A stretch of 51,874 nt of DNA from an uncultured Gammaproteobacteria bacterium (lineage in GTDB: Bacteria; Pseudomonadota; Gammaproteobacteria; Pseudomonadales; UBA5518). Position 1 is the first letter of the stretch, and every line of letters starts with the position of its first letter. Under the pieces are notes generated by a model. It ran no database searches. It saw only the letters and a list, made by a program, of their open reading frames with translations, and was not told where the DNA came from. Shown here piece after piece: positions 1 through 51,874 of this stretch. Both the position numbers and the translations under genes were made by a program. Where the stretch lies: contig CAJADV010000048.1 of NCBI GenBank assembly GCA_903938575.1, positions 1 to 51,874 of the forward strand. Reading direction: 5' to 3'.

Positions 1-2
1 CC

Positions 3-1088
3 GCCTATCGCGAATCGCGTTTCGCGGCAGCGACGGCGCTCTACCGCGATGGCGAAGCGCAGCTGAAAGCGCTGCGGGACGGCATTCCGGCGCGGCTCGA
101 GGCGCGCCTCGCGGCAGCTGATGCGGCCTTCGCGGCGGGAGATCAGGCGGCAGCACTTGCCGCCTTCGCTGAGGCCGCTGCCATCGAGCCCGCCAACGAG
201 CGCGCCCGCAACGGACTGGAGCGGGCAGCCCGCCTCGATCATCTGAAATCCCTGCTGGGTACCGGAGCGGCGCAGGAATCCAGTGGGCAATTCGGGCCGG
301 CGGCTGCGAGCTATCGCGAGGCGCTGGCGCTGGACGGCGCCTGGGAGCCGGCGCGCGCGGCGCTCGCTGCGGTGGAGGCAAAAATCAACGCCGAGCGCAG
401 CGCGGCGCGCGTGTCTGCTGGCTACAGCGCACTCGCGGCAGGACGCCTTGAGGAGGCCAGAGGCGAATTCCGGTCTGCGCTCGCGCTGGGCGCCGGCACC
501 GAAGCGCGCGAGGGGCTGCAGCAGGCAGAGTTCCAGCTCGGGCAGCAAGGCATCGGCGCCCTGCTGCAGGCCGCTACCGAGGCGCAGGGTGCAGAGGATT
601 GGAAGCGGGCACTCCAGAGCTACGAGGCCGCGCTCGCCATCGACGCATCCCTTGGCCCGGCGCGCTCGGGCCGGGAACTCGCGCGCACGCGGCTCGCCCT
701 CGACGAGGCCCTCACCCGGCTGGCCGCACAGCCCGCGAAACTCGCCAGCGACAACGCACGCAGCGCCGCCGACAGGCTGATCGCCGCGGCGGCATCCATT
801 CCCGATCCCGGTCCACGCCTGTCGGCCCAGATAGCAAAGGCCCGCAGCGCGCTTGTCTCGATGCGCACCGAAATCCCGGTGCAGATCCGCTCCGATGGCA
901 AGACCGACGTCATCGTGTTCCGCGTCGGCAGTCTGGGGAGCTTCGCTGAAAAGCAACTCTCGCTGCTGCCCGGCGACTATGTGGCGGTGGGACGGCGCGA
1001 TGGCTACCGCGACGTGCGGGTGGAGTTCGCGCTGCGACCCGGCGCGCCGCCGCCCCCGGTGATCGTGCAATGCGGGCAGCAAATCTGA
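3..1088 (+). CDS. TPR-like repeat protein with C-terminal PEGA-like domain (5' end outside window)
   Basis: Frame 3 is open from the window edge (AYRESRFAAATALYRDGEAQLKAL...) to TGA 1086-1088. It has repeated Ala-rich helical-hairpin motifs of TPR type (e.g. AAFAEAAAIEPANERARNGLERAA, ASYREALALDGAWEPARAAL, QSYEAALAIDASLGPA). The C-terminal LPGDYVAVGRRDGYRDVRVEF resembles the PEGA repeats of the next gene. The stop overlaps the next start. Confidence 0.6.
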   Translation, partial: AYRESRFAAATALYRDGEAQLKALRDGIPARLEARLAAADAAFAAGDQAAALAAFAEAAAIEPANERARNGLERAARLDHLKSLLGTGAAQESSGQFGPAAASYREALALDGAWEPARAALAAVEAKINAERSAARVSAGYSALAAGRLEEARGEFRSALALGAGTEAREGLQQAEFQLGQQGIGALLQAATEAQGAEDWKRALQSYEAALAIDASLGPARSGRELARTRLALDEALTRLAAQPAKLASDNARSAADRLIAAAASIPDPGPRLSAQIAKARSALVSMRTEIPVQIRSDGKTDVIVFRVGSLGSFAEKQLSLLPGDYVAVGRRDGYRDVRVEFALRPGAPPPPVIVQCGQQI

Positions 1089-3160
1089 TGCGGCAAAGCA
1101 GCCCCCCTGACGATGCCGGCGATCACGAGACCCCGATCGCGCCGTTCAGCTATTCGCCCCCCGAGCCCGGTCTGCGCCCCCCCACGCGCCGCCGTTTCGG
1201 CCGCCGTGAACTCAGGATCGCCCTGCCCTTGCTGGGCGCCGCACTGTTCGCCGCTTTCCTGCTGAGCGCGCAGGCCCTGCGCCTGCAGCCCACACCGGAC
1301 AATGCCCGGGTCGATATCGACGGCGGGTTGCAGCTGGTGCTCGGCGATACCGTCCTGTTGCGTCCGGGACCCTACGTGGCAAGGGCCACGGCCGAGGGTT
1401 ACTACCCGCTGGAACAGGCCTTCACGGTAAAAGACACGGGCAACGACCCCCTCTCGCTCGAGCTGCGCAAACTGCCCGGCAAGCTGCTGCTCGAAACCCG
1501 GCCCGTGGCCGCCACCGCCATGCTTGATGGCGCACCGCTCGGCACGAGCAACGGTCAGCCTCTCGAAATCCCTGCCGGCGCCCACCGGCTGCGCGTCACG
1601 GCCGAGCGCTATCTCCCCGTCGAACAGGACATCCGCATCGAGGGTCTCGGCAAAGAACAGTCACTGGCACTCACTCTGGCGCCGGGCTGGGGTTCTTACC
1701 GCCTCGAAACCCAACCCCCCGGCGCCAGCGTCGAACTCGATGGCGCCAGCATCGGGACCACACCCACGACCCTCGAACTCATGCAGGGCCCCCGACAGTT
1801 GCAGCTGCGGCTCGCGAACCACCGGGACGAGAGCCTCTTCGTCGAGGCCAAGGCCGGCGAATCACGCAGCCTCGAGCCGCTTGTGCTGGTCCGTGCCGAT
1901 GCGCGGCTGCGCCTCAGCAGCACGCCCACGGGCGCCAGCATCACGCTAGATGGGCAGTTCCGCGGGACCGCGCCGCTCGAGATCGCGCTGGAGTCGGGCC
2001 AAGCCCACGAACTGATTGCCTTCAAGGCGGGGCATGAAAGAGCTACACGCCGCTTCACCGCCGTGGCGGGAGAGCAGCAGATGAACCTCGCACTGCGCGC
2101 GCTGACGGGTGATATACGGATCGCTGTTACGCCCGCCGATGCCGGCATCTACGCCGGAGAACGACTGCTCGCCCGCGGCAGCGCGATGCTCACACTGGCC
2201 GCCGGCCCGCAGACGCTCACGCTGCGCCGCGCGGGCCACGCCGACGAAACGCTGCGCGTCACGCCGCGCCCGGGTTATCCGCAGGAGTTCTCCGTCAGGC
2301 TGAAAACGCTGGCAGAAAAGCAGCAAGCCGCCGTGCGCAAGAGCGTGCGCAGCGCCGCCGGGCAGGAGCTCGCACTGATCCAGCCGGGCAGCTTCCGCAT
2401 GGGATCATCGCGACGCGAATCCGGGCGGCGCGCCAACGAGGCCATGCGTGACATCCGCCTGACGCGGGCCTTCTACATCAGCCTCACCGAGGTGAGCAAC
2501 GCAGAGTTCAGGCAGTTCCGCTCCGGGCATTCCTCCGGCAACTTCAAGGGCAAAAGCCTGAACGGCGATACGCAGCCGGCCACCAACCTCTCGTGGACGG
2601 AGGCCGCGCTGTACTGCAACTGGCTGAGCGAACGCGAGGGCCTGAAACCCTTCTATCGCATCGCAGGTAAGGCCGTGGCGGGTTTCGAGCCGGGCTCGAC
2701 GGGCTATCGCTTGCCCACCGAGGCCGAGTGGGGCTGGGCAGCCACCGTGAAACCTGATGGCTCGCTACTCCGCTTCGCCTGGGGTGATGCCATGCCACCG
2801 CCACCCAAGGCGGGCAATTACGCAGACAAGAGCGGCGAGACCATCCTCGGCGAGATCATCACCGGATACGACGACGGCTTCCCCGTCTCGGCGCCCGTGC
2901 GCAGCTTTGCATCCGATCGGCGTGGCCTGTTCGACCTCGGCGGCAATGCGGCAGAATGGGTCCACGACCTCTACGAGGCCGCACCCGGTGACGCCGGCAC
3001 GGCGACCGATCCACTGGGTGCGGACATCGGTGAGTATCACGTCATTCGCGGCGCGAGCTGGCGCAACGGCGGGCTGACGGAGCTGCGGCTGGCATTCCGC
3101 GATTACGGCCTCGATGCGCGCGCCGATGTCGGATTCCGCATAGCGAGGTATCTCAAGTGA
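1070..3160 (+). CDS. membrane-anchored PEGA-repeat protein with C-terminal FGE-sulfatase (SUMF1-like) domain, probably non-catalytic
   Basis: 696-aa ORF. An alternative in-frame ATG at 1088 shares one base with the upstream TGA. One TM segment (ALPLLGAALFAAFLLSAQAL) is followed by about five PEGA-like repeats (e.g. LETQPPGASVELDGASIGTTP, LSSTPTGASITLDGQFRGTAP). The FGE-sulfatase motifs are FRMGS, LTEVSNAEF, GYRLPTEAEWGWAA, GNAAEWV and IRGASWRNG. The Cys pair of true FGE after RG(G/A)S is absent. Confidence 0.85.
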   Translation: MRAANLMRQSSPPDDAGDHETPIAPFSYSPPEPGLRPPTRRRFGRRELRIALPLLGAALFAAFLLSAQALRLQPTPDNARVDIDGGLQLVLGDTVLLRPGPYVARATAEGYYPLEQAFTVKDTGNDPLSLELRKLPGKLLLETRPVAATAMLDGAPLGTSNGQPLEIPAGAHRLRVTAERYLPVEQDIRIEGLGKEQSLALTLAPGWGSYRLETQPPGASVELDGASIGTTPTTLELMQGPRQLQLRLANHRDESLFVEAKAGESRSLEPLVLVRADARLRLSSTPTGASITLDGQFRGTAPLEIALESGQAHELIAFKAGHERATRRFTAVAGEQQMNLALRALTGDIRIAVTPADAGIYAGERLLARGSAMLTLAAGPQTLTLRRAGHADETLRVTPRPGYPQEFSVRLKTLAEKQQAAVRKSVRSAAGQELALIQPGSFRMGSSRRESGRRANEAMRDIRLTRAFYISLTEVSNAEFRQFRSGHSSGNFKGKSLNGDTQPATNLSWTEAALYCNWLSEREGLKPFYRIAGKAVAGFEPGSTGYRLPTEAEWGWAATVKPDGSLLRFAWGDAMPPPPKAGNYADKSGETILGEIITGYDDGFPVSAPVRSFASDRRGLFDLGGNAAEWVHDLYEAAPGDAGTATDPLGADIGEYHVIRGASWRNGGLTELRLAFRDYGLDARADVGFRIARYLK

Positions 3161-3426
3161 ACAGATCTGCGCTGACTGCGATGCTGCTGATGCTCGTTGC
3201 CGCTGCGGGCGCCGTGGAGCCGGCTGCCAACCCCGCAGGCGCCACGCCAACCACGCCGCCCAGCGCCCAGCGCGCGGCACCGGTCGTACCGCAGCAGCCC
3301 GTAGAGACAGCACCCCCGATAAGCGCGGCCGACGAGGCCGCGGCCACGCGCCGGGCCGGCGAGCGCTTCAAACCCTCGGAGAAAATCTCCGAGGATCTCT
3401 CCGTGTCGTTCCCCTCTGACATCTGA
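3157..3426 (+). CDS. small secreted Pro/Ala-rich protein with acidic C-terminus (hypothetical)
   Basis: The GTG start forms a GTGA overlap with the upstream stop, and GAGG lies 8 nt upstream. Signal-peptide-like N-terminus MNRSALTAMLLMLVAAAGA|VEP. Pro/Ala-rich middle region. Acidic tail SEKISEDLSVSFPSDI. No family recognised. Confidence 0.55.
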   Translation: MNRSALTAMLLMLVAAAGAVEPAANPAGATPTTPPSAQRAAPVVPQQPVETAPPISAADEAAATRRAGERFKPSEKISEDLSVSFPSDI

Positions 3427-3477
3427 ACCGGCGGCGGCCACCGTCGCAACTACACCACAAGGTCACGAGCACCGCCG

Positions 3478-4290
3478 ATGAAACGACTTCTGGCCTCCGA
3501 GTTCCTCTTCCAGATATTTGCCCTGCTGTTGTCGTTGATCGTGGTGCACACGGTCTATGTGGCGGTGGTGTGGCCGCGCGCCGAGGCATACCTGAAGGCG
3601 CAGGCCGAGCGCATCGCCTCCGGCGACACCACGGCACAGCCGCAATCGATGTTCGTGATCCTGAAAGACTACGAGCAGGAGTCCGAGGTGATTCTGTTTC
3701 TCTGGTGCATGGCCATCATGGGATTCAAGGGCGTGCAGCTGCGCCACGAGCGCGCGCTGTTCCGCGAACCACTGGTGCAGGTGCCCGCCGGCACCAGCAT
3801 TCTTCCCGAGGATGCGCGCGACTTCCTGCGTCCGATCGAGGCGCTGCCGCCGGAATCCCGCGAATGCCTCCTGCCACGCGCGCTGGTCGCCGGCCTGCAA
3901 CGCTTCGCCATCACGCACGGGATCCAGGACGCCTACGGCGCGATCCGCGAGGCCTGCGTCACCGAGGGCGAGCGCCTTGACTCCGAGCTTTCGATGATCC
4001 GCTACATCGCCTGGGCCATACCGGCAATCGGCTTCATCGGCACCGTGCGCGGCATCGGGATGGCGCTTAGCGAGGCCTACCGTGCGGTGGAGGGCGATAT
4101 TGCGGGCGTGACCGACGCACTGGGCGTGGCCTTCAACTCCACGCTCGTGGCGCTGCTGCTCAGCATCATCCTGATGTTCCTGATCCACCAGCTGCAACTG
4201 CAGCAGGAGCGCCTCACGCTGAGCGCGCAGTCTTTCTGCGAAGGACGCCTGCTGCCGCACCTGAAGGTGGCGCGGGAGCTGCGTTCATGA
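3478..4290 (+). CDS. MotA/TolQ/ExbB-family proton-channel protein
   Basis: 270 aa with N-terminal TM helices. The C-terminal signature IAWAIPAIGFIGTVRGIGMAL...ALGVAFNSTLVALLLSIILMFLI matches the conserved ExbB/TolQ/MotA channel region (PxxGLxGTVxG ... TxxGL). Confidence 0.85.
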   Translation: MKRLLASEFLFQIFALLLSLIVVHTVYVAVVWPRAEAYLKAQAERIASGDTTAQPQSMFVILKDYEQESEVILFLWCMAIMGFKGVQLRHERALFREPLVQVPAGTSILPEDARDFLRPIEALPPESRECLLPRALVAGLQRFAITHGIQDAYGAIREACVTEGERLDSELSMIRYIAWAIPAIGFIGTVRGIGMALSEAYRAVEGDIAGVTDALGVAFNSTLVALLLSIILMFLIHQLQLQQERLTLSAQSFCEGRLLPHLKVARELRS

Positions 4291-5633
4291 GCCTTGCGGT
4301 ACTCGACCTGAACGATGCCTCGCTCACGCTGGGCGACGTCGACGGCATCCGCGCCCGCAGCCCGGGATTCGCGCTGCTCGCAGCCGAAGCGCCGCTGCTG
4401 GGCGAGGCAGCGCGAAGCAAGGCACGCATCGACCCGCGCAGCACCAACAGCCAGTTCTGGCTGCGCCTGGGTACCGAGCCGCTGCATCACGCGCCGGCCC
4501 ATACGCGCCACAACGCGGATCTCGGCTATCGCCACCTGCTGCACGTGCATGAACTGGCAGGACAGCCCGCCGAACTGTTGCTGGCGGTGCCGGGAAGTTT
4601 CTCGCGCGAGCAACTGGCCATGCTGCTCGGGATCGCCGAACGCTGCCCCTTCCGCGCCTGCGGGTTGGTCGACAGCGCCATCGCCGCCGCCAGCACCGAG
4701 TCTCTGTCCGGCGCTGCATTGCACCTCGAGTTGCAACTGCACCAGGCCGTGCTGACACAGATCGACCACGCCGACGGCATGCTCACGCGCGGAGCCGTGC
4801 GCGCGCTGCCGGGCGCCGGACTGGCGGCGCTGCAGGATCGCTGGGCGAGGCGCGCGGCCGAGTCCTTCATCCGGCAGTCGCGCTTCGACCCGCTCCACGC
4901 GGCGGCCACCGAGCAGCAACTCCATGACCGCCTGCCGGGCTGGCTCGAGGCGCTCGCCTCACAGGACAGCGTAGAGGCCGAACTCCAGCAGCAGAGCAAT
5001 CGCTACCGGGCAACGCTGCGCGCGGGCGAGATGCTGGACGCGGTGCAGTCGATCTACGCCGATCTGCTCGAAGCCCTCGCCCGCGAGGGCACGGACGCCA
5101 CGCTGCTGCTCGGTGCCCGCGCCGCGGGGCTGCCGCGTTTTGCCGAGCGTGTGCCCGAGGCAAGAACACTGGCAGACAATGCCGCCATCCGCGGCGCCCT
5201 GCGCCACGCCTCACTGGTTCGCAGCGAGGAGCGCGCGCTGCGCTTCGTCACGCGCTTGCCTGCCGAGCTAGCAGCGGCAAGCCTCCGCGTGCCCACACCT
5301 GTCAAGCCGGCGGCGACGCGCACACGCGCAAGCGCGCCCACGCACCTGGTCTCAGGCAGCAGCGCACTGCGTCTGGACAGCGGCACGCTGTATCTGCTCG
5401 GCAACGACGAGGAGGGCTGGGCGCTTTCGCGAAGTACCTCCGCCGCCAGCCGCTGCCGCCTGGAGCAGGACGGCACCGACTGGTACGCCTGCGCAGCGCC
5501 GGGGGTGTTGCTGCGAATCGACGGACTGCCAGCACCGGGACGCGTGCGGGTGGGCGCGGGTACGCACCTCGGCATCGAGAGCGAGGCACTGGTGTTCGTG
5601 ACCGAGGTCGTGGCCGGCGGCAATGGCGCGTAG
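4287..5633 (+). CDS. Hsp70/actin-fold-like protein with degenerate nucleotide-binding motifs and FHA-like C-terminal region
   Basis: ATGA overlap with the upstream stop. The N-terminus aligns by eye to DnaK. [13 protein letters not shown] aligns with [36 protein letters not shown] aligns with [65 protein letters not shown] aligns with [35 protein letters not shown]. The phosphate-2 motif DLGGGTFD is replaced by ELQLHQAV. The C-terminal ~90 aa (LYLLGNDE...SRCRLEQDG...LRIDGLP...[11 protein letters not shown]) is FHA-like but lacks canonical GR/SxxH. No TM segment. Confidence 0.55.
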   Translation: [448 protein letters not shown]

Positions 5634-6711
5634 ACGCGATTTCACGATCTTCAGCCTGTCCTTCCTGGACGTGATGTCCTGTGGCTTCGGCGCGACCATC
5701 CTGCTCTACCTGATCCTCGATCACCGGCAGGAAATGGACACCCGCCAAAAGAGCAGCGCACTGCGCGGCGAGGTCGCGTTCCTCGAGCGCGAGGTGAAAG
5801 AAGGCACCGTGGACCTGGCGGAACTGCGGAACACGCTGTCGATGGTCGATGACTCCCTCGCCGAGGCGAACGGGCGCTCCCGCCAGATTCTCGCGCAGAT
5901 CGCCGAGCGCCGCGACGAGACCGCCGAGGGAAAGGACGACACCCTCGCCCAGCGCGAGCATGTGAACCGCCTGAAGACCGATCTCAAGCAACTCGAGGAA
6001 AACAACGAACGCCTGCGCGCCGAGGGCGAGAAACAGCGCGGGCAGGATGTACGGCAGTTCCAGGGCGACGGCGACCGCCAGTACCTTACCGGGCTGAAGC
6101 TCGGCGGACGGCGCATCCTGGTGCTGCTAGACCGCTCGGCAAGCATGCTCGACTACAGCCTGGTGAACGTGATCCGCCTGCGCAACATGCCCGCACCGGT
6201 GCAGCTGCGCTCGGCCAAGTGGCAACGCGCGGTCGCCACGGTCGACTGGCTGAGCACCCAGTTGCCCGAGGGCAGCCAATACCAGATCTACAGCTTCAAC
6301 ACGCGCGCCGAACCGGTGGTGGAAGGCAGCGCAGGCAAATGGCTGCAAGTCGCCGACCGCGAGCAGCTGAACGGAGCTATCGCGAGGCTGCAGCAACTGG
6401 TGCCGGCCGAGGGCACGAGTCTCGCGAACGCCTTCGAGGTGGCATCAAAGCTCTCACCTGCACCGGACAACATCTACCTGATCACCGACGGCCTGCCCAC
6501 ACAAGGCGCCACGGGACCCAGCGGCCCCAAGGTGAGCGGACGTGACCGCCAACGCCTGTTCAATCAGGCCCTGGAGAAGCTGCCCAAAGGCATACCCGTG
6601 AACGTCATCCTGGCGCCCATGGAGGGCGATCCGATGGCCGCCTCGGCGCTCTGGCAGCTGGCGATATCGACGCGGGGTGCATTCCTCGCGCCGGCACGGG
6701 ACTGGCCATGA
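5623..6711 (+). CDS. ExbD/TolR-like TM anchor - coiled coil - vWA domain protein (paralog 1)
   Basis: The N-terminus MARRRDFTIFSLSFLDVMSCGFGATILL resembles the ExbD/TolR TM helix (E. coli ExbD INVTPFIDVMLVLLIIF) and keeps the Asp (codon 5668-5670). Residues ~45-140 are heptad-like and charged. The vWA domain has a MIDAS DxSxS motif, LLDRSASM (6130-6144), followed by EGTSL and LITDG. Confidence 0.8.
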   Translation: MARRRDFTIFSLSFLDVMSCGFGATILLYLILDHRQEMDTRQKSSALRGEVAFLEREVKEGTVDLAELRNTLSMVDDSLAEANGRSRQILAQIAERRDETAEGKDDTLAQREHVNRLKTDLKQLEENNERLRAEGEKQRGQDVRQFQGDGDRQYLTGLKLGGRRILVLLDRSASMLDYSLVNVIRLRNMPAPVQLRSAKWQRAVATVDWLSTQLPEGSQYQIYSFNTRAEPVVEGSAGKWLQVADREQLNGAIARLQQLVPAEGTSLANAFEVASKLSPAPDNIYLITDGLPTQGATGPSGPKVSGRDRQRLFNQALEKLPKGIPVNVILAPMEGDPMAASALWQLAISTRGAFLAPARDWP

Positions 6712-7706
6712 GCCGCCGTCGTCGTGCACCGGAGGAGTTCAGCCTCTCCTTCCTGGACGTGATCTGCTGCGGCTTCGGGGCAATCATCCTGCTGCTGATC
6801 ATCACGCGGGTCTCCGCCCCGGTCGTACTCGAGGAGAGCACGCGCGATCTGGAGTCGCGGATCGCGGCTCTGCAGGAGCAGCTGTTCCGGCTCCGCGGCG
6901 AGTCGACGGTACTGAACCGCGACCTGACGGCACGACAAGAGCAGCTCTCCGAGGTGATCGACAAGGTCGCCCGCCTGGAGCGCGAACTCTCGTCGATCAA
7001 AGGCGAGTTCGCCGCCAGCGATGCCGACTCCGAGCTGAACTCACGGCTGGTGGGGCAACTCGAGAAAGCCAGGCAGCGCCTCAGCGACGAGATGAAACGT
7101 CTGCTCGGCGCCCAGGGCGGACGTCGCAACGACGCCATCGGTGGCATACCAGTGGACAGCGAATACGTGATTTTCATCATCGACACCTCGGGGAGCATGT
7201 TCAATTACGCATGGCCGCGCGCGCAGCAGGAGATGATCAACATTCTCGACCTTTACCCGAAGGTGAAAGGGATACAGGTGCTCGATGACGAGGGCGGTTA
7301 TATGTTCTCGAGCTATCGCGGGCAGTGGATTCCCGACACGCCCGCGCGGCGCAAGGCGATCATCCAGCGTTTTGCCAGCTGGAACCCCTACTCCAACAGC
7401 AGCCCGGTCGAAGGCATCGTGTTCGCGATCCGGAGCTTCTACGAGCCCGGACGCAAGATCAGCCTCTACGTGCTGGGCGACGAGTTCACCGGCAACTCGA
7501 TAGCGCAGGTGATCGACGTGGTGGACAAGATCAACCGCGAGGGCCCACAGGGCGAGCGGCTGGTGCGGATCCACGCCGTGGGCTTCCCGACCCAGTTTGG
7601 CAATCCGGCCCAGTACCAGATAACCGGCATCCGCTTTGCCACCCTGATGCGCGATCTGTCGTGGAAAAACAACGGCACCTTCGTGGGCCTGAACGACTAC
7701 CGCTGA
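6708..7706 (+). CDS. ExbD/TolR-like TM anchor - coiled coil - vWA domain protein (paralog 2)
   Basis: ATGA overlap with the upstream stop. The N-terminus EEFSLSFLDVICCGFGAIILLLII is nearly identical in pattern to paralog 1, with the Asp codon at 6756-6758. A coiled-coil-like segment follows. The vWA MIDAS motif is IIDTSGSM (7182-7196). Confidence 0.8.
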   Translation: MSRRRRAPEEFSLSFLDVICCGFGAIILLLIITRVSAPVVLEESTRDLESRIAALQEQLFRLRGESTVLNRDLTARQEQLSEVIDKVARLERELSSIKGEFAASDADSELNSRLVGQLEKARQRLSDEMKRLLGAQGGRRNDAIGGIPVDSEYVIFIIDTSGSMFNYAWPRAQQEMINILDLYPKVKGIQVLDDEGGYMFSSYRGQWIPDTPARRKAIIQRFASWNPYSNSSPVEGIVFAIRSFYEPGRKISLYVLGDEFTGNSIAQVIDVVDKINREGPQGERLVRIHAVGFPTQFGNPAQYQITGIRFATLMRDLSWKNNGTFVGLNDYR

Positions 7707-7775
7707 GCACGGGCTTGGATACCCGGTGGCATTGACCCTATGATCCGCCTGCCCCTTGTCCCCGAGCGCGAACGC

Positions 7776-8396
7776 ATGCGCACACGACTCCTGCTGTTGC
7801 TTGTCTGCGTATTGCTGCCGGCCTGCGGGCCGCAGGTCGTGCAGATGAAAGCACTGAACGAATTTCCCCGCCCGCTGGTCGATCCACTGCCGATACGCGT
7901 GGGTTTGCACATCCCGCCCGAGTTCGCCGCCTACACCTACCACGAAAAGCGCCCGGGACGGGCGGGCCAGGAGTGGACCATCAGCATCGGGCCGCCGCAG
8001 GCACAGGTGTTTCAGGAAATGCTGGGCGCACTGTTCAGCGGCGTCGATGTGCTGGATTCGCCAACGGCGGGCGGCAATGGTCTTGCCGCCGTGATCGTGC
8101 CCGGCGTGGCGGAATTCCAGTTCGCGCTGCCCGCCGACACCAAGGCCAAGGTCTTCGAGATCTGGGTCAAATACGATCTTGGAATCCGCACCGCCAAGGG
8201 CGAGGAGATCGGTCACTGGCAGTTCACCGCCTATGGCAAGACGCCCACCGCGTTCCTGAAATCCGACGAGGAGGCGATCCGCGCGGCCACCATTGTTGCG
8301 CTGCGCGATGCGGGTGCCTCGCTGGTGAGCGGGCTGGAGCGCGACCCCAGGCTGCGCGAGTGGCTGGGCGTGGAGCAGCCCGCCGACAAGCCCTGA
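7776..8396 (+). CDS. putative lipoprotein (hypothetical)
   Basis: The ORF is open from ATG 7740. ATG 7776 gives MRTRLLLLLVCVLLPAC|G, which has a signal peptide and a lipobox-like LPAC. No family recognised. It is the last gene of the + strand operon. Confidence 0.55.
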   Translation: MRTRLLLLLVCVLLPACGPQVVQMKALNEFPRPLVDPLPIRVGLHIPPEFAAYTYHEKRPGRAGQEWTISIGPPQAQVFQEMLGALFSGVDVLDSPTAGGNGLAAVIVPGVAEFQFALPADTKAKVFEIWVKYDLGIRTAKGEEIGHWQFTAYGKTPTAFLKSDEEAIRAATIVALRDAGASLVSGLERDPRLREWLGVEQPADKP

Positions 8397-8397
8397 G

Positions 8398-10083
8398 TCA
8401 GCGACCTGGCGTGGCGGCTCGCCGCAGATCTGCCAGCAGCGCCTCGGGATTGGGGGCTCTTCCCAAAAAATCCCGCAACACCGTATCAGCGCTTCTCTCC
8501 CTGCCGAAGCGCAATAAACGCTCGGAGATCCACGCGTAGTAGCCAGCATCCGGGCCGCTCGCCGACCCTCGCAGCTCGCGAGCGCGGGCGCGCATATCCG
8601 CCGCCAGCACCGCGCCGAGCCCGTAATTGATCATGTAGCCGGGACTGTCCACGAGCTGCCCTCGCCGTGCCCACCATGACAGTCCCGGATGCGGGCGCAC
8701 GTGCAGGTAGCGCGCGGCGATGTCGTTCCAGACGCGGTCAGGATCTGCAGCAGGATCGGCGTAGACGCGCAGCTCGAAAAGACTCCAGGCCACATCCAGC
8801 ACGATGCCGGCATAGCGGCTGCGCAGGTTGTCCGCCGCCGATGCCCGGGCGCCGAGCCAGCGTTGCTGCCAGGGCTGCTCGTAGACCTCCTGGGAAAAAA
8901 TCTCTGCGATCGCCTCGGTGAACGCATTGCTGTCGGGCCAGTCGGCAAAGGCCGGCGACGTCCGGATCGCAGCGATGTGGATGGCGTGCCCGGTCTCGTG
9001 GAGTATCTCGTTCAGGTTGCCGATGCCGCCCGTCGCATAGCCGGCGATGACCCAGGGCTCCCCCGTCGACCAGCTCCCGTCCGCACGCCGCCGTGGTCGG
9101 GCACCGAAATCCGTGAAGGCGACCGCCGTCTTGCCCGGGCGGCGCTCGATGTCGTAGTGGATATTGAGTGCCGCGATATCGGCACCCAGGCTGGCGTGGA
9201 AGGCGTCGTTGATTTCCCGCAGCCGCCCGAGGGGCACACGAGCGCCAAGTTGCCGCTCCACCGGGTTGCCCGCATATTCGTAGTCCCACGGTTCGAGATC
9301 GTCGCCCGCCGTGAGCTCGCTCCACGCCTGCAAAACAGCCACCAGCCAGGGTTCCAGTTGGGCCTCATCCAGACCGAGCGCGCGCAGATTGTCAGCAACA
9401 GGCGAACCGCCCGCGCGCCACTCGGCTGCGACCATCGGCTGCATGCGGCGAAACGGACTTTGCTCGCCGCCGTCCCCGTTGATGGTCCGGAACATCGGCT
9501 GCATTGCCTCGAGCAAGTGCCTGCGCCGCGCCGGATCAGGCGAACGGGCCATATCGGCAAGGAGCGTCAGACGGTCGGTGACGCGGCCGTCAATCGCGAT
9601 GGCGTTGGCTGCCAGGCCGTAGCAGGCGTAAGTCCACGACCGCAACGCCGCGAGCGGGGCATCCCGGGCAGGCGCTTTTTCGCAACCGGATACGGACGCG
9701 CCATCTGCCGACGGCGCCGGCGGGAGATCCATCTCCCCGCGCGCGTAGGAGCTGCTCATGGCCTCTGCAGGAGCGCCTGCGGAAACGGGCAGCAGGGCGG
9801 CAACGGCGCTCTGCAACGCAGGGTAAGCAGTGCGCTCAGGCGTGGCGTCCTCAGCGCGCGCTTCGCGCGTGCGGATGCGATCGCCAAGCTCGCGCAGCTC
9901 GAGGAAACTTGACTCGACGGAAGGATCTCGAGCTGATGAAGACGCCGGATGCGCCTCGGCTGCAGCCAGGGCGGCGTGCGACAGGACCGCTGCGGCAAGG
10001 ACGAAGCTGAGAATCAGCGCCGCGCACGGCGGCCCGGAGGCGAACCCGGGAATCGTACAGCGCGGCTCAGTGGGCCCCGGCAC
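8398..10083 (-). CDS. secreted zinc metallopeptidase (HExxH, gluzincin-like)
   Basis: 561-aa ORF. Hydrophobic signal-like N-terminus (CAALILSFVLAAAVLSHAALAAA). HExxH motif within NEILHETGHAIHIA (HExGHxxH pattern, as in M2/M3-type peptidases). The exact family is not determined. Confidence 0.7.
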   Translation of the reverse strand: MPGPTEPRCTIPGFASGPPCAALILSFVLAAAVLSHAALAAAEAHPASSSARDPSVESSFLELRELGDRIRTREARAEDATPERTAYPALQSAVAALLPVSAGAPAEAMSSSYARGEMDLPPAPSADGASVSGCEKAPARDAPLAALRSWTYACYGLAANAIAIDGRVTDRLTLLADMARSPDPARRRHLLEAMQPMFRTINGDGGEQSPFRRMQPMVAAEWRAGGSPVADNLRALGLDEAQLEPWLVAVLQAWSELTAGDDLEPWDYEYAGNPVERQLGARVPLGRLREINDAFHASLGADIAALNIHYDIERRPGKTAVAFTDFGARPRRRADGSWSTGEPWVIAGYATGGIGNLNEILHETGHAIHIAAIRTSPAFADWPDSNAFTEAIAEIFSQEVYEQPWQQRWLGARASAADNLRSRYAGIVLDVAWSLFELRVYADPAADPDRVWNDIAARYLHVRPHPGLSWWARRGQLVDSPGYMINYGLGAVLAADMRARARELRGSASGPDAGYYAWISERLLRFGRERSADTVLRDFLGRAPNPEALLADLRRAATPGR

Positions 10084-10636
10084 CGGGCTCGACGTTGCGC
10101 ACTACGCGCAAGGCCTCCTCGATATCGGCAGCCTGCATGGGGCCCTGATGGAAGTAGAGCACCCTGCTGGCGGTATCGAGCATGATCACGGCGCTCGATG
10201 CCTCCTCCAGATTCCACAGTGCGCGCCCACGGCCCGTCTCGTCGGCGACGATGGTCGAGAGGCTGTACTTGCGTTTGTTCTTCTCGAGCTCCGACAACAC
10301 CATTCCCCGGGTGCCGAACATCGCGTCGTCGAGATTGACCACCGTGGTGATGTGATAGCGGGAGTAGGGAATGCCGGACTTTTCGAGGCTGTCGGTAAAG
10401 GGCTTGCTCTGCCTGCGCGCCGACATCCGGGCCGCCATGTACTGCACGATGTGGATCCGATCTCCGAGCGGCGCGCTCTGCCAGGGCCGGAAGCCCATCT
10501 TGTCGTCCTGCACCAGGATCTCGCCGAGCTTCTCAACCTGCAGCAGTGGCAGCGGATCGCCCGCCTGCAGTGCATGCAGTGGTGCCGCAGCGAGCAGGCA
10601 GAGCCCGAGCAACAGCCCCCGCACAGACTCAGTCAT
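10067..10636 (-). CDS. YtfJ-family periplasmic protein
   Basis: 189 aa with a signal peptide (LLLGLCLLAAAPLHA). The overall pattern (...IHIVQYMAARMSA...PFTDSLEKSGIPYSRYHITTVVNLDDAMFGT...) is recognised as the YtfJ/HI0045 family. The gene overlaps both neighbours, consistent with an operon. Confidence 0.65.
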   Translation of the reverse strand: MTESVRGLLLGLCLLAAAPLHALQAGDPLPLLQVEKLGEILVQDDKMGFRPWQSAPLGDRIHIVQYMAARMSARRQSKPFTDSLEKSGIPYSRYHITTVVNLDDAMFGTRGMVLSELEKNKRKYSLSTIVADETGRGRALWNLEEASSAVIMLDTASRVLYFHQGPMQAADIEEALRVVRNVEPGAGAH

Positions 10637-12008
10637 GATGGATAGGCTCGAGCCGGAGCGGCAGGTCGTCCATCAACTTCGAGAAGGGGAAATGCATGAT
10701 CGCGGGTGGATCGGCATAGCCAGCCGGCAGGCTGAAGCGGAAATTGCGGAGCATCTCGACCATCACGCACTTGAAGAGCATGTCGGCGAAGTGCAGGCCG
10801 ATGCACTTGTGAGCGCCGCCACCGAAAGGCACCCAAAGGTAGGGATGCTGCTTGTTCTCCTGGCGCTCGGGACCGAAACGGTCCGGATCGAAGCGGTGCG
10901 GCTCTTTCCAGTACTCCGGCATCCGATGACAGAAAATCGGGGAGATGGTGACCATCGTGTCGGCGGGAATACGGTAGCCGCCCAGCTCGGTCTCGCGGAT
11001 AGTGCGGCGCATCAGCTGCGGCACCGGCGGATGCATGCGCAGCATCTCGTGAAAGGTCTGCTCCACCAGCGGCACGTTCTGCCCCATGTCCTCGTAAGTG
11101 AGGCCGTGGCCCAACGCGTCGACCTCGGCACGCAGCCGCTCCTGCCACTCGGGATGCCGTGCAAGGTAATAGCTTGCCATGGTGAGCGCGCTGGTGGTGG
11201 TGTCGTGCGCGGCGAGCAGCAGGAAGATCAGGTGGTCAGCAACGACCTTGTCTGCATAGAGCTCGCCGTCCTCGCTGCGCTCCCGACTGAAGTGGCTCAT
11301 CATGTCCATGCCGTCGTCATTGCGCTTGGCAGGCACCAGACCCTCGAAGTAACGCCCCAGCGCCCGTCGCCCCTCCATGCCGCGCCGGTAACTCAGCCCG
11401 AGCCCCGGCCAGTCCTTGCGGATGATGGCCAGCGTGCCCGCCATCATGTCGAGGAAAGACTTGTTCAGGGTGTCGATGTCACTCTCGAGCCCCACACCCA
11501 CGAACACGCGGGCGCCGATCTCGAGCAGCAGCGACTTGATCTGCGGGTAGAAGTGGAAATCCGCGATCCCGGGCCACTCACGCGTGGTGCGTCCGGCCAG
11601 TTCGTTCACGCTGTGGATGTAGTGCTGCATCGAGCTCGTCTTGAAAGCCGACTGCATGATGCGGCGGTGAAACTTGTGCTCCGCGAAATCGCGCACCAGC
11701 AAACCGCCGTCAAAGAAGTCACCGAGCGGCGCGTCATAGCCCATGCGCGCCGAGTAGAGCTGCTGCTGATCCATGACAAGTTCGCGGTTGAAGTCAGGCC
11801 CCAGGGCCCAGACCATGTTCTGCCCGGTCAGACGCGCACGCGAGACCGCACCGAAGCGGTCATAGTGAGCCTTGAGAACCGCGTAGGGGTCCTTCAGCAA
11901 CGGGATCATGAACCCGAGATAGGGCAAGCCGTAGGCGCCCGGGATATGTCCCAGATCACGGTTGTCCTTGCGCAGGGCGTAATCCTGCTCGATACCAGCC
12001 GCTTTCAT
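10629..12008 (-). CDS. cytochrome P450
   Basis: Heme-thiolate loop FGGGAHKCIGLHFA, ExxR motif (EMLRMHPP) and I-helix AAHDTTTS. The ORF track starts at a TTG codon at 12074. ATG 12008 is preceded by AGGAG 9 nt upstream and is preferred. Confidence 0.9.
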   Translation of the reverse strand: MKAAGIEQDYALRKDNRDLGHIPGAYGLPYLGFMIPLLKDPYAVLKAHYDRFGAVSRARLTGQNMVWALGPDFNRELVMDQQQLYSARMGYDAPLGDFFDGGLLVRDFAEHKFHRRIMQSAFKTSSMQHYIHSVNELAGRTTREWPGIADFHFYPQIKSLLLEIGARVFVGVGLESDIDTLNKSFLDMMAGTLAIIRKDWPGLGLSYRRGMEGRRALGRYFEGLVPAKRNDDGMDMMSHFSRERSEDGELYADKVVADHLIFLLLAAHDTTTSALTMASYYLARHPEWQERLRAEVDALGHGLTYEDMGQNVPLVEQTFHEMLRMHPPVPQLMRRTIRETELGGYRIPADTMVTISPIFCHRMPEYWKEPHRFDPDRFGPERQENKQHPYLWVPFGGGAHKCIGLHFADMLFKCVMVEMLRNFRFSLPAGYADPPAIMHFPFSKLMDDLPLRLEPIHHD

Positions 12009-12083
12009 CAGGTGGGACTCCTGCAGGCCGTAAAAACCGGGCGGCCTTATTGCCCCCTTCGTGCCTGCTGACAATTGAACCAG

Positions 12084-12112
12084 AGACTATGCCATCGATC
12101 CCCGGCTGACAA
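12084..12112 (-). promoter_or_regulatory. candidate sigma70-type promoter for the P450 operon
   Basis: The minus strand reads TTGTCA (12112-12107), a 17-nt spacer, then TAGTCT (12089-84). The -10 match is weak. This is pattern recognition only. Confidence 0.25.
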
Positions 12113-12163
12113 TCGCGGCAGGCTCGCAGCATCAGCACATGGACGGACCGTAAAGCGGAACCG

Positions 12164-12658
12164 CTAGTTCCGGTTTACCGGTTTGCTATACGGGTCCTCG
12201 TGACGACGATCGTCTCCCGAACGGCGATCATCGCTCATGCGCACATCCTCACGACGGTCGATGCGGACACGACGAGGACTGCGCCGACGGCCCACCACCG
12301 TATGCACCTGGCATTGGCATGTTTCGCGATCACAACCGGGCACCGGGATGGACGGGACGCGCCCCTCGGGGAAGGTCTTGCCGCGCAGGAGCACGACGGC
12401 ATCGCAGGGTGAGGGTTGGGGGAACAGCATGCCACCGCGGAACTTGTCGACAAATTCGGCATCTTGCGCAGGCTGTGGAACGGATGGAGCAGTCGAAGCG
12501 GGCGAGGTGCGAGACACCGGGGAATCCCGGCGCGACGAGGTCTGGGCCTTGGGCACTGCAACGGCGCCCCGAGCGGATTTATCGCGCCCCTTGATCAGGA
12601 AAAAGTACAACAGCGCCGCCGTGATCGCGAGGCCTGCCAGCACTATCGCTGCACTCAT
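12164..12658 (-). CDS. hypothetical membrane-anchored protein with Cys cluster and Arg/Asp-rich tail
   Basis: ATG at 12658. N-terminal TM AAIVLAGLAITAALLYFFLI. A Ser/Pro-rich linker is followed by PVPGCDRETCQCQVH and a highly charged tail RRRSPRRVRIDRREDVRMSDDRRSGDDRRHED. The GC3-rich codon pattern is consistent with coding. Confidence 0.5.
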   Translation of the reverse strand: MSAAIVLAGLAITAALLYFFLIKGRDKSARGAVAVPKAQTSSRRDSPVSRTSPASTAPSVPQPAQDAEFVDKFRGGMLFPQPSPCDAVVLLRGKTFPEGRVPSIPVPGCDRETCQCQVHTVVGRRRSPRRVRIDRREDVRMSDDRRSGDDRRHEDPYSKPVNRN

Positions 12659-12727
12659 TGCCGCTCACCCTCGGTTCGGCCGGTACTGGGTTTCACGCGC
12701 GAGGGCGTGACGCAAAAGTATAGGCCA

Positions 12728-13738
12728 TCACCGATCAAGGGGGCGCAGACCCACGGCGGCACGCACGGAACTCATCAGGGGCACGCTGAACTGGCGGGCT
12801 CGCACCGCACCCTCGCGGAGCAGTTGCTCGATTCTCCCCGGGTCTGCGAGGAGCGCTTCGTAGCGCTCGCGTGGACCCATCAACTGCGTGTTGAGCAGTT
12901 CGAAAAGCTGACGCTTGGCTTCACCCCAGCCGATGCCATCGGCAAAGGCCTGACGCATGGCGGCGCTCTGTTGGGGCGTGGCAAACGCCTGCCAGATCTG
13001 GAACACGGCGGACGCGTCGGGATCCTTCGGCTCACCGGGCTCCTGCAGGTTGGTCTTGATGCGATTGATGTGTTTCTGGAGCTGTTTCTCGGGCAAAAAC
13101 AGCGGAATGGTGTTGCCGTAGCTCTTGCTCATCTTGCGGCCGTCAAGGCCTGCCAGCACGGCAGAGTTGTCATCGACCGCCGCGCTGGGCAGCACGAAGT
13201 GCTCGCCGTAGTGATGGTTGAAGCGCTGCGCGATATCGCGCGCCATCTCCACGTGCTGCACCTGGTCACGCCCTACGGGCACGAGGTTGGTGCCGAACAA
13301 CAGGATGTCCGCGGCCATCAGCACCGGGTAGCTGTAAAGGCCCATGGTGATGGCGAAGTCAGGATCCTCGCCAGATTCCTGGTTGGACTGCACCGCGGCC
13401 TTGTAGGCGTGGGCCCGATTCATCAGACCCTTGGCCGTGTTGCAGGTGAGTATCCAGGTGAGCTCGGGAATCTCGGGGATATCGGACTGGCGGTAGAAAA
13501 TCACCCGATCCGGATCCAGTCCGCAGGCGAGCCAGGTGGCTGCAATTTCGCGGGTGGCGCGGTGCACGACCTCCGGGTCCTGGCACTTGATCAGCGCGTG
13601 GAAATCCGCAAGAAAGAAAAACGACTGCACGTCCTGGCGCCGACTCGCCTCGATGGCAGGACGGAACATGCCCACGTAATTGCCGAGGTGCGGAGTGCCA
13701 CTCGGCGTGATGCCGGTGAGAACGCGCTGGTATTTCAT
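12728..13738 (-). CDS. trpS: tryptophan--tRNA ligase
   Basis: Class I aaRS motifs [11 protein letters not shown] (HIGH-type) and KMSKS. ATG at 13738 gives about 336 aa. The longer ORF reaching 14053 overlaps the divergent gene and lacks homology. Confidence 0.93.
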
Positions 13739-13832
13739 GGATTTGGCGACCCGGTGTACAAGCGCCGTATGATACGGACCCGCCGGGACGTGGGCCAGCC
13801 GCCTCCCGCGATCACCCAGCCCGGAGAACACC

Positions 13833-14624
13833 ATGAACAGTTTCAGCACCCTCGAATTCGTCCGCGACGGCGCCCTGGCGCGAATCACCCTGAACCGGCC
13901 CGATGCCGCCAACGGCCTCAGCATGGAGATGGCCAAGGAACTGCTCGAAGTCTCCATCGCCTGTCGTGCCGATGCCGGTGTACGCGCCGTGATCCTGAGC
14001 GGTCGGGGACGCTTCTTCTGCGCCGGCGGAGACCTGAAGGGCTTCGTCGACAACGCCGACGCGCTCTATCCCTTCGTCAAGGAGCTCACCACCCACCTGC
14101 ATTGCGCCATCAGCAATTTCGCGCGCATGCGCGCACCGCTGATAGTGGCCGTAAACGGTGCAGCAGCCGGCGCGGGCTTCAGCCTGGCGGCGGCGGGCGA
14201 TCTGGTGATCGCGGCACGCTCGGCCAAGTTCTCGATGGCCTACACCGGCGCGGGACTGGTGCCCGATGGCAGCAGCAGCTGGTACCTGCCCCGCATCGTC
14301 GGGATCCGCCGTACGCAAGAACTGATGCTCACCAACCGTCGCCTGAGCGCCGAGGAAGCCCTCGACTGGGGCATCCTCACCCGCGTGGTGGATGACACCG
14401 AGCTGGCGGCAGAAACCGAGAAGCTCGCGCAACAAATGGCCTCGGGGCCCACGGTCGCTTACGGCGCCGTGAAAAAACTGCTGGCGCTCAGTTTCGAGTC
14501 TTCGCTGGAGGCGCAACTCGAGCACGAGTCACAGGCCATCTCGGAGGCGGCCATCACGGCCGACGGTCGCGAGGGTGTCGCGGCATTCTTTGCCAAGCGC
14601 ACGCCAGACTACCGCGGCGCTTGA
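13833..14624 (+). CDS. enoyl-CoA hydratase/isomerase (crotonase) family protein
   Basis: [12 protein letters not shown]...[17 protein letters not shown] is the typical crotonase oxyanion-hole region. GGAG-like RBS before ATG 13833. Confidence 0.88.
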
Positions 14625-14631
14625 GTCGCAG

Positions 14632-14661
14632 CCGGGGGGCGCGCCGGCAGCGCGCCTCCGG
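14632..14661. terminator. GC-rich hairpin between convergent genes (possible bidirectional terminator)
   Basis: GGCGCGC (14638-44) pairs with GCGCGCC (14650-56), flanked by CCGG/CCGG. There is no U-tract, so terminator function is uncertain. Confidence 0.3.
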
Positions 14662-14672
14662 AGCGGGAATCC

Positions 14673-15965
14673 CTAGAGTCGCTCCTCGTCAAAGAAGCGC
14701 GCCAGCACCCGCGCCAGGGCGTGCGGATCGCTGGCCCCGGCGAGTTCGCGGGGCGAGTGCATCGCAAAGGTAGGCACGCCGACATCCACCGTGCGCACGC
14801 CGACGGCCGCGGCAGTGAGCGGCCCTATGGTGCTGCCGCAAGCCATGTCGCTGCGGACGGCAAAAGTCTGCAGTGGCACACCCTCGGCCTCGCAGAGCCA
14901 GCGCAGCAGCGCGCCGGTCTCGCCGCTGGTGGCGTAACGTTGGTTTGCATTGAGCTTGAGTACCGGGCCCGCGTTCAGCAAGGGACCGTGATTGGCATCG
15001 TGCTTGTCGGCAAAGTTGGGATGCACGCCATGGGCGTTATCAGCCGACACCAGCAGCGAGCGGGCGATGGCACGATCGCGCTGCTCCCGGTCGGGCAGCA
15101 GGCGCGCCAGCACGGCGGCCAGCATGGGCCCGGAAGCGCCCACGGCAGACACGCTTCCCACTTCCTCGTGGTCGGTGCAGACGAGCAAGGCATCCACCGC
15201 ACCGCTCGCCTCGGCGATTGCCATGGCCCCCGCGTAACAGCTCAGCAGATTATCGAGACGCGCGCCGGCGATGAACTCGCGGTGCAGCCCCACCAAGGCC
15301 GGTGGCTGGGTGTCGTAGAAACACAGGTCAAAACCCAGCACCTGGCGCGCGCCGCAGCCGGGGTGTTCCTCCAGCAGCCGTGCAAGCAGCAGGGCCTCGA
15401 AACCACGCGGCTCGCTCGCCTCGGCGCAGAGCAGCACCGGCAGGTGCGTCTGTGCATTGATGGCGCGGCCCTCGTTCGCCGAGCGGTCGAGATGAATCGC
15501 CAGACTGGGAATCACCGCGATGGGCGCATCGAAATCGATCAACGCATGCCCTACACCATCGGCACAGCCGAAACTCACGCGTCCGGCCAGCGACAGCTCG
15601 CGGTCGAACCAGGGATTGAGGAGCGCGCCGCCGTATACCTCGACACCCAACTGCAGATAGCCATGGCGGCGCAATTCCGGCCGCGGCTTGGGTTTCAAGC
15701 AGGGGCTGTCGGTGTGGGCACCCACCAGCCGCAGGCCGGTATCGGTGGCTGCGCTGCGGCCTTTCACGAAGGCGATCAGGGAAGAGCCATTACGTCGCAC
15801 GAAGTAACGCCCGCCCGCCTCCAGCGCCCAGGAATCCTCCTCGGCCAGTTCGCGGAATCCGTGCTCGGCGAGCAGCGCAGAGAGCGCGCGCACCGCATGG
15901 AAGGGCGTCGGTGACTCGGCGATGAAATCGAGCAAGCCCGTGTTGAATGCCTGCAGATCTTTCAT
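14673..15965 (-). CDS. apeB: M18-family aminopeptidase
   Basis: The N-terminus [25 protein letters not shown] is characteristic of M18 aspartyl aminopeptidase/ApeB. 430 aa. Confidence 0.88.
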
Positions 15966-16855
15966 TCGAGGCGTCCTCCGCCGTCACGGTTGCGTTCGAG
16001 TCGCGCGAGCAGGCTGGAGGTATCCCAACGGCGGCCACCCATTGCCTGGACCTCAGCGTAGAGCTGGTCGACCAAGGCAGTCAGCGGCAGGCTGCTGCCG
16101 TTGCGCCGCGACTCCTCCAGCACGATACCCAGATCCTTGCGCATCCAGTCGACGGCGAATCCAAAATCAAAGCGCCCCTCGAGCATGCTTGCGTAGCGGT
16201 TTTCCATCTGCCAGGACTGCGCAGCGCCCTGGCGAATCACCTCGACCACGGCACCGGCATCGAGGCCCGAGGCCTGCGCGAAATGCAGCCCCTCGGCAAG
16301 GCCCTGCACGATGCCCGCAACGCAGATCTGGTTGACCATCTTGGCGAGCTGCCCGGCACCGGCGGGCCCCAGCAGCCTCGCACAGCGCGCGTAGCATCCG
16401 AGAAATTCCTCGACGGCAGCGAAGGCCTGCGACTCGCCACCGCACATGATCGTGAGTTTGCCGTTCTCTGCTCCGACCTGACCGCCCGAGACCGGTGCAT
16501 CGAGCCAACCGATGCCTCGCGCGGCACATGTCAGGGCCAACTCACGCGCCAACTCGGCCGATGCGGTGGTGTGGTCGACCAAGACCGCGCCCGGCGCCAT
16601 CGCGTCGAGCAGGCCCTGCGGACCGAGCACGACCTCACGAACGCTGGCGTCATTGCCCAGGCACAGGAAAACGGCCTCTGCGCCTTCTACCGCTTGCCGG
16701 GCGCTGGCAGCTGCAGTACCGGCGTGGGCTTCCCGCCAGCGAGAAATCTTGGTGTGATCACGATTGAATACCGATACGGCATGACCGGCGCGGGCCAGAT
16801 GCCCGGCCATCGGGAACCCCATGACGCCCAGACCGACGAAGGCCAGTGATGCCAT
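15962..16855 (-). CDS. NAD(P)-dependent oxidoreductase, 3-hydroxyisobutyrate/6-phosphogluconate dehydrogenase-like
   Basis: Rossmann motif [18 protein letters not shown] 16855 has AGGAG 6 nt upstream (the track start at 16861 is a TTG). There is a 4-nt overlap with apeB. Confidence 0.85.
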
Positions 16856-16888
16856 CCGCAACTCCTGAAAGGGGGCGCGCGACGCGCC

Positions 16889-17230
16889 TCAGACGTAGAT
16901 ATCGATGCCCAGCAATTCGCCGTAAGACGGATCGGTGAGGGTGCCGTTCTTGACGTTCAGATAGGCCGCTATGCCGGGGCGGACAGCCTCGTCGACCACC
17001 TGGCTGAGACGGATACGCTCAGGACGCGCCTCGCGTGCGGGGGCGACTTCGCTGATGCGCTGAGCGGAGAGGGGCTCTGCCTCGACGCGGGAGAAGGAAT
17101 CGGGGGCAGGCTCTTCGCGGGCCTCCGTCGCCTCGCGACGACGCGCAGACAGCGCAGCGCGCTGGGCCTCGAGCCCGAAGCCGCCCACGCCGGATGCTGT
17201 GGACCCAATTCCGATAGCCACCGTTGCCAA
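16889..17230 (-). CDS. hypothetical protein
   Basis: 113-codon ORF with GC3-rich codon usage. It contains no ATG, so the start must be TTG 17230 or GTG 17224. No family recognised. A GGCGCG/CGCGCC hairpin (16874-16888) abuts its stop. Confidence 0.4.
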   Translation of the reverse strand: MATVAIGIGSTASGVGGFGLEAQRAALSARRREATEAREEPAPDSFSRVEAEPLSAQRISEVAPAREARPERIRLSQVVDEAVRPGIAAYLNVKNGTLTDPSYGELLGIDIYV

Positions 17231-17280
17231 GTATCCCGACCGAAGGGGCGGCGCGAGTATATCAGCAGATGTTCCCGAAC

Positions 17281-17988
17281 TCAGCCACGGGATGCGGCCT
17301 GGGCCTCGCGGGTCTTCCAGGCCGAGACGCCGCGCACATAAGCGGGTTCGGCGTCCCGGGCGGCGATCCAGAAGGCCGGATCCAGCGCCGCTGCGATGGT
17401 CAGCACGCGGGCTGCGGCGGGGCCCGCGGCGTCATCGAGTCGCGCATCAGGCGGACGAATCGAGGGGTACTGCGTCCAGCCATCGCCCGCCAACACGGTG
17501 GTAGCGGGATCGCACGCCTCAGGGAAGGCATAGCCGTCGACCCGGGCCAGCGGCGGCAGCGGAAGCGGCAAGACGTCATCGCCGTGTCGTACGAAGGCCG
17601 CGCAGTAGATCTCGCCCATGTGCGCATCAACGGCCACGGCGACATGCGTCTCGACACCCCGGCAGGAGGCCTCGAGATGCGCATCAAGCGCGATAGCCTG
17701 CAGCGAGCACACCGGAATCAGCGGACGGGACAACGCGAAACCCAAGCCTTGGGCAAAGGCTACGGCGATACGAACACCGGTGAAGGAACCCGGGCCGCGT
17801 CCGAACGCGATCGCATCCAGCGCCTGCGGCGAGAGACCCGCCTCGGCCAGCAGTTCTGCCGCGAGCGGCAGTATCAGCGCATGGTGTTCGCGCGGTCGCT
17901 CAAGATTGCGTTCGAGGAGGAATCGACCATCACCGAGTGCCACGCAACAGCGCGGGCCGGAGGCCTCGATGGCGAGGATCAGGGGCAT
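17281..17988 (-). CDS. tsaB: tRNA threonylcarbamoyladenosine biosynthesis protein TsaB (YeaZ)
   Basis: MPLILAIEASGPRCCVALGDG...GRGPGSFTGVRIAVAFAQG is the typical TsaB/YeaZ pattern. Confidence 0.88.
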   Translation of the reverse strand: MPLILAIEASGPRCCVALGDGRFLLERNLERPREHHALILPLAAELLAEAGLSPQALDAIAFGRGPGSFTGVRIAVAFAQGLGFALSRPLIPVCSLQAIALDAHLEASCRGVETHVAVAVDAHMGEIYCAAFVRHGDDVLPLPLPPLARVDGYAFPEACDPATTVLAGDGWTQYPSIRPPDARLDDAAGPAAARVLTIAAALDPAFWIAARDAEPAYVRGVSAWKTREAQAASRG

Positions 17989-18020
17989 CGGCGCGTCACT
18001 TCTGGGAGGTGAGTGGCGGT

Positions 18021-18063
18021 AAAACAGAAAGGCCCGCGGATCGGCATACCGATCACGCGGGCC
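18021..18063 (-). terminator. rho-independent terminator after the H1-like gene
   Basis: Stem GGCCCGCGGATCGG (18031-44), loop CATA, then CCGATC-A-CGCGGGCC (18049-63). On the minus strand the hairpin is followed by TTTCTGTTTT (18030-18021). Confidence 0.7.
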
Positions 18064-18085
18064 CGGGGGGCTCTCGCCGCGGAGT

Positions 18086-18517
18086 TCAGGCCGCAGCTAC
18101 TGCCGCTGGTGCCGCCGGCGCGACAACAGGCGCTGCAACCTTGGGCTTGCGTGCCGCAGGCTTGCGCTTGGCACCCTTTTTCTTGGTTGCGGCAAGCTTG
18201 GCCGCATGACGCTTCTTCGCCTCGGCAAGGCGCTTGGCGTTGTGACGCGCACGCTGCTTCACGAACGCAGCCTTGGTTTTCTCGACGAGCTTGCCCAAAT
18301 CGGCACGGGCGCGTTTCTCGAGATCCTTGGCAAGTCCCTTGAGGGCTTTCTCGGCGTCTTTCTCAAGCTGCATCACGCGCTCGGCAAGCGTCGGTGCAGG
18401 CTTCTTCTTGCTCGCGGGCTTCTTCTTGGCCGCTGCCTTTTTGGGCGCTGCCTTGGCTGCAGCCGGCTTCTTGGCGGCAGGTTTTTTAACGGCTTTTTTC
18501 GCGGGTTTCGTGGCCAT
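18086..18517 (-). CDS. Lys/Ala-rich histone H1-like (AlgP-like) basic protein
   Basis: ATG 18517 has a GAGGAG RBS. The ends are MATKPAKKAVKKPAAKKPAAAKAAPKKAAAKKKPASKKKP... and ...KKKGAKRKPAARKPKVAAP, flanking a helical middle segment. Confidence 0.75.
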   Translation of the reverse strand: MATKPAKKAVKKPAAKKPAAAKAAPKKAAAKKKPASKKKPAPTLAERVMQLEKDAEKALKGLAKDLEKRARADLGKLVEKTKAAFVKQRARHNAKRLAEAKKRHAAKLAATKKKGAKRKPAARKPKVAAPVVAPAAPAAVAAA

Positions 18518-18582
18518 CCTGAGACTCCTCGTGTTTATCGGTCGTGGACGCTGTCGATACGCTTCGATGCAGAGTCGAAGAG

Positions 18583-18612
18583 ACCATAGCACACGCCCGA
18601 AATTACGAGCAA
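18583..18612 (-). promoter_or_regulatory. candidate sigma70 promoter for the H1-like gene
   Basis: The minus strand reads TTGCTC (18612-07), an 18-nt spacer, then TGc-TATGGT (extended -10; hexamer 18588-83). A CTTCGA/TCGAAG hairpin lies in the predicted 5' UTR. Confidence 0.35.
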
Positions 18613-18625
18613 TCCGCGGCGACGA

Positions 18626-19639
18626 TCAGCTGATCCCGAGCGCAGCACGCGCTACCGCGGCCAGCATGGCGACGTGATCGGCGCGTTCGTTCAGGCAGGG
18701 GATATAACGGTACTCGCGCCCACCGCTTTCGATGAACAACTCGCGATTGGCAATGGCCATTTCCTCGAGCGTCTCGAGGCAGTCGGCGGAGAAGGCCGGA
18801 CAGATCACGTCCACCGCGTCGATGCCCTCGCGCGCGAGCCGGCGCAGCGTCTCGTCGGTATAAGGCTGCAGCCATTTCTGGCGACCGAACCGTGACTGGA
18901 ATGCCAGCGTCCATTCTTCAGGCCGCAACTGCAGCGCCTCGGCAAGCAACTCGCCGGTGCGCAGCGACTGCTGCTGATAGGGGTCACCCTTGCGGACGTT
19001 GACCTCCGGAATGCCATGGAAAGACAGCAGGAGGTGCCCGGAGTTGCCGTGCGTCGCGCGGTACTCGCGCACGCTCGCCGCCAGTGCCTCGATGTAGCCG
19101 GGATGGTCGTGGTAGTCGCGCACCAGGGCGAAATGCGGCAGAGGACGCGAGGCCTGCATGAAGCGCGCGACCTGGTCGAAGACCGCTGCGGTGGTGGTGG
19201 CCGAGTACTGTGGATAGAGCGGCAGCACACAGACGCGCTGCACGCCCGCCTCGAGCATTTCGCGCAACACGTCTGAGATGACCGGACCCTGGTAACTCAT
19301 GGCAAGCCGGACCCAGGGCGCCCGATCGCCCAGCGTATCCCGCAGCGCATCCTGCAGTGCGGCACGCTGGCGTTCGCTCACCGCGCGCAGCGGTGAGTCG
19401 CCATCCCAGATGGTCTCGTAGGCATGGGCCACGCGGGCCGCCCGCAGGGGGATCACGATGCCGCGCAGGATCGGCTGCCACAGCAGCGCCGGCAGCTCGA
19501 CGACGCGACGGTCAGAGAGGAACTCAGCCAGGAACGCGCTGACCGCCGCGCGGGTGGGCGCGCGCGGCGTGCCCAGGTTCACCAGCATCACAGCCGTGTC
19601 GGGGGCCCATGCGGGCAACAAGGTTTGGTCCTTGCTCAT
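18626..19639 (-). CDS. hemH: ferrochelatase
   Basis: 337 aa. VMLVNLGTPRAPT..., YPQYSATTT and the C-terminal CLETLEE region are typical of HemH. Confidence 0.92.
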   Translation of the reverse strand: MSKDQTLLPAWAPDTAVMLVNLGTPRAPTRAAVSAFLAEFLSDRRVVELPALLWQPILRGIVIPLRAARVAHAYETIWDGDSPLRAVSERQRAALQDALRDTLGDRAPWVRLAMSYQGPVISDVLREMLEAGVQRVCVLPLYPQYSATTTAAVFDQVARFMQASRPLPHFALVRDYHDHPGYIEALAASVREYRATHGNSGHLLLSFHGIPEVNVRKGDPYQQQSLRTGELLAEALQLRPEEWTLAFQSRFGRQKWLQPYTDETLRRLAREGIDAVDVICPAFSADCLETLEEMAIANRELFIESGGREYRYIPCLNERADHVAMLAAVARAALGIS

Positions 19640-19676
19640 GCGGCAATCCAGAGTGGGAGAAAACGCGCTGCGGTGT

Positions 19677-20378
<702 letters not shown>

Positions 20379-20438
20379 TTACTGAATCGTTATGACGCGG
20401 ACATTACAGACCCGCGGGGCCCTAAACAAGCCGCCGGG

Positions 20439-21275
20439 CTACCCGACCCGCACCTTCGCCTCGCGCCACAGCGCATCCAGAACCTCGGGCTCACGGCCCG
20501 CGAGCGCCTCGCCCCGCTCGCCAACGACGCTCTCCATGGCCCGGAAACGCCGCTCGAACTTGGCGCTGGCGTGCCGCAGCGCAGACTCGGCATCTACGCC
20601 AAGATGCCGCGCGAGGTTCACGCAGGTGAACAAAAGGTCCCCGAGCTCGTCCTCGCAGGCCTTCGTATCGCCCGCCTGCATCGCCTCGACGAGCTCAGCC
20701 ACTTCCTCGTCGAGCTTCTCCAGTACGCCGTCCCGGTGCTGCCAGTCGAAGCCTTCGCGGGCGGCTCGCCGCTGCAATTTTTCGGCACGGGCGAGAGCCG
20801 GCAGATTGGCAGGCACATCGTCCAGCGCCCCGAAGCGGGCACGTGCATGACGGTCTTCCTGCTTGATGCTCTCCCAGCGCTCCCTGATGCCGGCCGTGTC
20901 GGGGATCGGACCGGGCGCCCGGACACTGGCCAGGGTTCCATCGGGAAACACGTGCGGATGCCGGCGCAGGAGCTTGCGGACAATGGCATCGCTCACATCA
21001 TCGAGGTCAAAATCACCCCGCTCGGCGGCGATCTGGGCGTAGAAGACCGCCTGAAAAAGATAGTCTCCCAGCTCATCGCGCACCTCCTCGGGCTCGCCGC
21101 GCTCCACGGCATCGGCCAGTTCATAGGCTTCCTCGAGTGTGTGCCGCACCAGGCTCCGCGCATCCTGGGCGAGATCCCAAGGGCAGCCGGTCTCCGGGTC
21201 GCGCAGGCGACGCATGAGTTCGCGCAGATCCGCAAAGCCGTGACGTGACATGGATGTCTCCGGTGGTGGGTTCAT
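20439..21275 (-). CDS. mazG: nucleoside triphosphate pyrophosphohydrolase MazG
   Basis: LRDPETGCPWDLAQ, EEAYELADA and two EELGDLLF-type repeats. ATG 21275 forms an ATGA overlap with the relA stop. An alternative ATG lies at 21251. Confidence 0.9.
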   Translation of the reverse strand: MNPPPETSMSRHGFADLRELMRRLRDPETGCPWDLAQDARSLVRHTLEEAYELADAVERGEPEEVRDELGDYLFQAVFYAQIAAERGDFDLDDVSDAIVRKLLRRHPHVFPDGTLASVRAPGPIPDTAGIRERWESIKQEDRHARARFGALDDVPANLPALARAEKLQRRAAREGFDWQHRDGVLEKLDEEVAELVEAMQAGDTKACEDELGDLLFTCVNLARHLGVDAESALRHASAKFERRFRAMESVVGERGEALAGREPEVLDALWREAKVRVG

Positions 21276-23488
21276 TCGAGATGACGGACGGCGCTAACCA
21301 CGCCGTCGATGCGGCGGATACGCTCGAGCATGCGACCCAGAGCCCCCAGCGAGCCGATCTCGATGGTGAGACGCACGGTCGCGAGGCGACGGTGGCGGTC
21401 CACCGTGGTGCCCAGGTCCAGCACGTTGATGCGCTCGTTGCCCAGCAGGTTCACCAGATCGCGCAGCAGTCCGGGCCGGTCCTGCGCCACCACCTTCACG
21501 GCAACGGCGTGCAGCCGCGGCTGTTCGCCCTGCCAGGCGACCTCCATGATGCGCGCGGGCGCACTGCGGGCAAGCGAGAGCAGTTTGCTGCAGTCGGCGC
21601 GGTGCACGCTCACGCCACGACCACCGGTGACGTAGCCGGATATCGCATCCCCGGGAAGCGGCCGGCAGCAGCCGGCGAACTGCGTGAGGAGGTTGTCGAC
21701 GCCGGCAACTGTGACTGCAGCCTTGCCCGTCGGCCGTGGCGCTGGCCGGACCGGTTGCGCCGGCAGCGTGTCGGCTTCGGCAGGCGCCAGCGCGCCGAGC
21801 AATTGCGCCGTAGTGATATCGCCGCGTCCCAGGCCTTCCAGCAGGTCCTCGGCCGCGGGTTGCCCGAGCGAGCGCGCCAGCGCGGCAAGCGGCGGTGCGG
21901 GGATAGACAGACGCTTCAGCTCCCGCTCGAGGATACTGCGCCCGACCCCCAGGTGCTGCTCGCGATCCTGCTCGCGAAACCAGTGCCGGATCTTGGCGCG
22001 CGCGCGGGCCGTGTGGACGAACTCGTTGCCCGAACGAAGCCACTCCCGGTTGGGGGCAGCCACCTTGCCGCGCATGATCTCGACACGTTCGCCGGTGGCA
22101 AGCGGATGCTCCAGGCTGACGATGCGACCGTCGACGCGTGCGCCCCGACAGCGATGACCGAGTTCGGTGTGCACCTGATAGGCGAAATCCACCGCCGTCG
22201 CGCCACGCGGCAGATCGACTACGTGACCCTCCGGCGTGAGCACATACACACGCTCCTCGCCCGCCTCGCGCCGCAGGTGTTCGGAGACGATGTCGCCAGC
22301 GTCGAGTTCCTCTCCCCAACCGAGTACCTGTCGCAGCCAGCCGATTTTTTCGGCGTAGCCACCGGCTCCGTCGCGGGCATCCACGCCCTTGTAATGCCAG
22401 TGGGCGCAAATGCCGAACTCGGCCTCGCGGTGCATGTCGGCCGTACGGATCTGCACTTCGAGTACCTTGCCACCCTCCCCCATCACGGCAGTGTGCAGCG
22501 AGCGATAGCCGTTTGGCTTGGGATTGGCGATGTAGTCATCGAACTCACCCGGAAGGTTGCGCCACAGGCCGTGGACGGTGCCGAGGGCGGAATAACATTC
22601 CGTGGGCCCCGCCACCATCACGCGCAGCGCGCGGACATCGTAGACCTCGGAGATCTCGAGCCCCTTGCGCTGCATCTTGCGCCAGATGCTGTAGAGGTGT
22701 TTCACGCGGCCCGAGACATGCGCCTCGATGCCGGCTGCCGCCAGTGCGGCACCCAGCCGCGCCGAGGCCTCCCCGATGAAACGCTCGCGATCAGTGCGAC
22801 GCTCATCGAGCAGCGCGGCGATGCGACGGTACTCTGCGGGGTGGATATGGCGAAAAGCGAGATCCTCGATCTCCCACTTGATCTGCCCTACGCCCAGGCG
22901 ATGCGCGAGCGGGGCGTAGATGTCCATCGCCTCGCGGGCGAGCTTCACCGCGACGGGCCCGGTGTCGCGTGTACCGAGCGAACGCAGCGCCTGCACGCGC
23001 TCGGCGAGTTTCACCAGCGCGACGCGTGGATCATCGATCAGCGACACCAGCATGCGCCGGAGCTTCTCGCCCTGACGCTCACGGCTGGCAAGGCTGCCGC
23101 GACCGGCACCCTCATCGGGACCCACATGGAGGGCATCCATGCGCTGCACGCCCGCGAGCAGTCGCGCGCAGGTCTCGCCTTCGGCCCCGCGGATCGTTTC
23201 CAGCGAGAGCTTGCCCTCGAGCATGGGCACGCAAAACAACCCCGCCACCAGCGCCTCGTCGTCCAGCCCGAGCAGCGCGAGGATCTCGAGTATGTCCAGA
23301 GCGGTGCGCAGGCGCGGCGAGGGCCCGGTGCCAGCTTGCGCAGGGTAGAGGGCAAACACGCCCTCGATCGCAGTCTGCAGCCGTTGCGTTTCACCACGCA
23401 GGCGCAGCGAGGCGATGGCCTCGAGCACCCCCGCCGCCGTATCAGGCAGGCTTTGAGGGAGAGAGTGGGCCTCGCGGATCCGGACCAT
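21272..23488 (-). CDS. relA: GTP pyrophosphokinase (RelA-type (p)ppGpp synthetase)
   Basis: 738 aa. Synthetase region RVKHLYSIWRKMQRK...DVRALRVMV...YRSLHT, TGS and C-terminal ACT-like regions. The N-terminal HD motif is degenerate. relA-mazG adjacency matches E. coli. Confidence 0.9.
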   Translation of the reverse strand: MVRIREAHSLPQSLPDTAAGVLEAIASLRLRGETQRLQTAIEGVFALYPAQAGTGPSPRLRTALDILEILALLGLDDEALVAGLFCVPMLEGKLSLETIRGAEGETCARLLAGVQRMDALHVGPDEGAGRGSLASRERQGEKLRRMLVSLIDDPRVALVKLAERVQALRSLGTRDTGPVAVKLAREAMDIYAPLAHRLGVGQIKWEIEDLAFRHIHPAEYRRIAALLDERRTDRERFIGEASARLGAALAAAGIEAHVSGRVKHLYSIWRKMQRKGLEISEVYDVRALRVMVAGPTECYSALGTVHGLWRNLPGEFDDYIANPKPNGYRSLHTAVMGEGGKVLEVQIRTADMHREAEFGICAHWHYKGVDARDGAGGYAEKIGWLRQVLGWGEELDAGDIVSEHLRREAGEERVYVLTPEGHVVDLPRGATAVDFAYQVHTELGHRCRGARVDGRIVSLEHPLATGERVEIMRGKVAAPNREWLRSGNEFVHTARARAKIRHWFREQDREQHLGVGRSILERELKRLSIPAPPLAALARSLGQPAAEDLLEGLGRGDITTAQLLGALAPAEADTLPAQPVRPAPRPTGKAAVTVAGVDNLLTQFAGCCRPLPGDAISGYVTGGRGVSVHRADCSKLLSLARSAPARIMEVAWQGEQPRLHAVAVKVVAQDRPGLLRDLVNLLGNERINVLDLGTTVDRHRRLATVRLTIEIGSLGALGRMLERIRRIDGVVSAVRHLE

Positions 23489-23502
23489 CTGCGCCGCGCC
23501 GC

Positions 23503-24441
23503 TCAGGCGGCGCCGAACACGCCAGTGGAGAGGTAACGGTCGCCGCGGTCGCAGATGATCGCAACGATGAGTGCGTTCTCGGTGCTTGCCGCAACACGTA
23601 GCGCACCGGCCACAGCCCCCCCCGCCGACACACCGCAGAGGATTCCCTCCTCCCGCCCGAGACGGCGCATGGTCTGCTCGGCCTCCGACTGGCCGATATC
23701 GAGCACCAGATCGACACGCGCCGGCTCGAAGATGCGGGGCAGGTAGGCCTCAGGCCAGCGACGGATCCCGGGAATGCTGGCGCCGGTTTCAGGCTGGAGT
23801 CCCACGATGCAGATATCGGGGTTGCGCTCCTTCAGGTAGCGCGACACGCCCATGATGGTGCCGGTGGTGCCCATGGAGCTCACGAAATGCGTGATCCGGC
23901 CCCCGGTCTGCTCCCAGAGTTCGGGCCCGGTGCTGCGGTAGTGGGCCAGCGGGTTGTCAGGGTTGGCGAATTGGTCGAGCACCTTGCCATGCCCTTCTGC
24001 CTGCATGCGTAGCGCCAGATCGCGCGCCTCTTCCATGCCTCCCTCGCGACTCACCTCGATCAGTTCGGCGCCATAGGCGCTCATGGAGAGCTTGCGCTCG
24101 GTGCTCATGTGCGAGGGCATGATCAGCACCATCTTGTAGCCGCGCATCGCGGCGACCATGGCGAGCGCGATGCCGGTGTTACCGCTGGTTGCCTCGATCA
24201 GGGTGTCGCCGGGGCAGATCTCGCCGCGCTGCTCGGCACCGAGAATCATGCCGAGAGCCGGCCGGTCCTTCACCGATCCGGCGGGGTTATCGCCCTCGAG
24301 CTTACCGAGGATGGTGTTGCCGCGCCCCGCCGTCATGCGCTGCAGGCGCACCAGCGGCGTGGCGCCCACGGTGGACTCCACAGTGGGGAACTCGGCGCCG
24401 GGTGCCGCGTCAAGTGGCCGGTGTTCCGGAGGCGTCTTCAT
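23503..24441 (-). CDS. cysM: cysteine synthase (CysM/CysK family, PLP-dependent)
   Basis: LEGDNPAGSVKDRPA (PLP lysine) and EATSGNTGIALA. ATG 24441 is preferred over the longer ORF that overlaps recO. Confidence 0.85.
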   Translation of the reverse strand: MKTPPEHRPLDAAPGAEFPTVESTVGATPLVRLQRMTAGRGNTILGKLEGDNPAGSVKDRPALGMILGAEQRGEICPGDTLIEATSGNTGIALAMVAAMRGYKMVLIMPSHMSTERKLSMSAYGAELIEVSREGGMEEARDLALRMQAEGHGKVLDQFANPDNPLAHYRSTGPELWEQTGGRITHFVSSMGTTGTIMGVSRYLKERNPDICIVGLQPETGASIPGIRRWPEAYLPRIFEPARVDLVLDIGQSEAEQTMRRLGREEGILCGVSAGGAVAGALRVAASTENALIVAIICDRGDRYLSTGVFGAA

Positions 24442-24448
24442 GGGCTTG

Positions 24449-25198
24449 CTACCGATCGGATTCCGGCTCCCATGATACCGGCGCGCGCGCAGGGCGGAAG
24501 TACTCACGGCTGCGCAGGGGGCGCTCGCCAATCACAGTGCCCAGCGCCTCGCGCATGAGCCGCCGGGCAAGGCGCCGGGTGACCGGATCAGCGTAGTCGC
24601 CCGCAGCCATCGCCACGATCGCCCAGCCGGGATAGGCGTGGGTCACGTCAATGCCGGGAGGCTGCGAGACAAAGCCGATCTCGGGGTCAAAGCCGTAGAA
24701 GGCCGTGGGTTCGAGCAGTTCACCGCCCGAGGCCTCGAAGCGAAGATCCACGCCGTAGCCGAGTTCGCGCAGCAACAGCAGTTCGAACTCCCGCAGCAGC
24801 GGCTCGTGATCGGCTGCCTCCGCGAGTCCTGGCAGGAGTGCGGCATAGGCATCGAAGATCGCCGCGTGCGGATCCTGCGGCGCCAGCGCCCGGACCAGCA
24901 CCTCGTTTATGTAAAGCGCACTGAACAGCCGTTCCCCCGCGACCATGGGCAGGAAAGCCGCCCGATCGGCGCCGGTGAGCGTCTTCAGATCGCCCCGCCC
25001 GGACCAGGAAATCACCAGTGACTGGAAAGGCTGCAGCAGGCTGCCAAGGCCCTTCCTGGAACCGCGAGCGCCGCGCGCCACCACGCCGATGCGTCCGAAA
25101 TCGCGCGTCAGCAGATCGAGCAGCAGACTGCTCTCGCGGTAAGCGCGGCTATGGAGTACGAAAGCGGGCTGGCGGTCGACCCGCACGGCGACGCTCAC
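24449..25198 (-). CDS. recO: DNA repair protein RecO
   Basis: QPAFVLHSRAYRESSLLLDLLTRDFGRIGVVARGARG matches the RecO N-terminal OB-fold pattern. It sits in the era-recO position. Confidence 0.9.
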   Translation of the reverse strand: MSVAVRVDRQPAFVLHSRAYRESSLLLDLLTRDFGRIGVVARGARGSRKGLGSLLQPFQSLVISWSGRGDLKTLTGADRAAFLPMVAGERLFSALYINEVLVRALAPQDPHAAIFDAYAALLPGLAEAADHEPLLREFELLLLRELGYGVDLRFEASGGELLEPTAFYGFDPEIGFVSQPPGIDVTHAYPGWAIVAMAAGDYADPVTRRLARRLMREALGTVIGERPLRSREYFRPARAPVSWEPESDR

Positions 25199-25202
25199 GG
25201 GC

Positions 25203-26099
25203 TCAGTTGTCCTCGCGGTAACCGAGGCTCGCGAGCGCGCGCTCGTCGTCAGCCCAGCCGCCGCGTACCTTGACCCACAGCCGCAGCATGACCTTGCGGC
25301 CGATCAGCCTCTCGATGTCGATACGCGCTTCCTGGCCCACGCGCTTCAGCCGGTCGCCGCCCTGCCCGATCACGATGGCCTTCTGGCCCTCTTTCTCGAC
25401 CAGTATCACGGCACCGATATGGGTGCTGCGCTCGCGCTCGCTGTACTCCTCGATCATCACCGCGTTGGCGTACGGCAACTCGGCGCCGAGCTGGCGCATG
25501 AGTTTCTCGCGCACGATCTCGGCGACCAGAAAGCGCTCGCTGCGGTCAGTGAGTTGGTCGGGGGGAAAAAGATGGGGTGCCTCGGGCAGGGAGTCGGCGA
25601 TCTGCTTCTCGAGAGCCTCGAGATTGTGTCCGCGCAAGGCTGAGACCGGCAGTACGGCCTGGAACAGGTTCATCTCGCCCAAACGGGCAATCTGGGGCAG
25701 CAGCTCTGCCTTGTCCTCCAGGCGATCGACCTTGTTCAGCAGAAGTAGCGCCGGCTTGCCGCTGGTCTGCACTTCAGCAAGCACCCGCTCATCGTCGTCG
25801 GTCCAGCGTGCGCGATCGACCACCATGAGCACCAGATCGACATCGCGCATGGCACTGAGCGCCGCGCGATTCATGGCCCGATTGAGGGCCCGGCCCTCGC
25901 CACGGTGCAGACCGGGGGTGTCGACGTAGATGATCTGCAGTTCGTCACGCGTGCTCACCCCGAGAATCCGGTGACGCGTGGTTTGCGGCTTGCGCGAGGT
26001 GATGCTGATTTTCTGGCCCAGCAAGTGATTGAGCAGCGTGGATTTGCCCACGTTGGGGCGCCCCACAATGGCGACCAGCCCGCAGCGTGTCGGTTTCAT
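25203..26099 (-). CDS. era: GTPase Era
   Basis: G1 motif [20 protein letters not shown] and a C-terminal KH domain. 4-nt overlap with rnc. Confidence 0.95.
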
Positions 26100-26797
26100 A
26101 GAGTGCTTCCCCGTGACTGTTGCAGGCGTTCGAGCGCGAGGCGCGCGGCCTGCTGCTCGGCAAGGCGGCGATTACGGCCAGTGCCGCCGACCGGTGTATC
26201 CAGACCCTCGACATGGCACTCGATGCGGCAGTCGCCACCGGCGGGATCGGGCATCGCGAGCACCTCGTAGCGCGGCAGCTGCTGTCGTCGCGCCTGCAGG
26301 AACTCCTGCAGCTCGGTCTTGGGGTCCTTGTGCGAGACGGCAGGGTCTTGCGCATCCAGGAGCGGTCCGAACCAACGCGACACCGCGGCGAGTGCCGCCT
26401 CCGTTCCGGCGTCCAGCTGGATGGCGGCGATCAGGGCCTCGACGGCATCGGCCAGGATCGAGTCGCGGTCGCGCCCGCCCGCCGAGGCCTCACCGCTGCC
26501 AAGGCGCAGACGCGCGCCGATACCGAGCTTGCGGGCAACTATTGCGAGGGTTTCCTGCCGCACCAGGTTCGCGCGCAGCCGGCTCAACTGGCCTTCGCGC
26601 AAATCCGGGTAGCGCGTATAGAGTTCTGCGGCGACCCCGAGGTTCAGCAACGCGTCGCCGAGGAATTCGAGCCGTTCGTTGTGCGTGGCGCCGAAACTCG
26701 GGTGCGTGAGCGCCAGCTCCAGCAGGTCTCTCCGGGAAAAGCGGTGACCGAGTGACGCCTCGAAACTGCCGCCGATCGGGCGGCCTGGCTCAGCCAC
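26096..26797 (-). CDS. rnc: ribonuclease III
   Basis: [13 protein letters not shown] signature plus a C-terminal dsRBD. There is no ATG near the expected start. The start is taken as GTG 26797 (or 26803), just upstream of or overlapping the DUF4845 gene stop. The track ORF to 26893 is too long. Confidence 0.88.
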
Positions 26798-27206
26798 CGG
26801 CACCGGGGATGGGGATCTCGACAAAATTGTCCTTGAAGACCACCACGGCGTCGATATTGGCAATGACGTGGACACGCGCCTCGTAATTGCCATCGATGCG
26901 CAGCATGGTCTTGGTTTTCTCGATCTTGAGGCAGGCTTTCTCTTTGTCGCGGCAAACCGCCTGAACGACGTCGATCTGGTTCACGTCGAACTTACGCTCG
27001 ATGGCCTGGCGGATCTCCATGACCGACTTCTGCGCGAGCTCAGGCTCGGTCTGCAGCGACTTGATGGTCGACTGCACAGAGAAATTGGTAATGAAGCGAG
27101 GCCCGATGGCAACCGCAATGGTAAGGCTTAGCCCCACCACCAGCAGCACGAGCAGAATCTGCCATGCCGACATGCCTTGCTGCAGTCTCCTGCCGGTGTG
27201 AGCCAT
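26790..27206 (-). CDS. DUF4845-family small membrane protein
   Basis: QQGMSAWQILLVLLVVGLSL TM anchor. It occupies the conserved lepB-(DUF4845)-rnc position seen in many Gammaproteobacteria. Confidence 0.7.
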   Translation of the reverse strand: MAHTGRRLQQGMSAWQILLVLLVVGLSLTIAVAIGPRFITNFSVQSTIKSLQTEPELAQKSVMEIRQAIERKFDVNQIDVVQAVCRDKEKACLKIEKTKTMLRIDGNYEARVHVIANIDAVVVFKDNFVEIPIPGAGG

Positions 27207-27252
27207 GTGCCTGTGTCCGATTTTGCCGAGTCGATCAGGAGTGTAGACGCAG

Positions 27253-28092
27253 TCAGCGGATCATGCCCGCCCGGGAGAAATCCGGGAGACTGAAGAAACT
27301 GTCCCAGTGCATCCAGATGGCAAAAGCCTTGCCGACGACGTTGGCCTCGGGCACCTGACCCCAGACGCGGCTGTCGCTGCTGTTGTCGCGGTTGTCGCCC
27401 ATCATGAAGTAATGCCCCGGCTCTACCGTGATCTCGAAATTGTCGGGTCCGCTGCGCAGCAGCTCCTTGCGCATCACGTGATGCGCGCCGTCCAGATTCT
27501 CCTCGAGGATCTGGTAGGTGGGTGCTGCCGGCGGCATCTGCATCATGAGCTCCTGGGGCGCCTCCTCGCCGTTCACGTAGAGCACCTTGCCGCGGTAGGC
27601 GATGCGGTCACCCGGCAGGCCGATCACACGCTTGATGAAGTACTCGGGGCGGTTGGGCGGAAAGAACACCATCACGTCACCGCGCCGGGGCTGTCCCAGC
27701 TCGATCACCTTGGTGTTCAGCACCGGAAGGCGAATGCCCCAGGTGAACTTGTTGACCAGGATGTAGTCGCCCACCAGCAGCGTGGGAACCATTGAAGACG
27801 AGGGTATCTGGAACGGCTCGAAGAGGAAGCTGCGCAGCACCAGCACCGCGGCCAGCACCGGCAGGAAGGAGCGTGCATATTCCACCGCCAGCGGCTCGCG
27901 CAGGGCCCGCGAGGCCTCTGCGGCATAGCCCAAAGCATCGGCGGAACCCTGCTGCTCCCATCCCGGGAAGCGCTGGCGCAGACCGGCACCGCGTCGGGCC
28001 CGGCGCGGCGCCAGGGCAAGGCGATCGAGCAGCCAGATGGCGAAGGCAACGGCTGTCAGTACGACCAGTATCAGGGGGTAGTTGATATCCAT
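27253..28092 (-). CDS. lepB: signal peptidase I
   Basis: Catalytic boxes PSSSMVPTL, GDYILVNK, RGDVMVF and GDNRDNSSDSR. Confidence 0.95.
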   Translation of the reverse strand: MDINYPLILVVLTAVAFAIWLLDRLALAPRRARRGAGLRQRFPGWEQQGSADALGYAAEASRALREPLAVEYARSFLPVLAAVLVLRSFLFEPFQIPSSSMVPTLLVGDYILVNKFTWGIRLPVLNTKVIELGQPRRGDVMVFFPPNRPEYFIKRVIGLPGDRIAYRGKVLYVNGEEAPQELMMQMPPAAPTYQILEENLDGAHHVMRKELLRSGPDNFEITVEPGHYFMMGDNRDNSSDSRVWGQVPEANVVGKAFAIWMHWDSFFSLPDFSRAGMIR

Positions 28093-28107
28093 GTGTTCCG
28101 GGATCCC

Positions 28108-29907
28108 TCAGGAGTCGACCTTGAGCACGGCAAGGAAGGCCGACTGCGGAATCTCGACGCGACCGACCTGCTTCATGCGCTTCTTGCCCTCTTTCTGCTT
28201 CTCGAGGAGCTTTTTCTTCCGCGTGACGTCGCCGCCGTAACACTTGGCGGTGACGTTCTTGCGCAGCGCCTTGACCGTCTGCCGCGCGATGATGTGCGAA
28301 CCGATCGCCGCCTGTATCGCGACGTCGAACATCTGGCGCGGGATCAGCTCGCGCATTTTCTCGACCAGCGCCCGGCCGCGGTAATGGGCCTGGTCGCGGT
28401 GCACGATGATCGCCAGCGCATCGACTTTCTCGCTATTTATCAGCACGTCAAGCTTGACCAGATTGGCCGCCTGAAAACGCTCGAAGCTGTAGTCGAGAGA
28501 TCCGTAACCACGGGTAAGCGACTTCAGCCGGTCGAAGAAATCGAGCACCACCTCGGAGAGCGGCAACTCCCAGGTAAGCGAGACCTGCCGACCGAGAAAC
28601 TGCATGTCTTTCTGCACGCCGCGCTTCTCGACGCAGAGGTTGATCGCAGCGCCCACATAGTCCTGCGGCACCAGAATGTTCGCGCGCACGATGGGCTCGC
28701 GCATCTCGGCAACGCGCGCCGGATCCGGCAGCCGCGACGGGTTGTCGACCATCACGATCTCGCCGCCGGTGGTCTCGATCTCGTAGACCACGGTGGGTGC
28801 GGTGGTGATCAGGTCGAGATCGTATTCACGCTCGAGACGCTCCTGGATGATCTCCATGTGGAGCATGCCGAGGAATCCGCAGCGAAAACCAAAACCCAGC
28901 GCGTCCGAAGTCTCAGGCTCGTAGAACAGCGAGGCGTCGTTCAGCGTGAGCTTTGCCAGTGCATCTCGAAAGGACTCGTAATCCTCAGAGTTGACCGTGA
29001 ACACGCCCGCATAGACCTGCGGCTTCACCTTCTTGAATCCCGGCAGCGCGGCTACGCCGGGGGTTTTGTTGTGCGTGAGCGTGTCGCCTACCGGCGCGCC
29101 CTGGATGTCCTTGATCCCCGCGACCACGAAACCCACCTCGCCCGCCCGCAGGACGGAGCGCCGCACACGCTTGGGGGTGAAGACCCCGACCTGGTCGACC
29201 TCGTGCGCGCGCCCGATGGACTTGGTGATGATTTTCTCGCCTGGTCGCAGGGTCCCGTTCACCACGCGAACCAGCGAGACTACGCCGAGATAGCTGTCGA
29301 ACCAAGAATCCACGATGAGCGCCTGGAGCGGCGCATCGGGATCACCCTTGGGCGGCGGGATAACGCGAACCAGCTCCTCCAGCAACTCGTCCACCCCGAG
29401 CCCGCTCTTCGCGCTCACGCGGCAGGCATCCGTGGCGTCGATGCCGATGATCTCCTCGATCTCCTTGATGACGCGCTCGGGCTCTGCCTGCGGCAGATCC
29501 ATCTTGTTCAGGACCGGGAGCACCTCCAGACCCTGCTCGATCGCCGTATAGCAGTTGGCGACGGACTGCGCCTCCACTCCCTGCGCCGCATCGACCACCA
29601 GCAAGGCGCCCTCGCAGGCTGCCAGCGAACGCGAGACCTCGTAGGCGAAGTCCACGTGCCCGGGGGTATCGATGAAATTCAACTGGTAAGTGAGGCCGTC
29701 GCGCGCGATGTAGTCAAGGGTGACACTCTGGGCCTTGATGGTGATGCCGCGCTCGCGCTCGATGTCCATCGAGTCGAGGACCTGCGCCTGCATCTCGCGC
29801 TCACTCAGGCCTCCGCAGGTCTGGATGAAGCGATCAGCCAGCGTGGATTTGCCGTGATCGATATGAGCGATGATCGAAAAATTGCGGATATGGGAGAGGG
29901 CAGTCAC
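28108..29907 (-). CDS. lepA: elongation factor 4 (LepA)
   Basis: [29 protein letters not shown] and a conserved LepA C-terminus. GTG start at 29907. Confidence 0.96.
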
Positions 29908-30017
29908 GAGCGCATCACCACGTGCCGGGGAGGGGAATTGGTCAGCCGACTACTCTACGTGAGAGCAGCCCGGCTGGCCCCGTTCCGGAGCGCGCAATAC
30001 TACCCGAGGGCCCGTCC

Positions 30018-31424
30018 TCACTCTTCGATTCGCAGCGCAATGAACCCCGCCTGGCCGCGCCGGATCAGGCGCAGCGGCACATGGATATTGGCCGGGAGCG
30101 CATCGACGATCGACTCGAAGTCAGCCGTACTCCTGACCGGCTCATTACCCACCTGAGCGATGATGTCTCCCGGCATGAGCCCGGCGCGAGCAGCAGCCTT
30201 GCCCGGCAAGACGCTGCGCACGACCACGCCGCCGGCAAGCCGCATGCGGGCTTTCTGCTGATCGCTCAAGTCCTCCACCTCGAGGCCTATGCGGTCTCCG
30301 GCCCCTCCAGCGGCGGCGATATCCCGCGGCTCATCGCCGGCGAGTTTGCCAACCTCCACATCAAGGCTCCGCGGCTTGCCCTCACGGAAGAGCTTCACCG
30401 CGACCCGGGTACCGGGCTTGATCAGGCCGACCGCATGCGGCAGATCGGCGGACTCACCGACCTCCCGCCCATCAAGCTCGACGATCACGTCACCGACCTT
30501 GATGCCGGCCTTCTCGGCCGGGCCGCCAGGTTCCAGCTGGGAGATCAGGGCTCCCATCGGGCGGTCGAGGCCGAAACTTTCAGCGAGGTTGCGATCGACA
30601 TCCTGGATGCCTACACCAAGCCAGCCGCGGACTACCGCGCCGGTCTCGCGCAACTGCTGCGCCACATCGCGCGCAACCTCGATGGGAATGGCGAAGGACA
30701 AGCCGATCGAGCCACCCGAGCGCGTGTAGATCTGCGAGTTGATGCCAATCACCTCCCCTTTCAGGTTGAACAGCGGTCCGCCCGAGTTACCCGGGTTGAT
30801 GGCTACATCGGTCTGGATGAATGGCACATAGTTGTCGCCCGTCTCGGTCGGGAGGCTGCGACCGCGCGCACTCACGATGCCTGCGCTAACCGAGTAGTCG
30901 AGCCCGAAGGGTGAGCCAATGGCCAGCACCCACTCACCAACCTCTATGGCCTCGGAGTCACCAAGCGTGACTGTCTGTAGGCCCGTAGCATCGATTTTGA
31001 GCAGCGCTAAATCGCTGCGCTTGTCACTGCCGATCACCTTGGCCTCGAACTCGCGACGGTCATTGAGCCGGACCGTCACCGAGTCGGCGCCATCGACCAC
31101 GTGGTGATTGGTGAGGATGTAGCCATCTTGCGAGGTGATGAACCCCGAGCCCATAGCCTGGCGCTCGCGCGGCTCGCGCTGGCCACGCTGCTCCAAGAGA
31201 TGGCGAAAGATATCGGGCAACTGTTCGAGCTGGCGAGGGTCGATGTCCTGCGGCGTGCCGCCCGCCCCCTGCTGAGCCCGCTGTGAGCTCAGAATTTTGA
31301 CGACCGCACCGGAATTCTGCCGAACGATCTGTCTGAAGTCCGGCAGATCGGCAGCCTGCAACGGAGCAGCAGAGAGCAACGCAAGGGCGAACACAGCGAC
31401 GACAACAGACCAGACACGCTTCAT
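30018..31424 (-). CDS. mucD: periplasmic serine endoprotease, DegP/MucD family
   Basis: Signal peptide, HVV..., GNSGGPLFN catalytic Ser and two PDZ-like regions. ATG 31424 has GGAG 6 nt upstream. Confidence 0.9.
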   Translation of the reverse strand: MKRVWSVVVAVFALALLSAAPLQAADLPDFRQIVRQNSGAVVKILSSQRAQQGAGGTPQDIDPRQLEQLPDIFRHLLEQRGQREPRERQAMGSGFITSQDGYILTNHHVVDGADSVTVRLNDRREFEAKVIGSDKRSDLALLKIDATGLQTVTLGDSEAIEVGEWVLAIGSPFGLDYSVSAGIVSARGRSLPTETGDNYVPFIQTDVAINPGNSGGPLFNLKGEVIGINSQIYTRSGGSIGLSFAIPIEVARDVAQQLRETGAVVRGWLGVGIQDVDRNLAESFGLDRPMGALISQLEPGGPAEKAGIKVGDVIVELDGREVGESADLPHAVGLIKPGTRVAVKLFREGKPRSLDVEVGKLAGDEPRDIAAAGGAGDRIGLEVEDLSDQQKARMRLAGGVVVRSVLPGKAAARAGLMPGDIIAQVGNEPVRSTADFESIVDALPANIHVPLRLIRRGQAGFIALRIEE

Positions 31425-31455
31425 GGCGACTCCGTAGAACGGGAACAAAAGGGAC

Positions 31456-32388
31456 TCAGGGGGCGGCGAAACTCACGGCATTGGCAACCAGGCGAGCGGT
31501 TTCGGGGGGAATCTCGCCAACCACCGTGACCACGCCCTCGGGCAGCCGCGGGGTGACATAGGCTACTGTCGCCCCCTGTGCGGCCTGGCCCGGGCCCGTC
31601 ACGTCGGCGTCGGACTGGTGTTCGACAAACACACTGAACACCGCAAGGCCATCGGTGAACATACGGGTCTCGACCTCCAGGCCGGAGTCGCCCTGGCGGC
31701 GCTCCCGGGCGCTCTCGGCGAAGCCCGGCGGCAGCCAGGACACGCTCCAGGAAAAACTTTTCGCCTCATCGTTGTGCAAGACGGCATGCGAGGCATCGAT
31801 CCGAGCGCCGGGCGCAGTGCTAAACATCTCAGCCGCGGGAATGGCTCCACCAACGACCAGCTCGACGAACTGGACACGCTCCAGCACCCGGCCCGCTCCA
31901 TCGGTGGTCTCGGCCTTCAGAGGCAGCGCACTGTCGGTGTCTAGCACCAGAGTCATGCCGTAGCGGTAGGGATCGCGCGGGCTGATCCGCAGGCGCCGAC
32001 CCTCACGGTTGGCTATGCGCTCGGTGCCATCCATTTCGACGGCATAAAACTGCGCGATCCCGGGGTTCGACAGCGAGGCAGCCGCGGCCGGTGACGACAA
32101 CAAACGGTGGCCGGCATGCTCGCAGTCGAGCGGGTGCTGCATCCGCAGAAACTCCCGGCCTGCGCCGTCCAGATCCTGCAGCCTCTCCTGTTCCACGCCA
32201 TCAACGACGGTGTGCACGATGCGCGCAGAACTGGTGCGCTGGCCTTCCTGATACGTGAATACCCCGTGGTAGTTGGTTCCGCGCACGTTGCGGGCCATGA
32301 GCTCCAGCAGCGGAAAGGCCGCTTCGCCGGCAAACGCGGCACTGGTACCAAGCAGCAGGGAGATCGCGCCGCAGACCCGGGCCTTCAT
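31456..32388 (-). CDS. rseB: sigma-E regulatory protein RseB/MucB
   Basis: Signal peptide MKARVCGAISLLLGTSAAFA, then LLELMARNVRGTNYHGVFTYQEG, which is typical of RseB/MucB. It follows rseA directly. Confidence 0.85.
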   Translation of the reverse strand: MKARVCGAISLLLGTSAAFAGEAAFPLLELMARNVRGTNYHGVFTYQEGQRTSSARIVHTVVDGVEQERLQDLDGAGREFLRMQHPLDCEHAGHRLLSSPAAAASLSNPGIAQFYAVEMDGTERIANREGRRLRISPRDPYRYGMTLVLDTDSALPLKAETTDGAGRVLERVQFVELVVGGAIPAAEMFSTAPGARIDASHAVLHNDEAKSFSWSVSWLPPGFAESARERRQGDSGLEVETRMFTDGLAVFSVFVEHQSDADVTGPGQAAQGATVAYVTPRLPEGVVTVVGEIPPETARLVANAVSFAAP

Positions 32389-32392
32389 GGGC

Positions 32393-33037
32393 TCAGGGCT
32401 GCTCGGAGGAATCGACACGAACAAAGGGGATCATGCCTTGCGGGCCATTGAAGGAAGCGTTCTGGGCGTGATCGAGCATGAACATCCGGAGCCTGAGCTC
32501 TGCGGCACGGTCGACGCCGGAACCGGCCGGCGGCAGCGGCGAACCGAGGCCCACGGGCATCGCACCGCCGCGCGCGAGCATGGGCACCATGGCCGGTGCA
32601 CCCAGGCTACCCAGGGCCATTCCTGAGGCCGCCACGGCGTTACCGGCAAATCCCGCGGGAGAACCCGCGTCCGCGAGCATGCGGGTACCGAGCACTGTCA
32701 CAAGGCAGACCGAGGCCGCTACAGCAGCGCCACCGGCCCAGGTGCGCCAGCGGGCAACAGCCCCGGAGGCAGCCAGAGGCGCCTCGTCGTGCAAGGCCGC
32801 CAGAACGGCGGCCGTCAGCTCAGGCGGACACAAAGCGGAGGCCTCGCGACGCATGACCGCACGCACCGTGTAATGGCGCTCGACAAGACCCCTGACCTCC
32901 GGGTCTTCGAGGGAGTCAAGCAGACGCCGGATTTCGAAATCACTCGCCTCGCCATCGACGAGGGCCGAGACCATTTCTCGCAGGGGTTCTGTCGTTCTTG
33001 ACAAGGCTTTCTCGCCTCCCGGTTCGTTACCCTTCAT
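32393..33037 (-). CDS. rseA: anti-sigma-E factor RseA/MucA
   Basis: MVSALVDGEASDFEIRRLL...HYTVRAVMRRE is an RseA N-domain pattern. There is a central TM segment. ATG 33037 has a GAGGAGG RBS. Confidence 0.85.
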   Translation of the reverse strand: MKGNEPGGEKALSRTTEPLREMVSALVDGEASDFEIRRLLDSLEDPEVRGLVERHYTVRAVMRREASALCPPELTAAVLAALHDEAPLAASGAVARWRTWAGGAAVAASVCLVTVLGTRMLADAGSPAGFAGNAVAASGMALGSLGAPAMVPMLARGGAMPVGLGSPLPPAGSGVDRAAELRLRMFMLDHAQNASFNGPQGMIPFVRVDSSEQP

Positions 33038-33056
33038 CGGATACCTCCTCCGCGAA

Positions 33057-33644
33057 TTAGTTCCCTGGCAGCAGGGGTAGAATTTCCGCGTCGACCGCCT
33101 CACGCGCCCGGAAGATCCGGGAGCGCACGGTGCCGACCGGGCATTGCATCGCCTCGGCGATCTCTTCGTAACTCAATCCGTCGAACTCGCGCAGGGTGAG
33201 TGCGACCCGCAGATCCTCCGGCAGACGACGCATGGCCTCTTCGATAGCCTGGCGCAACTGCTCGGTCATCAGCTGGCTTTCGGGGCCGTCGATGTCGCGT
33301 AACGCCCAGCCCCCATCGACCTGCTCGGCGTCTTCGATGTCGATATCCGCGCCGGGCGGTCGGCGCGATCGCGCGACCAGATAATTCTTTGCGGTATTGA
33401 TCGCGATCCGGTAGAGCCAGGTGTAGAACGCGCTCTCGCCGCGGAAAGAACCGAGCGCCCGGTAGGCCTTGATGAAAGCCTCCTGCACGACATCCTGCAC
33501 CTCGTCGGGATCGCGCACGAAACGCGATGCGAGGGAATGGATGCGGTGGCGGTACTTGAGAAACAGCACATCAAAGGCGCGCCGGTCGCCCTGCTGCACG
33601 CGAACAACGAGCTGCGCGTCGCTGTCGTCGGCGGGAAGCATCAT
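33057..33644 (-). CDS. rpoE: RNA polymerase sigma factor RpoE/AlgU (ECF sigma-24)
   Basis: DAQLVVRVQQGDRRAFDVLFLKYRHRI..., region 2 FYTWLYRIAINTAKN and region 4 LREFDGLSYEEIAEAMQCPVGTVRSRIFRAREA. The start is ATGATG at 33644. The 423-aa track ORF is an artefactual extension. Confidence 0.95.
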   Translation of the reverse strand: MMLPADDSDAQLVVRVQQGDRRAFDVLFLKYRHRIHSLASRFVRDPDEVQDVVQEAFIKAYRALGSFRGESAFYTWLYRIAINTAKNYLVARSRRPPGADIDIEDAEQVDGGWALRDIDGPESQLMTEQLRQAIEEAMRRLPEDLRVALTLREFDGLSYEEIAEAMQCPVGTVRSRIFRAREAVDAEILPLLPGN

Positions 33645-33808
33645 GCCCGCATGCCGGGCATGGATGTCTCGGGGCGCACCGGCTCGGTGGACATGCAGCG
33701 GCCCGACTCCCCGGGGTGATGTGACGCCGTGACTATACGGCCTGCGGCAGACCCCGAAAAGGCCGGAATCCCTACGCGAAACGCGGAATCGGGGAGCTGG
33801 CAGCGCTG

Positions 33809-33817
33809 TGCTATATT
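33809..33817 (+). promoter_or_regulatory. candidate extended -10 element for nadB
   Basis: TGcTATATT lies 27 nt upstream of the nadB ATG. No good -35 element. Pattern recognition only. Confidence 0.3.
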
Positions 33818-33843
33818 CCGGCCTCATTCCAGCGGGCCACTCC

Positions 33844-35418
33844 ATGCCACGGCGATACTCCCACGACGTGCTGGTGATAGGCAGCGGCGCTGCAGGATTG
33901 AGTGTAGCGATCCAGATTGCAGCGCACGCCCGCGTGGCGGTCATCTGCAAGGGCAAATTAGACGAGGGCTCCACAGCCTGGGCGCAGGGTGGCATCGCCG
34001 CGGTGCTCGATGACACCGACAGCATCGACGCCCATGTGGAAGACACGCTCCGCGCAGGCGCCGGACTCTGCCATGAGGATGTGGTCCGCTTTACCGTGAG
34101 CCACAGCCGCGAGAGCATCCAGTGGCTGGTCGATCTGGGCGTCGGCTTCACCAAACTGGTCACGCCTGATGGCAATGAAGATTTCCACCTCACCATGGAA
34201 GGTGGGCATAGCCACCGCCGTATCATCCATGCAGCCGACGCCACGGGTCGGGCGGTCTCCGACACCCTGAGCGGGCAGGTCCGCCGCCACGAATCGATCG
34301 AGGTCTTCGAGCAGCACATCGCCGTCAACCTGATAACCCGTGACGGACGGTGCTGCGGGGCCTACGTCCTGGACATCGAGAAAAATTCCGTCGATCTGTT
34401 CGCGGCACCTTTCGTGGTGCTGGCCACGGGCGGCGCGAGCAAGGCCTATCTCTACACCACCAACCCCGATACCGCGACGGGCGACGGGATCGCCATGGCC
34501 TGGCGGGCCGGTTGCCGTGTGGCGAACCTCGAGTTCAACCAGTTCCATCCCACCTGTCTCTATCATCCGCGAGCCAAGAGCTTTCTGGTGTCCGAGGCGG
34601 TGCGCGGCGAGGGCGGCGTGCTGCGCCTGCCGGGTGGGGAGCGTTTCATGGATCGCTTCCACCCGCAGGCCGAACTCGCCCCGCGCGACATCGTTGCCCG
34701 CGCTATCGACCACGAGATGAAGCGCCTGGGCATCGACTGCGTCTACCTCGATATCACGCACAAGGGCGAGGCCTTCATTCGCGAGCACTTCCCGACCATC
34801 CATGCCCGCTGCCTGGAACTTGGCTTCGACATGTCGCGCGAGGCGCTGCCGGTGGTGCCCGCCGCGCACTACACCTGCGGCGGCGTGCTTATAGACCTGC
34901 AGGGCCAGACCGATGTGCCCGGTCTGTACGCGGCCGGCGAGACAGCATTTACCGGGTTACATGGCGCCAACCGCATGGCCAGCAACTCGCTGCTCGAGTG
35001 TTTCGTCTTCGCGCGCGCTGCGGCGCAGAGCATCGCCGCGCAACTCGGCTCGGTCTCGTCACCGTCCGGGATACCCGACTGGGATGCCTCGCAGGTGCGC
35101 GATTCCGACGAGGATGTGGTGATCTCGCACAACTGGGACGAGCTGCGCCGCTTCATGTGGGATTACGTCGGTATCGTGCGAACCACCAAACGGCTGCGAC
35201 GCGCTCAGAACCGCGCCCATCTGTTGCAGTTGGAGATCGCCGAGTACTACAGCAACTACCGCATCACCGCGGATCTGGTGGAGTTGCGCAACCTGGCGCT
35301 GGTGGCAGAACTGATCATCGCCAGCGCGCTCGAGCGGCGCGAGAGCCGTGGCCTGCACTACACACTCGATTACCCGCAGACCTCAGCGCAGGCCCTCGAC
35401 ACCATCCTCACGCCCTGA
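33844..35418 (+). CDS. nadB: L-aspartate oxidase
   Basis: FAD motif [20 protein letters not shown] and HYTCGGV. It is divergent from rpoE, as in E. coli. Confidence 0.95.
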
Positions 35419-35826
35419 TCGCGTCTCGCAGAGTCGCAGCCGCGTCCGCAGCCGACGCAGGTCTGCGTGCATGGCCGAATCCGGCAACAGCACCAGCGAC
35501 CGCACCCCATCAGCGCAGCGCAGTCGCAGCACGACCATCCACGACCACACCGTACTGTCGGGCAGCAGGGCAACGGCCTGCGACTCGCCATCGTGCCGCA
35601 GGCTCCAGGCACCCGCCCGCGCCTCGAGAGCGAGTTCACCGCGCCACCAGACCACGGGCCAGGCCCGCAGCAGACTGAAGAAGACGAACAAGGCAAGCAC
35701 CGCACGCAACCAATCGGGAAGGTTTGCGCACCAGGGTGCGGCGAGGGCGGCCGCGTGCAGCAACAGCAACGCGAGCAGCAGCCGCCGCGAGGGGCTAAGG
35801 GGTATTCGCAGTTCGGGCCCGTCCAT
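35383..35826 (-). CDS. ygfX: YgfX (CptA)-like inner-membrane protein
   Basis: [20 protein letters not shown], two TM segments and ...MVVLRLR...[18 protein letters not shown] parallel E. coli YgfX. It lies directly downstream of sdhE. Its 3' end overlaps the nadB 3' end by 36 nt. Confidence 0.7.
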
Positions 35827-36064
35827 AGGCCAGGATGCTCTCCACGGTGGCGTCGAGTAAGGGGTCGGGGGCCGCAGCCCGGTGCATCAGCCAGTCGAAG
35901 ATATCGGTGTCCTCGGCCTCCAGCAAGCGGCGGTAGGTCAGTTGTTCCTCCGGCGCGAGGCCGGGGTACCGGAACTCCGCGAAGGGCATCAGCACGAGAT
36001 CGAGTTCGAGCATGCCGCGGCGACTGTGCCAGTAGACGCGCTGATTCTCTGCAGACGTGTCCAT
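35795..36064 (-). CDS. sdhE: FAD assembly factor SdhE (YgfY/CptB)
   Basis: The RVYWHSRRGMLELDLVL...F motif (RGxxE) and EDTDIFDWL are typical of SdhE. ATG 36064. Confidence 0.88.
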   Translation of the reverse strand: MDTSAENQRVYWHSRRGMLELDLVLMPFAEFRYPGLAPEEQLTYRRLLEAEDTDIFDWLMHRAAAPDPLLDATVESILAYGRARTANTP

Positions 36065-36133
36065 GGCAGGCGATCTCCGGGAAGTCATGAAACGTGGCTA
36101 TTATACGGGCGTCGCTGTCCTCCGGGCCTGTAC

Positions 36134-37057
36134 ATGACCAATCTCGCACCCGTCTCCGCAACAGCATGCCTGATATCCCTCGAGAGTTACGGATTCCTGT
36201 CTGTCGAGGGCGCGCGTGCTGCGGAATTCCTTCAGGGGCAGCTCACCTGCGACCTGCGCCAGGCGAGCGCGGAGCACGCGATCGGCGGGGCCTGGTGCAC
36301 GCCCAAGGGCCGCGTGGTTTGCAGCTTCCTGCTGTGGCAGGCCTCGGCCGAGCAGGTGCTGCTGCGGCTGCGTGCGGATCTGCTGCAGTCAACCCTCGTG
36401 CAGCTATCCCGCTACGGAGCTCTCTCGCGGGTTCGCATTGTCGAGGCGCCGATGCGCTGCCTCGGCATCCTCGGCGAGCCCTCCACGGCGGCACGGGCAG
36501 CGCTCGCGCAAACCTGGCCTGCCGAGGCAGACCACCTCAGGCCAGTGGAGGGTGGTGTGTTGCTCCGGGCCGATGCCGCCGGACAGCGCCACGAACTCTG
36601 GCTCGATCCGCAGGCTGCGGTGCACTGGGCCGGGCGCCTGGCAGAGTTGCTCCCCGGAGGCAGCGAGAGCGACTGGCGCCTTGCGCTGGTGCGCGCGAAT
36701 GCCGCCGAGATCCAGGCTGCCACCCGCGAACTTTTCCTGCCGCAGATGCTGCGCTACGACACTAACGGCAGCGTGAGCTTCCGCAAGGGCTGCTATACGG
36801 GACAGGAAATCGTGGCGCGCACGCATTACAAGGGAGGCGTCAAACGTCATCTGCAGCACCTGACAGGCGCAGCGAGCCCACCACCCCCGGGCAGCAGTCT
36901 GATCGCGGGCACTCAGCCTGCGGGAACCGTGGTCGAGTCGGCGCCGGACGGGCGTGGTGGCTGCGAGGTGCTTGCCGTACTGGCCGACGAACTCGCAACC
37001 GGACCCTCGGGAGCATTCCTGAGCGAGGCCGGAGACACACTTCGTTTGCCGGCCTGA
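36134..37057 (+). CDS. ygfZ: folate-binding Fe-S cluster repair/tRNA-modification protein YgfZ
   Basis: GFLSVEGARAAEFLQGQLTCDL and the C-terminal FRKGCYTGQEIVARTHYKG signature. It is divergent from sdhE, as in E. coli. Confidence 0.9.
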   Translation: MTNLAPVSATACLISLESYGFLSVEGARAAEFLQGQLTCDLRQASAEHAIGGAWCTPKGRVVCSFLLWQASAEQVLLRLRADLLQSTLVQLSRYGALSRVRIVEAPMRCLGILGEPSTAARAALAQTWPAEADHLRPVEGGVLLRADAAGQRHELWLDPQAAVHWAGRLAELLPGGSESDWRLALVRANAAEIQAATRELFLPQMLRYDTNGSVSFRKGCYTGQEIVARTHYKGGVKRHLQHLTGAASPPPPGSSLIAGTQPAGTVVESAPDGRGGCEVLAVLADELATGPSGAFLSEAGDTLRLPA

Positions 37058-37126
37058 CAACCGGGTAGGTATGATCTCGGCGCGCGCTGCGACCTACCTC
37101 TGCAGCAACGCCCAAAGGAGATGCCC

Positions 37127-37963
37127 ATGTCGAGCCTGGTCGATGAGATCCGCGCTCAGCTGATCGAAGCCATCAAGAACAATCGCATCGTGCTGCCGAC
37201 GCTCCCCGAGGTGGCGCTGCGCATACGCGATGCCGCCGAGGATCCACGCTCAGACATCGCCTCCTTCGCCCGTGAACTCGGCTTCGATGCGGCGCTGTCG
37301 GCCCGAGTGATCCGGGTGGCAAACAGCCCGCTGATGCGCGGCAATTCGCCAGTCACGGACGTCAAGGGTGCCGCGGCCCGACTCGGCATCCAGTATTCCT
37401 GCAACCTGGCGGTCGGCCTTGCCATGGAACAGATGTTCCAGGCCACCTCGGATGCCATCGACGAGCGCATGCGCCAGATCTGGGCCCACAGCACCGAGGT
37501 AGCCGGTATCAGCGCCGTGCTCGCGCGAACCTACACCCGCCTGAAGCCCGACCAGGTGATGCTCGCCGGCCTGGTGCACCGGATCGGCGCGCTGCCGATC
37601 CTCCGTTTCGCCGAAGAAGACCGCAACCTGCTGAAAGATCTTGATGTCCTCGATGAACTCATCGAGGCGCTGCACGGCGAGATCGGCAAACTCATCCTCG
37701 ACACCTGGGCCTTCCCCCCGGAGATCGCGACAGTCCCGTTGTCCTACCTCGATTTCGCGCGCAAGCCGGCTGCCGTGGATATCACCGACATCGTGATGGT
37801 GGCCAACCTGCAGAGCTACATGGGCTCCTCGCATCCGCTGGCCACGCTCGACTGGACAACCGTCAGCGCCTTCGGTCGCATCGGCCTCGATCCGAACGTG
37901 AGTTCGATGGAGGCCGAGGATCTGAGCGAAGCCATGGCCGCGAGCATCGCCGCGCTTCAGTAG
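37127..37963 (+). CDS. HDOD domain-containing protein
   Basis: [18 protein letters not shown]...[11 protein letters not shown]...GLVHRIG matches the HDOD pattern. ATG 37127 has AAGGAG 6 nt upstream (alternative ATG at 37121). Confidence 0.82.
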
Positions 37964-38667
37964 GCCTCTGAACCCCAGTCGACGGGGTCGATGCCGTTAT
38001 CTGCCAGGTAGCGGTTGGCACTGGAGAAGTGCCCGTTGCCGATGAAGCCCCGGTACGCGGAAAGCGGCGAGGGATGCGGTGAAACCAGTACCAGATGCCG
38101 GCTCCTGTCGACGATTCGACCCTTGCGTTGGGCATAACTGCCCCACAGCATGAACACCAGGTGCTCGCACCGGGCACTCAGCACCTCCACCACGCGATCG
38201 GTGAAGGTCTCCCAGCCTTTGCCTTGATGCGAGGCCGCATGGGCCTGCTCCACCGTGAGCACACTGTTCAGTAGCAGCACGCCCTGCTTCGCCCAGCGAT
38301 CAAGGCAACCGTGCGCCGGTCGCGGCAGGCCGAGATCGCGCTCGAGCTCGGCAAGGATGTTGACCAGCGAAGGCGGCGGTGCAACGCCCCGCGGCACGGA
38401 AAAACACAAGCCATGCGCCTGTCCGGGGCCGTGATAGGGATCCTGCCCGAGGATCACCACTTTCACGGCGGCGAAGGGCGTGCTGCGGAAGGCCGCGAAC
38501 CAGTTAGCCGCCGCGGGGTAGATCTCCACCCCGCGGCGCTTTTCGGCGATCAGGAAGGCCCGCAACTGCTGCATGTAAGGCTGCTCGAACTCGGACCCGA
38601 GCTCCGCGAGCCAGCCGGGTTCGAGGTCGATGCGCCGACCCGGATCAGCGCTCGTCGGGGACGCCAT
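37957..38667 (-). CDS. ung: uracil-DNA glycosylase
   Basis: [31 protein letters not shown] and HPSPLSA motifs. ATG 38667. Confidence 0.95.
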
Positions 38668-39916
38668 GACGCCGCTGGTATGCGCTGAACAGTTCGCGCT
38701 CTCGCGCCTGGAACTCGGCATCGCCCGCCTCGTACCGATGGACCCCGAACTTTCCCTTGGGCTTGGCGGCGATATAGGCGCACATGCGCTCCTCGGCCAC
38801 TGCCCCGAGGGGCATCGAGAGCCGGGCGTAAAGCTCGCGGACAGCGACGAGAGGATCGTCCATCAGCTGCTGGTAGCGCGAATCAACGACACGATCGGCC
38901 GGCACGATGCCGAGATCACGCTGGCGCATGACGTTCTCGAGGCGCGAAGCCGTGGCTGCCCCCATGATCAGATCCTCGAAGGCCGAGGAATCGAAAGCCT
39001 TGTCGCTGCGCATCCAGTAGAGGCAACCGAGCAGGTTGGTGGCCGAGGCCATGCACTTCAGCGGGTCGCGGTGCGTCTGCACCACGCGGGCATCCGGATA
39101 GGTGGCGAACAGCGTGGGCAGGTGGCCCAAGTGATTCGGCGCCTTGAGCAGCCAGCGCGTCGCGTCACCCGCGCGCCATTGCAGCAGCTTCAGGACGCGG
39201 CGGTGATACCGGTAGGCGAGACTCCACTCATGGGTAAAGAGCCAGGCGTCGTAGGACGGCGTCTGCTGCAGCGCGGGAAAGTGTTCGCTCAGAAAGGTAT
39301 TGGCCATGATCATGCCGCACTCCGAGGGAATGCGTCCGCCCATCTCATGCATCGCGGCATAGGCCGGCACCACGCGGGCCCACTGCGTTACCAGATGATC
39401 GGCGCGTTGAATGCGTGCCTCGATGTCCTCGGTGCTGGCGAGCGCTGGCGGCGGGCAGGAGAACAGGAGCATCCAGGTCTCGGGAATCGTGAAGCCCGGA
39501 TCCTGCGCCAGCAGCTCGAAAAGAATAGAGGTGCCTGAGCGCGGCAATCCGGCAATGAACAACGGCTCGCGGATCTCCTCCTCGTCGATCTCGGGATGGC
39601 GCCGGTACCAGTCCTCGATATGCAGTCGGTTCTGCAGGAACACCAGCAGTTCGCTGCGGCACATGATGCGGCCGGTGAGGTTGAGTTCTGCCTCGGCCTC
39701 GAGGGCCTCGACCAGTACCCGGAACGGCGCTTCCCAATCGGGATCGCCGAAGTCCTCGAGACCTGTGGCGCGACAGGCGGCGTCAATCAGGCTCGCGGCA
39801 TCGAGGGGCACGACGGCGCTGATATCCATGCCGCGCCCTTCGGCATTCAACCGCTCCGCCCAGTCTGCGCGTGGCGGTGGCGTCCAGCGATCCCGGCGAT
39901 CGTCGCTCGCGCTCAT
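38645..39916 (-). CDS. sulfotransferase-family protein
   Basis: PAPS 5'-phosphosulfate-binding loop [14 protein letters not shown]. About 420 aa. The pattern matches bacterial sulfotransferase-domain proteins. Confidence 0.75.
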
Positions 39917-39931
39917 GGGAACGGATCGCCC

Positions 39932-40375
39932 TCAGGACTCGTAGGCTTGGTCGATATTCGGGGCAAAGAGTTCCATGCCCGCAGGCACGCTGACGCAGCT
40001 CTCGTCCCAGAAGGCGCGGGCGCGCTGGATGAGACCCGCGTCGTTCACCTCGAAGTAATCGACCACGGCAAGATCGAGGCCTTTGTTTTCCGCCGGGACA
40101 CGCACCTGCATGGTAAAACGCAGTATCCCCTCATGGCCGTTGGCAATGATCTGGTCGATGCGCGGCAGAATGGTGCGCCCCTGATCGGCGCCCATATGCG
40201 CGAAATCCCAGAACTTCGATACGCCCTCGTGACCGATGAAGGGCGGCGTGCCCACTGGATCCTCCCAGGTGGCATCGGGTGCGAATATGCCGAGCAACAG
40301 GGCCTTGTCGCCCGTGGCCCAGGCCTGCATGTAGGTGCGGATGGCGTGTCTTACCTGATCGGGGGTCGCGGCCAT
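39932..40375 (-). CDS. SnoaL/NTF2-like (ketosteroid-isomerase fold) protein
   Basis: VRHAIRTYMQAWATGDKALLLGIFAPDATWEDPVGTPP is a typical SnoaL-like N-terminus. ATG 40375 has a GAGGAG RBS. Confidence 0.7.
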   Translation of the reverse strand: MAATPDQVRHAIRTYMQAWATGDKALLLGIFAPDATWEDPVGTPPFIGHEGVSKFWDFAHMGADQGRTILPRIDQIIANGHEGILRFTMQVRVPAENKGLDLAVVDYFEVNDAGLIQRARAFWDESCVSVPAGMELFAPNIDQAYES

Positions 40376-40409
40376 GGTGTGTTCTCCTCGGCGTATCGTG
40401 GCTGGAAAA

Positions 40410-41306
40410 TCAGCGGTGTATGACCTGTTCGGCGAAGCGCTGCATCGCTGCACGCTTGCTCTCTCGCAGGGCGGGATTGGCGCCCGGATCAAACCAGGGC
40501 GCCGTGATGAAAGGATTGGGCATCCACGGGCTCATGATCATCAAGCCCGTGACACCGGCCTCCTCGAGTTCGGCGATGGTCGCTGGCTCATGTGCTTCAG
40601 TGAGCGCGATATTCACGGCAAGCCCCTCGGCGCCAAGGCCTGCAGCCAAGCGCTCACGCCGCAGCGTCTCGACCATCGGCACGGCGGCAGCGCGATCGAG
40701 CGGCAACCCGAGCCAACCGTCATTGCGGGCGGCGCGACGCAACGCGGGCGCTGAGGCCCCACCGCACCACACCGGCACCGTAGACGGCGGTGGCGGGCAC
40801 ATGATGCCCTCGTCGAAGCCAAAGAACTCGCCGCGATGCGAGACCGGCTGGCCACTCCAGAGCCGACGCATGACGACCAGCAGTTCATCGAGGCGACGGC
40901 CACGGCTGCCGAAGTCGACGCCCATCAACTCGTATTCCTCGCGCAACCAACCCGCTGCCACGCCGAGCACGATGCGTCCGTTGGAGAGCACGCTCGCGGT
41001 GGACACGGCCTTGGCCAGCGTGATCGGGTCGCGCATCGCAGCGATGCAGATATTGGACGCGAGCCGCAGACGGGAGGTGACCGCACCCATGGCGGCGAGC
41101 GTGACCCAGGGGTCGGGCCAGGGCGTGTCTGACGGCCACCACATGGCGCCGTCCTCCGTGTAGGGGTAGCGGCTGTCGATCCGGGTGGGCATCAGCAGGT
41201 GGTCAGCTACCGTGATGCCATCGAAGCCTGCTTCCTCGGCCATGCGCGCGACATCGAGCAACTGGTCCTGCTCGGGAATCGTGGTGATGGAAAGCCAGTA
41301 CTCCAT
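40410..41306 (-). CDS. luciferase-like monooxygenase (LLM) class, probable F420-dependent oxidoreductase
   Basis: AEEAGFDGITVADHLL..., ...LGVAAGW... and a ~300-aa TIM-barrel pattern like Rv2161c-type F420 enzymes. It lies directly downstream of fbiC. ATG 41306 has a GGAGGA RBS. Confidence 0.75.
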   Translation of the reverse strand: MEYWLSITTIPEQDQLLDVARMAEEAGFDGITVADHLLMPTRIDSRYPYTEDGAMWWPSDTPWPDPWVTLAAMGAVTSRLRLASNICIAAMRDPITLAKAVSTASVLSNGRIVLGVAAGWLREEYELMGVDFGSRGRRLDELLVVMRRLWSGQPVSHRGEFFGFDEGIMCPPPPSTVPVWCGGASAPALRRAARNDGWLGLPLDRAAAVPMVETLRRERLAAGLGAEGLAVNIALTEAHEPATIAELEEAGVTGLMIMSPWMPNPFITAPWFDPGANPALRESKRAAMQRFAEQVIHR

Positions 41307-41335
41307 GAACGATCCTCCAGGTTTTTCCGGGGTGC

Positions 41336-43831
41336 TCAGCCGCTGCAACTGGCCATCGAATCACGGGCGATTATCCCCGCGCGGCGCTCGCCTGCCGGTG
41401 CCTTGCGTACCTGCGCATTGACGATATCCGCAAGCGGTGCTGCTGCCAGCGAGACAGCGCGGCGATCAGGATCGGCACTCGCATAAAGCGTGCTGCGCTG
41501 CCATGGCTCACGTCCCGCCGCGCTGATCAGTTGCTCGAGCGCCGCTGGCGGAAACTCCTGCCCGTGCTCCGCGCCCGCCGCCCGGGTGATCGACTCGTTC
41601 ATCAGCGTGCCACCGGCATCGTTGGCACCCGCGTTCAGGCAGGCTCGCAAGCCCTCGGGCCCGAGCTTCACCCAGGAGGCCTGTATGCTGGGGATTTCCG
41701 GATACAGCACGAGGCGCGCCACGGCGTGCATCAGCACGGACTCGCGGAAGGTGGGGCCGCGGCGCGCACGGCCACGGCGAAAGAGCGGTGCTTCCTCGGC
41801 CACGAAAGGCAGCGGCACGAACTCGGTGAAGCCGTGGTGCTCGCGCGCCAGGGCCTTGATCCGCAACAGGTGCCGCGCAAGGTGCTCGGGCTTTTCGACA
41901 TGCCCGAACATCACGGTGGCAGTGGTCTTGATGCCGAGCGCATGCGCGGTGCGCATGACCTCGAGCCACTGCTCGGTGTTTATCTTGTCCGGGGCTATCA
42001 CGGCGCGGACCTCGTCATCGAGGATTTCCGCCGCCGTCCCCGGCAGGGTCGCAAGACCCGCCTCGCGCAGCCGTGAGAGAAAGTCCGCGAGCGACAGGCC
42101 GAGTGTCTTTGCGCCCTGCCAGATCTCGAGCGGCGAGAAGGCATGGATGTGGATCCCCGGCACGGCTTCTTTGACGACCGCGCAGACATCGAGATACTTC
42201 TGACCGGTGTAAGCGGGATGGATTCCGCCCTGCAGGCAGACCTCGGTGGCACCGCGCTCCCAGGCCTCGGCTACGCGGCGGCCCAGTTCGGCATCGTCGA
42301 TGTCGTAGGGCGTGCCGCGCAGATCGTCGTGGCCCTTGCCCTTGGAGAACGCGCAGAAGTTGCAGTGGAAATAGCACACGTTGGTGTAGTTGATATTGCG
42401 GTTGACCACGTAGCTCACGCGATCGCCGTGCAGTCGCTCGCGCAGCGCATCGGCGGCCGCGCAAACCGCCGCGAAGTCCGCGCCACGCGCGCGGAGCAGC
42501 CAGGCGATCCCCGCCTCGTCGGGTTCCGCGCCATCGGCAGCCCGGGAGAGCAGCGCCGCAGTGCGCGCCGAAATGCTGCCGGCGTGCATGGCACGCCCCT
42601 CGAGCAGAGCTGTTTCAAATTCGGGCAGCCGAGTCGAGGAGCCCGTGACCCAAGCATCCGTGCGCGGAAAACCATCACCATCGACGGCCGCGAGAAGTTT
42701 CGGCAACAGCGCCACATCAGACCAGAGCGCGGCGTCACGCACCCACGCAGGATAGATCGTGAGGCGCTCCTGTAGGAACTTGCCCGTGGAAGCTGTCTCG
42801 GCGGCGAGTTGGTCGAGATGCGGCCAGGGTGCCTCGGGATTCACGAAATCGGGCGTGAGCGGCGAGACGCCACCCCAGTCGTTGATGCCTGCTTCGAGCA
42901 GTCGCGGCAACACGCCGGGGCTCAGGTTGGGCGGCGCCTGGATGCTGATAGAGGGGCCCAGCACCAGCCGCGCCACCGCGATGGTCCAGAGCAGGTCTTC
43001 GAGGTCGGGCTCCGGTGACCGGGCCATGCGCGTGCCCGGCTTGGCACGGAAATTCTGGACGATCACTTCCTGCAGATGCCCGTGCTCGCGTGCTGCATCA
43101 CGCAGCGCAAGCAGGGCCGAGACGCGCTCGAGGCGGGTCTCGCCGATGCCGATCAGGATGCCCGAGGTGAAGGGCACATGCGCCTCGCCCGCAAGCCGGA
43201 GGGTCTCGAGGCGTGCGGCAGGCAGCTTGTCGGGTGAACCGTGATGGGGCATGCCCTTGCCGCAGAGCCGCTCAGAGACGGACTCCAGCATGATGCCCAT
43301 GGACGGTGCCACGCGCCGCAGCATCGCGATCTCGGTGGCGTTCATGTTGCCGGCGTTTATGTGGGGGAACAGGCCGGTCTGCTCGAACACGGCGCCCGCC
43401 ACATGGGCGAGGTACTCGAGCGTGCTGGCAAAACCGAGCGCCTCGAGCGCCTCGCGTGCGGCGCGATAACGCAGCTCAGGTTTTTCACCCAGCGTGAACA
43501 GCGCCTCCTTGCAACCGAGCCGGGCGCCCGCGCGCGCCACCTCGAGCACCTGCTCGAGACTCATGAACGGCTGATCGATGCGTTTTGGCGTACGGGCGAA
43601 GGTGCAGTAATGACACACGTCACGGCACAGGTGCGTGAGTGGAATGAACACTTTTCGCGAGTACGTGATGACGTTGCCGAAACCGCTGTCACGCAGCGTG
43701 GCAGCAATCTGCATGAGCGCGCCCGTGTCCTCGACGCCGGCCAGCGCGAGCGCCTGGTCGTCGGAGAGTCCACTCGGGGAAACGGCTGCCTCGAGTATTG
43801 CGTCAAGCGGATCGGTCACGAGCACCTGCAC
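41336..43831 (-). CDS. fbiC: bifunctional FO synthase (CofG+CofH fusion, FbiC)
   Basis: Two radical-SAM CxxxCxxC motifs, CRDVCHYCTF (CofG half) and CYFHCNFCAF (CofH half). The ORF is open to 43948, but that would overlap cofC by 86 nt. GTG 43831 with AGGAGA 6 nt upstream is preferred. Confidence 0.9.
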   Translation of the reverse strand: MQVLVTDPLDAILEAAVSPSGLSDDQALALAGVEDTGALMQIAATLRDSGFGNVITYSRKVFIPLTHLCRDVCHYCTFARTPKRIDQPFMSLEQVLEVARAGARLGCKEALFTLGEKPELRYRAAREALEALGFASTLEYLAHVAGAVFEQTGLFPHINAGNMNATEIAMLRRVAPSMGIMLESVSERLCGKGMPHHGSPDKLPAARLETLRLAGEAHVPFTSGILIGIGETRLERVSALLALRDAAREHGHLQEVIVQNFRAKPGTRMARSPEPDLEDLLWTIAVARLVLGPSISIQAPPNLSPGVLPRLLEAGINDWGGVSPLTPDFVNPEAPWPHLDQLAAETASTGKFLQERLTIYPAWVRDAALWSDVALLPKLLAAVDGDGFPRTDAWVTGSSTRLPEFETALLEGRAMHAGSISARTAALLSRAADGAEPDEAGIAWLLRARGADFAAVCAAADALRERLHGDRVSYVVNRNINYTNVCYFHCNFCAFSKGKGHDDLRGTPYDIDDAELGRRVAEAWERGATEVCLQGGIHPAYTGQKYLDVCAVVKEAVPGIHIHAFSPLEIWQGAKTLGLSLADFLSRLREAGLATLPGTAAEILDDEVRAVIAPDKINTEQWLEVMRTAHALGIKTTATVMFGHVEKPEHLARHLLRIKALAREHHGFTEFVPLPFVAEEAPLFRRGRARRGPTFRESVLMHAVARLVLYPEIPSIQASWVKLGPEGLRACLNAGANDAGGTLMNESITRAAGAEHGQEFPPAALEQLISAAGREPWQRSTLYASADPDRRAVSLAAAPLADIVNAQVRKAPAGERRAGIIARDSMASCSG

Positions 43832-43862
43832 TGCATCTCTCCTGGCCAAGGCCGCCGCCGAT

Positions 43863-44555
43863 TCATCCCGCTTGCCGACGGTAGCTGTGAATCCAAGCCT
43901 GACTGCGCTCGCCGGGAGCATTGTCTTGAGTTTCACCGGGGTGCACAAGCAGCGCGAGATCGGCCGGGACGTCGATATCGAACGCGAGCGCCGGCTCCGT
44001 CAATTCACGGCAAGGTAGCCCCGCCTCAGCGCAAGCCTGCACGTGGCGGGCGCGGCTTCCGGGCCCGAAGAGCAGGGGAATGGCGAGCGGCGGCGAGAGC
44101 AGGAGGCAGTTGGTGCCGGTGCCCTCCCGATCGCTAACCAGCGTCGCATGAGGGATTGAGGGGCTGGCCGCATGAGCTGCCAGCAAGCGTCGCAGCGCGG
44201 GCCCGCTCGCACGGGGCAAATCCGCGTGGATCATCAGCACGGCCTCGGCACCAGAGCCCGCGGCGCGGCTCGCGGCCTCCGCAAGCGCTGCGTTCAGCGG
44301 ATCGCAGACCGCGGGCGAAGGCCGGAACAGAGCCACGCCAAGCCGCAAGGCAAAGCCAGCGACCTCGGGATCCTCGGAGACCAGCACGATCTGCGTGGAA
44401 GGCAACGGCAACTCGAGCAGCGCTCGGACCAGATCCTCGGCCATCGCCTCGACCAGCGCGCATCGCGCGGCGGCGGGCAACACGCCGGCGAGCCGTTCCT
44501 TGCCGCCGGCAAGCTGCCTGAGTGGCACCAGCGCCCAGGTGCCGCTACCGCTCAT
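43863..44555 (-). CDS. cofC: F420 biosynthesis guanylyltransferase CofC/FbiD
   Basis: WALVPLRQLAGGKERL...R..L..AM..D nucleotidyltransferase pattern. It sits between cofD and fbiC. 4-nt overlap with cofD. Confidence 0.78.
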   Translation of the reverse strand: MSGSGTWALVPLRQLAGGKERLAGVLPAAARCALVEAMAEDLVRALLELPLPSTQIVLVSEDPEVAGFALRLGVALFRPSPAVCDPLNAALAEAASRAAGSGAEAVLMIHADLPRASGPALRRLLAAHAASPSIPHATLVSDREGTGTNCLLLSPPLAIPLLFGPGSRARHVQACAEAGLPCRELTEPALAFDIDVPADLALLVHPGETQDNAPGERSQAWIHSYRRQAG

Positions 44556-45496
44556 GCCGCAAGCCCTGCGAGAAACTCCAGCACCTCGGCGGCGAGGCGC
44601 TGCTTAGAGGCAACATCGGTCATCACCGTGTCGGTGACCAACACCGCCATGCCGAGTTCGCGCACCGCATCGGCTTGCCCGGCATCAACCCGATCCAGCA
44701 CGAAGCCGCGCAGCAGACCACGGTAATGACGGGCAACCTCGAAGGCTGAGGGAGCAAGACCCAGTTGCTCCATCAGGGCTGCTGCCGGCCCCTTGATCGC
44801 TCGCCCACCCACGATCGGCGAGATCGCCACCGTGGAGGCAGCGGCCAGCCGCGACCGCAGATCGCCCAGGGCGAGTATCGGGTCGACGCTCAGCCAGGGA
44901 TTGGAGGGGCAAATCACCACGGCGGCGCCCCTGTCCAGCCACTCGAGCAGCGCAGGGTTGGGGCGGGCACTGGCAGCGCCCTCATAGCGCAATGCATGCA
45001 CGCGGGGCGCACAGCGCTCACGCACGAAATAGGCCTGGAAAGCGAGCTCGCCACGATCAGTCGTGAGCAGGGTGCGCACCGGGTCGTCGCTCATCGGCAA
45101 GAGCGCGTGGCGCACACCGAGCGCGGCGCAGAGCCGCGCCGTGACCGTCGAGAGCGTGTCGCCTGATCGCAGCATGAGGCTGCGCTGGAGGTGGGTGGCC
45201 AGATCCCGGTCGCCGAGACGGAACCAGTCCGGCCCGCCCAGCGCGGCCATCGCCTCCATGCACTGCCAGGACTCGCCCGCGAGGCCCCAGCCACGCTCGG
45301 GATCCGCGAGGCCTGCGAGCGTATACATCACGGTGTCTAGATCGGGAGAAATGCTGAGCCCCAAATGCTCGAAGTCATCGGCGGTGTTGGCGAGGATCGC
45401 GAGCTCGTCCGGGCCAAGACACGCCGTGAGCCCCAGCGCCAGCTTGGCGCCGCCCACCCCGCCGGACAGGGCGATGACCCGCGCTGGCCTGCTCAC
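44552..45496 (-). CDS. cofD: 2-phospho-L-lactate transferase CofD/FbiA
   Basis: VIALSGGVGGAKLALGL...GDRDLATHL...PSNPWLSVDPIL are characteristic CofD motifs. Confidence 0.88.
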   Translation of the reverse strand: MSRPARVIALSGGVGGAKLALGLTACLGPDELAILANTADDFEHLGLSISPDLDTVMYTLAGLADPERGWGLAGESWQCMEAMAALGGPDWFRLGDRDLATHLQRSLMLRSGDTLSTVTARLCAALGVRHALLPMSDDPVRTLLTTDRGELAFQAYFVRERCAPRVHALRYEGAASARPNPALLEWLDRGAAVVICPSNPWLSVDPILALGDLRSRLAAASTVAISPIVGGRAIKGPAAALMEQLGLAPSAFEVARHYRGLLRGFVLDRVDAGQADAVRELGMAVLVTDTVMTDVASKQRLAAEVLEFLAGLAA

Positions 45497-46290
45497 CGAC
45501 GGAACAGATCCTTGGCCGGATCACGGATGAGTGCGCGCATGCCCTCCTCCGACGACTCCAGCCGGGCCCCGCGCACCAGCACGGCGGGAATGCCCTCATC
45601 GGCCTGACCCATCAGGAACGAAGCGGCAGCGGCAAGCTCGTCTGCAACCGCTACCTCGGTCATTTCCAGCAGGCGTCCAAAAAGATCGGGCTGACCGATA
45701 CGGTTCACCACCGGGCGGAACCCGGCGCAACCGATGGCAAAACCCGTGATGCCATTGCGCCACGCCCGACCCGCGCTGTCGTTGATGATGACGCAGACAT
45801 CGCGGCCGGTGGCCTCCCGCAAACCGCAGCGCAAGGCGCGCGCACTGGCGTCGGGGTCTTCGGGCAGCAGCAGCACACGGTTCGGGTCGGCCACATTGGA
45901 GCGATCGACCCCGGCGTTGGCGTGCACATAACCCAGCCGGTGCTCGACGATCAACGCCCCGGGACGCTGCCGCAGCACCGCCACCGATTCACGGAGGATC
46001 ACCTCGATCAGCCGCGGGTCCTTGTCGGCCAGCGGCGCCAGCCTCTCGGCCTCGGCCGAGGCCGTCACATCGCGCAGGTCGACGTAACGGTTCTCCGCTT
46101 TGGAGACGATCTTCTGGGCGACCACCAGCAGGTCGCCGTCGATGAAGCCGCCGGCCGCCCGCTCTGCAGCCGCAAGAATCGGCGCGACGATATCGTCGCC
46201 CGGCTCGATCAGCGGGATGCCGTCGAGGGCGTAGAGCCGCAGCGACTCACTCACCGTGGCTGTCGGTCCCGGTGATGCGGATGCCGGCAT
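45493..46290 (-). CDS. cofE: F420-0:gamma-glutamyl ligase CofE (stand-alone, no FbiB C-terminal domain)
   Basis: GIPLIEPGDDIV...VVAQKIVSKAE...ANAGVD...INDS is a CofE pattern. 265 aa. ATG 46290 overlaps npdG by 44 nt (alternative GTG at 46254). Confidence 0.82.
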   Translation of the reverse strand: MPASASPGPTATVSESLRLYALDGIPLIEPGDDIVAPILAAAERAAGGFIDGDLLVVAQKIVSKAENRYVDLRDVTASAEAERLAPLADKDPRLIEVILRESVAVLRQRPGALIVEHRLGYVHANAGVDRSNVADPNRVLLLPEDPDASARALRCGLREATGRDVCVIINDSAGRAWRNGITGFAIGCAGFRPVVNRIGQPDLFGRLLEMTEVAVADELAAAASFLMGQADEGIPAVLVRGARLESSEEGMRALIRDPAKDLFRR

Positions 46291-46927
46291 GGCATTTGAA
46301 AGTTCGGTTGATATTGATGATCACGGAGGTGAGCGCCTCGGCGGCGGCGGCGTTGGCGATGGGGCCGGCATGGAAGCCGCGCATGCCGCAGTCCTCGATC
46401 AGAGCGATCACCTCGGCGCGCGCATCCTTGTCGTTGCCGCACACAAGTACATCGCACTCGATGCCCTGGCCTTCCTGCAGGTGGTGGGCGGCCACGTTCT
46501 GGAACGCGGAGACCACCTTCACGCCATCCCCGCAGATCTGCTGGGCGGCCTGCCCTGCGGAACCCTCGGCGGGAAGTTGCACCGTGCCCACTTTGGGCGG
46601 CATGAGCGGCACCGTCACATCTACCAGGATCTTGCCCTCCAGCGCGGACTTCACGTGCTCGAGCGTACTGCGCTGGTGCGCGAACGGCACCGTGAGGACG
46701 ACCAGATCGGCCGCGCGTGCAGCCTCGAGGTTTTCCATGGCCAGCACGCCGCCGGCATCGGCGCCGCGCTCGGCCATGACCTTGCGCAGGTCCTCTAGCG
46801 CCTCGAGGGCCTTCTCCTCGGAGCGTGAACCGATGATCACGCGGTGACCGGCCTGGGTCCAGCGACGCGCGAGACCCGTGCCGAGCGCACCGGTGCCGCC
46901 GAGAATGGCGATGCTTTTGGAACTCAT
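46247..46927 (-). CDS. npdG: NADPH-dependent F420 reductase
   Basis: IAILGGTGALGTGLARRWTQAGHRVIIGSR Rossmann N-terminus typical of NpdG/Fno. ATG 46927 has a GGAGGA RBS. It heads the F420 gene string. Confidence 0.82.
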   Translation of the reverse strand: MSSKSIAILGGTGALGTGLARRWTQAGHRVIIGSRSEEKALEALEDLRKVMAERGADAGGVLAMENLEAARAADLVVLTVPFAHQRSTLEHVKSALEGKILVDVTVPLMPPKVGTVQLPAEGSAGQAAQQICGDGVKVVSAFQNVAAHHLQEGQGIECDVLVCGNDKDARAEVIALIEDCGMRGFHAGPIANAAAAEALTSVIININRTFKCHAGIRITGTDSHGE

Positions 46928-47059
46928 GAATCCTCCAGAATGGGTGGGGCTGGCTGCCGCACAAAAGGGCGCCAGTATACTTAGCCCGCGACGCGTGGCG
47001 GTATGCTTACACCGATCGCGCGCAATCGGATCCCCAGTTCTCTCAGGAGTCACCCGCCA

Positions 47060-47839
47060 ATGCAGAACCCGCTCGACATGCAAGGGCGCCTCGTCGTTGT
47101 CACCGGGGGTGCCCGCGGCGTGGGCGCGGGCATCAGCCGCAGTTTCCTAGAGGCTGGCGCCGATGTTGCCGTTATCGGGCGCAGCGCCCCGGAGACGCCC
47201 GTGTCGGCCGGCGGGCGGGAGGCCGGATTCTTTGCCGCCGACGTCCGCGACCCGGAACAACTGGCCGCAGCCTTCACGGCGATCGTGGAGCGTTTCGGAC
47301 GGATCGATGTGCTGGTGAACAACGCCGGCGGCTCACCACCCTCGGAGGCCGCGACCGCCTCGCCACGCTTTGCGGAGTCGATCATCCGCCTGAACCTGCT
47401 GGCGCCGTTCAATGCGGCGCAATGCGCCAATCGCGTGATGCAGCAACAACCCGAGGGCGGCACCATCATCAATATCGCCAGCGTCAGCGCGATACGCCCC
47501 TCCCCGGGCACCGCCGCCTACGGCGCGGCCAAGGCGGGACTGGTCAACCTCACCGCCTCGCTCGCCGTGGAATGGGCCCCGAAGGTGCGGGTGGTGGCGG
47601 TGATTTCCGGGCTGGTCGACACCGAACAATCACACCTCTACTACGGCGATGCCGAGGGTGTGGCAGCGGTGGGCAGGACCATTCCGCTCGGCCGGATGGC
47701 CGTGCCTGCGGACATCGGGCAGGTCTGCCTCTTCCTGGCCTCGCCGATGGCCGCCTACGTGTCGGGGTCGGCGCTGACGGTGCACGGCGGAGGCGAAGCC
47801 CCGGCCTTCCTTGCGGCCTCGAACGCGGCCGCGCGCTAA
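47060..47839 (+). CDS. short-chain dehydrogenase/reductase (SDR)
   Basis: VVTGGARGVGAG cofactor motif, NNAG and YGAAK catalytic motif. ATG 47060 with a CAGGAG RBS. Confidence 0.9.
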   Translation: MQNPLDMQGRLVVVTGGARGVGAGISRSFLEAGADVAVIGRSAPETPVSAGGREAGFFAADVRDPEQLAAAFTAIVERFGRIDVLVNNAGGSPPSEAATASPRFAESIIRLNLLAPFNAAQCANRVMQQQPEGGTIINIASVSAIRPSPGTAAYGAAKAGLVNLTASLAVEWAPKVRVVAVISGLVDTEQSHLYYGDAEGVAAVGRTIPLGRMAVPADIGQVCLFLASPMAAYVSGSALTVHGGGEAPAFLAASNAAAR

Positions 47840-47846
47840 ACCTGCC

Positions 47847-48473
47847 TCAGGTCTTGCGCGAGCCCGCTTTTGGCGCCGCGCCAGGACCCGAACGCTTTAG
47901 GGGTGCCTTTTTGGACGGCACAGGCCTGACTGCGGCGGCCTTTGCCGCAGCAACCTTCGCGGAAGATGGCTTGCGTGCGGCGGGCTTGCGTGCGGCGGGC
48001 TTGCGTGCGGCGGGCTTGCCTGCGGCGGGCTTGCGGGAGCCGGCGGTTTTGCGGGTCGCGCCCGGGGGCTGCGCGCCTGCAGACGCGGCCGGCACACCAA
48101 GCGCCTGCGCCAGGCCATCCACCCGACGCGCCAAGGCATCCAGTCGGCCGCTGATGGCGGTGTCCAGACCCACCTTGTCACGCACGCGCCGGATCATGTC
48201 CTCGACGCTCCGGGTGTTGCTGCCGACGCGCTCGGTAATACGGCTGCGCGCCTCGTCGATGCGACTGCGGATACCGCTGCGGCTGTGCTCCTCGATCTGC
48301 TGGCCCTTGTCGACCAGTTCCTGGAAGAGTCGCGAGGCCTCGCCCCCGGCGCGGCCGAGGTGTTGCTGGGCGTCCTCGAGACTCTGGCCATAGGCGCCAA
48401 GGCCCGCGAGCCATATCCTGCGGGCGAGGCTTTCAGCCTGTTCCGCCGACTTTTGCCTGGGAGAACGGGCCAT
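47847..48473 (-). CDS. PhaF-like polyhydroxyalkanoate granule-associated protein (phasin) with H1-like AARKP repeat tail
   Basis: The N-terminal ARRIWLAGLGAYG...ASRLFQELVDKGQ pattern matches PHA granule-associated proteins. The C-terminus is KPAAGKPAARKPAARKPAARKPSSAKVAAAKAAA. Confidence 0.72.
   Translation of the reverse strand: MARSPRQKSAEQAESLARRIWLAGLGAYGQSLEDAQQHLGRAGGEASRLFQELVDKGQQIEEHSRSGIRSRIDEARSRITERVGSNTRSVEDMIRRVRDKVGLDTAISGRLDALARRVDGLAQALGVPAASAGAQPPGATRKTAGSRKPAAGKPAARKPAARKPAARKPSSAKVAAAKAAAVRPVPSKKAPLKRSGPGAAPKAGSRKT
47968..48042. repeat. 15-bp tandem repeat (about 5 copies) inside the phasin gene
   Basis: GGCTTGCGTGCGGCG occurs three times exactly (47968-48012), followed by two diverged copies. 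It is in frame and encodes the AARKP pentapeptide on the minus strand. Confidence 0.9.
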
Positions 48474-48552
48474 GGGCGTGTCCTCGCGTCATAAGGGAAT
48501 TTCGCAGGAACCATAGCATCTGGCATCGGCCAGCGCATCCGGGTACTGTTCG

Positions 48553-49200
48553 GTGATGAAGACGCGCGAGCGCATCCTGCAAGTCAGCCTCGAACTGTTC
48601 AACCGCGAAGGTGAACCCAACGTCACCACGGTCGACATCTCCAACGAGATGAACATCAGTCCAGGCAACCTCTACTACCATTTCCGCGGCAAGGAAGAAC
48701 TGGTGGGCGAACTCTTCGCCCGTTTCTACACCGAGGCACAACACATCCTGCGCGAGCCGCAGTCACGCCGCATCCCGATCGGGGAGTACGGCTACTATCT
48801 TGTGGTGGTCTTCGAGCACCTGCACGCCTACCGTTTCCTGTACCGCAACATCTCGCTGATCATGCAGCGCTACGAGGGCATCCAGCGCCCGTTCCGGCGG
48901 CTGATACAGCTAAAGCGCGACGCCGCCCGCACGGTCTGCCTGCAGATGCGCGATGCCGGGGTCCTGCGGGCCGACGAGACCCGCATCGACTTGCTGGCAC
49001 GCGCCATCGCCCTCACGCTCACCTACTGCATGAACTTCGACAATCTTCTCGCCGCCCGCGATGACGCCGACGACCAGCCGATCTACGATGGCGTACTGCA
49101 GGTAGCAGCACTGATTGCGCCCTACCTTGGCGAAGCCGAGAAAGAGTTCATGGACGCGGCGCTCGCACTGCACGCGCGCGCCCGGCCCGACCCACCCTGA
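48553..49200 (+). CDS. TetR-family transcriptional regulator
   Basis: RILQVSLELFNREGEPNVTTVDISNEMNISPGNLYYHF helix-turn-helix signature. The start is GTG 48553 or ATG 48556. It is divergent from the phasin gene. Confidence 0.9.
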   Translation: MMKTRERILQVSLELFNREGEPNVTTVDISNEMNISPGNLYYHFRGKEELVGELFARFYTEAQHILREPQSRRIPIGEYGYYLVVVFEHLHAYRFLYRNISLIMQRYEGIQRPFRRLIQLKRDAARTVCLQMRDAGVLRADETRIDLLARAIALTLTYCMNFDNLLAARDDADDQPIYDGVLQVAALIAPYLGEAEKEFMDAALALHARARPDPP

Positions 49201-49220
49201 CAACACCCGGAAGCACCACG

Positions 49221-49952
49221 ATGGACCAGCCCACTCCCCCGAAAATCCTGAAGATCTGCGGGTTCCTCGCCCTCGCCCTGCTGGCCGCGTTGCCGCTGGC
49301 GCCGCTCGCCACGCGCTTCGGGCTGCTCGGCTGGCAATCAGGCCTGCCGCTCACGGCGCTCGCGGTGGTGGGTTCGGGCCTGCTGCTCTGCGTGCTGGTG
49401 TTCCTGTTCTTCCGACCCGCACTGCGCGCGGTGCGCCCGCTCACCGCAGCCATCGCGGGCGTGGCGCTCGCGCCGGTGATGGCCGGCGCCCTGGTGGTAC
49501 TGCCTGCCGGCGACAAACCGGTGATCCACGACATCAGCACAGACATCACCGATCCGCCCCAATTCGTCGCCGCTCCCGCACGACGCGGCCCGGGCGCCAA
49601 TCCCCTCGAGCGAGGCCCCGAAGTCGACGCGCTGCAATCTTCAGGCTACCCCACGCTCACCGGCATCGAATCCTCGCTGGCGCCGGAGGCGGCCTTCGCA
49701 CGGGCACTCGAGGTGGCTAAGAGCCTGGGCTGGGAGGTTTATGCGCAGGACGCCGCGGCGGGTACGCTGGAGGCAAGCCAGACGACGTTCTGGTTCGGCT
49801 TCGTGGATGACGTGGCGATCCGGATACGCCCCGCCCCCAACGGCAGCCGCCTCGATCTGCGCTCGGCGAGCCGGGTGGGGCGCGGCGACCTTGGCGCCAA
49901 CGCAGCACGCATCCAGCGCTTCGAGCTCGCCTTCGCCGCTAACCCAGACTGA
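49221..49952 (+). CDS. DUF1499-family membrane protein
   Basis: N-terminal TM helices, then DISTDITDPPQF...RSASRVGRGDLGANAARI, which is typical of DUF1499. Confidence 0.7.
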   Translation: MDQPTPPKILKICGFLALALLAALPLAPLATRFGLLGWQSGLPLTALAVVGSGLLLCVLVFLFFRPALRAVRPLTAAIAGVALAPVMAGALVVLPAGDKPVIHDISTDITDPPQFVAAPARRGPGANPLERGPEVDALQSSGYPTLTGIESSLAPEAAFARALEVAKSLGWEVYAQDAAAGTLEASQTTFWFGFVDDVAIRIRPAPNGSRLDLRSASRVGRGDLGANAARIQRFELAFAANPD

Positions 49953-50400
49953 TCTCAACGCCGCGATTGCGGCGCTGGGCGAGTTTCGCCACCGAGATCG
50001 CCAGCATGCCGGCCTCGAAGCTGGCGGCGATGTGGTCGATGTCGGCATCCTCGGGCAGCGCGAAACTCCGGGTGAAATGCCCCGATGCGCGCTCGCGCCG
50101 ATGGTATCGGCGCTTGTCCCGGTCGTTGGCCGGCTCACGCTGACCCTGCACCGTGAGCACGCCCGCGTCCACCGACACCCGCACGTCTTCCTTGCCGATG
50201 CCCGGCAGTTCGGCCTCGATCAAATAGGCGGTGGGCGTCTCCGAGACATCCACCACTGGCTGCCACTCGGCACTGGAGAGGTGCTCCGAGCGGCCGGGCG
50301 GCAGGGGCTCGGCCGCCGGTCGCGTCACGCCTCGGGCACGCGCATGGCGCTCCAGTAGTTCCTCCATCTCGCGCAGCGAATCCCAGCGTGAAATACCCAT
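49939..50400 (-). CDS. Hsp20/alpha-crystallin small heat-shock protein
   Basis: WQPVVDVSETPTAYLIEAELPGIGKEDVRVSVDAGVLTVQGQR...GHFTRSFALP...GMLAISV. ATG 50400 has an AAGGAG RBS. The longer track ORF is an artefact. Confidence 0.9.
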   Translation of the reverse strand: MGISRWDSLREMEELLERHARARGVTRPAAEPLPPGRSEHLSSAEWQPVVDVSETPTAYLIEAELPGIGKEDVRVSVDAGVLTVQGQREPANDRDKRRYHRRERASGHFTRSFALPEDADIDHIAASFEAGMLAISVAKLAQRRNRGVEISLG

Positions 50401-50470
50401 GGCGCAGGCTCCTTGCAGGACATGACGACCGCAGGTTGCACGGTGCGGAATGCGTCCGCATTGACCCGGG

Positions 50471-51874
50471 TCAAGCCGCAGGGAAAACCACCGCGCGCAG
50501 CGCGTCCACCAGGAGCGCCAGGCTGACCGAATCGTCTCCAGCCACACGCAGCGTGCCGGATTCGAGCGCGGGATCCGGCGGCTCACAGACCGCGAGTTGT
50601 GATTCGAGCACGGCGATGTCGGCCTCGGAGGCGTCACTGCCGGCGGCATGACGCACCGCAACGCGACGCCGCAGTTCTTCGCTCGGGGCATCGCAGTGCA
50701 GCACCACGAAAGGCACACCGAGCCGCACCGCCAGTGCGCGGAAGCGTTCGCGCAGCCCGCGCTGGATGAAGGTGGCATCGAGTATCACCGGATGCCCCGC
50801 AGCGATCACCGTGCAGGCGAGTTCCTCGAGCCGCGCGAAGGTCCTCGCGCCGGCCTGGCGCGTGTAGATGTCGGGCATGCCCGGCACGCGCGTGTCGGCA
50901 TCGGCGGCGAGTCCGAAAAGCCGCTTGCGTTCGACGTCAGAGCGGATGCGGATCGCGTGGAGTTCACCGGCCAGCGCCAGCGCCACGGTTGACTTGCCGG
51001 AACCCGAGACCCCGCAAGTAATCGCAAGAAACCGCTGGCGTGGCTGCCCGAAACTGCTGGCAAGCGCGGCATAACGCTGGAATTGCAAGTGCGACGGGGA
51101 CTCGCTTTCGACCGGGGGCCGTCCGGCCAGCAACGCAACCTTGGCGCGCACCACCGCGCGATAGGAACGGCAGAGATCGAGGATGCCGAGCCCCTCGTAA
51201 TCGCCGTTCGTCTCGAGCCAGGCATTCAGGGCCACGAAACCGCCGGCCGGCACGCCGCGAGCCTCGCAGTCCATGACGAGGAAAGCCATCTCGCTCATCA
51301 CATCGATCCAGCGCAGGCGCGCGTTGAACTCGATGCAGTCGAAGGGGAGCACGTGCTCACCCTCGACCAACAGGTTGCCGAGGTGCAGGTCGCCGTGACA
51401 TTCGCGCACCCACCCCGCAGCGTGACGACGCCACAACAGGCTCTCCAGCCGGCGCCAATCCGCCCAGGTGCGCTCCTCCACCACATTCAGCACGTCGATG
51501 TCGCTACGCTCGCGCAGATAGGGCCTGATCTGGCGCAGATTCTCTGCGAGCGCATCGCGGAAATGCGGCGGCACGCCCTCGCAATCGGGATCGTCTGCAG
51601 GCGCGCGCGGCAGCGCGAGATGCAGCCGTGCGAGATCTGTGCCCAGTCGCCACCACAGGGAACGCGGCACGACACCGTCGGCCGCGCGCTCGGCGAGCAG
51701 CGCGCCATCGGCAAAGCGGCGCATGCGCACCGCGAACTCGAGCACCTCGCCCGCCCCCGCCACGCAGGGACCATCTGGCCCGCGGACGATGGCCACCACA
51801 TCGAGATAGAGCGCCGGGGCGAAACGGCGGTTCAGCCGCAGCTCCTCGAAGCAGAACCGACGCCTCGCCTCAAG
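50471..51874 (-). CDS. bifunctional APH-like phosphotransferase / P-loop ATP-binding protein (5' end outside window)
   Basis: The frame stays open to the window edge (LEARRRFCFEELRLNRRFAPALYLDVVAIV...). Kinase catalytic-loop motif CHGDLHLGNLL. C-terminal Walker A motif CGVSGSGKST. Confidence 0.75.
   Translation of the reverse strand, partial: LEARRRFCFEELRLNRRFAPALYLDVVAIVRGPDGPCVAGAGEVLEFAVRMRRFADGALLAERAADGVVPRSLWWRLGTDLARLHLALPRAPADDPDCEGVPPHFRDALAENLRQIRPYLRERSDIDVLNVVEERTWADWRRLESLLWRRHAAGWVRECHGDLHLGNLLVEGEHVLPFDCIEFNARLRWIDVMSEMAFLVMDCEARGVPAGGFVALNAWLETNGDYEGLGILDLCRSYRAVVRAKVALLAGRPPVESESPSHLQFQRYAALASSFGQPRQRFLAITCGVSGSGKSTVALALAGELHAIRIRSDVERKRLFGLAADADTRVPGMPDIYTRQAGARTFARLEELACTVIAAGHPVILDATFIQRGLRERFRALAVRLGVPFVVLHCDAPSEELRRRVAVRHAAGSDASEADIAVLESQLAVCEPPDPALESGTLRVAGDDSVSLALLVDALRAVVFPAA

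Follow-up and report, generated by a model that had tools for sequence, protein, structure and literature searches.

The window analysed here, a stretch of 51,874 nucleotides from an uncultured Gammaproteobacteria bacterium, begins with eight closely spaced genes on the + strand (3..8396) that form the downstream portion of a widely conserved 9–12-gene operon, truncated by the window edge. We infer that the products of this operon function as a motor, and the reading we favor, with a probability of about 0.58, is a PMF-driven MotA/ExbB-type motor of the 5:2 type in which two vWA proteins, g6 and g7, replace ExbD/TolR within a trans-envelope complex. The genes in the window are as follows:

g1, 3..1088, + strand: 3' part of the gene, 361 of about 509 codons; the 5' end lies beyond the window edge
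g2, 1070..3160, + strand: PEGA array with FGE-like domain; another possible ATG at 1088 would give a TGATG overlap with g1
g3, 3157..3426, + strand: predicted small secreted protein, 89 aa
g4, 3478..4290, + strand: predicted MotA/ExbB/TolQ-family channel subunit
g5, 4287..5633, + strand: cytoplasmic protein, Hsp70-NBD-like and FHA-like
g6, 5623..6711, + strand: TM/stalk/vWA protein
g7, 6708..7706, + strand: TM/stalk/vWA protein, paralogue of g6
g8, 7740..8396, + strand: lipoprotein with an LptE/PqiC/DUF330-type fold

All ORFs are present where the initial annotation had put them, and its description of eight same-strand frames is confirmed. The junctions read from the sequence are GTGA at g2/g3 and ATGA at both g4/g5 and g6/g7, g5 and g6 overlap by 11 nt, and the remaining g3/g4 and g7/g8 junctions are gaps of 51 and 33 nt. 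GC3 is 0.79–0.86 for all eight ORFs in a genome of 66% GC, and thus g1–g8 are considered genuine coding frames. A convergent gene terminates 2 nt beyond the g8 stop, so the operon ends with g8.

Further genes upstream of the window had been anticipated, and in relatives these are u1, which encodes a TPR protein ending in a TonB C-terminal domain, and the lipoprotein genes u2 and u3, giving the full order u1-u2-u3-g1-g2-g3-g4-g5-g6-g7-g8(-g9), where g9 is a further lipoprotein found 3' of g8 in many relatives. The initial annotation had also reported no TonB or TolA, which holds inside the window; however, u1, with which the full operon starts, carries a TonB C-terminal domain in many relatives (E 1e-11 against solved TonB C-terminal domains). 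About 160 loci of Gammaproteobacteria and Acidobacteriota, including cultured Microbulbifer, share this gene order. They were collected as two samples: 85 loci from genomes or metagenomes with g5 as seed, and 80 metagenome loci seeded on the g6/g7 TM motif alone. In the g5-seeded sample all 11 genes occur in order in 18 loci, and a 9-gene core is found in nearly all sufficiently long loci. Seeding on the TM motif recovered g5 in 61/64, g4 in 50/51, g2 in 34/35 (counted over the motif-seeded loci with enough upstream DNA), g1 in 27/28, u2 in 21/22 and u3 in 19/22 cases.

The core of the proposed motor consists of g4, g6 and g7. By its match to Pfam MotA_ExbB (PF01618, 50.6 bits, cut-off 22.9), g4 is a predicted MotA/ExbB/TolQ-family channel subunit, as had been proposed, and presumably the pentameric "A" part of the motor. 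Its matches to TolQ, ExbB and PomA are weak, and solved stators are only remotely similar (E 0.02–0.2). Two pore-lining threonines, T189 (in GTVRG) and T222 (in FNST), fall on the TM3/TM4 threonine positions when g4 is aligned with PomA, and both motifs are at least 90% conserved among 78 orthologues. The two vWA proteins are paralogues (BLASTP E 1e-12, reciprocal in jackhmmer) that always adjoin each other and always come after g4. An N-in single-pass protein, g6 has Asp16 in its TM (codon 5668–5670), then about 110 residues of helical stalk and, in the periplasm, a vWA domain whose MIDAS is complete (D170, S172, S174, T265, D289); it matches Pfam VWA_2 (36.9 bits, 6e-9) as well as coiled-coil families, and has more than 5700 database relatives. 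Correspondingly, g7 has TM Asp17 (codon 6756–6758) and a helical stalk; its vWA domain, which is divergent, retains DxSxS (D159, S161, S163) and D258, and the metal-binding motif (MIDAS) is intact in both heads. Both stalks span about 100–110 residues, of which 67% are E/K/R/Q/L/D/A, with 0–1 Pro. The TM Asp lies inside the motif fslSFLDvisCGFGA and is invariant in the 77 g6 and 71 g7 orthologues in which conservation was measured. The label "ExbD-like" given earlier to these TM segments is based on this motif only: the invariant Asp aligns in register with TolR D23 and ExbD D25 in hhalign, but homology is not supported statistically (E only 0.05–0.1), g6 and g7 do not match Pfam ExbD, and a profile search of the PDB did not find ExbD, TolR or MotB. 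No ExbD, TolR or MotB gene is present in the operon, and g6 and g7 are presumed to be the two "B" subunits, as a heterodimer.

A similar assembly has been predicted in Mol Biol Evol 2025 (PMC12204202), where computational work with AF3 gave pentamers of a TolQ-like protein together with pairs of vWA proteins whose "trans-pore helix" bears an Asp. That family has a TolQ-like gene and heterologous pairs of Asp-TM vWA proteins with no tolR/exbD, and its description, with Idiomarina as reference, matches the g4/g6/g7 core; the other genes of the operon are not discussed there. The motor core has thus already been predicted, and the full parts list goes beyond that study. The novelty claimed in the initial annotation stands in so far as no characterised or named system was matched, PADLOC giving only a weak hit to ZorA and NCBIfam a hit to GldK far below its cut-off, but it does not extend to the core.

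The remaining components bear mainly on what such a motor would do and how it would be controlled. The first of them, g1, is a periplasmic TPR protein anchored in the inner membrane, and its C-terminal domain is a PEGA/CarboxypepD_reg-like beta-sandwich, although the initial assignment as TPR plus PEGA-like is borne out only in part, as all TPR matches fall below the Pfam threshold and PEGA/CarboxypepD_reg matches are weak, appearing in 5–10 of 18 orthologues. The complete orthologue in locus L006 has 509 aa with a TM at 38–56. In g5, a linker joins an Hsp70-type nucleotide-binding-domain fold (about residues 1–325) to an FHA-like beta-sandwich (about 350–440). Pfam itself gives no match, and the earlier Hsp70-like/FHA-like assignment is upheld by an AF2 model (pLDDT 92.8) that Foldseek matches to Hsp70 nucleotide-binding domains (E 1e-15, TM 0.69) and by FHA hits at the C-terminus (E 0.002–0.009). 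A residue census found the glycines of the phosphate-binding loops replaced, and thus g5 may not hydrolyse ATP. It has relatives in 1247 clusters at E<=1e-30; in the few natural variants that lack it g6 directly follows g4, and therefore g5 is not essential to the core.

The covariation of these two genes is a new finding, as is the kinase domain itself: in 17/60 loci (28%) g1 has a cytoplasmic Ser/Thr kinase domain at its N-terminus (for example, Pkinase E 6e-38 in locus L038), and canonical FHA motifs are found in g5 of 15/17 kinase loci vs. 1/43 non-kinase loci. Such a relay invites comparison with TagQRST-PpkA-Fha1, the pathway by which threonine phosphorylation triggers type VI secretion (T6SS), and with it a different reading of the operon, as an envelope-perturbation sensor whose periplasmic FGE-like, vWA, TPR and lipoprotein parts respond to envelope damage or to a ligand and relay the signal into the cell through kinase and FHA, the MotA-like channel being a sensor of PMF or membrane state, or a gated leak. 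The domain vocabulary agrees, since PpkA, a TM Ser/Thr kinase, carries a vWA domain in the periplasm (PMC3224232), and TagR is a periplasmic COG1262 (FGE-type) protein, TagQ an outer-membrane lipoprotein and Fha1 an FHA protein (PMC13584744). We regard the sensor as unlikely: about 70% of the loci, the window lineage included, have no kinase and a degenerate FHA-like domain yet retain every other gene, the operon has no conserved response regulator, transcription factor or effector, the window has no T6SS genes, and the strictly conserved Asp and Thr are the residues that a working ion-driven motor needs.

In g2, a 47-aa cytoplasmic tail and one TM (48–66) precede about five repeats of the PEGA type, and the C-terminal domain has the FGE-sulfatase fold. 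Pfam matches to PEGA (120 bits, 2.7e-35, in four stretches), CarboxypepD_reg and FGE-sulfatase (124 bits, 1.4e-35) agree with the periplasmic array and FGE-like fold first proposed. The catalytic Cys pair of FGE is absent, C516 being the sole Cys, and the domain is predicted from its residues to be non-catalytic. In Bacteroidota, GldLM works with the FGE-fold proteins GldK and GldJ, and GldK is the top NCBIfam match of g2. The parallel with GldK/PorK drawn in the initial annotation holds only at the level of fold; the GldK match scores 85 bits where the cut-off is 350, and the domain is equally far from human FGE, PvdO, TvpA and PorK. To our knowledge the host taxa, Halieaceae, Microbulbifer, Steroidobacter and Acidobacteriota, are not known to glide. 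Surface adhesion or gliding-type motility, with the motor driving adhesin-like vWA heads or outer-membrane lipoproteins, is accordingly improbable, even though the pairing of a single MotA-like protein with two distinct Asp-TM proteins is reminiscent of AglR/AglQ/AglS and CglB, the vWA lipoprotein of Myxococcus AglRQS-Glt, is a vWA adhesin (PMC9946355). Gliding is also the subject of speculation in PMC12204202, though only for its other vWA family (TolA/TonB-like transducers) and not for the Asp-TM pairs. Searches for GldL/M/N, Glt and SprB-like genes gave none, the operon encodes no outer-membrane beta-barrel or secretin, and the vWA domains are anchored to the inner membrane rather than exposed at the surface.

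There is likewise little probability that g4 is an ordinary ExbB/TolQ paralogue with its ExbD encoded elsewhere, and that g6 and g7 are membrane-anchored vWA proteins resembling BatA/BatB, mere operon companions whose TM Asp serves another use. Separate ExbD genes do exist elsewhere in such genomes (e.g., L086) and the TM segments lack significant sequence homology to ExbD or TolR, but g4 stays together with g6/g7 throughout the loci and becomes their immediate neighbor when g5 is missing, no other explanation readily accounts for a charged Asp that never varies in either of the paralogous TM helices and occupies the ExbD/TolR position, and g4 belongs to a divergent branch (24 bits against the 221-bit cut-off of the TolQ equivalog model). 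Anti-phage defense by a Zorya-type system, with a MotA-like motor that detects breaches of the envelope, is very improbable: Zorya also couples a MotA homologue to a non-flagellar partner and g4 weakly matches ZorA (20.6 bits), but ZorB, ZorC, ZorD, a nuclease or other effector and any defense signature were not found, the operon is flanked by housekeeping genes, and its synteny is stable across families with a distribution that follows lineages.

In the motor that we favor, a g6/g7 heterodimer would sit inside the g4 pentamer (5:1:1) in place of ExbD/TolR, with the two TM Asp residues as proton-binding sites, and proton flow would rotate or pull the dimer. This motion would travel along the stalk, which as a single continuous helix would measure about 15 nm, to vWA heads close to the peptidoglycan and outer membrane, where the MIDAS sites may hold an acidic ligand on a partner protein. 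Candidate ligands are the conserved acidic C-terminal motif of the u2 lipoprotein and that of g3; the latter, by prediction a secreted protein with a low-complexity middle, has a hydrophobic N-terminal segment and no family match, and keeps its C-terminal motif F-P-S-E...D..VSFP-DI in 69 orthologues. Alternatively, the ligand may be the FGE-like head of g2, which the PEGA stalk may lift to a height similar to that of the vWA heads. In the cytoplasm g5 would act as hub or gate. In kinase-type lineages its canonical FHA would bind phosphothreonine, and phosphorylation probably switches the motor there because the g1 kinase co-occurs with this FHA; in the window lineage both have been lost, and control must therefore differ.

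Most likely the machine does mechanical work of the kind performed by Tol-Pal or TonB, acting on the outer envelope in, for example, tethering, remodelling or the response to perturbation; transport is a less likely output. The periplasmic and outer-membrane scaffold would be made of g1, the TPR protein u1 and the lipoproteins. Among the latter g8, with the lipobox LPAC (Cys29), is probably located in the outer membrane; its AF2 model (pLDDT 91.4) is matched by Foldseek to 2iqi (E 2.5e-6), PqiC and LptE, and its orthologues include those of cultured Microbulbifer.

The operon under study opens the window (GC approximately 66%) with eight plus-strand open reading frames (ORFs) at 3..8396, and the eight-gene anatomy drawn in the initial annotation proved accurate once the products were assigned to domains through family and fold matches.

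ORFs of the operon
3..1088, plus strand: g1, TPR-like protein, truncated 5' by the window boundary
1070..3160, plus strand: g2, ORF for a PEGA/FGE-like protein
3157..3426, plus strand: g3, ORF for a small signal-peptide protein
3478..4290, plus strand: g4, ORF for the channel-type protein
4287..5633, plus strand: g5, ORF for a predicted Hsp70-fold protein
5623..6711, plus strand: g6, ORF for a vWA protein
6708..7706, plus strand: g7, ORF for a vWA protein paralogous to g6
7740..8396, plus strand: g8, ORF for a lipoprotein

Start and stop codons overlap as GTGA at g2/g3, as ATGA at g4/g5 and g6/g7 and possibly as TGATG at g1/g2, g5 and g6 share 11 nt, and the run contains two short intergenic gaps of 51 and 33 nt; GC3 of the eight ORFs is 0.79–0.86. 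A convergent ORF (8398-10083, minus strand, 561 aa) stops 2 nt past the g8 stop codon and is kept only in the three nearest relatives, thus the operon is taken to end at g8 and this ORF was rejected as a part of the system. It bears a metalloprotease-like HETGH (HExxH) motif and has no Pfam match. At the opposite end, further genes had been thought possible beyond the window edge, and relatives indeed carry three, u1, u2 and u3, on the 5' side of g1. Extra upstream genes were seen in the first three g5 neighbourhoods, those of a metagenome contig (71% identical) and of MAGs from Halioglobus and Acidobacteria, and in L006, the closest relative with a g5 93% identical, u1 (541 aa), u2 (396-aa lipoprotein), u3 (391-aa lipoprotein) and g1 (509 aa) are followed by g2 to g8.

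The system is real and conserved. Scanned against a single genome for each species, a 12-sequence g5 alignment placed g5 relatives in 152 species, 80 of which were examined, and a g5 profile collected 1247 clusters (50% identity) at E<=1e-30 among 1.84 billion representatives. The complete order u1-u2-u3-g1-g2-g3-g4-g5-g6-g7-g8 was found in 18 loci of an 85-locus jackhmmer census, and the core from u2 to g7 in essentially all census loci of sufficient length. The census extends over Gammaproteobacteria and Acidobacteriota, and one further record bears the title 'delta proteobacterium'. Carriers among the Pseudomonadales in the GTDB sense include Halieaceae, Spongiibacteraceae and Microbulbifer, and further gammaproteobacterial carriers are Steroidobacteraceae, Nevskiales, Lysobacterales, Wenzhouxiangellaceae and Thioalkalivibrio. 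The cultured Microbulbifer thermotolerans carries the operon in full on its complete genome. To control for the bias of seeding on g5, metagenome contigs were also scanned by the transmembrane (TM) motif [SA]FLDx[IM][STC]CG[FL] alone, and at least 582 loci matched. Among the best 80 of these, restricted to those with enough upstream DNA, g5 was present in 61 of 64 loci, g4 in 50 of 51, g2 in 34 of 35, g1 in 27 of 28, u2 in 21 of 22 and u3 in 19 of 22. Gene order is kept in the census and in the motif-seeded loci alike, and the neighbourhood described in the initial annotation holds well beyond this one sequence. Four loci have no g5 and g4 abuts g6 (L162:9082-12087, L166:1869-4758, L163 and L164). 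A different locus, L160, retains g3 to g9 and over 7.5 kb shows no gene of the upstream set. A twelfth conserved gene, g9, codes for a lipoprotein and follows g8 in 24 loci of the 85-locus census (L001-L085) and, among the 80 loci seeded on the motif (L087-L166), in 33; it occurs in this place in many Gammaproteobacteria and is missing from the window's lineage.

The two carrier MAGs that stand nearest to the window among public records, L006 (CAMAXE010000004.1) and L016 (CAZSYV010000004.1), are titled 'Klebsiella pneumoniae' and 'uncultured Klebsiella sp.'; both have this operon at 66% GC, with g5 93% and 47% identical respectively, and the titles look like mislabels because the two group with freshwater Pseudomonadales/Gammaproteobacteria MAGs. 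In many Pseudomonadales loci (L028, L040, L043, L050, L065 and L079-L084) the operon is followed, at a distance of 2-6 kb, by the iron-sulfur cluster assembly genes sufBCDS and by a gene for a small methyltransferase. They were rejected as parts of the system and are read as lineage synteny, the stability of which argues against a mobile island.

The centre of the operon is formed by g4, g6 and g7. The assignment of g4 to the MotA/ExbB channels was upheld (PF01618, 50.6 bits against a cut-off of 22.9), and PF01618 is also recorded for the g4 orthologues of L001, L003, L005 and L086. Judging from profile scores, g4 is related only remotely to any named subfamily: the TolQ equivalog model gives 24 bits against a cut-off of 221, and among solved chains PomA gives E 0.02 and TolQ E 0.1. 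Its last two TM helices bear the motifs GTVRG (T189) and FNST (T222), at least 90% conserved among 78 orthologues, and the two Thr align with the TM3/TM4 pore Thr positions of PomA. The products of g6 and g7, whose genes are obligatorily linked, are paralogous from the N-terminus through the MIDAS site (BLASTP 1e-12, 27% identity). Each starts with a basic tail, followed by a TM helix (consensus fslSFLDvisCGFGA, with no His) in which the Asp is invariant (g6 D16, n=77 orthologues; g7 D17, n=71), by a periplasmic, Pro-poor stalk of ~100-110 residues that is 67% E/K/R/Q/L/D/A and matches coiled-coil families, and by a vWA domain (VWA_2, 6e-9 for g6), also periplasmic, in which DxSxS and the distal residues of the MIDAS are conserved for both proteins. 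The operon holds no ExbD-family gene (PF02472), g6 and g7 themselves have no PF02472 match, and their TM profile found no ExbD, TolR or MotB among its PDB matches. In hhalign the Asp falls in register with D23 of E. coli TolR (E 0.1) and D25 of E. coli ExbD (E 0.05), values that are not significant. Both proteins have the B-subunit trait of the 5:2 class, being single-pass and N-in with the Asp near the cytoplasmic end of the helix. To our knowledge MotA/ExbB/TolQ pentamers work solely with a dimer of single-pass, Asp-bearing partners, and it is highly probable that g6 and g7 are the B subunits of g4.

Full-text literature searches returned one relevant paper, a prediction of TolQ-like pentamers with paired vWA proteins (PMC12204202; Mol Biol Evol 2025;42:msaf138). 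The vWA genes reported there occur mostly in heterologous pairs, their products have a TolR/ExbD-like trans-pore helix with a conserved Asp and no TonB/TolA SHLS motif, and AF3 models place the Asp within a Thr ring; function is given as unknown and no phenotypes are reported. That family and the present operon have in common a tolQ-like gene tightly linked with TM-tethered vWA genes, the lack of tolR/exbD in the cluster and occurrence in Proteobacteria. All the features of the description are found in g4, g6 and g7, the family being matched by description, not by sequence. The taxa differ in part, with Verrucomicrobia in the paper as against Gammaproteobacteria and Acidobacteriota in our samples, and its reference organism, Idiomarina loihiensis, belongs to a genus absent among the matches listed in our searches for relatives. 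The text makes no mention of PEGA, FGE/sulfatase, Hsp70/DnaK, FHA, TPR/kinase or TonB-CTD proteins or of lipoproteins; thus the literature searched appears to hold no description of the operon of 9-12 genes, of its Hsp70-fold/FHA hub, lipoproteins and TonB-CTD protein, or of the covariation between kinase and FHA. Only the three-gene core appears to have been noticed previously. The statement in the initial annotation that no characterised system of this composition was known stands for the operon as a whole and needs correction for the core, the idea of which was published in 2025.

Around the core lies a set of envelope proteins. The product of g2 has a cytoplasmic tail, one TM helix (48-66), and then PEGA repeats (2.7e-35, four stretches), a CarboxypepD_reg match and an FGE-sulfatase domain (1.4e-35). 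Catalytic FGEs have a Cys pair in the C-terminal segment. The sole Cys of g2 is C516 and none lies in the segment matching the catalytic Cys-pair region, so the domain is read, from residues only, as a non-catalytic FGE fold; it is equally close to human FGE (5e-13), PvdO, TvpA and PorK (1.4e-10). The g8 lipoprotein (lipobox LPAC) is modelled with an LptE/PqiC/DUF330 lipoprotein fold (pLDDT 91.4). The small g3 protein ends in a conserved acidic motif, and the C-terminus of u2 is likewise conserved and acidic. TPR matches in g1 stay below threshold; its C-terminal domain gives weak PEGA/CarboxypepD_reg matches in 5-10 of 18 orthologues, and its profile does not match a PEGA repeat of g2. Profiles of u3 and g9 found no match in the PDB, and both were rejected as paralogues of g8, the alignments being limited to signal peptides. 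The g9 lipoprotein (~220 aa; for example L003:14011-14670 and L086:10685-11344) has four conserved Cys beyond that of the lipobox, and an M48 peptidase gene comes after it in Halioglobus and Microbulbifer.

The absence of TonB pointed out in the initial annotation is correct for the window and fails for the full operon of the relatives, in which u1 ends in a TonB C-terminal domain (CTD) of ~85 residues (profile against solved TonB CTDs, 1e-11). The N-terminus of u1 is signal-peptide-like and cleavable-looking, TPR follows and there is no SHLS anchor, and u1 was for this reason rejected as a canonical TonB/TolA transducer. The likeness to ExbB-ExbD-TonB and TolQ-TolR-TolA, the 5:2 PMF motors that pull outer-membrane partners, is broader than this domain, and includes a PF01618 channel with two pore Thr, a single-pass N-in partner with the TM Asp at the equivalent position, and an envelope-spanning logic. 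The periplasmic ExbD domain is, however, lacking in g6 and g7, and the presumed force-transmitting stalk and head continue directly from the Asp helix, whereas the known motors have for this a separate TonB/TolA that binds laterally. Genes for TolB, Pal or a TonB-dependent receptor are not linked to the operon.

On the cytoplasmic side stands g5, whose relatives are all annotated as 'hypothetical proteins' and which itself has no Pfam match and gave no record in an exact-sequence look-up. In an AlphaFold model built with 42 homologues (pLDDT 92.8) the first ~325 residues resemble Hsp70 nucleotide-binding domains (Foldseek E 1e-15, TM 0.69 on target), and the beta-sandwich at its C-terminus corresponds to FHA domains (E 0.002-0.009); the Pfam FHA family is matched by some g5 relatives. 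When g5 is aligned with DnaK by hhalign, conservation is seen at the acidic positions E/D7, D129 and D/E148, whereas the phosphate loops read L(E/D)LND and (D/E)LQLH(Q/R) where Hsp70 has DLGTT and DLGGGT. With the Gly-rich loops replaced, ATP hydrolysis by g5 seems doubtful, and an Hsp70 chaperone was rejected on these loops, on the lack of an SBD and on the FHA-like C-terminus. R199, D201, P202, E209 and Q210 are invariant in 84 of 84 sequences.

The FHA part of g5 varies with g1. At 17 of 60 loci the g1 orthologue has an N-terminal Hanks-type Ser/Thr kinase domain (L038, L035, L041, L044, L046, L053, L064, L066, L067, L069, L076, L078, L085 and others; Pkinase 6e-38 for L038 g1, 3989-6349), and such fusions of kinase, TM and TPR occur in Steroidobacteraceae, some Acidobacteriota and other Gammaproteobacteria. 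Canonical FHA motifs of g5 (SRxH, STYGS, GD) are found at 15 of the 17 kinase loci and at 1 of the 43 kinase-free loci, counts that are uncorrected for phylogeny, and through this covariation the FHA domain of g5 is linked with the cytoplasmic end of g1. The window's lineage has lost both the kinase and the canonical FHA, its FHA motifs being degenerate and the g1 tail of L006 only ~37 aa. A short conserved motif, I-x-P-x-x-[FYL], is common to the cytoplasmic tails of g1 and g2 and may serve as a docking peptide. ORF listings of three kinase-type loci (L041, L053 and L056) offered no candidate for a phosphatase partner.

Taken together, we favour the reading, with a probability of about 0.58, that g1 to g8 are part of a PMF motor-driven trans-envelope machine, and the main inference of the initial annotation, a further output module for this motor class, is reasonable. 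In such a machine a g6/g7 heterodimer would be the Asp-bearing partner dimer of g4, and proton flow would rotate or pull it. The ~100-residue stalk, if a continuous helix at 1.5 Å per residue, would reach ~15 nm and put the vWA heads near the peptidoglycan and the outer membrane, and the five PEGA repeats of g2 may bring its FGE-like head to a similar height. The MIDAS sites could bind an acidic ligand, candidates being the acidic C-termini of g3 and u2, or g2 itself. The TPR proteins g1 and u1 and the lipoproteins u2, u3, g8 and g9 would form a scaffold, and g5 a cytoplasmic hub under phosphothreonine control where g1 is a kinase. The chance is about even for the fuller proposal of a widespread, vertically inherited machine of 9-12 proteins that represents an undescribed output class of 5:2 motors, with stalks and MIDAS adhesion heads on the proton-binding B subunits and an Hsp70-fold/FHA hub that couples the motor to Ser/Thr-kinase signalling in kinase-type loci, roughly one third of those sampled.

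Several other explanations have to be weighed against the motor. A sensing relay akin to the threonine-phosphorylation pathway of the T6SS in Pseudomonas aeruginosa (TagQRST-PpkA-PppA-Fha1) would draw on the same set of domain types, namely a TM Ser/Thr kinase, FHA, periplasmic vWA, a periplasmic FGE-type protein and an outer-membrane lipoprotein (PMC3224232; PMC13584744): PpkA has a periplasmic vWA domain (PMC3224232), and TagR belongs to COG1262 and TagQ is an outer-membrane lipoprotein, beside Fha1 (PMC13584744). In the operon, however, the kinase sits on a TPR protein and the vWA domains on Asp-TM proteins, a MotA-type channel is present and no T6SS genes lie nearby. The relay is weakened because most lineages, the window's included, have no kinase and yet keep everything else, and we hold it to be improbable, though the best placed of the alternatives.

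A gliding or adhesion apparatus is quite unlikely. It finds a parallel in AglR-AglQ-AglS of the Myxococcus Agl-Glt complex, where one MotA/TolQ-like protein also has two different TolR-like partners and where TPR proteins, outer-membrane lipoproteins and the vWA protein CglB are further participants; that vWA domain sits on an outer-membrane lipoprotein, whereas those of the operon are anchored in the inner membrane as parts of the presumed B subunits, and neither Glt nor Gld homologues were detected in the operon. GldKLMN/PorKLMN share with it the succession of an FGE-fold protein, motor A and an elongated, periplasmic, dimeric B subunit, and the parallel drawn earlier with GldK/PorK stands at the level of the fold, apparently non-catalytic in g2 as well. 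It does not extend further: g2 reaches 85 bits against a cut-off of 350 with the GldK equivalog model (TIGR03525), is TM-anchored with PEGA repeats and has no lipobox as opposed to the lipoproteins GldK/PorK, GldL/PorL are not PF01618 members as g4 is, and GldL, GldM and GldN had no matches, so that the operon was rejected as a GldKLMN system. Equally unlikely is that g4 and g6/g7 are unrelated proteins that simply share an operon, a view at odds with the invariance of the Asp and with the strictly kept adjacency. A Zorya-like defence function can hardly be entertained, since although ZorAB likewise employ a MotA-family pentamer outside flagella and uptake, Zorya has a long ZorA tail, a peptidoglycan-binding domain in ZorB and ZorC/D or ZorE effectors, while the operon has no such tail and no effectors, stands among chromosomal housekeeping genes, matches ZorA only in the MotA core of g4 (20.6 bits) and shows no ZorB/C/D/E traits. 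PADLOC on all eight proteins returned nothing beyond this weak ZorA match and coiled-coil noise, and the vWA/FGS conflict systems (Kaur et al., 2020; PMC7159879) were set aside for having no MotA or ExbB and a different architecture.

We know of no route other than MotA/ExbB-type motors by which inner-membrane energy reaches the Gram-negative outer envelope, and the new outputs of these motors, flagella, TonB uptake, Tol-Pal, gliding/T9SS and Zorya, each opened a field. If the motor reading is true, the operon would contribute a further design, one where force is transduced by the proton-binding subunit itself, which has a metal-dependent adhesion domain at its end. Its partners form a defined set: the PEGA/FGE-like stalk protein, TPR proteins, the TonB-CTD protein, three or four lipoproteins and the Hsp70-fold/FHA hub. 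The kinase/FHA covariation provides a concrete regulatory hypothesis. Specialists of envelope motors now have a defined parts list and hosts in culture, and since M. thermotolerans is a marine and genetically approachable organism, the function is directly testable.

The remaining window is ordinary chromosome, with RelA/SpoT, Era, LepA, LepB, ferrochelatase, an aminoacyl-tRNA synthetase, NadB-like and F420-type genes, and scanning for tRNA genes and Rfam families found nothing anywhere in the window. Near its middle a HDOD-domain protein (37121-37963, plus strand) and a Sulfotransfer_3 family protein (38645-39916, minus strand) are encoded with no linkage to the operon. The F420-type genes form a coenzyme F420-type biosynthesis cluster at 40410-46290 on the minus strand.

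F420-type cluster
40410-41348, minus strand: luciferase-like monooxygenase
41336-43948, minus strand: double radical-SAM FbiC/CofGH-like protein, 870 aa
44552-45496, minus strand: CofD
45493-46290, minus strand: ORF with no assignment

The chromosome in which this cluster lies is apparently gammaproteobacterial.

Follow-up and report, generated by a model that had tools for sequence, protein, structure and literature searches.

Genes of the locus

The window is a 51,874 nt stretch of DNA (contig CAJADV010000048.1) from an uncultured Gammaproteobacteria bacterium, and all of the genes described here are on its + strand. A gene for a MotA/ExbB/TolQ-family channel subunit of 270 aa lies at 3478..4290. 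The protein matches Pfam MotA_ExbB (E 2.1e-13), bearing out an earlier note that had called it ExbB-like, and NCBIfam returned weak TolQ and ExbB matches. In a phmmer alignment with PomA, its P182, T189 and T222 (codons checked at 4021-4023, 4042-4044 and 4141-4143) correspond to P151, T158 and T186, and among 72 orthologs T189 and T222, and likewise P182, are kept in at least 98%. The product is a putative pentameric stator ring.

The earlier note, made from the sequence alone, described the channel and two vWA proteins as a trio. The channel gene and both vWA genes are present, but the trio omits a 448 aa gene (4287..5633) in the same interval, as well as the remainder of a conserved operon. 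We add here that the trio belongs to an operon of about ten genes, which is tightly packed, with 4 nt overlaps of starts and stops, and syntenic in 80 genomes from several families.

The first gene, at 3..1088, is truncated by the window start, up to which its frame stays open; what remains encodes the C-terminal portion of a TPR-like protein with a TM anchor. In locus L001, which is 98% identical to the window, the full-length protein is 509 aa (L001:1934-3463) and includes an N-terminal TM segment and weak TPR_2/TPR_11 matches. This gene is syntenic in 67/80 loci, and in locus L084 the C-terminal domain of the TPR protein is fused to a Ser/Thr kinase. Overlapping it by 19 nt is a gene (1070..3160) for a 696 aa envelope protein with an N-terminal TM segment (residues 47-72 by KD hydropathy), four PEGA stretches (Pfam, 2.7e-35) and a C-terminal FGE-sulfatase-like domain (1.4e-35). 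It is syntenic wherever the contig extends that far, and is also present in the distant loci L081, L082 and L084. Its stop is overlapped by the start (GTGA) of an ORF for a small Pro/Ala-rich protein of 89 aa (3157..3426), in which a hydrophobic segment at residues 4-24 is probably a signal peptide. The 89 aa protein was matched by tblastn in 14/80 loci, mostly over the ~20 residues (81-93% identity) to which recognisable conservation is limited, and L081 and L082 each have a small ORF at this point in the cluster.

The start of the 448 aa gene overlaps the channel stop as ATGA, and the gene is translationally coupled with both of its neighbours. The AlphaFold2 model of its product (mean pLDDT 94.8, pTM 0.90) matched Hsp70 NBDs in Foldseek with E 1e-16 to 1e-14 and a target-normalised TM-score of up to 0.71. 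FHA (PF00498) is on record for several homologs and for the L084 equivalent, the ortholog profile gave weak matches to the FHA domains of EssC and Ki-67, and no TM segment was found by hydropathy. The protein is accordingly modelled as cytoplasmic, with an Hsp70-NBD-like (actin-like ATPase) fold and, from about residue 350, FHA, a phospho-Thr-binding domain.

Downstream of the vWA genes, an ORF at 7740..8396 encodes a 218 aa protein that has a hydrophobic segment (residues 15-36) ending ...LLPAC and is probably a lipoprotein; it has no Pfam or NCBIfam family. Its gene is syntenic in 77/80 loci, and the conserved cluster ends with it, as the genes further downstream are not conserved. A similar-sized gene is found at this position in L081 and L084, with no homology detected for that in L081.

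The two vWA proteins

The candidate axle proteins are a vWA1-type protein of 362 aa (5623..6711) and a vWA2-type protein of 332 aa (6708..7706), the start of the second gene overlapping the stop of the first as ATGA. As the earlier note had read them, both have an Arg-rich start followed by FSLSFLDV(M/I)xCGFGAxILL. The TM helix is encoded at 5650-5718 in vWA1 and 6738-6806 in vWA2, with GAC codons for its Asp at 5668-5670 (Asp16) and 6756-6758 (Asp17), and the MIDAS motifs DRSAS and DTSGS are encoded at 6130-6144 and 7182-7196, all where the note had placed them. In vWA1 the helix is followed by a helical coiled-coil stalk (5719-6042) and then by a vWA domain with D170xS172xS174, T265 (6415-6417) and D289 (6487-6489). 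A coiled-coil stalk and a diverged vWA domain that includes the DxSxS motif follow the helix in vWA2.

Pfam VWA_2 matches vWA1 with E 6e-9 and vWA2 alone weakly, with E 0.09; integrin I-domains match the vWA2 profile at the MIDAS strand, also weakly. AlphaFold2 predicted for vWA1 a continuous helix at residues 12-100, a second helix at 108-140 and a confident vWA fold from 160 to the C-terminus, with pLDDT for the block mostly about 90. The vWA domains of TEM8, BatB, CLCA1 and LapA were returned when this model was used in Foldseek (E about 1e-7 to 1e-6), and D170, S172, S174, T265 and D289 are each retained in 84-101 of 102 representatives. Hydrophobicity in the stalk has a period of 3.5 residues (vWA1 36-100, p<0.001; vWA1 108-140, p=0.02; vWA2, p=0.05).

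Judged by sequence comparison, vWA1 and vWA2 are paralogs. An hhalign comparison of the two families (99.3%, E 3e-20) extends from the helix through the stalk to the middle of the vWA domain, and in BLASTP the two proteins in the window are 27% identical (E 1e-12). Their TM helices are identical at 17/23 positions, and they are otherwise about 25% identical. A vWA1-type and vWA2-type pair is kept in distant loci, including those of Puniceicoccaceae (Verrucomicrobiota). As both types persist in distant lineages, we conclude that they are non-redundant, as had been suggested.

The transmembrane helix

Conservation in the family is highest in the TM helix, with a commonest-residue fraction of 0.75, versus 0.54 in the vWA domain and 0.31 in the stalk. 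The helix Asp is found in 111/112 of the representatives (50% clustering) with a G[FL]G[AS] core. D17, together with D159, S161 and S163, is invariant in 30 vWA2-type sequences, distant loci included. As Asp and MIDAS are conserved across the family, the helix/MIDAS pattern is not a product of chance. In both proteins the Asp is ~six residues inside the hydrophobic segment; ExbD, TolR and MotB have an essential Asp at a similar helix position. No His or SHLS motif was seen in the helix sequences inspected.

The net charge flanking the helix is +2.8 on the N side and -1.2 on the C side in vWA1-type proteins, and +1.65 and -0.34, respectively, in the vWA2-type. Mean K+R is 3.4-3.5 in the ~10 N-flanking residues versus 1.3-1.6 over the 15 residues that follow the helix, and K+R is more abundant on the N side in 83-95% of sequences. 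From this charge distribution, both vWA proteins are predicted to be N-in/C-out, as are ExbD, TolR and MotB, and the vWA heads would therefore be periplasmic rather than cytoplasmic, in keeping with the earlier proposal.

Relationship to ExbD and TolR

A Pfam search of the vWA proteins returned no ExbD match. Using hhalign, the helix aligned with ExbD/TolR over 8 columns, with 1.5% probability and P=0.033. When scored against the helix HMM together with decoy TM segments, E. coli ExbD ranked in the top 6% of the decoys and the median of the TolR set at 39%, and ExbD/TolR helices scored no better against the family HMM than decoy helices. The parallel that had been drawn by eye holds in that Asp aligns on Asp in the best local hhalign alignment, but not as significant similarity, and no significant profile similarity of the N-termini to ExbD/TolR was found, a point on which the earlier note had staked its reading. 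With no significant resemblance in sequence between the helix and ExbD/TolR or MotB detected by Pfam, hhalign or the HMM comparison with decoys, ExbD/TolR homology is unsupported, and we rejected the vWA proteins as members of that family. The likeness is one of functional analogy only, and the vWA proteins may work in an ExbD-like way while standing outside the ExbD family.

The canonical partner was also sought among neighbouring genes. A tblastn search for ExbD/TolR found no such gene in the window or the 80 loci, and the called genes of L081, L082 and L084 gave no ExbD, MotB_plug or OmpA Pfam matches. The lack of a canonical ExbD/TolR/MotB partner thus extends over the window and the related loci searched, a set of 84. 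In the loci examined, the channel gene is consistently accompanied by two genes for single-pass proteins.

A proposed motor and its alternatives

We favour, as reasonably probable, the interpretation that this is the locus of an ion-driven inner-membrane motor of stator type (5:2-like), in the MotA/ExbB/TolQ class and with a vWA1/vWA2 axle; the channel and vWA pair are probably a proton-driven envelope motor. The vWA proteins would replace ExbD/TolR/MotB as the central axle, their N-in helices entering the channel ring with D16 or D17 beside pore residues Thr189 and Thr222. Each would extend a coiled-coil stalk of about 100 residues to a periplasmic vWA head with a MIDAS metal site. With ions passing along the Asp/Thr pathway, the stalk would be turned or pulled and would exert force on a ligand of the vWA head, candidates being the co-encoded PEGA/FGE-sulfatase protein, the TM-TPR protein and lipoproteins. 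The two paralogs may pair with each other as a heterodimer, or each may form a homodimeric motor of its own. The Hsp70-NBD-like/FHA protein is a likely regulator or cytoplasmic partner, and would probably be responsive to Ser/Thr phosphorylation.

It is rather unlikely that the vWA proteins act simply as periplasmic scaffolds or adhesins anchored in the membrane, in the manner of BatA/BatB, with the Asp used for packing within the membrane and not for ion transfer. Their helices would dimerise, or bind the channel exterior or other TM proteins of the operon, and the MotA-like protein would be a plain channel or have an unlinked partner. Such a role is consistent with a helix that is not significantly similar to ExbD/TolR and with BatB, a TM-anchored vWA protein, being among the best Foldseek vWA matches; the small residues of CGFGA are typical of helix-helix packing and could be a mere dimerisation motif. 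However, a passive anchor normally shows less conservation than the rest of its protein, whereas this helix is the most conserved part, its Asp is invariant across phyla, and the channel gene always co-occurs while a canonical partner gene is absent nearby. The helix also lacks the His or SHLS-type TonB/TolA motif for peripheral binding described in PMC12204202, and the AF3 model presented there, which is independent of this analysis, puts helices of this type inside the pore.

A phospho-signalling or conflict (defence-like) module, loosely analogous to Zorya, is improbable. In this module the FGE-sulfatase and PEGA domains would detect a ligand in the envelope, with Ser/Thr kinases and the FHA protein as signal relay, and the vWA proteins would gate the MotA-like protein as a membrane-depolarising effector channel. 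The conflict systems described in PMC7159879 repeatedly include FGE-sulfatase ('FGS'), PEGA, vWA and FHA domains, and the channel weakly matches ZorA in PADLOC (E 4.5e-5). The FHA domain in the central Hsp70-like protein and the two Ser/Thr kinases that flank the L084 cluster, one with an FGE-sulfatase domain, hint at a role in signalling for which rotation would be unnecessary. Nevertheless, the ZorA match is confined to the generic MotA/ExbB core, other PADLOC families match operon proteins only as coiled-coil noise, and the cluster has no effector enzyme, MoxR or STAND NTPase. A kinase is absent from window positions 1-14000 and from the 8 kb upstream in L001, and we judge the fixed gene order, shared by 80 genomes from several families and by Verrucomicrobiota, to be unlike a patchy defence island. 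We would give very little credence to a reversed topology, with cytoplasmic vWA domains paired with the FHA protein and Arg-rich N-termini in the periplasm, on the model of the archaeal ArnA(FHA)/ArnB(vWA) pair or the TerY-P vWA/kinase/phosphatase triads. There are known partnerships between FHA and vWA proteins, the translationally coupled FHA gene is directly upstream of vWA1, and the ArnAB complex (8s05) was at rank 49 among the Foldseek matches to the vWA1 model, but the excess of K+R before the helix is contrary to this arrangement under the positive-inside rule, and the operon proteins besides the FHA protein and the channel bear an N-terminal hydrophobic segment, suggesting an envelope location.

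Comparison with known systems

The 5:2 ion-driven motors ExbB-ExbD, TolQ-TolR, MotA-MotB and PomA-PomB share with this locus a MotA_ExbB channel with pore Pro/Thr, a single-pass, N-in partner whose helix has an essential-looking Asp close to its cytoplasmic end, and adjacent, translationally coupled genes. Here, however, the partner helix is without significant sequence similarity to that of ExbD/TolR, the periplasmic part is a coiled coil and vWA/MIDAS instead of an ExbD/TolR or OmpA-like peptidoglycan-binding domain, two diverged paralogs replace the single homodimeric partner, and the Hsp70-like/FHA gene is interposed between channel and partner genes. The anti-phage stator ZorA-ZorB of Zorya is alike in the MotA/ExbB-like core to which the weak PADLOC match corresponds, but the 270 aa channel is without the long ZorA tail, a ZorB-type peptidoglycan-binding partner and ZorC/D/E are lacking, and the cluster behaves as a conserved chromosomal operon.

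A stator-type motor is co-encoded with envelope proteins in GldL/GldM-GldK (PorL/PorM-PorK, gliding/T9SS) and Agl-Glt as well. The FGE-sulfatase domain matches GldK/PorK in NCBIfam with E 6e-24, at 85 bits, far below the cut-off of 350, and no GldL/M/N or Glt homologs were seen at the locus. In Myxococcus, a vWA domain, that of the adhesin CglB, is described as the output end of a motor-driven system (PMC9946355); CglB is an outer-membrane lipoprotein, whereas here the vWA domain is fused to the candidate axle.

The closest parallels are in Williams-Jones et al. 2025 (Mol Biol Evol 42:msaf138, PMC12204202, June 2025). In the TolA/TonB-like vWA 'force transducers' of that paper (Fig. 4a-b), an SHLS/His motif binds the exterior of a TolQR-like motor and tolR-like genes co-occur. 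An inner-membrane tether, a C-terminal vWA domain, an adjoining motor gene and a nearby TPR gene, which section 8 and the Fig. 4 legend name only for this family, are common to both; at our locus, the helix is without His/SHLS, there is no tolR-like gene, and the linker is a coiled coil rather than a Pro-rich or disordered segment. The 'TPH-vWA' + TolQ-like systems (section 8, Fig. 4c-d; seed Idiomarina loihiensis) are a computational prediction with AlphaFold 3 models, without experiments, in which an Asp pair lies within the Thr ring of a TolQ-like pentamer. This is the same architecture and hypothesis, so the earlier note's 'previously undescribed output' is outdated. The Hsp70-NBD-like/FHA, PEGA/FGE-sulfatase and lipoprotein genes conserved here go unmentioned in section 8 and the Fig. 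4 legend, and a term search of the paper for 'Hsp70' gave 0 occurrences. By its features our locus is a member of the TPH-vWA + TolQ-like kind, all of those described there having been found again here: genes for TM-tethered vWA proteins form heterologous pairs in tight linkage with a tolQ/motA-like gene, tolR/exbD/motB are absent nearby, the helix has a conserved Asp and no SHLS motif, the channel pore Thr residues are conserved, and the systems are spread over Proteobacteria and Verrucomicrobia.

Channel gene and absence of an ExbD/TolR gene

The 270 aa product of the gene at 3478–4290 (+) matches the Pfam family MotA_ExbB (PF01618) over its last two transmembrane (TM) helices, with an E value of 2.1e-13 and a score of 50.6 bits (cut-off 22.9). 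As it scores under the NCBIfam equivalog cut-offs of TolQ, ExbB and PomA, the channel is, by profile score, a member of PF01618 and none of these named orthologs. Its second-last TM helix has a Pro, and this helix and the last one have a Thr each; in a phmmer alignment P182, T189 and T222 align with P151, T158 and T186 of PomA, the pore and ion-pathway residues of this motor class. T189 and T222 are kept in at least 98% of 72 orthologs.

No ExbD/TolR gene was found by tblastn in the window or in 80 related genome loci with ±8 kb flanks, and no ExbD, MotB_plug or OmpA domain is among the precomputed Pfam hits for three distant loci (L081, L082 and L084). Apart from the two vWA proteins described below, no operon protein has an Asp in a TM segment in the sequences of the window and of L001, a locus 98% identical to it.

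The channel gene is part of a tightly packed operon on the + strand, where start/stop overlaps (ATGA, ATGA and GTGA) indicate translational coupling. An earlier note on this DNA had described a trio made up of the channel and two vWA genes. All three are present, but a 448 aa gene at 4287–5633 (+), between the channel and the first vWA gene, had been skipped.

Two paralogous vWA proteins with a conserved helix aspartate

The vWA1 gene (5623–6711, +) encodes 362 aa with a Pfam VWA_2 match at E = 6e-9, and the vWA2 gene (6708–7706, +) encodes 332 aa with a weak VWA_2 match (E = 0.09). The earlier note had described their sequence features accurately: codons 5668–5670 and 6756–6758 encode Asp (D16 and D17), and the motifs DRSAS and DTSGS are encoded at 6130–6144 and 7182–7196, respectively. 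That the two are paralogs is backed by hhalign comparison of their ortholog families (99.3% probability, E = 3e-20), spanning the helix, the stalk and the N-terminal half of the vWA domain, and by BLASTP of the window pair (27% identity, E = 1e-12).

In an AlphaFold2 model of vWA1, made with 120 homologs, residues 12–100 form one unbroken helix and residues 108–140 a second, followed by a low-confidence linker and a vWA domain at residues 160–360 (block pLDDT mostly about 90). Foldseek matched this domain to those of TEM8, BatB, CLCA1, LapA and other vWA domains, with E values of 4e-7 to 1e-5 overall and of 4e-7 to 1e-6 for TEM8, BatB and CLCA1. For vWA2, the vWA fold is assigned from homology to vWA1, which covers the first half of the domain, and from weak profile matches to integrin I-domains. 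Charged residues make up 35–45% of the stalks, and a hydrophobic periodicity of 3.5 residues was detected in vWA1 residues 36–100 (p < 0.001) and 108–140 (p = 0.02) and in vWA2 residues 36–135 (p = 0.05). Together with the helical vWA1 stalk in the model, this periodicity in both proteins agrees with the coiled coils that had been proposed.

Among 102 full-length cluster representatives of the vWA1 type, the MIDAS residues are kept at D170 (95/102), S172 (101/102), S174 (95/102), T265 (84/102) and D289 (99/102), and the predicted MIDAS motif of vWA1 (DxSxS...T...D) is complete. The vWA2-type DxSxS (D159, S161 and S163) is invariant in 30 sequences, with the Thr and Asp equivalents (SSPVEG and GDEF) assigned by eye only.

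The helix Asp lies five residues before a G[FL]G[AS] core and six residues into the hydrophobic segment. Conservation of this Asp, on which the earlier proposal depended, was found in 111 of the 112 representatives that have the core within their first 60 residues, and the sole exception has a garbled N-terminus. The helix consensus is FSLSFLD(V/I/C)MSCGFGAV, with no His and no SHLS motif. With a mean commonest-residue fraction of 0.75, the helix is the best-conserved part of these proteins (the vWA domain has 0.54 and the stalk 0.31), and it is identical at 17 of 23 positions between vWA1 and vWA2 of the window. This is not the pattern of a passive membrane anchor.

The mean net charge before the helix is +2.8 in vWA1-type and +1.65 in vWA2-type proteins, and that of the 15 residues after it is -1.2 and -0.34, respectively. 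Under the positive-inside rule, this bias predicts an N-in/C-out topology with periplasmic rather than cytoplasmic vWA heads, as the proposal requires. ExbD, TolR and MotB are likewise N-in/C-out.

Profile comparison with ExbD and TolR

The N-termini of vWA1 and vWA2 had been likened by eye to the ExbD/TolR helix. When their first 50 residues were scanned against Pfam (E ≤ 10), neither ExbD nor MotB_plug was returned. The family N-terminal alignment was also compared by hhalign with 120–122 TolR/ExbD sequences retrieved with a consensus query. The best local alignment placed LSFLDVMS on TPFIDVML, Asp on Asp, but this match covers 8 columns only, with a best probability of 1.5% (P = 0.033); probabilities ranged from 0.3 to 1.5% over the N-terminus/N-terminus, N-terminus/full and full/full modes. 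When helices were scored with a helix HMM and ranked among 2467 decoy TM segments that these genomes supplied, Escherichia coli ExbD fell in the top 6% and both the TolR-set median and Vibrio PomB at the 39% level, MotB being unreported; the E. coli ExbD, TolR and MotB and Vibrio PomB sequences in this test were entered by hand. As retrieval by consensus query left the TolR set with a nearly invariant helix, it effectively counts as one observation.

With a null Pfam scan, an hhalign probability of 1.5% and decoy-level HMM ranks, there is no significant profile similarity behind the by-eye likeness, an outcome that the earlier note had listed as refuting its proposal, and on this basis membership of vWA1 and vWA2 in the ExbD/TolR family (PF02472) was ruled out. 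Homology of the helix to that of ExbD/TolR is unproven and, for a helix of about 20 residues, perhaps unprovable. The likeness consists of a single-pass helix, predicted to be N-in, whose conserved Asp is close to the cytoplasmic side, whereas the periplasmic C-terminal domain type of ExbD/TolR is replaced by a coiled coil and a vWA fold. A functional analogy with ExbD would be based on context and not on similarity.

The Hsp70-like/FHA protein and the extent of the cluster

Neither Pfam nor NCBIfam has a family that matches the 448 aa product of the gene separating channel and vWA1. Its AlphaFold2 model (mean pLDDT 94.8, pTM 0.90) was matched by Foldseek to the nucleotide-binding domains of Ssz1, BiP, DnaK and Hsc70 (E values of 1e-16 to 1e-14), with target-normalised TM-scores of up to 0.71 over about 375 columns, and as modelled it has the Hsp70 nucleotide-binding-domain fold. 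A PDB profile search reached Hsp70 only at E = 0.6–1. By sequence the protein was rejected as an Hsp70 chaperone: it has no Pfam HSP70 match and no substrate-binding domain, and its phosphate loops are non-canonical, the consensus by eye reading L(E/D)LND and LQLHQ against DLGTT and DLGGGT in Hsp70. Given the degenerate look of these loops, the protein is possibly a pseudo-ATPase. An FHA domain occupies its last 100 residues: several homologs and the equivalent in L084 have PF00498 on record, and the ortholog profile gave weak matches to the FHA domains of EssC and Ki-67. As it has no TM segment, the protein is predicted to be cytoplasmic.

Upstream of the channel are three further genes on the + strand. 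The first, at 3–1088, is cut at its 5'-end by the window start, and the 238 aa ORF at 372–1088 is only the C-terminal part of a TM-TPR protein that in L001 (L001:1934–3463) is 509 aa; by eye, that sequence combines a TM segment and a TPR-like region with a beta-rich C-terminus. The second (1070–3160) encodes a protein anchored by a TM segment, in which Pfam recognizes four PEGA domains and one FGE-sulfatase domain, both families at about 1e-35. It is not a GldK/PorK protein (85 bits against an NCBIfam cut-off of 350). The third (3157–3426) encodes a small, probably secreted Pro/Ala-rich protein that is poorly conserved overall; tblastn mostly found a stretch of about 20 residues, 81–93% identical in some loci, that is possibly a short binding motif. 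Downstream of vWA2 is a gene for a probable lipoprotein (7740–8396, +).

The Hsp70-like/FHA, PEGA/FGE-sulfatase, TM-TPR and lipoprotein genes hold syntenic positions across the 80 loci as far as each contig reaches. Upstream of the position where the window starts, L001 carries genes for a 225 aa acidic protein (L001:49–726) and, preceding the TPR gene, a 391 aa lipoprotein with no Pfam family (L001:726–1901). Both are kept in 64 of the 80 loci and in L082, so the cluster exceeds the window and comprises about ten genes. On the other side, a weak M3-like metallopeptidase (8398–10083, -; E = 2e-5, slightly short of the cut-off in Pfam) and a cytochrome P450 (10629–12074, -; E = 2e-64) were not found conserved beside the cluster in other genomes, which places its 3' boundary after 8396.

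Distribution and retention of both vWA genes

The family is found widely among Gammaproteobacteria of marine and fresh waters and extends to Verrucomicrobiota. Among scored candidates there were 5734 clusters at 90% identity, and at 50% identity 1447 cluster representatives had E ≤ 0.001, 320 of them E ≤ 1e-30. The cluster names of 20 representatives include Pseudomonadales, Porticoccaceae, Halieaceae, a Betaproteobacteria MAG and Puniceicoccaceae, and Idiomarina is absent from them. Some loci are from genera that can be cultured, namely Halioglobus, Parahaliea, Maricurvus and Simiduia (L025, L032, L072 and L080). The record for L001 (CAMAXE010000004.1) is titled 'MAG: Klebsiella pneumoniae' and that for L010 'uncultured Klebsiella sp.'. 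The G+C content of the window is 63–70% and the remaining relatives are Pseudomonadales, Cellvibrionales or Halieaceae; the L001 bin looks taxonomically mislabelled.

A vWA1-type gene is followed by a vWA2-type gene in all 80 loci, and the channel is present in every one whose contig extends far enough. In four further loci (L081–L084) the vWA1 query also matched best to the first gene and the vWA2 query to the second. By this shared order, the duplication is old and both copies have been retained. Their persistence as distinct genes throughout these loci upholds the earlier view that the diverged paralogs are non-redundant, and it fits a pair that is probably heterodimeric.

The cluster in L081, from a member of the Puniceicoccaceae (Verrucomicrobiota), is followed directly, on the opposite strand, by a gene of the CsgG family (curli-secretion-channel-like; L081:10982–11944, -), and a T2SS-E/MshE ATPase gene is nearby. 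The verrucomicrobial 499 aa and 229 aa equivalents have no detectable homology to the Hsp70-like/FHA protein and the lipoprotein, and so are comparable in position and size only. In L084, a relative with 37% identity, genes for two Ser/Thr kinases flank the cluster (L084:1–2410 and L084:11023–14964). One kinase is fused to the C-terminal domain of the TPR protein and the other carries Laminin_G, FGE-sulfatase and lectin domains. Consistent with the FHA domain of the 448 aa protein, these kinases suggest phospho-regulation via that protein.

Mechanism and alternatives

We think it rather probable that the locus encodes an ion-driven stator-type motor whose axle would be the vWA1/vWA2 pair. The coiled-coil stalk of the axle, some 100 residues long, would carry the putative MIDAS heads into the periplasm, where they would work on co-encoded envelope partners, and the Hsp70-like/FHA protein would control the motor. 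The vWA proteins could instead be plain anchored scaffolds in which the Asp serves helix packing, but we consider this unlikely, as the close similarity of the paralogous helices and their standing as the best-conserved region are unlike a passive anchor. A reversed topology, with cytoplasmic vWA domains pairing with FHA as in ArnAB, is contradicted by the charge bias of the helix flanks, and we give it very little credence.

A module for phospho-signalling or of a defence-like type, in which the channel would be the effector, is a poor prospect, though better than reversed topology. Beyond coiled-coil noise to LmuB and PbeC, the only PADLOC match in the operon was that of the channel to ZorA (E = 4.5e-5), confined to profile positions 34–118 of 505, which is the generic MotA/ExbB core. 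The fixed synteny also speaks against a defence island.

The motor reading can be extended, more doubtfully, to a conserved machine that spans the envelope and is encoded by about ten genes, a phospho-regulated force generator of which the channel and vWA genes are only the core. The channel, vWA1 and vWA2 would form an ion motor with a heterodimeric axle, the degenerate Hsp70-NBD/FHA protein in the cytoplasm would read Ser/Thr phosphorylation and exert control, and the MIDAS heads would pull PEGA/FGE-sulfatase, TM-TPR or lipoprotein partners. Its function might be, for example, outer-membrane tethering, surface adhesion or gliding, or envelope remodelling.

Relation to known systems

The output had been called previously undescribed, but this is outdated, as this kind of system was predicted computationally by Williams-Jones et al. 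(Mol Biol Evol 2025; PMC12204202) in June 2025. There, TM-tethered vWA genes are described as 'predominantly in heterologous pairs' and tightly linked to a tolQ-like gene, with tolR, exbD and motB absent nearby. The helix has a conserved Asp and lacks the SHLS/His motif, AF3 models of Idiomarina loihiensis proteins place the Asp pair within the Thr ring of a pentamer, and the distribution given is Proteobacteria and Verrucomicrobia. As the defining features set out there (heterologous vWA pair, linked channel, no ExbD/TolR, Asp helix without His) were all re-found here, we conclude that the locus is a member of this predicted TPH-vWA/TolQ-like kind. The motor interpretation of the earlier note was therefore right in outline, while its case for sequence homology is weak and its central idea had already been published as a prediction. 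What is added here to that prediction is the conserved operon context. Our literature search found no further paper describing a motor with a vWA axle, and for the extended cluster (PEGA, FHA, Hsp70, MotA and vWA) returned only conflict-system papers from the Aravind laboratory, without TolQ/ExbB; the conflict-system survey PMC7159879 mentions neither TolQ nor ExbB.

Zorya membership was ruled out, as the match is to the generic ZorA core alone and PADLOC found no other Zorya components. The features of Zorya, namely the long C-terminal tail of ZorA, the peptidoglycan-binding partner ZorB, and ZorC/D or ZorE, are not those of this locus.

If the motor model is true, the output of a MotA/ExbB/TolQ motor would here be the axle itself, whose coiled-coil stalk would bear a vWA head for metal-dependent adhesion. 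With two non-identical axle chains, such a motor would by nature be asymmetric (5:1:1), and the class would gain a fifth or sixth functional branch. The Hsp70-like/FHA, PEGA/FGE-sulfatase and TM-TPR proteins, the lipoproteins and, in some lineages, the Ser/Thr kinases offer handles on its function. The ten-gene machine, if real, would be separate from the Ton, Tol, flagellar, Glt, T9SS and Zorya systems.

Follow-up and report, generated by a model that had tools for sequence, protein, structure and literature searches.

In 2025, an in-silico study (Mol Biol Evol, PMC12204202) predicted a motor made of a TolQ-like protein and a heterologous pair of trans-pore-helix vWA proteins, and it gave the name 'TPH-vWA' to proteins of the type that we call vWA1. 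The 5:2 stoichiometry and proton-driven rotation of this motor are predictions from the literature only (PMC12204202). The operon in our window (the whole 51,874-nt stretch of gammaproteobacterial DNA that was analyzed) encodes the same system, with a TolQ-like gene that is accompanied by neither tolR nor exbD and a pair of paralogous TM/vWA proteins in which a TM Asp is conserved. It also encodes a protein with an Hsp70-like N-terminal domain and an FHA-like C-terminal domain. The text of PMC12204202 contains no match to Hsp70, and its sole match to 'FHA' is FhaC; no paper tying an Hsp70-like/FHA protein to TolQ/vWA systems was found in the literature. Because no Hsp70-like or FHA-containing protein appears in that text, the pseudo-Hsp70/FHA gene is an undescribed component of the system, and the same applies to the PEGA-FGE, TPR(-kinase), and lipoprotein genes of the operon. 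The Hsp70-containing conflict systems described elsewhere (eLife 2020, PMC7159879) are GTPase-centered and employ an active Hsp70 with GrpE and DnaJ, and they differ from the TolQ/vWA operon with its pseudo-Hsp70/FHA protein.

All genes of the operon lie on the + strand. The TolQ/MotA/ExbB-like channel gene (3478..4290; PF01618, E 2e-13), whose product has its cytoplasmic domain at about residues 35 to 165, is followed by the pseudo-Hsp70/FHA gene and then by vWA1 (5623..6711), which has a short Arg-rich N-tail, an ExbD/TolR-like TM helix with an Asp (SFLDV), a coiled coil, and a vWA domain (DRSAS MIDAS), and by vWA2 (6708..7706), a paralogous TM (SFLDV)/coiled-coil/vWA protein (DTSGS MIDAS). 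The trans-pore-helix Asp is thus present in both vWA proteins, and in vWA2 this residue, D17, is invariant in 20 orthologs. No ExbD, TolR, or MotB model matched within the operon. Upstream of the channel are a TM-anchored TPR protein (3..1088), of which the C-terminal 361 aa are encoded here, the gene being cut by the contig end; a TM-anchored PEGA-repeat/FGE-sulfatase-fold protein of 696 aa (1070..3160), a conserved operon member that has a Pro-rich N-tail and lacks the N-terminal FHA-like domain of its ∼800-aa orthologs; and a small secreted protein of 89 aa (3157..3426), whose position in the operon is conserved. The N-terminus of the TPR protein, on contig C310, comprises a 36-aa tail and a TM helix without a kinase domain. 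A lipoprotein gene (7740..8396) is the final conserved operon gene in the window.

The pseudo-Hsp70/FHA gene (4287..5633, + strand, from the ORF list) encodes a protein of 448 aa (47.6 kDa, pI 6.3). The start codon overlaps the stop codon of the preceding MotA/ExbB-like gene (ATG and TGA in tcATGAgc, with ATGA at 4287-4290), and the last 11 nt of the pseudo-Hsp70/FHA gene (5623-5633) are shared with the start of the downstream vWA gene. The preliminary description had placed it between the channel gene and the ExbD-like partners of the channel, coupled by an ATGA overlap to the stator gene; the overlap can be read directly from the sequence, and the order of channel, pseudo-Hsp70/FHA gene, and vWA1 is as proposed. 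The 448-aa protein contains no TM segment (the top 19-residue Kyte-Doolittle score is 1.27), in agreement with the earlier suggestion of a cytoplasmic location. No Pfam, NCBIfam, or PADLOC model matched it, and so it is not a catalogued defense protein; weak ZorA-like matches came from the channel alone. A phmmer search of the protein against the PDB gave zero matches.

The operon, of ∼10 genes, is strongly conserved in Gammaproteobacteria, Desulfobacterota, and Acidobacteriota, and the order channel-pseudo-Hsp70/FHA-vWA1-vWA2 was found in loci L001 and L002 and in 16 of 17 surveyed genomes. Among named loci identified by a scan with a vWA2 alignment, 61 of the 66 that were informative, from three phyla, carry the gene between the channel and vWA1. 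The remaining five clusters lack it, and no copy was found elsewhere in those five genomes. The pseudo-Hsp70/FHA protein is therefore a near-constant accessory component that is not strictly required by the TolQ-like/vWA machine. Three small genomes encode an NBD-only form, consisting of the Hsp70-like half alone, and together with the five clusters that lack the gene they argue for a regulatory rather than a core role. When the TolQ-like proteins of clusters that have the gene were compared with those of clusters that lack it, no indel pointed to a docking site; the comparison did show a local difference (ILPED versus IG.ED), which may be purely phylogenetic.

The family comprises ∼1,270 clusters at 50% identity (cut-off E≤1e-30). 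At least 230 full-length homologs are all named 'hypothetical', and wherever homologs carry a name from their source it is 'hypothetical' or 'uncharacterised'; the top 150 representatives range from 361 to 505 aa. Long open frames at loci L039 and L030 were considered as natural fusions and rejected, as frame arithmetic identified them as out-of-frame GC-rich artifacts. Culturable hosts of the system include Halioglobus japonicus, Seongchinamella unica GH4-78, Microbulbifer echini JCM 30400, and Pseudoalteromonas denitrificans DSM 6059.

The confident AlphaFold2 model of the 448-aa protein (pLDDT 93.2, pTM 0.77) shows a cytoplasmic, two-domain protein in which a fold derived from the Hsp70 nucleotide-binding domain (NBD) is joined by a flexible linker to an FHA fold. 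The first 325 residues (4287..5261, + strand; pLDDT >90) adopt the Hsp70 NBD-like fold: the top 50 Foldseek matches in the PDB are exclusively Hsp70 proteins (DnaK, BiP, Ssz1, Ssb, and Hsp110; E 1e-15 to 5e-14), with TM-scores of 0.66 to 0.71 when normalized to NBD-only Hsp70 targets (∼375-385 columns). Profile-profile alignment by hhalign to the DnaK and HscA NBDs is weak yet co-linear (probability 57-61%, E 1.5e-5 to 8e-5) and reproduces the pairings with DnaK made by eye in the preliminary description, including that of a 17-residue segment with LVGQAAKRQSVTNPQNT and of a 13-residue with a 12-residue segment. The earlier prediction of an ASKHA/Hsp70-like fold thus stands, but the domain extends over ∼325 residues rather than the ∼250 first proposed, ending at ALRFVTRLP (317-325), the counterpart in the alignment of DVLLLDVTPL, the interdomain linker of Hsp70. 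Sequence remnants of Hsp70 occur in co-linear order (SPG/TPS, DPR.T/NPQNT, VPGSFS.EQ/VPAYFND.Q, AAA/TAAA, RFDPL/NDPLA, and FVTRLP/LDVTPL), and the retention of a TPS-like SPG, an NP.NT-like DPR.T, the DPL of subdomain IIB, and a hydrophobic interdomain linker points to Hsp70 ancestry. A PF00012 search (E≤0.01) matched neither the 448-aa protein nor any of 43 relatives, and a six-frame PF00012 search of five genomes carrying the gene returned DnaK, HscA, and MreB-like loci only, missing the gene itself. The linker (residues 326-349; 5262..5333, + strand) has pLDDT <50 for residues 331 to 346, which are disordered in the model.

Within this fold, the nucleotide-binding motifs of Hsp70 are degenerate. 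At the phosphate-1 loop, DLNDAS (residues 7-12; 4305..4322, + strand) stands in place of DLGTTN, such that GTT becomes LND, and D10 is invariant in the 43-sequence alignment; hhalign and family conservation thereby bear out the reported replacement of DLGTTNS by DLNDASL. W58 (4458..4460, + strand) takes the place of the catalytic Lys, K70 in DnaK; it is aligned in hhalign global mode as FWLRLG/AIKRLVG and is nearly invariant among the 43 sequences. At the phosphate-2 loop, ELQLHQ (148-153; 4728..4745, + strand) is assigned to DLGGGT, with GGGT becoming QLHQ. By DSSP on the AF2 model (strands 144-149, 153-162, and 165-175), this segment forms the first β-hairpin loop of subdomain IIA, and it contains H152, invariant among the 43 sequences. 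We rely on model topology for this register because hhalign is unable to fix it: taken alone, in both global and local modes, hhalign places DLGGG over IDHADG. The Gly-rich loop is missing from both registers, and the proposed pairing of DLGGGTFD with ELQLHQAV is kept on the topology of the model. The catalytic E171 of DnaK corresponds to a variable residue, S130 here, and the adenosine motif GG.TR.P is reduced to A277-R278...P283. P217, L220, and A224 of subdomain IIB lie opposite the DnaK helix AEKAKIELS, which we take to provide the adenosine contacts E267, K270, and S274 (DnaK numbering). A family signature, also in subdomain IIB (residues 199-210; 4881..4916, + strand), matches Hsp70 G(I/F)D..NDPLA.QRL and includes the invariant residues R199, P202, E209, and Q210. 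The acidic residues D/E7 and D/E148, at two Mg-coordinating positions of Hsp70, are kept.

Canonical ATPase motifs were found in none of 43 aligned homologs (down to 30% identity) and in none of 16 readable genomic copies, a set from which L034 was left out as the wrong ORF. The degeneracy noted in the preliminary description is therefore shared by orthologs and is not peculiar to one divergent copy. As every nucleotide-contacting element is replaced family-wide, the NBD fold is best described as a putative pseudo-ATPase, and the proteins, judged by their sequences, form a pseudo-ATPase family rather than a lone decayed copy. The reading as a single decayed copy or pseudogene was rejected, since conservation extends across the family, the frame is uninterrupted, and the fold is modeled with high confidence.

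The C-terminal ∼90 residues had been called FHA-like, and structural modeling agrees. Residues 350 to 440 (5334..5606, + strand; domain model, Foldseek, and profile comparison) are predicted to form the 11-stranded FHA β-sandwich, beginning at the family motif PTHL, whose H353 is invariant. Modeled alone, this domain reached a pLDDT of 94.5, and its top 50 PDB matches were FHA domains only (TM 0.5-0.7, E 1e-3 to 5e-2); comparison of the family profile with PDB FHA structures gave E 1e-6. A PF00498 search did not match the 448-aa protein, and among 43 relatives PF00498 matched nine (best E 5.6e-13) and PF16697 (Yop-YscD_cpl) eight. The phosphothreonine-binding Arg (GR), His (SxxH), and Asn (S/T-N-G loop) are absent, the corresponding segments reading LLGND, SRCR, and PGVLLRIDG, and the reported absence of the GR and SxxH residues is accordingly upheld.

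In other lineages the state of the FHA domain varies with the operon. We surveyed 20-kb regions around the loci and identified eight in which the TPR protein carries a Pkinase or kinase-like domain, six by Pfam (E 1e-29 to 1e-45) and two (L033 and L041) by motif or by eye. All eight encode an FHA domain that keeps S[RK]xH, and all 18 kinase-less loci, the window included, encode one without it. The motifs kept in kinase-linked relatives are SRxH and [ST]xG[TS]..N, and kinase-less lineages have lost both. However, the arginine of GR is missing even from these 'canonical' FHA tails of kinase-linked relatives, which have GT, GV, or GL there, so that phosphopeptide binding is uncertain also in kinase-bearing relatives. 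On the tree the co-variation amounts to three coincident changes, only one of them on well-supported branches, and with three evolutionary events statistical significance was not reached. The co-variation suggests a testable idea, namely phospho-control of a Tol/Exb-type motor.

On balance, the 448-aa protein probably serves the motor as a cytoplasmic adaptor or regulator without catalytic activity. The idea of a non-catalytic Hsp70-fold scaffold, raised in the preliminary description, is well supported by the confirmed fold and by the absence of canonical ATPase motifs from all orthologs examined, and the suggested coupling of the channel, at its cytoplasmic face, to another partner would fit the near-invariant gene position and the co-variation of kinase and FHA domain. 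In such an arrangement energy would come from the proton channel and not from the pseudo-Hsp70/FHA protein. Docking would occur through the FHA domain and possibly also through the former nucleotide cleft, which is conserved (D/E7, D10, W58, D/E148, and H152). The likely targets would be the TolQ-like pentamer, on its cytoplasmic face, or those tails of operon membrane proteins that reach into the cytoplasm. In relatives with a transmembrane Ser/Thr kinase-TPR protein docking would probably depend on phosphorylation, and in the kinase-less lineage decay of the phosphothreonine pocket may have rendered the interaction constitutive, as for the FHA folds of YscD/PrgH, EssC, and GltG. In a more specific form that we consider rather unlikely, the protein would be a cytoplasmic subunit, present in stoichiometric amounts, of 5:2 ion-driven motors of a new class, with copies docked under the TolQ-like pentamer as a clutch, brake, or torque-receiving partner, analogous to FliG or to the GltG-FHA/MreB platform and ancestrally switched by the operon's transmembrane Ser/Thr kinase. 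If true, this would be the first case of a rotary motor with an Hsp70-derived pseudoenzyme among its structural parts.

The position of the gene, exactly between the channel and the two axle genes and overlapping both neighbors, would also suit an ATP-independent assembly chaperone or plug that holds the N-terminal trans-pore helices of the vWA proteins, or caps the empty TolQ-like pentamer against proton leak until the axle inserts, and then leaves rather than remaining as a stable subunit. Hsp70 ancestry, as seen in the retained interdomain linker, and the dispensability of the gene in 5 of 66 clusters are in keeping with this proposal, but an FHA fold replaces the substrate-binding domain, and co-variation of the FHA domain with the operon kinase points to signaling and not to folding; we regard a chaperone or plug as improbable. 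D10 and H152, both in the former active site, are invariant among the 43 sequences, which could reflect a new small-molecule or metal site instead of a purely structural role, and the protein might on these grounds be an atypical active NTPase or small-ligand sensor, in which a conserved Asp/His/Trp cluster binds a nucleotide, metal, or second messenger in a novel manner and switches the motor on or off. Conservation at D10, H152, and, nearly, W58 among the 43 sequences exceeds that expected of a dead site, and the two Mg-coordinating positions persist, yet all three residues vary in the most divergent genomic copies. The losses take in all Gly-rich phosphate loops, both catalytic residues (Lys and Glu), and the counterparts of the adenosine-contacting IIB helix residues, and the extra negative charge of D10 is unfavorable to phosphate binding, which leaves an NTPase or sensor with a low probability. 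Lowest of all, and very improbable, we place an actin-like polymer or positioning cytoskeleton comparable to MreB, ParM, or FtsA: the protein has an ASKHA fold, and in Myxococcus the Agl motor, which is TolQR-like, is coupled to MreB with its actin fold (PMC11761067), but the top 50 structural matches are all Hsp70 with no actin, MreB, ParM, or FtsA among them, and nucleotide-driven polymerization is unlikely without a nucleotide site.

For 5:2 motors, the 448-aa protein offers the one evident way to approach the TolQ-like/vWA machine from its cytoplasmic side; just the core of that machine had been noted before, computationally. Few known ATPases are as conserved as the Hsp70 NBDs. The fate of Hsp70 in this large bacterial family is unusual, as the nucleotide contacts have been lost, the substrate-binding domain has given way to an FHA fold, and the gene travels with a proton channel; current annotation is blind to the family. 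With the NBDs of DnaK, HscA, BiP, and the atypical Ssz1 the 448-aa protein has the two-lobed fold of four subdomains (IA, IB, IIA, and IIB) in common (TM 0.66-0.71). Unlike Hsp70, it has none of the three nucleotide-binding motifs (phosphate-1, phosphate-2, and adenosine) and neither of the two catalytic residues (Lys and Glu), its residues 350 to 440 form an FHA fold and not the C-terminal substrate-binding β-domain and helical lid, and its operon encodes no DnaJ or GrpE partner.

The cytoplasmic domain of GspL/EpsL in the T2SS and PilM of T4P are actin/Hsp70-superfamily folds that serve as cytoplasmic adaptors, and their genes adjoin a pair encoding bitopic coiled-coil membrane proteins; pilM lies just upstream of pilN-pilO, and PilM binds the PilN tail. 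The 448-aa protein is likewise an ASKHA-fold protein encoded beside paired membrane proteins. GspL and PilM are actin-like and not Hsp70-like, PilM still binds ATP, and neither is known to have an FHA domain or a 5:2-type channel alongside. For the FHA domain, the closest parallels are the phospho-independent FHA folds of membrane machines, namely YscD/PrgH/PscD (T3SS), the N-terminal FHA of EssC/YukB (T7SS), and Myxococcus GltG, and YscD, PscD, and EssC are among its structural or profile matches. For GltG, the FHA is predicted to sit against the TolQ-like AglR pentamer from the cytoplasmic side (PMC11761067). Like those of YscD/PrgH, EssC, and GltG, the FHA domain of the 448-aa protein is without phosphothreonine-binding residues and belongs to the cytoplasmic side of a machine that spans the envelope. 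In contrast to them, it is tethered to a soluble pseudo-Hsp70 instead of being fused to a membrane protein, and SRxH and TxGT..N are retained in those relatives whose operon includes a kinase.

The window, with a GC content of 63-70%, starts with a series of overlapping genes on the same strand. These encode a TPR protein truncated at the contig end (3-1088), a TM-anchored protein with PEGA repeats and an FGE-sulfatase fold (PEGA-FGE, 1070-3160), a secreted protein of 89 aa (3157-3426), a MotA/TolQ/ExbB-family channel (3478-4290; PF01618, E 2e-13), the 448-aa Hsp70-like protein studied here (4287-5633, forward strand), the paralogs vWA1 (5623-6711) and vWA2 (6708-7706), and a lipoprotein (7740-8396). 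Both vWA proteins have an Asp-bearing (SFLDV), ExbD/TolR-like TM helix behind a short Arg-rich tail, together with a coiled coil and a vWA domain. The channel stop TGA and the Hsp70-like start ATG share ATGA, as the preliminary description had it and as we read in the sequence, and vWA1 starts within the final 11 nt of the Hsp70-like gene. The Hsp70-like protein (47.6 kDa, pI 6.3) has no TM-like segment by hydropathy, again as first described. Contig C310 of the same assembly (L162, 1-3492) holds the 5' end of the operon, namely a Ser-rich 401-aa lipoprotein, a 391-aa lipoprotein and the TPR N-terminus; it overlaps window positions 1-~450 at ~95% protein identity, not 100%, which points to possible strain heterogeneity within that assembly.

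Neither Pfam, NCBIfam and PADLOC models nor phmmer against the PDB gave a match to the protein. An AlphaFold2 model computed from a 43-sequence alignment (pLDDT 93.2) shows a globular region (1-325), a disordered stretch (331-346) and a beta-rich region (350-440). The best 50 PDB matches of the full model in Foldseek are all Hsp70s (DnaK, BiP, Ssz1, Ssb and Hsp110, E 1e-15 to 5e-14), with TM-scores of 0.66-0.71 against entries of the nucleotide-binding domain (NBD) only. The N-terminal Hsp70 fold proposed earlier was thus recovered, over residues 1-325 instead of the ~250 first assigned. Profile-profile comparison with DnaK/HscA NBDs from related genomes gave a weak, co-linear alignment over 315 columns (prob 57%, E 1.5e-5), pairing SPGFA with TPSVVA, a 17-letter segment with LVGQAAKRQSVTNPQNT, a 13-letter segment with a 12-letter Hsp70 segment, VDSAIAAA with INEPTAAA and, in subdomain IIB, RFDPL with NDPLA; ALRFVTRLP aligns with the Hsp70 interdomain linker DVLLLDVTPL. 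By these remnants the protein is a descendant of a true Hsp70 and more than a generic ASKHA fold; it is a new, unannotated form within the Hsp70 superfamily. The ordinary dnaK of the same genome is divided between contigs C586 and C244, an assembly artefact, and a third PF00012 match is a ~377-aa protein on C590; similar ~350-aa matches in related genomes look MreB-like by length.

Motif changes were placed using the alignment and the strand order of the model. The Mg-binding Asp positions of Hsp70 remain acidic (D7, E148), and both phosphate-binding motifs are replaced, as first noted: GTT by L8-N9-D10 (DLNDA at phosphate-1) and GGGT by Q150-L151-H152-Q153. The register at phosphate-2 is ambiguous by sequence, with IDHADG favored by hhalign; we retained the original register because strands 144-149, 153-162 and 165-175 are the first three to follow the 'connect' helix, the arrangement of subdomain IIA, and a Gly-rich loop is absent in either register. 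The catalytic Lys (DnaK K70) is W58, the catalytic Glu (E171) is S130 at a variable position, and the GG of the adenosine motif is A277-R278. In IIB, P217, L220 and A224 align with the DnaK helix AEKAKIELS, the site of adenosine contacts E267, K270 and S274. No canonical ATPase motif was found in the 43 aligned homologs, whose identity goes down to 30%, or in any readable genomic copy, which answers the earlier question of whether orthologs retain one. LND, W58, LQLHQ, RFDP and TEQ are conserved across homologs, and D10, H152, R199, P202, E209 and Q210 are invariant in all 43, variation being confined to the most divergent copies. The family is a pseudo-ATPase under purifying selection. A decayed copy was rejected, since motif loss is family-wide and the replacement residues are themselves conserved.

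The family profile matches the FHA structures of afadin, KIF13B, FhaA/Rv0020c, Ki-67 and EssC (E down to 1e-6), and among 43 relatives Pfam FHA matches nine (best E 5.6e-13) and the T3SS YscD cytoplasmic FHA family eight. Of the profile searches proposed at the outset, those for FHA were positive with the family profile and for some relatives, and PF00012 was silent on the protein and its relatives alike. Modeled alone, the C-terminal domain (pLDDT 94.5) has only FHA domains among its best 50 PDB matches, including YscD and PscD. The window protein has other residues in place of the GR arginine, the SxxH His and the T-N-G loop, in line with the FHA-like tail lacking GR and SxxH residues described before; a family-specific PTHL motif with an invariant H353 opens the domain, an FHA fold that has no phosphothreonine pocket.

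Full-length homologs number in the hundreds, every one named 'hypothetical'. A profile searched against 1.84 billion representative proteins gave 1,269 clusters at E<=1e-30, rising to 4,456 at E<=1e-3; so low a total indicates that the profile does not extend to ordinary Hsp70s. The 150 best-scoring hits range from 361 to 505 aa, most being 420-490. The gene occurs in ~5% of genomes sampled from the class of the window and in 5/301 Acidobacteriota genomes, with named carriers including Halieaceae, Microbulbifer, Pseudoalteromonas denitrificans, Porticoccus, Pseudohongiella, Steroidobacteraceae, Desulfobacterales and Thermoanaerobaculia; among named relatives, a freshwater Pseudomonadales MAG is closest to the window. 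The usual order, lipoprotein(s), TPR protein, PEGA-FGE, small protein, channel, Hsp70-like protein, vWA1, vWA2, lipoproteins and sometimes an M48 peptidase, was found in Halioglobus, an acidobacterium and 16 of 17 surveyed genomes. Among 66 named loci with channel and vWA1 both visible, the gene lies between these two in 61 and is absent in five (Thiogranum, Sedimenticolaceae and three others), with no copy elsewhere in those genomes. In one genome (L036, G129:C51) the channel gene is relocated behind vWA2 and the Hsp70-like gene still precedes vWA1, so adjacency to the channel is not obligatory. Three small genomes (L044, L045 and L046; 1.7-2.0 Mb) encode an NBD-only form of ~310 aa without FHA; their operon is shortened, R(I/V)D(G/S)Y replaces LELND, and their Hsp70-like proteins form a very long branch. 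Given the 61/66 presence, the five loci without the gene and the three NBD-only forms, the protein is an almost constant accessory rather than an essential part of the core.

Eight loci (L154, L155, L156, L157, L159, L160, L033 and L041) encode, upstream of PEGA-FGE, a TPR protein with an N-terminal protein-kinase domain. Pfam Pkinase matches six at E 1e-29 to 1e-45: four loci from the Acidobacteriota survey and one each from Desulfobacterales and Thermoanaerobaculia. The gammaproteobacterial L033 has HRD/DFG motifs, and L041, with HLDLTPGN in place of HRDLKP.N, may by its sequence be a pseudokinase. The operon TPR protein of these other lineages is a transmembrane Ser/Thr kinase-TPR fusion. 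The FHA domain of the Hsp70-like protein keeps S[RK]xH in all eight kinase loci and also [ST]xG[TS]..N in six; it is degenerate or absent in 18 of 18 kinase-less loci. The genome of the window is kinase-less, its TPR protein having a 36-aa tail and then a TM helix at the N-terminus (C310). On an NBD tree the kinase-bearing forms make up one supported clade with two joint losses nested inside, giving three coincident changes with 26/26 rows concordant; with only three events, this co-variation falls short of significance. PEGA-FGE orthologs of ~800 aa (L123, L127, L128, L130, L002, L146, L107, L103 and L116) begin with a cytoplasmic, weakly FHA-like domain of ~100 aa, ahead of a Pro-rich linker and TM helix. 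The profile of this domain matches Ki-67 FHA (E 0.002), then EmbR, KIF13B, afadin and EssC. The domain is present in 4/4 Hsp70-less clusters examined and missing from the 696-aa PEGA-FGE of the window. As the Hsp70-like protein and PEGA-FGE orthologs both carry them, cytoplasmic-side FHA folds are a recurring feature of the TolQ-like/vWA system.

As far as sequence and structure reach, the preliminary description is supported: the protein is a cytoplasmic pseudo-Hsp70 NBD joined to a degenerate FHA domain, belongs to a conserved family and is tightly linked genetically to the TolQ-like/vWA machine. We infer that it acts as a non-catalytic adaptor or regulator at the cytoplasmic face of this machine. 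Docking would use the FHA domain and possibly also the conserved ex-active-site cleft, and may have been ancestrally phospho-dependent and become constitutive in the lineage of the window. The very short, Arg-rich cytoplasmic tails ahead of the Asp-bearing TM helices of vWA1 (MARRRDFT, 5623-5670) and vWA2 (MSRRRRAPEEF, 6708-6760) would be plausible partners of the acidic former nucleotide cleft (D7, D10, E148). Channel proteins were compared between clusters that have the gene and clusters that lack it, and no docking-site signature emerged; a cytoplasmic channel segment, EG(T/M)xILPED, reads (D/E)LPIGxED in the five clusters lacking the gene, which may mark a docking-site difference or only phylogeny. 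Rival readings are a transient assembly chaperone or plug and a ligand or metal sensor re-purposed through D10, W58 and H152. A third, an actin-like polymer, is the least likely; actin, MreB and FtsA structures are absent from the best 50 Foldseek PDB matches of the model.

As a putative adaptor, the protein is comparable to the ASKHA adaptors GspL and PilM. The core of a channel and paired 'trans-pore-helix vWA' proteins has been described computationally (Mol Biol Evol 2025, PMC12204202), in a text that makes no mention of an Hsp70-like or FHA protein, and a literature search for a protein of this type found nothing. The Hsp70-like protein is a previously undescribed part of this machine, which is known only from one computational prediction. 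The FHA domain of GltG is predicted to sit on the pentamer of AglR, a TolQ-like protein, and the actin-fold MreB couples to the same motor (PMC11761067). Together with GltG, the phospho-independent FHA folds of YscD/PrgH and EssC are the closest functional precedents.

Follow-up and report, generated by a model that had tools for sequence, protein, structure and literature searches.

The window (the whole stretch of DNA analyzed, 51,874 nt) carries a run of co-directional F420 biosynthesis genes that is followed by four further genes and preceded by a divergently transcribed oxidoreductase gene. Profile scores were judged against the curated NCBIfam cut-offs, which are given after each score; the SnoaL_2 and Sulfotransfer_3 assignments are Pfam matches.

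46247..46927, minus strand: npdG (fno), NADPH-dependent F420 reductase (TIGR01915, 202.9 bits against 149.8, profile positions 3-220 of 220)
45493..46290, minus strand: cofE, F420-0:gamma-glutamyl ligase (TIGR01916, 274.7 against 180.65, profile positions 2-244 of 244; Pfam F420_ligase, 249 bits)
44552..45496, minus strand: cofD, (2-phospho-L-lactate / enolpyruvyl) transferase (TIGR01819, 296.2 against 257.45, profile positions 1-300 of 301)
43863..44555, minus strand: cofC / fbiD, guanylyltransferase of the 2-PL/PEP type (TIGR03552, 130.9 against 105)
41336..43948 (longest ORF), minus strand: fbiC, fused CofG+CofH FO synthase (NF006687 CofGH, 1110.7 against 1018)
40410..41306, minus strand: LLM-class oxidoreductase of the TIGR03619 (F420_Rv2161c) subfamily, a predicted F420 user (213.9 against 166.9)
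39932..40375, minus strand: SnoaL_2 / ketosteroid-isomerase-like protein (Pfam SnoaL_2, 61.3 bits)
38645..39916, minus strand: PAPS-type sulfotransferase, Sulfotransfer_3 (Pfam PF13469, 119.7 bits; PDB 2zq5, 141 bits, and 2z6v, 117 bits)
37957..38667, minus strand: ung, uracil-DNA glycosylase (NF003589, 334.3 bits)
47003..47839, plus strand: SDR oxidoreductase, divergently transcribed (NF005893, 387.2 bits against 255)

The five core genes all scored above the curated equivalog cut-offs, with the profiles covered over their full length and the ORFs intact, and no gene was reassigned when CofG/CofH, CofC, CofD, CofE and NpdG were compared with their family profiles. The two halves of FbiC each exceeded their own cut-off (TIGR03550, 480.7; TIGR03551, 538), and both radical-SAM CxxxCxxC motifs were found, CRDVCHYC at residue 108 and CYFHCNFC at residue 525. 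CofE is a single-domain protein, without the C-terminal nitroreductase domain of FbiB. The first gene of the operon is npdG, with an ATG at 46927 that has GGAGG just before it (Shine-Dalgarno inspection). The start of cofE is either ATG 46290 or GTG 46254, and with either one the gene overlaps the npdG 3′ end. As seen from the ORF coordinates, 4-nt overlaps join the cofD GTG start to the cofE stop (45493-45496) and the cofC ATG to the cofD stop (44552-44555). The start of fbiC is probably GTG 43831 or 43825, which gives about 830 aa (the frames of its relatives are 829-830 aa), the LLM gene (longest ORF, 40410-41348) probably starts at ATG 41306 (298 aa) and the SnoaL gene (longest ORF, 39932-40492) at ATG 40375 (147 aa), and ung probably begins at ATG 38667, in a 23-nt overlap with the sulfotransferase stop. 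All genes from npdG to ung, including the four after fbiC, overlap or are closely spaced, and no terminator-like site was found between these genes on the coding strand; ung is probably the last gene of the F420 operon transcript. At the other end, npdG and the divergent SDR gene share a 75-bp intergenic region (46928-47002). The flanks of the operon hold core genes (lepA, a degP-type protease, mucB/rseB and a probable nadB), no tRNA is present at the locus, no integrase or transposase is found among the flanking genes, and the GC content stays within about 0.65-0.69 throughout. The initial annotation had placed the genes from npdG to the sulfotransferase at these coordinates on the minus strand, with short spacers, the two 4-nt overlaps and both radical-SAM motifs, between ordinary neighbors (ung, SDR) devoid of mobility genes, and all of this was recovered here from the ORFs and the profile matches.

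Few members of the class have F420 biosynthesis (of 400 genomes drawn evenly, 15 have CofD above cut-off), and its distribution in the order is patchy: the sister genus G016 does not have these genes. Such a distribution would suit an island gained recently, or a relic, decaying or silent, in an organism that does not really use F420. We give this reading very little credence. The ORFs and profiles are complete, as described above, and every one of the 15 further genomes from the genus has the cluster (fbiC in 15/15); fbiC also occurs in 8 genomes from the order's other families. The locus shows neither a compositional shift nor a mobility gene. The layout SDR, npdG-cofE-cofD-cofC-fbiC, ung recurs in about 12 Halieaceae-type genomes belonging to other families: the divergent SDR gene adjoins npdG there and in members of the genus, with 62-77% identity, and ung lies directly 3′ of fbiC in the same Halieaceae-type loci and in G003. 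In the FbiC tree the window falls within a 40-row set (SH-aLRT 100) whose members are Gammaproteobacteria and unlabelled relatives only, a placement congruent with the class labels. Together, the presence of fbiC throughout the genus, the common SDR and ung flanks and the gammaproteobacterial FbiC clade indicate that the F420 cluster is old and vertically inherited, so that any horizontal acquisition was an old one, as had been proposed. Transcript-derived contigs also speak against a silent relic. Contigs from freshwater (lake) metatranscriptomes match at least 99% over SnoaL, LLM, fbiC, cofC, cofD, cofE and npdG (the last over 46283-46635), and several of them cross gene junctions; they are low-depth assembled contigs that carry no strand information and could include DNA carry-over, and the operon is apparently transcribed in the lake.

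The three genes that follow fbiC have a different history. The initial annotation had counted them into one F420 string with the core genes; this holds for npdG-cofE-cofD-cofC-fbiC, whereas LLM, SnoaL and sulfotransferase were inserted step by step within the genus, with LLM as the first gene, and are not part of the ancestral string. The LLM gene is missing at the equivalent site in G003 and in the Halieaceae loci, and an orthologue of the sulfotransferase (70-97%) occurs in G006, G008, G002, G013 and G011 only. The pairing of LLM and sulfotransferase is seen again elsewhere. The best solved relative of the LLM protein is 9fp4, an F420-dependent hydroxymycolic acid dehydrogenase. The SnoaL protein aligns full-length to the ketosteroid isomerase of P. 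putida, with Tyr16, Asp40 and Asp103 represented by Y15, the D of WEDP and D106, and it matches the MonBI/II epoxide hydrolases at 55 bits; the sulfotransferase translation shows PRSGTS and HRDP motifs. The operon would thus have grown within the genus by gaining first the F420-type LLM and the ketosteroid-isomerase-like gene and last the PAPS sulfotransferase. The trio most likely ties one client pathway directly to the cofactor supply, and this pathway would most likely comprise a ketone/alcohol redox step and then sulfation of a hydrophobic substrate.

A count of F420-dependent LLM and FDOR genes, which had been suggested as a check, gave 15 LLM-class enzymes above F420-specific cut-offs (12 TIGR03619, 1 TIGR03560, 1 TIGR03621 and 1 TIGR03617) plus one borderline, and two Ddn-type FDOR-A genes (PF04075, 121.6 and 107.8 bits) for which no control genome has a match. 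About 17 F420-using enzymes are therefore predicted in this genome. The LLM family co-varies with fbiC: TIGR03619 has members in 21/24 fbiC-positive and in 0/17 fbiC-negative relatives, and outside the genus in 5/8 and 0/17, respectively (Fisher p=0.001). The F420 dependence of this family rests on phylogenetic profiling. Genomes of the genus carry 6-17 TIGR03619 genes each, a client set that counts against a relic.

The nature of the side chain depends on the C3 acid activated by CofC. [quoted passage not shown] A profile search found no dehydro-F420 reductase of the FbiB C-terminal or FbiE type in this genome; the best candidate is a YdjA-type nitroreductase (NF008088, 181.3 bits; TIGR03553, 32.5-34 bits against a cut-off of 249.6). 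To our knowledge, no 2-phospholactate-forming enzyme has been described in any organism, which leaves a gap of one step in the pathway. Neither a reductase nor a source of 2-phospholactate would be needed if the cluster made 3PG-F420 from 3-phosphoglycerate, like Mycetohabitans (Paraburkholderia) rhizoxinica, and Hasan et al. suppose that the switch to 3-PG arose in such a reductase-less metabolic background. Moreover, among solved structures the window's CofC scores highest with the 3-PG-activating enzyme of that organism (7p97, 66.9 bits, against 51.4 for Mtb FbiD). Nevertheless, the variant side chain, at which the initial annotation had hinted, finds no support in the residues of CofC. Alignment to PDB 6bwg (Mtb FbiD) and 7p97 revealed FGPGS, GTGT and DPLNAAL, i.e., Gly at the diagnostic site, which is Ser/Thr in the 3-PG type and Gly in the 2-PL/PEP type (PMC8764529), Thr at the His145 position and Leu/Leu at the Met91/Cys95 positions. 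All four sites are in the 2-PL/PEP state (Gly/Thr/Leu/Leu, against Ser/His/Met/Cys in the 3-PG enzymes), and the CofCs of the Mycetohabitans clade branch off early and separately (PMC8764529), so a 3-PG product appears very improbable. From these residues we predict F420 of the classical, lactyl-linked kind, starting from either 2-phospholactate or, through dehydro-F420, PEP; with a single-domain CofE and neither type of reductase found, both routes remain. The PEP route, in which a reductase that escapes recognition (possibly among the many LLM, FDOR and SDR genes) would saturate the side chain, or dehydro-F420 would be used as such, is a variant of the same explanation that differs in the C3 donor only, and we regard it as a serious possibility, somewhat short of an even chance. 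PEP is a universal metabolite, whereas bacteria have no known source of 2-PL (PMC8498797); in addition, the cognate CofC/D of Ca. Entotheonella, a Gram-negative F420 producer, favoured PEP (PMC8764529). Against it stand the missing FbiB domain and reductase, and the preference of other Gram-negative CofCs for 2-PL in vitro, in an assay biased by the CofD used.

We conclude, with a probability of about 0.88, that the locus works as a coenzyme F420 operon, that it has been inherited with the chromosome and that it belongs to the Gram-negative (stand-alone CofE) type. The profile matches and the client count support the earlier proposal that this organism probably makes and uses a deazaflavin cofactor. 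FbiC, with its two radical-SAM domains, would join tyrosine and the riboflavin precursor 5-amino-6-ribitylamino-uracil into the deazaflavin head group FO; CofC would activate the C3 acid with GTP, CofD would move it onto FO, CofE would add the gamma-glutamyl tail, and NpdG/Fno would load hydride from NADPH onto the cofactor, which would then serve the predicted LLM and FDOR clients. Fgd was not found in the genome, so Fno is the sole recognisable F420 reductase. FO itself is a known photolyase chromophore, and organisms that make only FO typically carry cofG/cofH or fbiC without cofCDE. It could be argued that the head group alone matters here, e.g., as a photolyase antenna, with cofC/D/E dispensable, and the linkage to the DNA-repair gene ung in many lineages would fit. 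However, none of cofC, cofD, cofE and fno is disrupted; they are translationally coupled to one another and kept with fbiC throughout, next to about 17 predicted F420-dependent enzymes, which makes this most unlikely. Gene presence is no proof of abundant use of the operon's product, since two alphaproteobacteria with such operons make trace F420 only (PMC8498797).

These two, Paracoccus denitrificans and Oligotropha carboxidovorans, have F420 clusters in which CofE stands alone and Fno is present, as described by Ney et al. 2017 and summarised in PMC8498797. On that account they share with the present locus a compact operon of fused FbiC, CofC, CofD, single-domain CofE and Fno, the lack of the FbiB C-terminal domain, an aerobic Gram-negative heterotroph as host, and a C3 donor that may be 2-PL or PEP, their CofCs having favoured 2-PL in vitro. 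In contrast, the host here is a freshwater gammaproteobacterium (GTDB order Pseudomonadales), while a 2021 review names Alpha- and Betaproteobacteria only and predicts Fgd in addition to Fno for Alphaproteobacteria (PMC8498797). This host is known from metagenomes only, and its F420 system is read here from genes. Its client set (15 LLM and 2 FDOR-A) is far bigger, those two alphaproteobacteria being trace producers, and its operon has the extra LLM, KSI-like, sulfotransferase and ung genes. M. rhizoxinica is likewise Gram-negative; its CofE has a single domain, it has no dehydro-F420 reductase, and its sole reductase is Fno, but it lacks recognisable F420-dependent enzymes (PMC8498797). With mycobacterial fbiABCD and T. 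roseum the locus shares the fused FbiC, the PEP/2-PL-type residues in CofC/FbiD and a large number of LLM and FDOR clients, among them the Rv2161c-type LLM family; it differs in the absence of FbiB-C and FbiE-like reductases and in having its genes in one operon with fno, whereas theirs are dispersed. An F420 operon in a freshwater gammaproteobacterium is thus a real but ordinary addition to the F420 systems already known.

The eight co-directional genes that the initial annotation placed at 38645-46927 of the minus strand were recovered exactly as described. The family HMM searches that it had proposed for CofG/CofH, CofC, CofD, CofE and NpdG placed all five core genes above the curated NCBIfam cut-offs with essentially complete profile coverage, and assigned the LLM oxidoreductase, the SnoaL-like gene and the sulfotransferase downstream of fbiC to TIGR03619, SnoaL_2 and Sulfotransfer_3, respectively. 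The rows below give the bit scores against the cut-offs.

Open frame 46247-47083, ATG at 46927, minus strand: NpdG/Fno; TIGR01915, 202.9 versus 149.8, profile positions 3-220 of 220
Minus strand: CofE; TIGR01916, 274.7 versus 180.65, profile positions 2-244 of 244
Minus strand: CofD; TIGR01819, 296.2 versus 257.45
Minus strand: CofC; TIGR03552, 130.9 versus 105
Minus strand: fused FbiC; NF006687, 1110.7 versus 1018; TIGR03550, 480.7 versus 213; TIGR03551, 538 versus 374
Minus strand: sulfotransferase; Sulfotransfer_3 (PF13469), 119.7 versus 27, with PRSGTS and HRDP in the translation

The CofG and CofH radical-SAM halves of FbiC each exceeded their own cut-off, and both CxxxCxxC motifs are present (CRDVCHYC at residue 108 and CYFHCNFC at residue 525). 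The ORF coordinates confirmed both 4-nt overlaps (44552-44555 and 45493-45496); cofC and cofD are adjacent, full length and share one such overlap, and the Mg-binding and substrate motifs of CofC align to those of 6bwg and 7p97. Inspection of start codons and Shine-Dalgarno sequences revealed that, from npdG (ATG at 46927) to ung (ATG at 38667, which overlaps the sulfotransferase stop codon), the genes are separated by spacers of 13-32 nt or overlap, which is compatible with one nine-gene transcription unit, divergent from the SDR gene. In a pattern scan of the operon, the terminator-like sites on the coding strand all fell inside genes, none between them, and their number did not exceed that in shuffled sequences; the spacer between npdG and the SDR gene held nothing resembling a promoter. 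As judged from gene content and motifs, the window has all the testable features that define an F420 biosynthesis operon.

The closest known systems are the Fno-containing operons with a stand-alone CofE of the Gram-negative P. denitrificans and O. carboxidovorans, and more distant ones are the Mycetohabitans 3PG-F420 cluster and the PEP pathway of mycobacteria and Thermomicrobium; the window lacks the features that define the 3PG and FbiB/FbiE variants. The operon type is already known and holds nothing unexpected for a specialist, and the overall interpretation is supported.

A Ser/Thr at the position of S162 in Mrhiz-CofC (G163 in Mtb-FbiD) is diagnostic of 3-phosphoglycerate (3-PG) use, with His145 and Met91/Cys95 as supporting residues (Hasan et al., PMC8764529). 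When the window's CofC was aligned to 7p97 (a CofC that uses 3-PG) and 6bwg (Mtb FbiD), the corresponding segments FGPGS, GTGT and DPLNAAL carried Gly, Thr and Leu/Leu, i.e., the 3-PG signature is absent and all four sites are in the state associated with 2-phospholactate (2-PL) or PEP. The predicted product is therefore classical lactyl-linked F420 rather than 3PG-F420. The side chain might derive from 2-PL or from PEP, neither of which is favoured, and the in vitro preference of CofC depends on its CofD partner, for which reason Hasan et al. hold that such assays need a CofC and a CofD taken from one organism (PMC8764529). CofE (253-265 aa) consists of the ligase domain alone, and a genome-wide search with TIGR03553, a model of the FbiB C-terminal domain, found no nitroreductase-fold dehydro-F420 (DF420) reductase, whether fused to CofE as in FbiB or free-standing as in FbiE: the best match reached 32.5 bits, far below the cut-off of 249.55. 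This match was rejected as a dedicated DF420 reductase, being a YdjA-type housekeeping nitroreductase (NF008088, 181.3 bits; YdjA in the PDB, 160 bits). With a single-domain CofE and only a YdjA-type match, the genome shows the same gap as other Gram-negative producers, for which neither a dehydro-F420 reductase nor a source of 2-phospholactate is known (PMC8498797), and it adds one more clear case, that of a predicted producer. Furthermore, no Fgd is encoded in the genome (best match 65 bits versus 420), so that NADPH via Fno is the sole recognisable means of reducing the cofactor, as is also the case in the betaproteobacterial producers (PMC8498797).

The source is a draft genome of 4.36 Mb (97% complete), of which the window is one entire contig of 51.9 kb. 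The organism is known from metagenomes only, and metagenomes of lake, river and freshwater origin, in nine or more studies, contain near-identical sequence. All 15 further genomes of the genus carry fbiC, as do eight genomes from other families in the order; the sister genus lacks it. The operon is uncommon in the class as a whole: in 400 genomes drawn evenly across it, CofD exceeded its cut-off in 15 (~4%), belonging to roughly ten families. Outside the genus, the closest named FbiC proteins share at most 65% identity and all come from GTDB Pseudomonadales (Halieaceae, Halioglobus, Haliea, Zhongshania, Spongiibacteraceae and Pseudohongiellaceae), and in about 12 of these loci the order is an SDR gene in the opposite orientation followed by npdG-cofE-cofD-cofC-fbiC-ung, with both flanking genes the same as in the window. 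In the FbiC tree (86 rows), the window and its genus fall in a 40-row set (SH-aLRT 100) composed solely of Gammaproteobacteria and unlabelled relatives, and the class labels change 9 times on the tree versus 28 when shuffled. The immediate surroundings had been called ordinary and free of mobility genes, and indeed neither an integrase nor a transposase lies near the operon, the GC content is flat, and the wider flanks are core genes (lepA, a DegP-type protease, mucB/rseB, probable nadB, HDOD, phasin and TetR genes). The distribution of fbiC, the layout of the loci, the tree, the flanks and the GC content bear out the earlier suggestion that any horizontal acquisition would be old; within the order, the operon behaves as a vertically inherited trait with occasional loss.

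Several features of the neighbourhood and of single genomes were also recorded. The core-region character is confirmed by a block at 28108-35418 with lepA, a DegP/MucD-type protease, mucB/rseB and a divergent FAD-binding flavoprotein gene, probably nadB. Between this block and the HDOD gene lies a coding-like ORF of 218 aa (36404-37060, minus strand; GC3 0.75) with no Pfam match at E<=1e-5, and a tRNA scan found no tRNA in the window. The position of ung directly 3′ of fbiC, with the SDR gene divergent from npdG, recurs in several families (loci L009, L010, L015, L018, L021, L022, L027-L030, L034 and L096); this linkage of the F420 operon to a DNA repair gene is conserved without an evident functional reason. 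In G007, another member of the genus (80% complete, 6% contamination), fbiC was recovered in five or six fragments that lie in separate open frames (C21:196112-198450), the result of either gene decay or an assembly error; all other incomplete copies seen can be put down to contig ends.

Two freshwater metatranscriptome studies yielded assembled contigs, most of them at >= 99% identity, that cover parts of the SnoaL-like gene, the LLM gene, fbiC, cofC, cofD, cofE and npdG, and span the junctions sulfotransferase/SnoaL, SnoaL/LLM, cofC/fbiC and cofD/cofC. These contigs are of low depth and strandless, and DNA carry-over is possible, so their support for transcription of the operon is not decisive.

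A count of other F420-dependent LLM and FDOR genes had also been called for, and it yielded 15 LLMs and two Ddn-type FDOR-A genes as predicted F420-using enzymes. The genome has some 30 ORFs of the LLM superfamily, of which these 15 exceeded the cut-offs of F420-specific subfamilies (12 TIGR03619, the window's included, one TIGR03560, one TIGR03621 and one TIGR03617), and a further one was borderline (165.9 versus 166.9). The window's LLM scored 213.9 against the TIGR03619 cut-off of 166.9, which the 11 other copies also exceeded. The FDOR-A genes scored 121.6 and 107.8 bits and were matched by none of 14 control genomes. Five weak matches to the PPOX-class F420 enzymes (TIGR03618) all fell below the cut-off and were thus left out of the count. 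We know of no characterised member of TIGR03619. Over 41 relatives, the subfamily was found in 21/24 fbiC-positive but 0/17 fbiC-negative genomes, and with the window's genus removed in 5/8 versus 0/17 (Fisher p = 0.001); in the control genomes no match exceeded the cut-off. Copy numbers range from 6 to 17 per genome in the genus versus 0 to 6 in the other F420-positive families. This co-occurrence with fbiC and the high copy number support the F420 dependence of the family, and a host that would truly use the cofactor.

The LLM, SnoaL-like and sulfotransferase genes occupy a site that exists in three states within the genus: fbiC-ung (G003), fbiC-LLM-SnoaL-ung (G010) and fbiC-LLM-SnoaL-sulfotransferase-ung (G011, G006 and the window). 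The site (38645-41348 in the window; loci L094 in G010, L095 in G011 and L096 in G003) thus shows a stepwise insertion series, with the G003 order as the ancestral one. The series offers a natural experiment, in that strains with and without the three genes can be compared. The best solved relative of the LLM is the F420-dependent hydroxymycolic acid dehydrogenase (fHMAD, 9fp4), at only 66 bits; fHMAD is a secondary alcohol/ketone enzyme. In pairwise alignments the SnoaL protein matched the P. putida ketosteroid isomerase (KSI; 1w6y/3rgr) end to end, with Y15, the Asp within WEDP and D106 at the places of the catalytic Tyr16, Asp40 and Asp103 (P. putida numbering). The scores of MonB-type epoxide hydrolases are a little better (55 bits), and we therefore describe the protein as putatively KSI-like, within the SnoaL/NTF2-like superfamily, rather than as a KSI proper. 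The sulfotransferase carries the 5′-phosphosulfate (PxxGS/T) and 3′-phosphate (RDP) binding motifs, and its only PDB matches were 2zq5 and 2z6v, both deposited as 'putative uncharacterized protein', which we take to be Mtb Stf1 and M. avium STF9, respectively. For the supply of PAPS, the genome encodes an APS kinase (PF01583, 231.7 bits; C24:6899-7354). The three genes probably constitute one client pathway that became fused to cofactor supply, comprising a redox step and the sulfation of a hydrophobic alcohol or ketone.

The pairing of LLM and sulfotransferase genes is not confined to the operon. The Stf-like Sulfotransfer_3 family is enlarged in the genus (6 copies in the window's genome and up to 17 in G011), and in the window's genome two of the six copies lie within 3 kb of a TIGR03619-like LLM (permutation, P = 0.007); in G010, 5 of 16 copies are neighbours of such an LLM, versus 0.56 expected (P ~2e-4). 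The genes adjoining these pairs encode SDRs, MDR alcohol dehydrogenases, a P450, DUF7064, an alkyl sulfatase and a TonB-dependent receptor, and an AMP-dependent ligase is also found beside Stf-like copies. Given the receptor, P450, dehydrogenase and ligase genes, the loci look like operons for the uptake and transformation of hydrophobic compounds. We regard the LLM/sulfotransferase theme as the most promising lead. The number of LLMs per genome (6-17), their above-chance adjacency to Stf-like genes, the neighbouring genes and the stepwise grafting of a module onto the operon would fit a network, driven by F420 in this lake genus, for transforming hydrophobic compounds (steroid-, terpenoid- or lipid-like) and the sulfate esters of these, in which F420 would be more than a minor cofactor; we put the chance of this at about one in five. 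If true, the three genes next to fbiC would isomerise one substrate, reduce its keto group with F420H2 (or catalyse the reverse oxidation) and sulfate it at the oxygen, and a physiological role of F420 would for the first time be defined in Gammaproteobacteria.

Chemical proof of F420 exists for only a handful of Gram-negatives, and no F420-dependent enzyme from these had been studied according to a 2021 review, which makes no mention of Gammaproteobacteria (PMC8498797). In a limited collection of literature we found no paper linking F420 to Halieaceae-type bacteria and none dedicated to Gammaproteobacteria, and such work may be published elsewhere. With this cluster, the F420 genes are now recorded in a widespread freshwater genus of Gammaproteobacteria, and the large client set, together with a client module physically joined to the biosynthesis operon, makes it a better-than-average entry point to proteobacterial F420 use.

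Sulfotransferase copies were seen repeatedly beside TIGR03619-type LLMs and SDRs, both in the window's own genome (G000 contigs C162, C119, C24, C262 and C216) and in loci L088-L093 of G010, G006 and G005. In one of these (L092, G006 C25:18000-26000; G000 C216:11738-13895 is its counterpart), a gene for an alkyl sulfatase of the MBL fold (Lactamase_B and Alkyl_sulf_dimr) directly precedes a sulfotransferase paralogue and an F420-type LLM, and therefore sulfate-ester-cleaving and -forming genes adjoin. On contig C24 of the window's genome (4547-7354), the APS kinase gene lies directly downstream of a sulfotransferase paralogue with an open frame of 745 aa, a length that suggests a fusion protein and a dedicated PAPS supply for sulfation.
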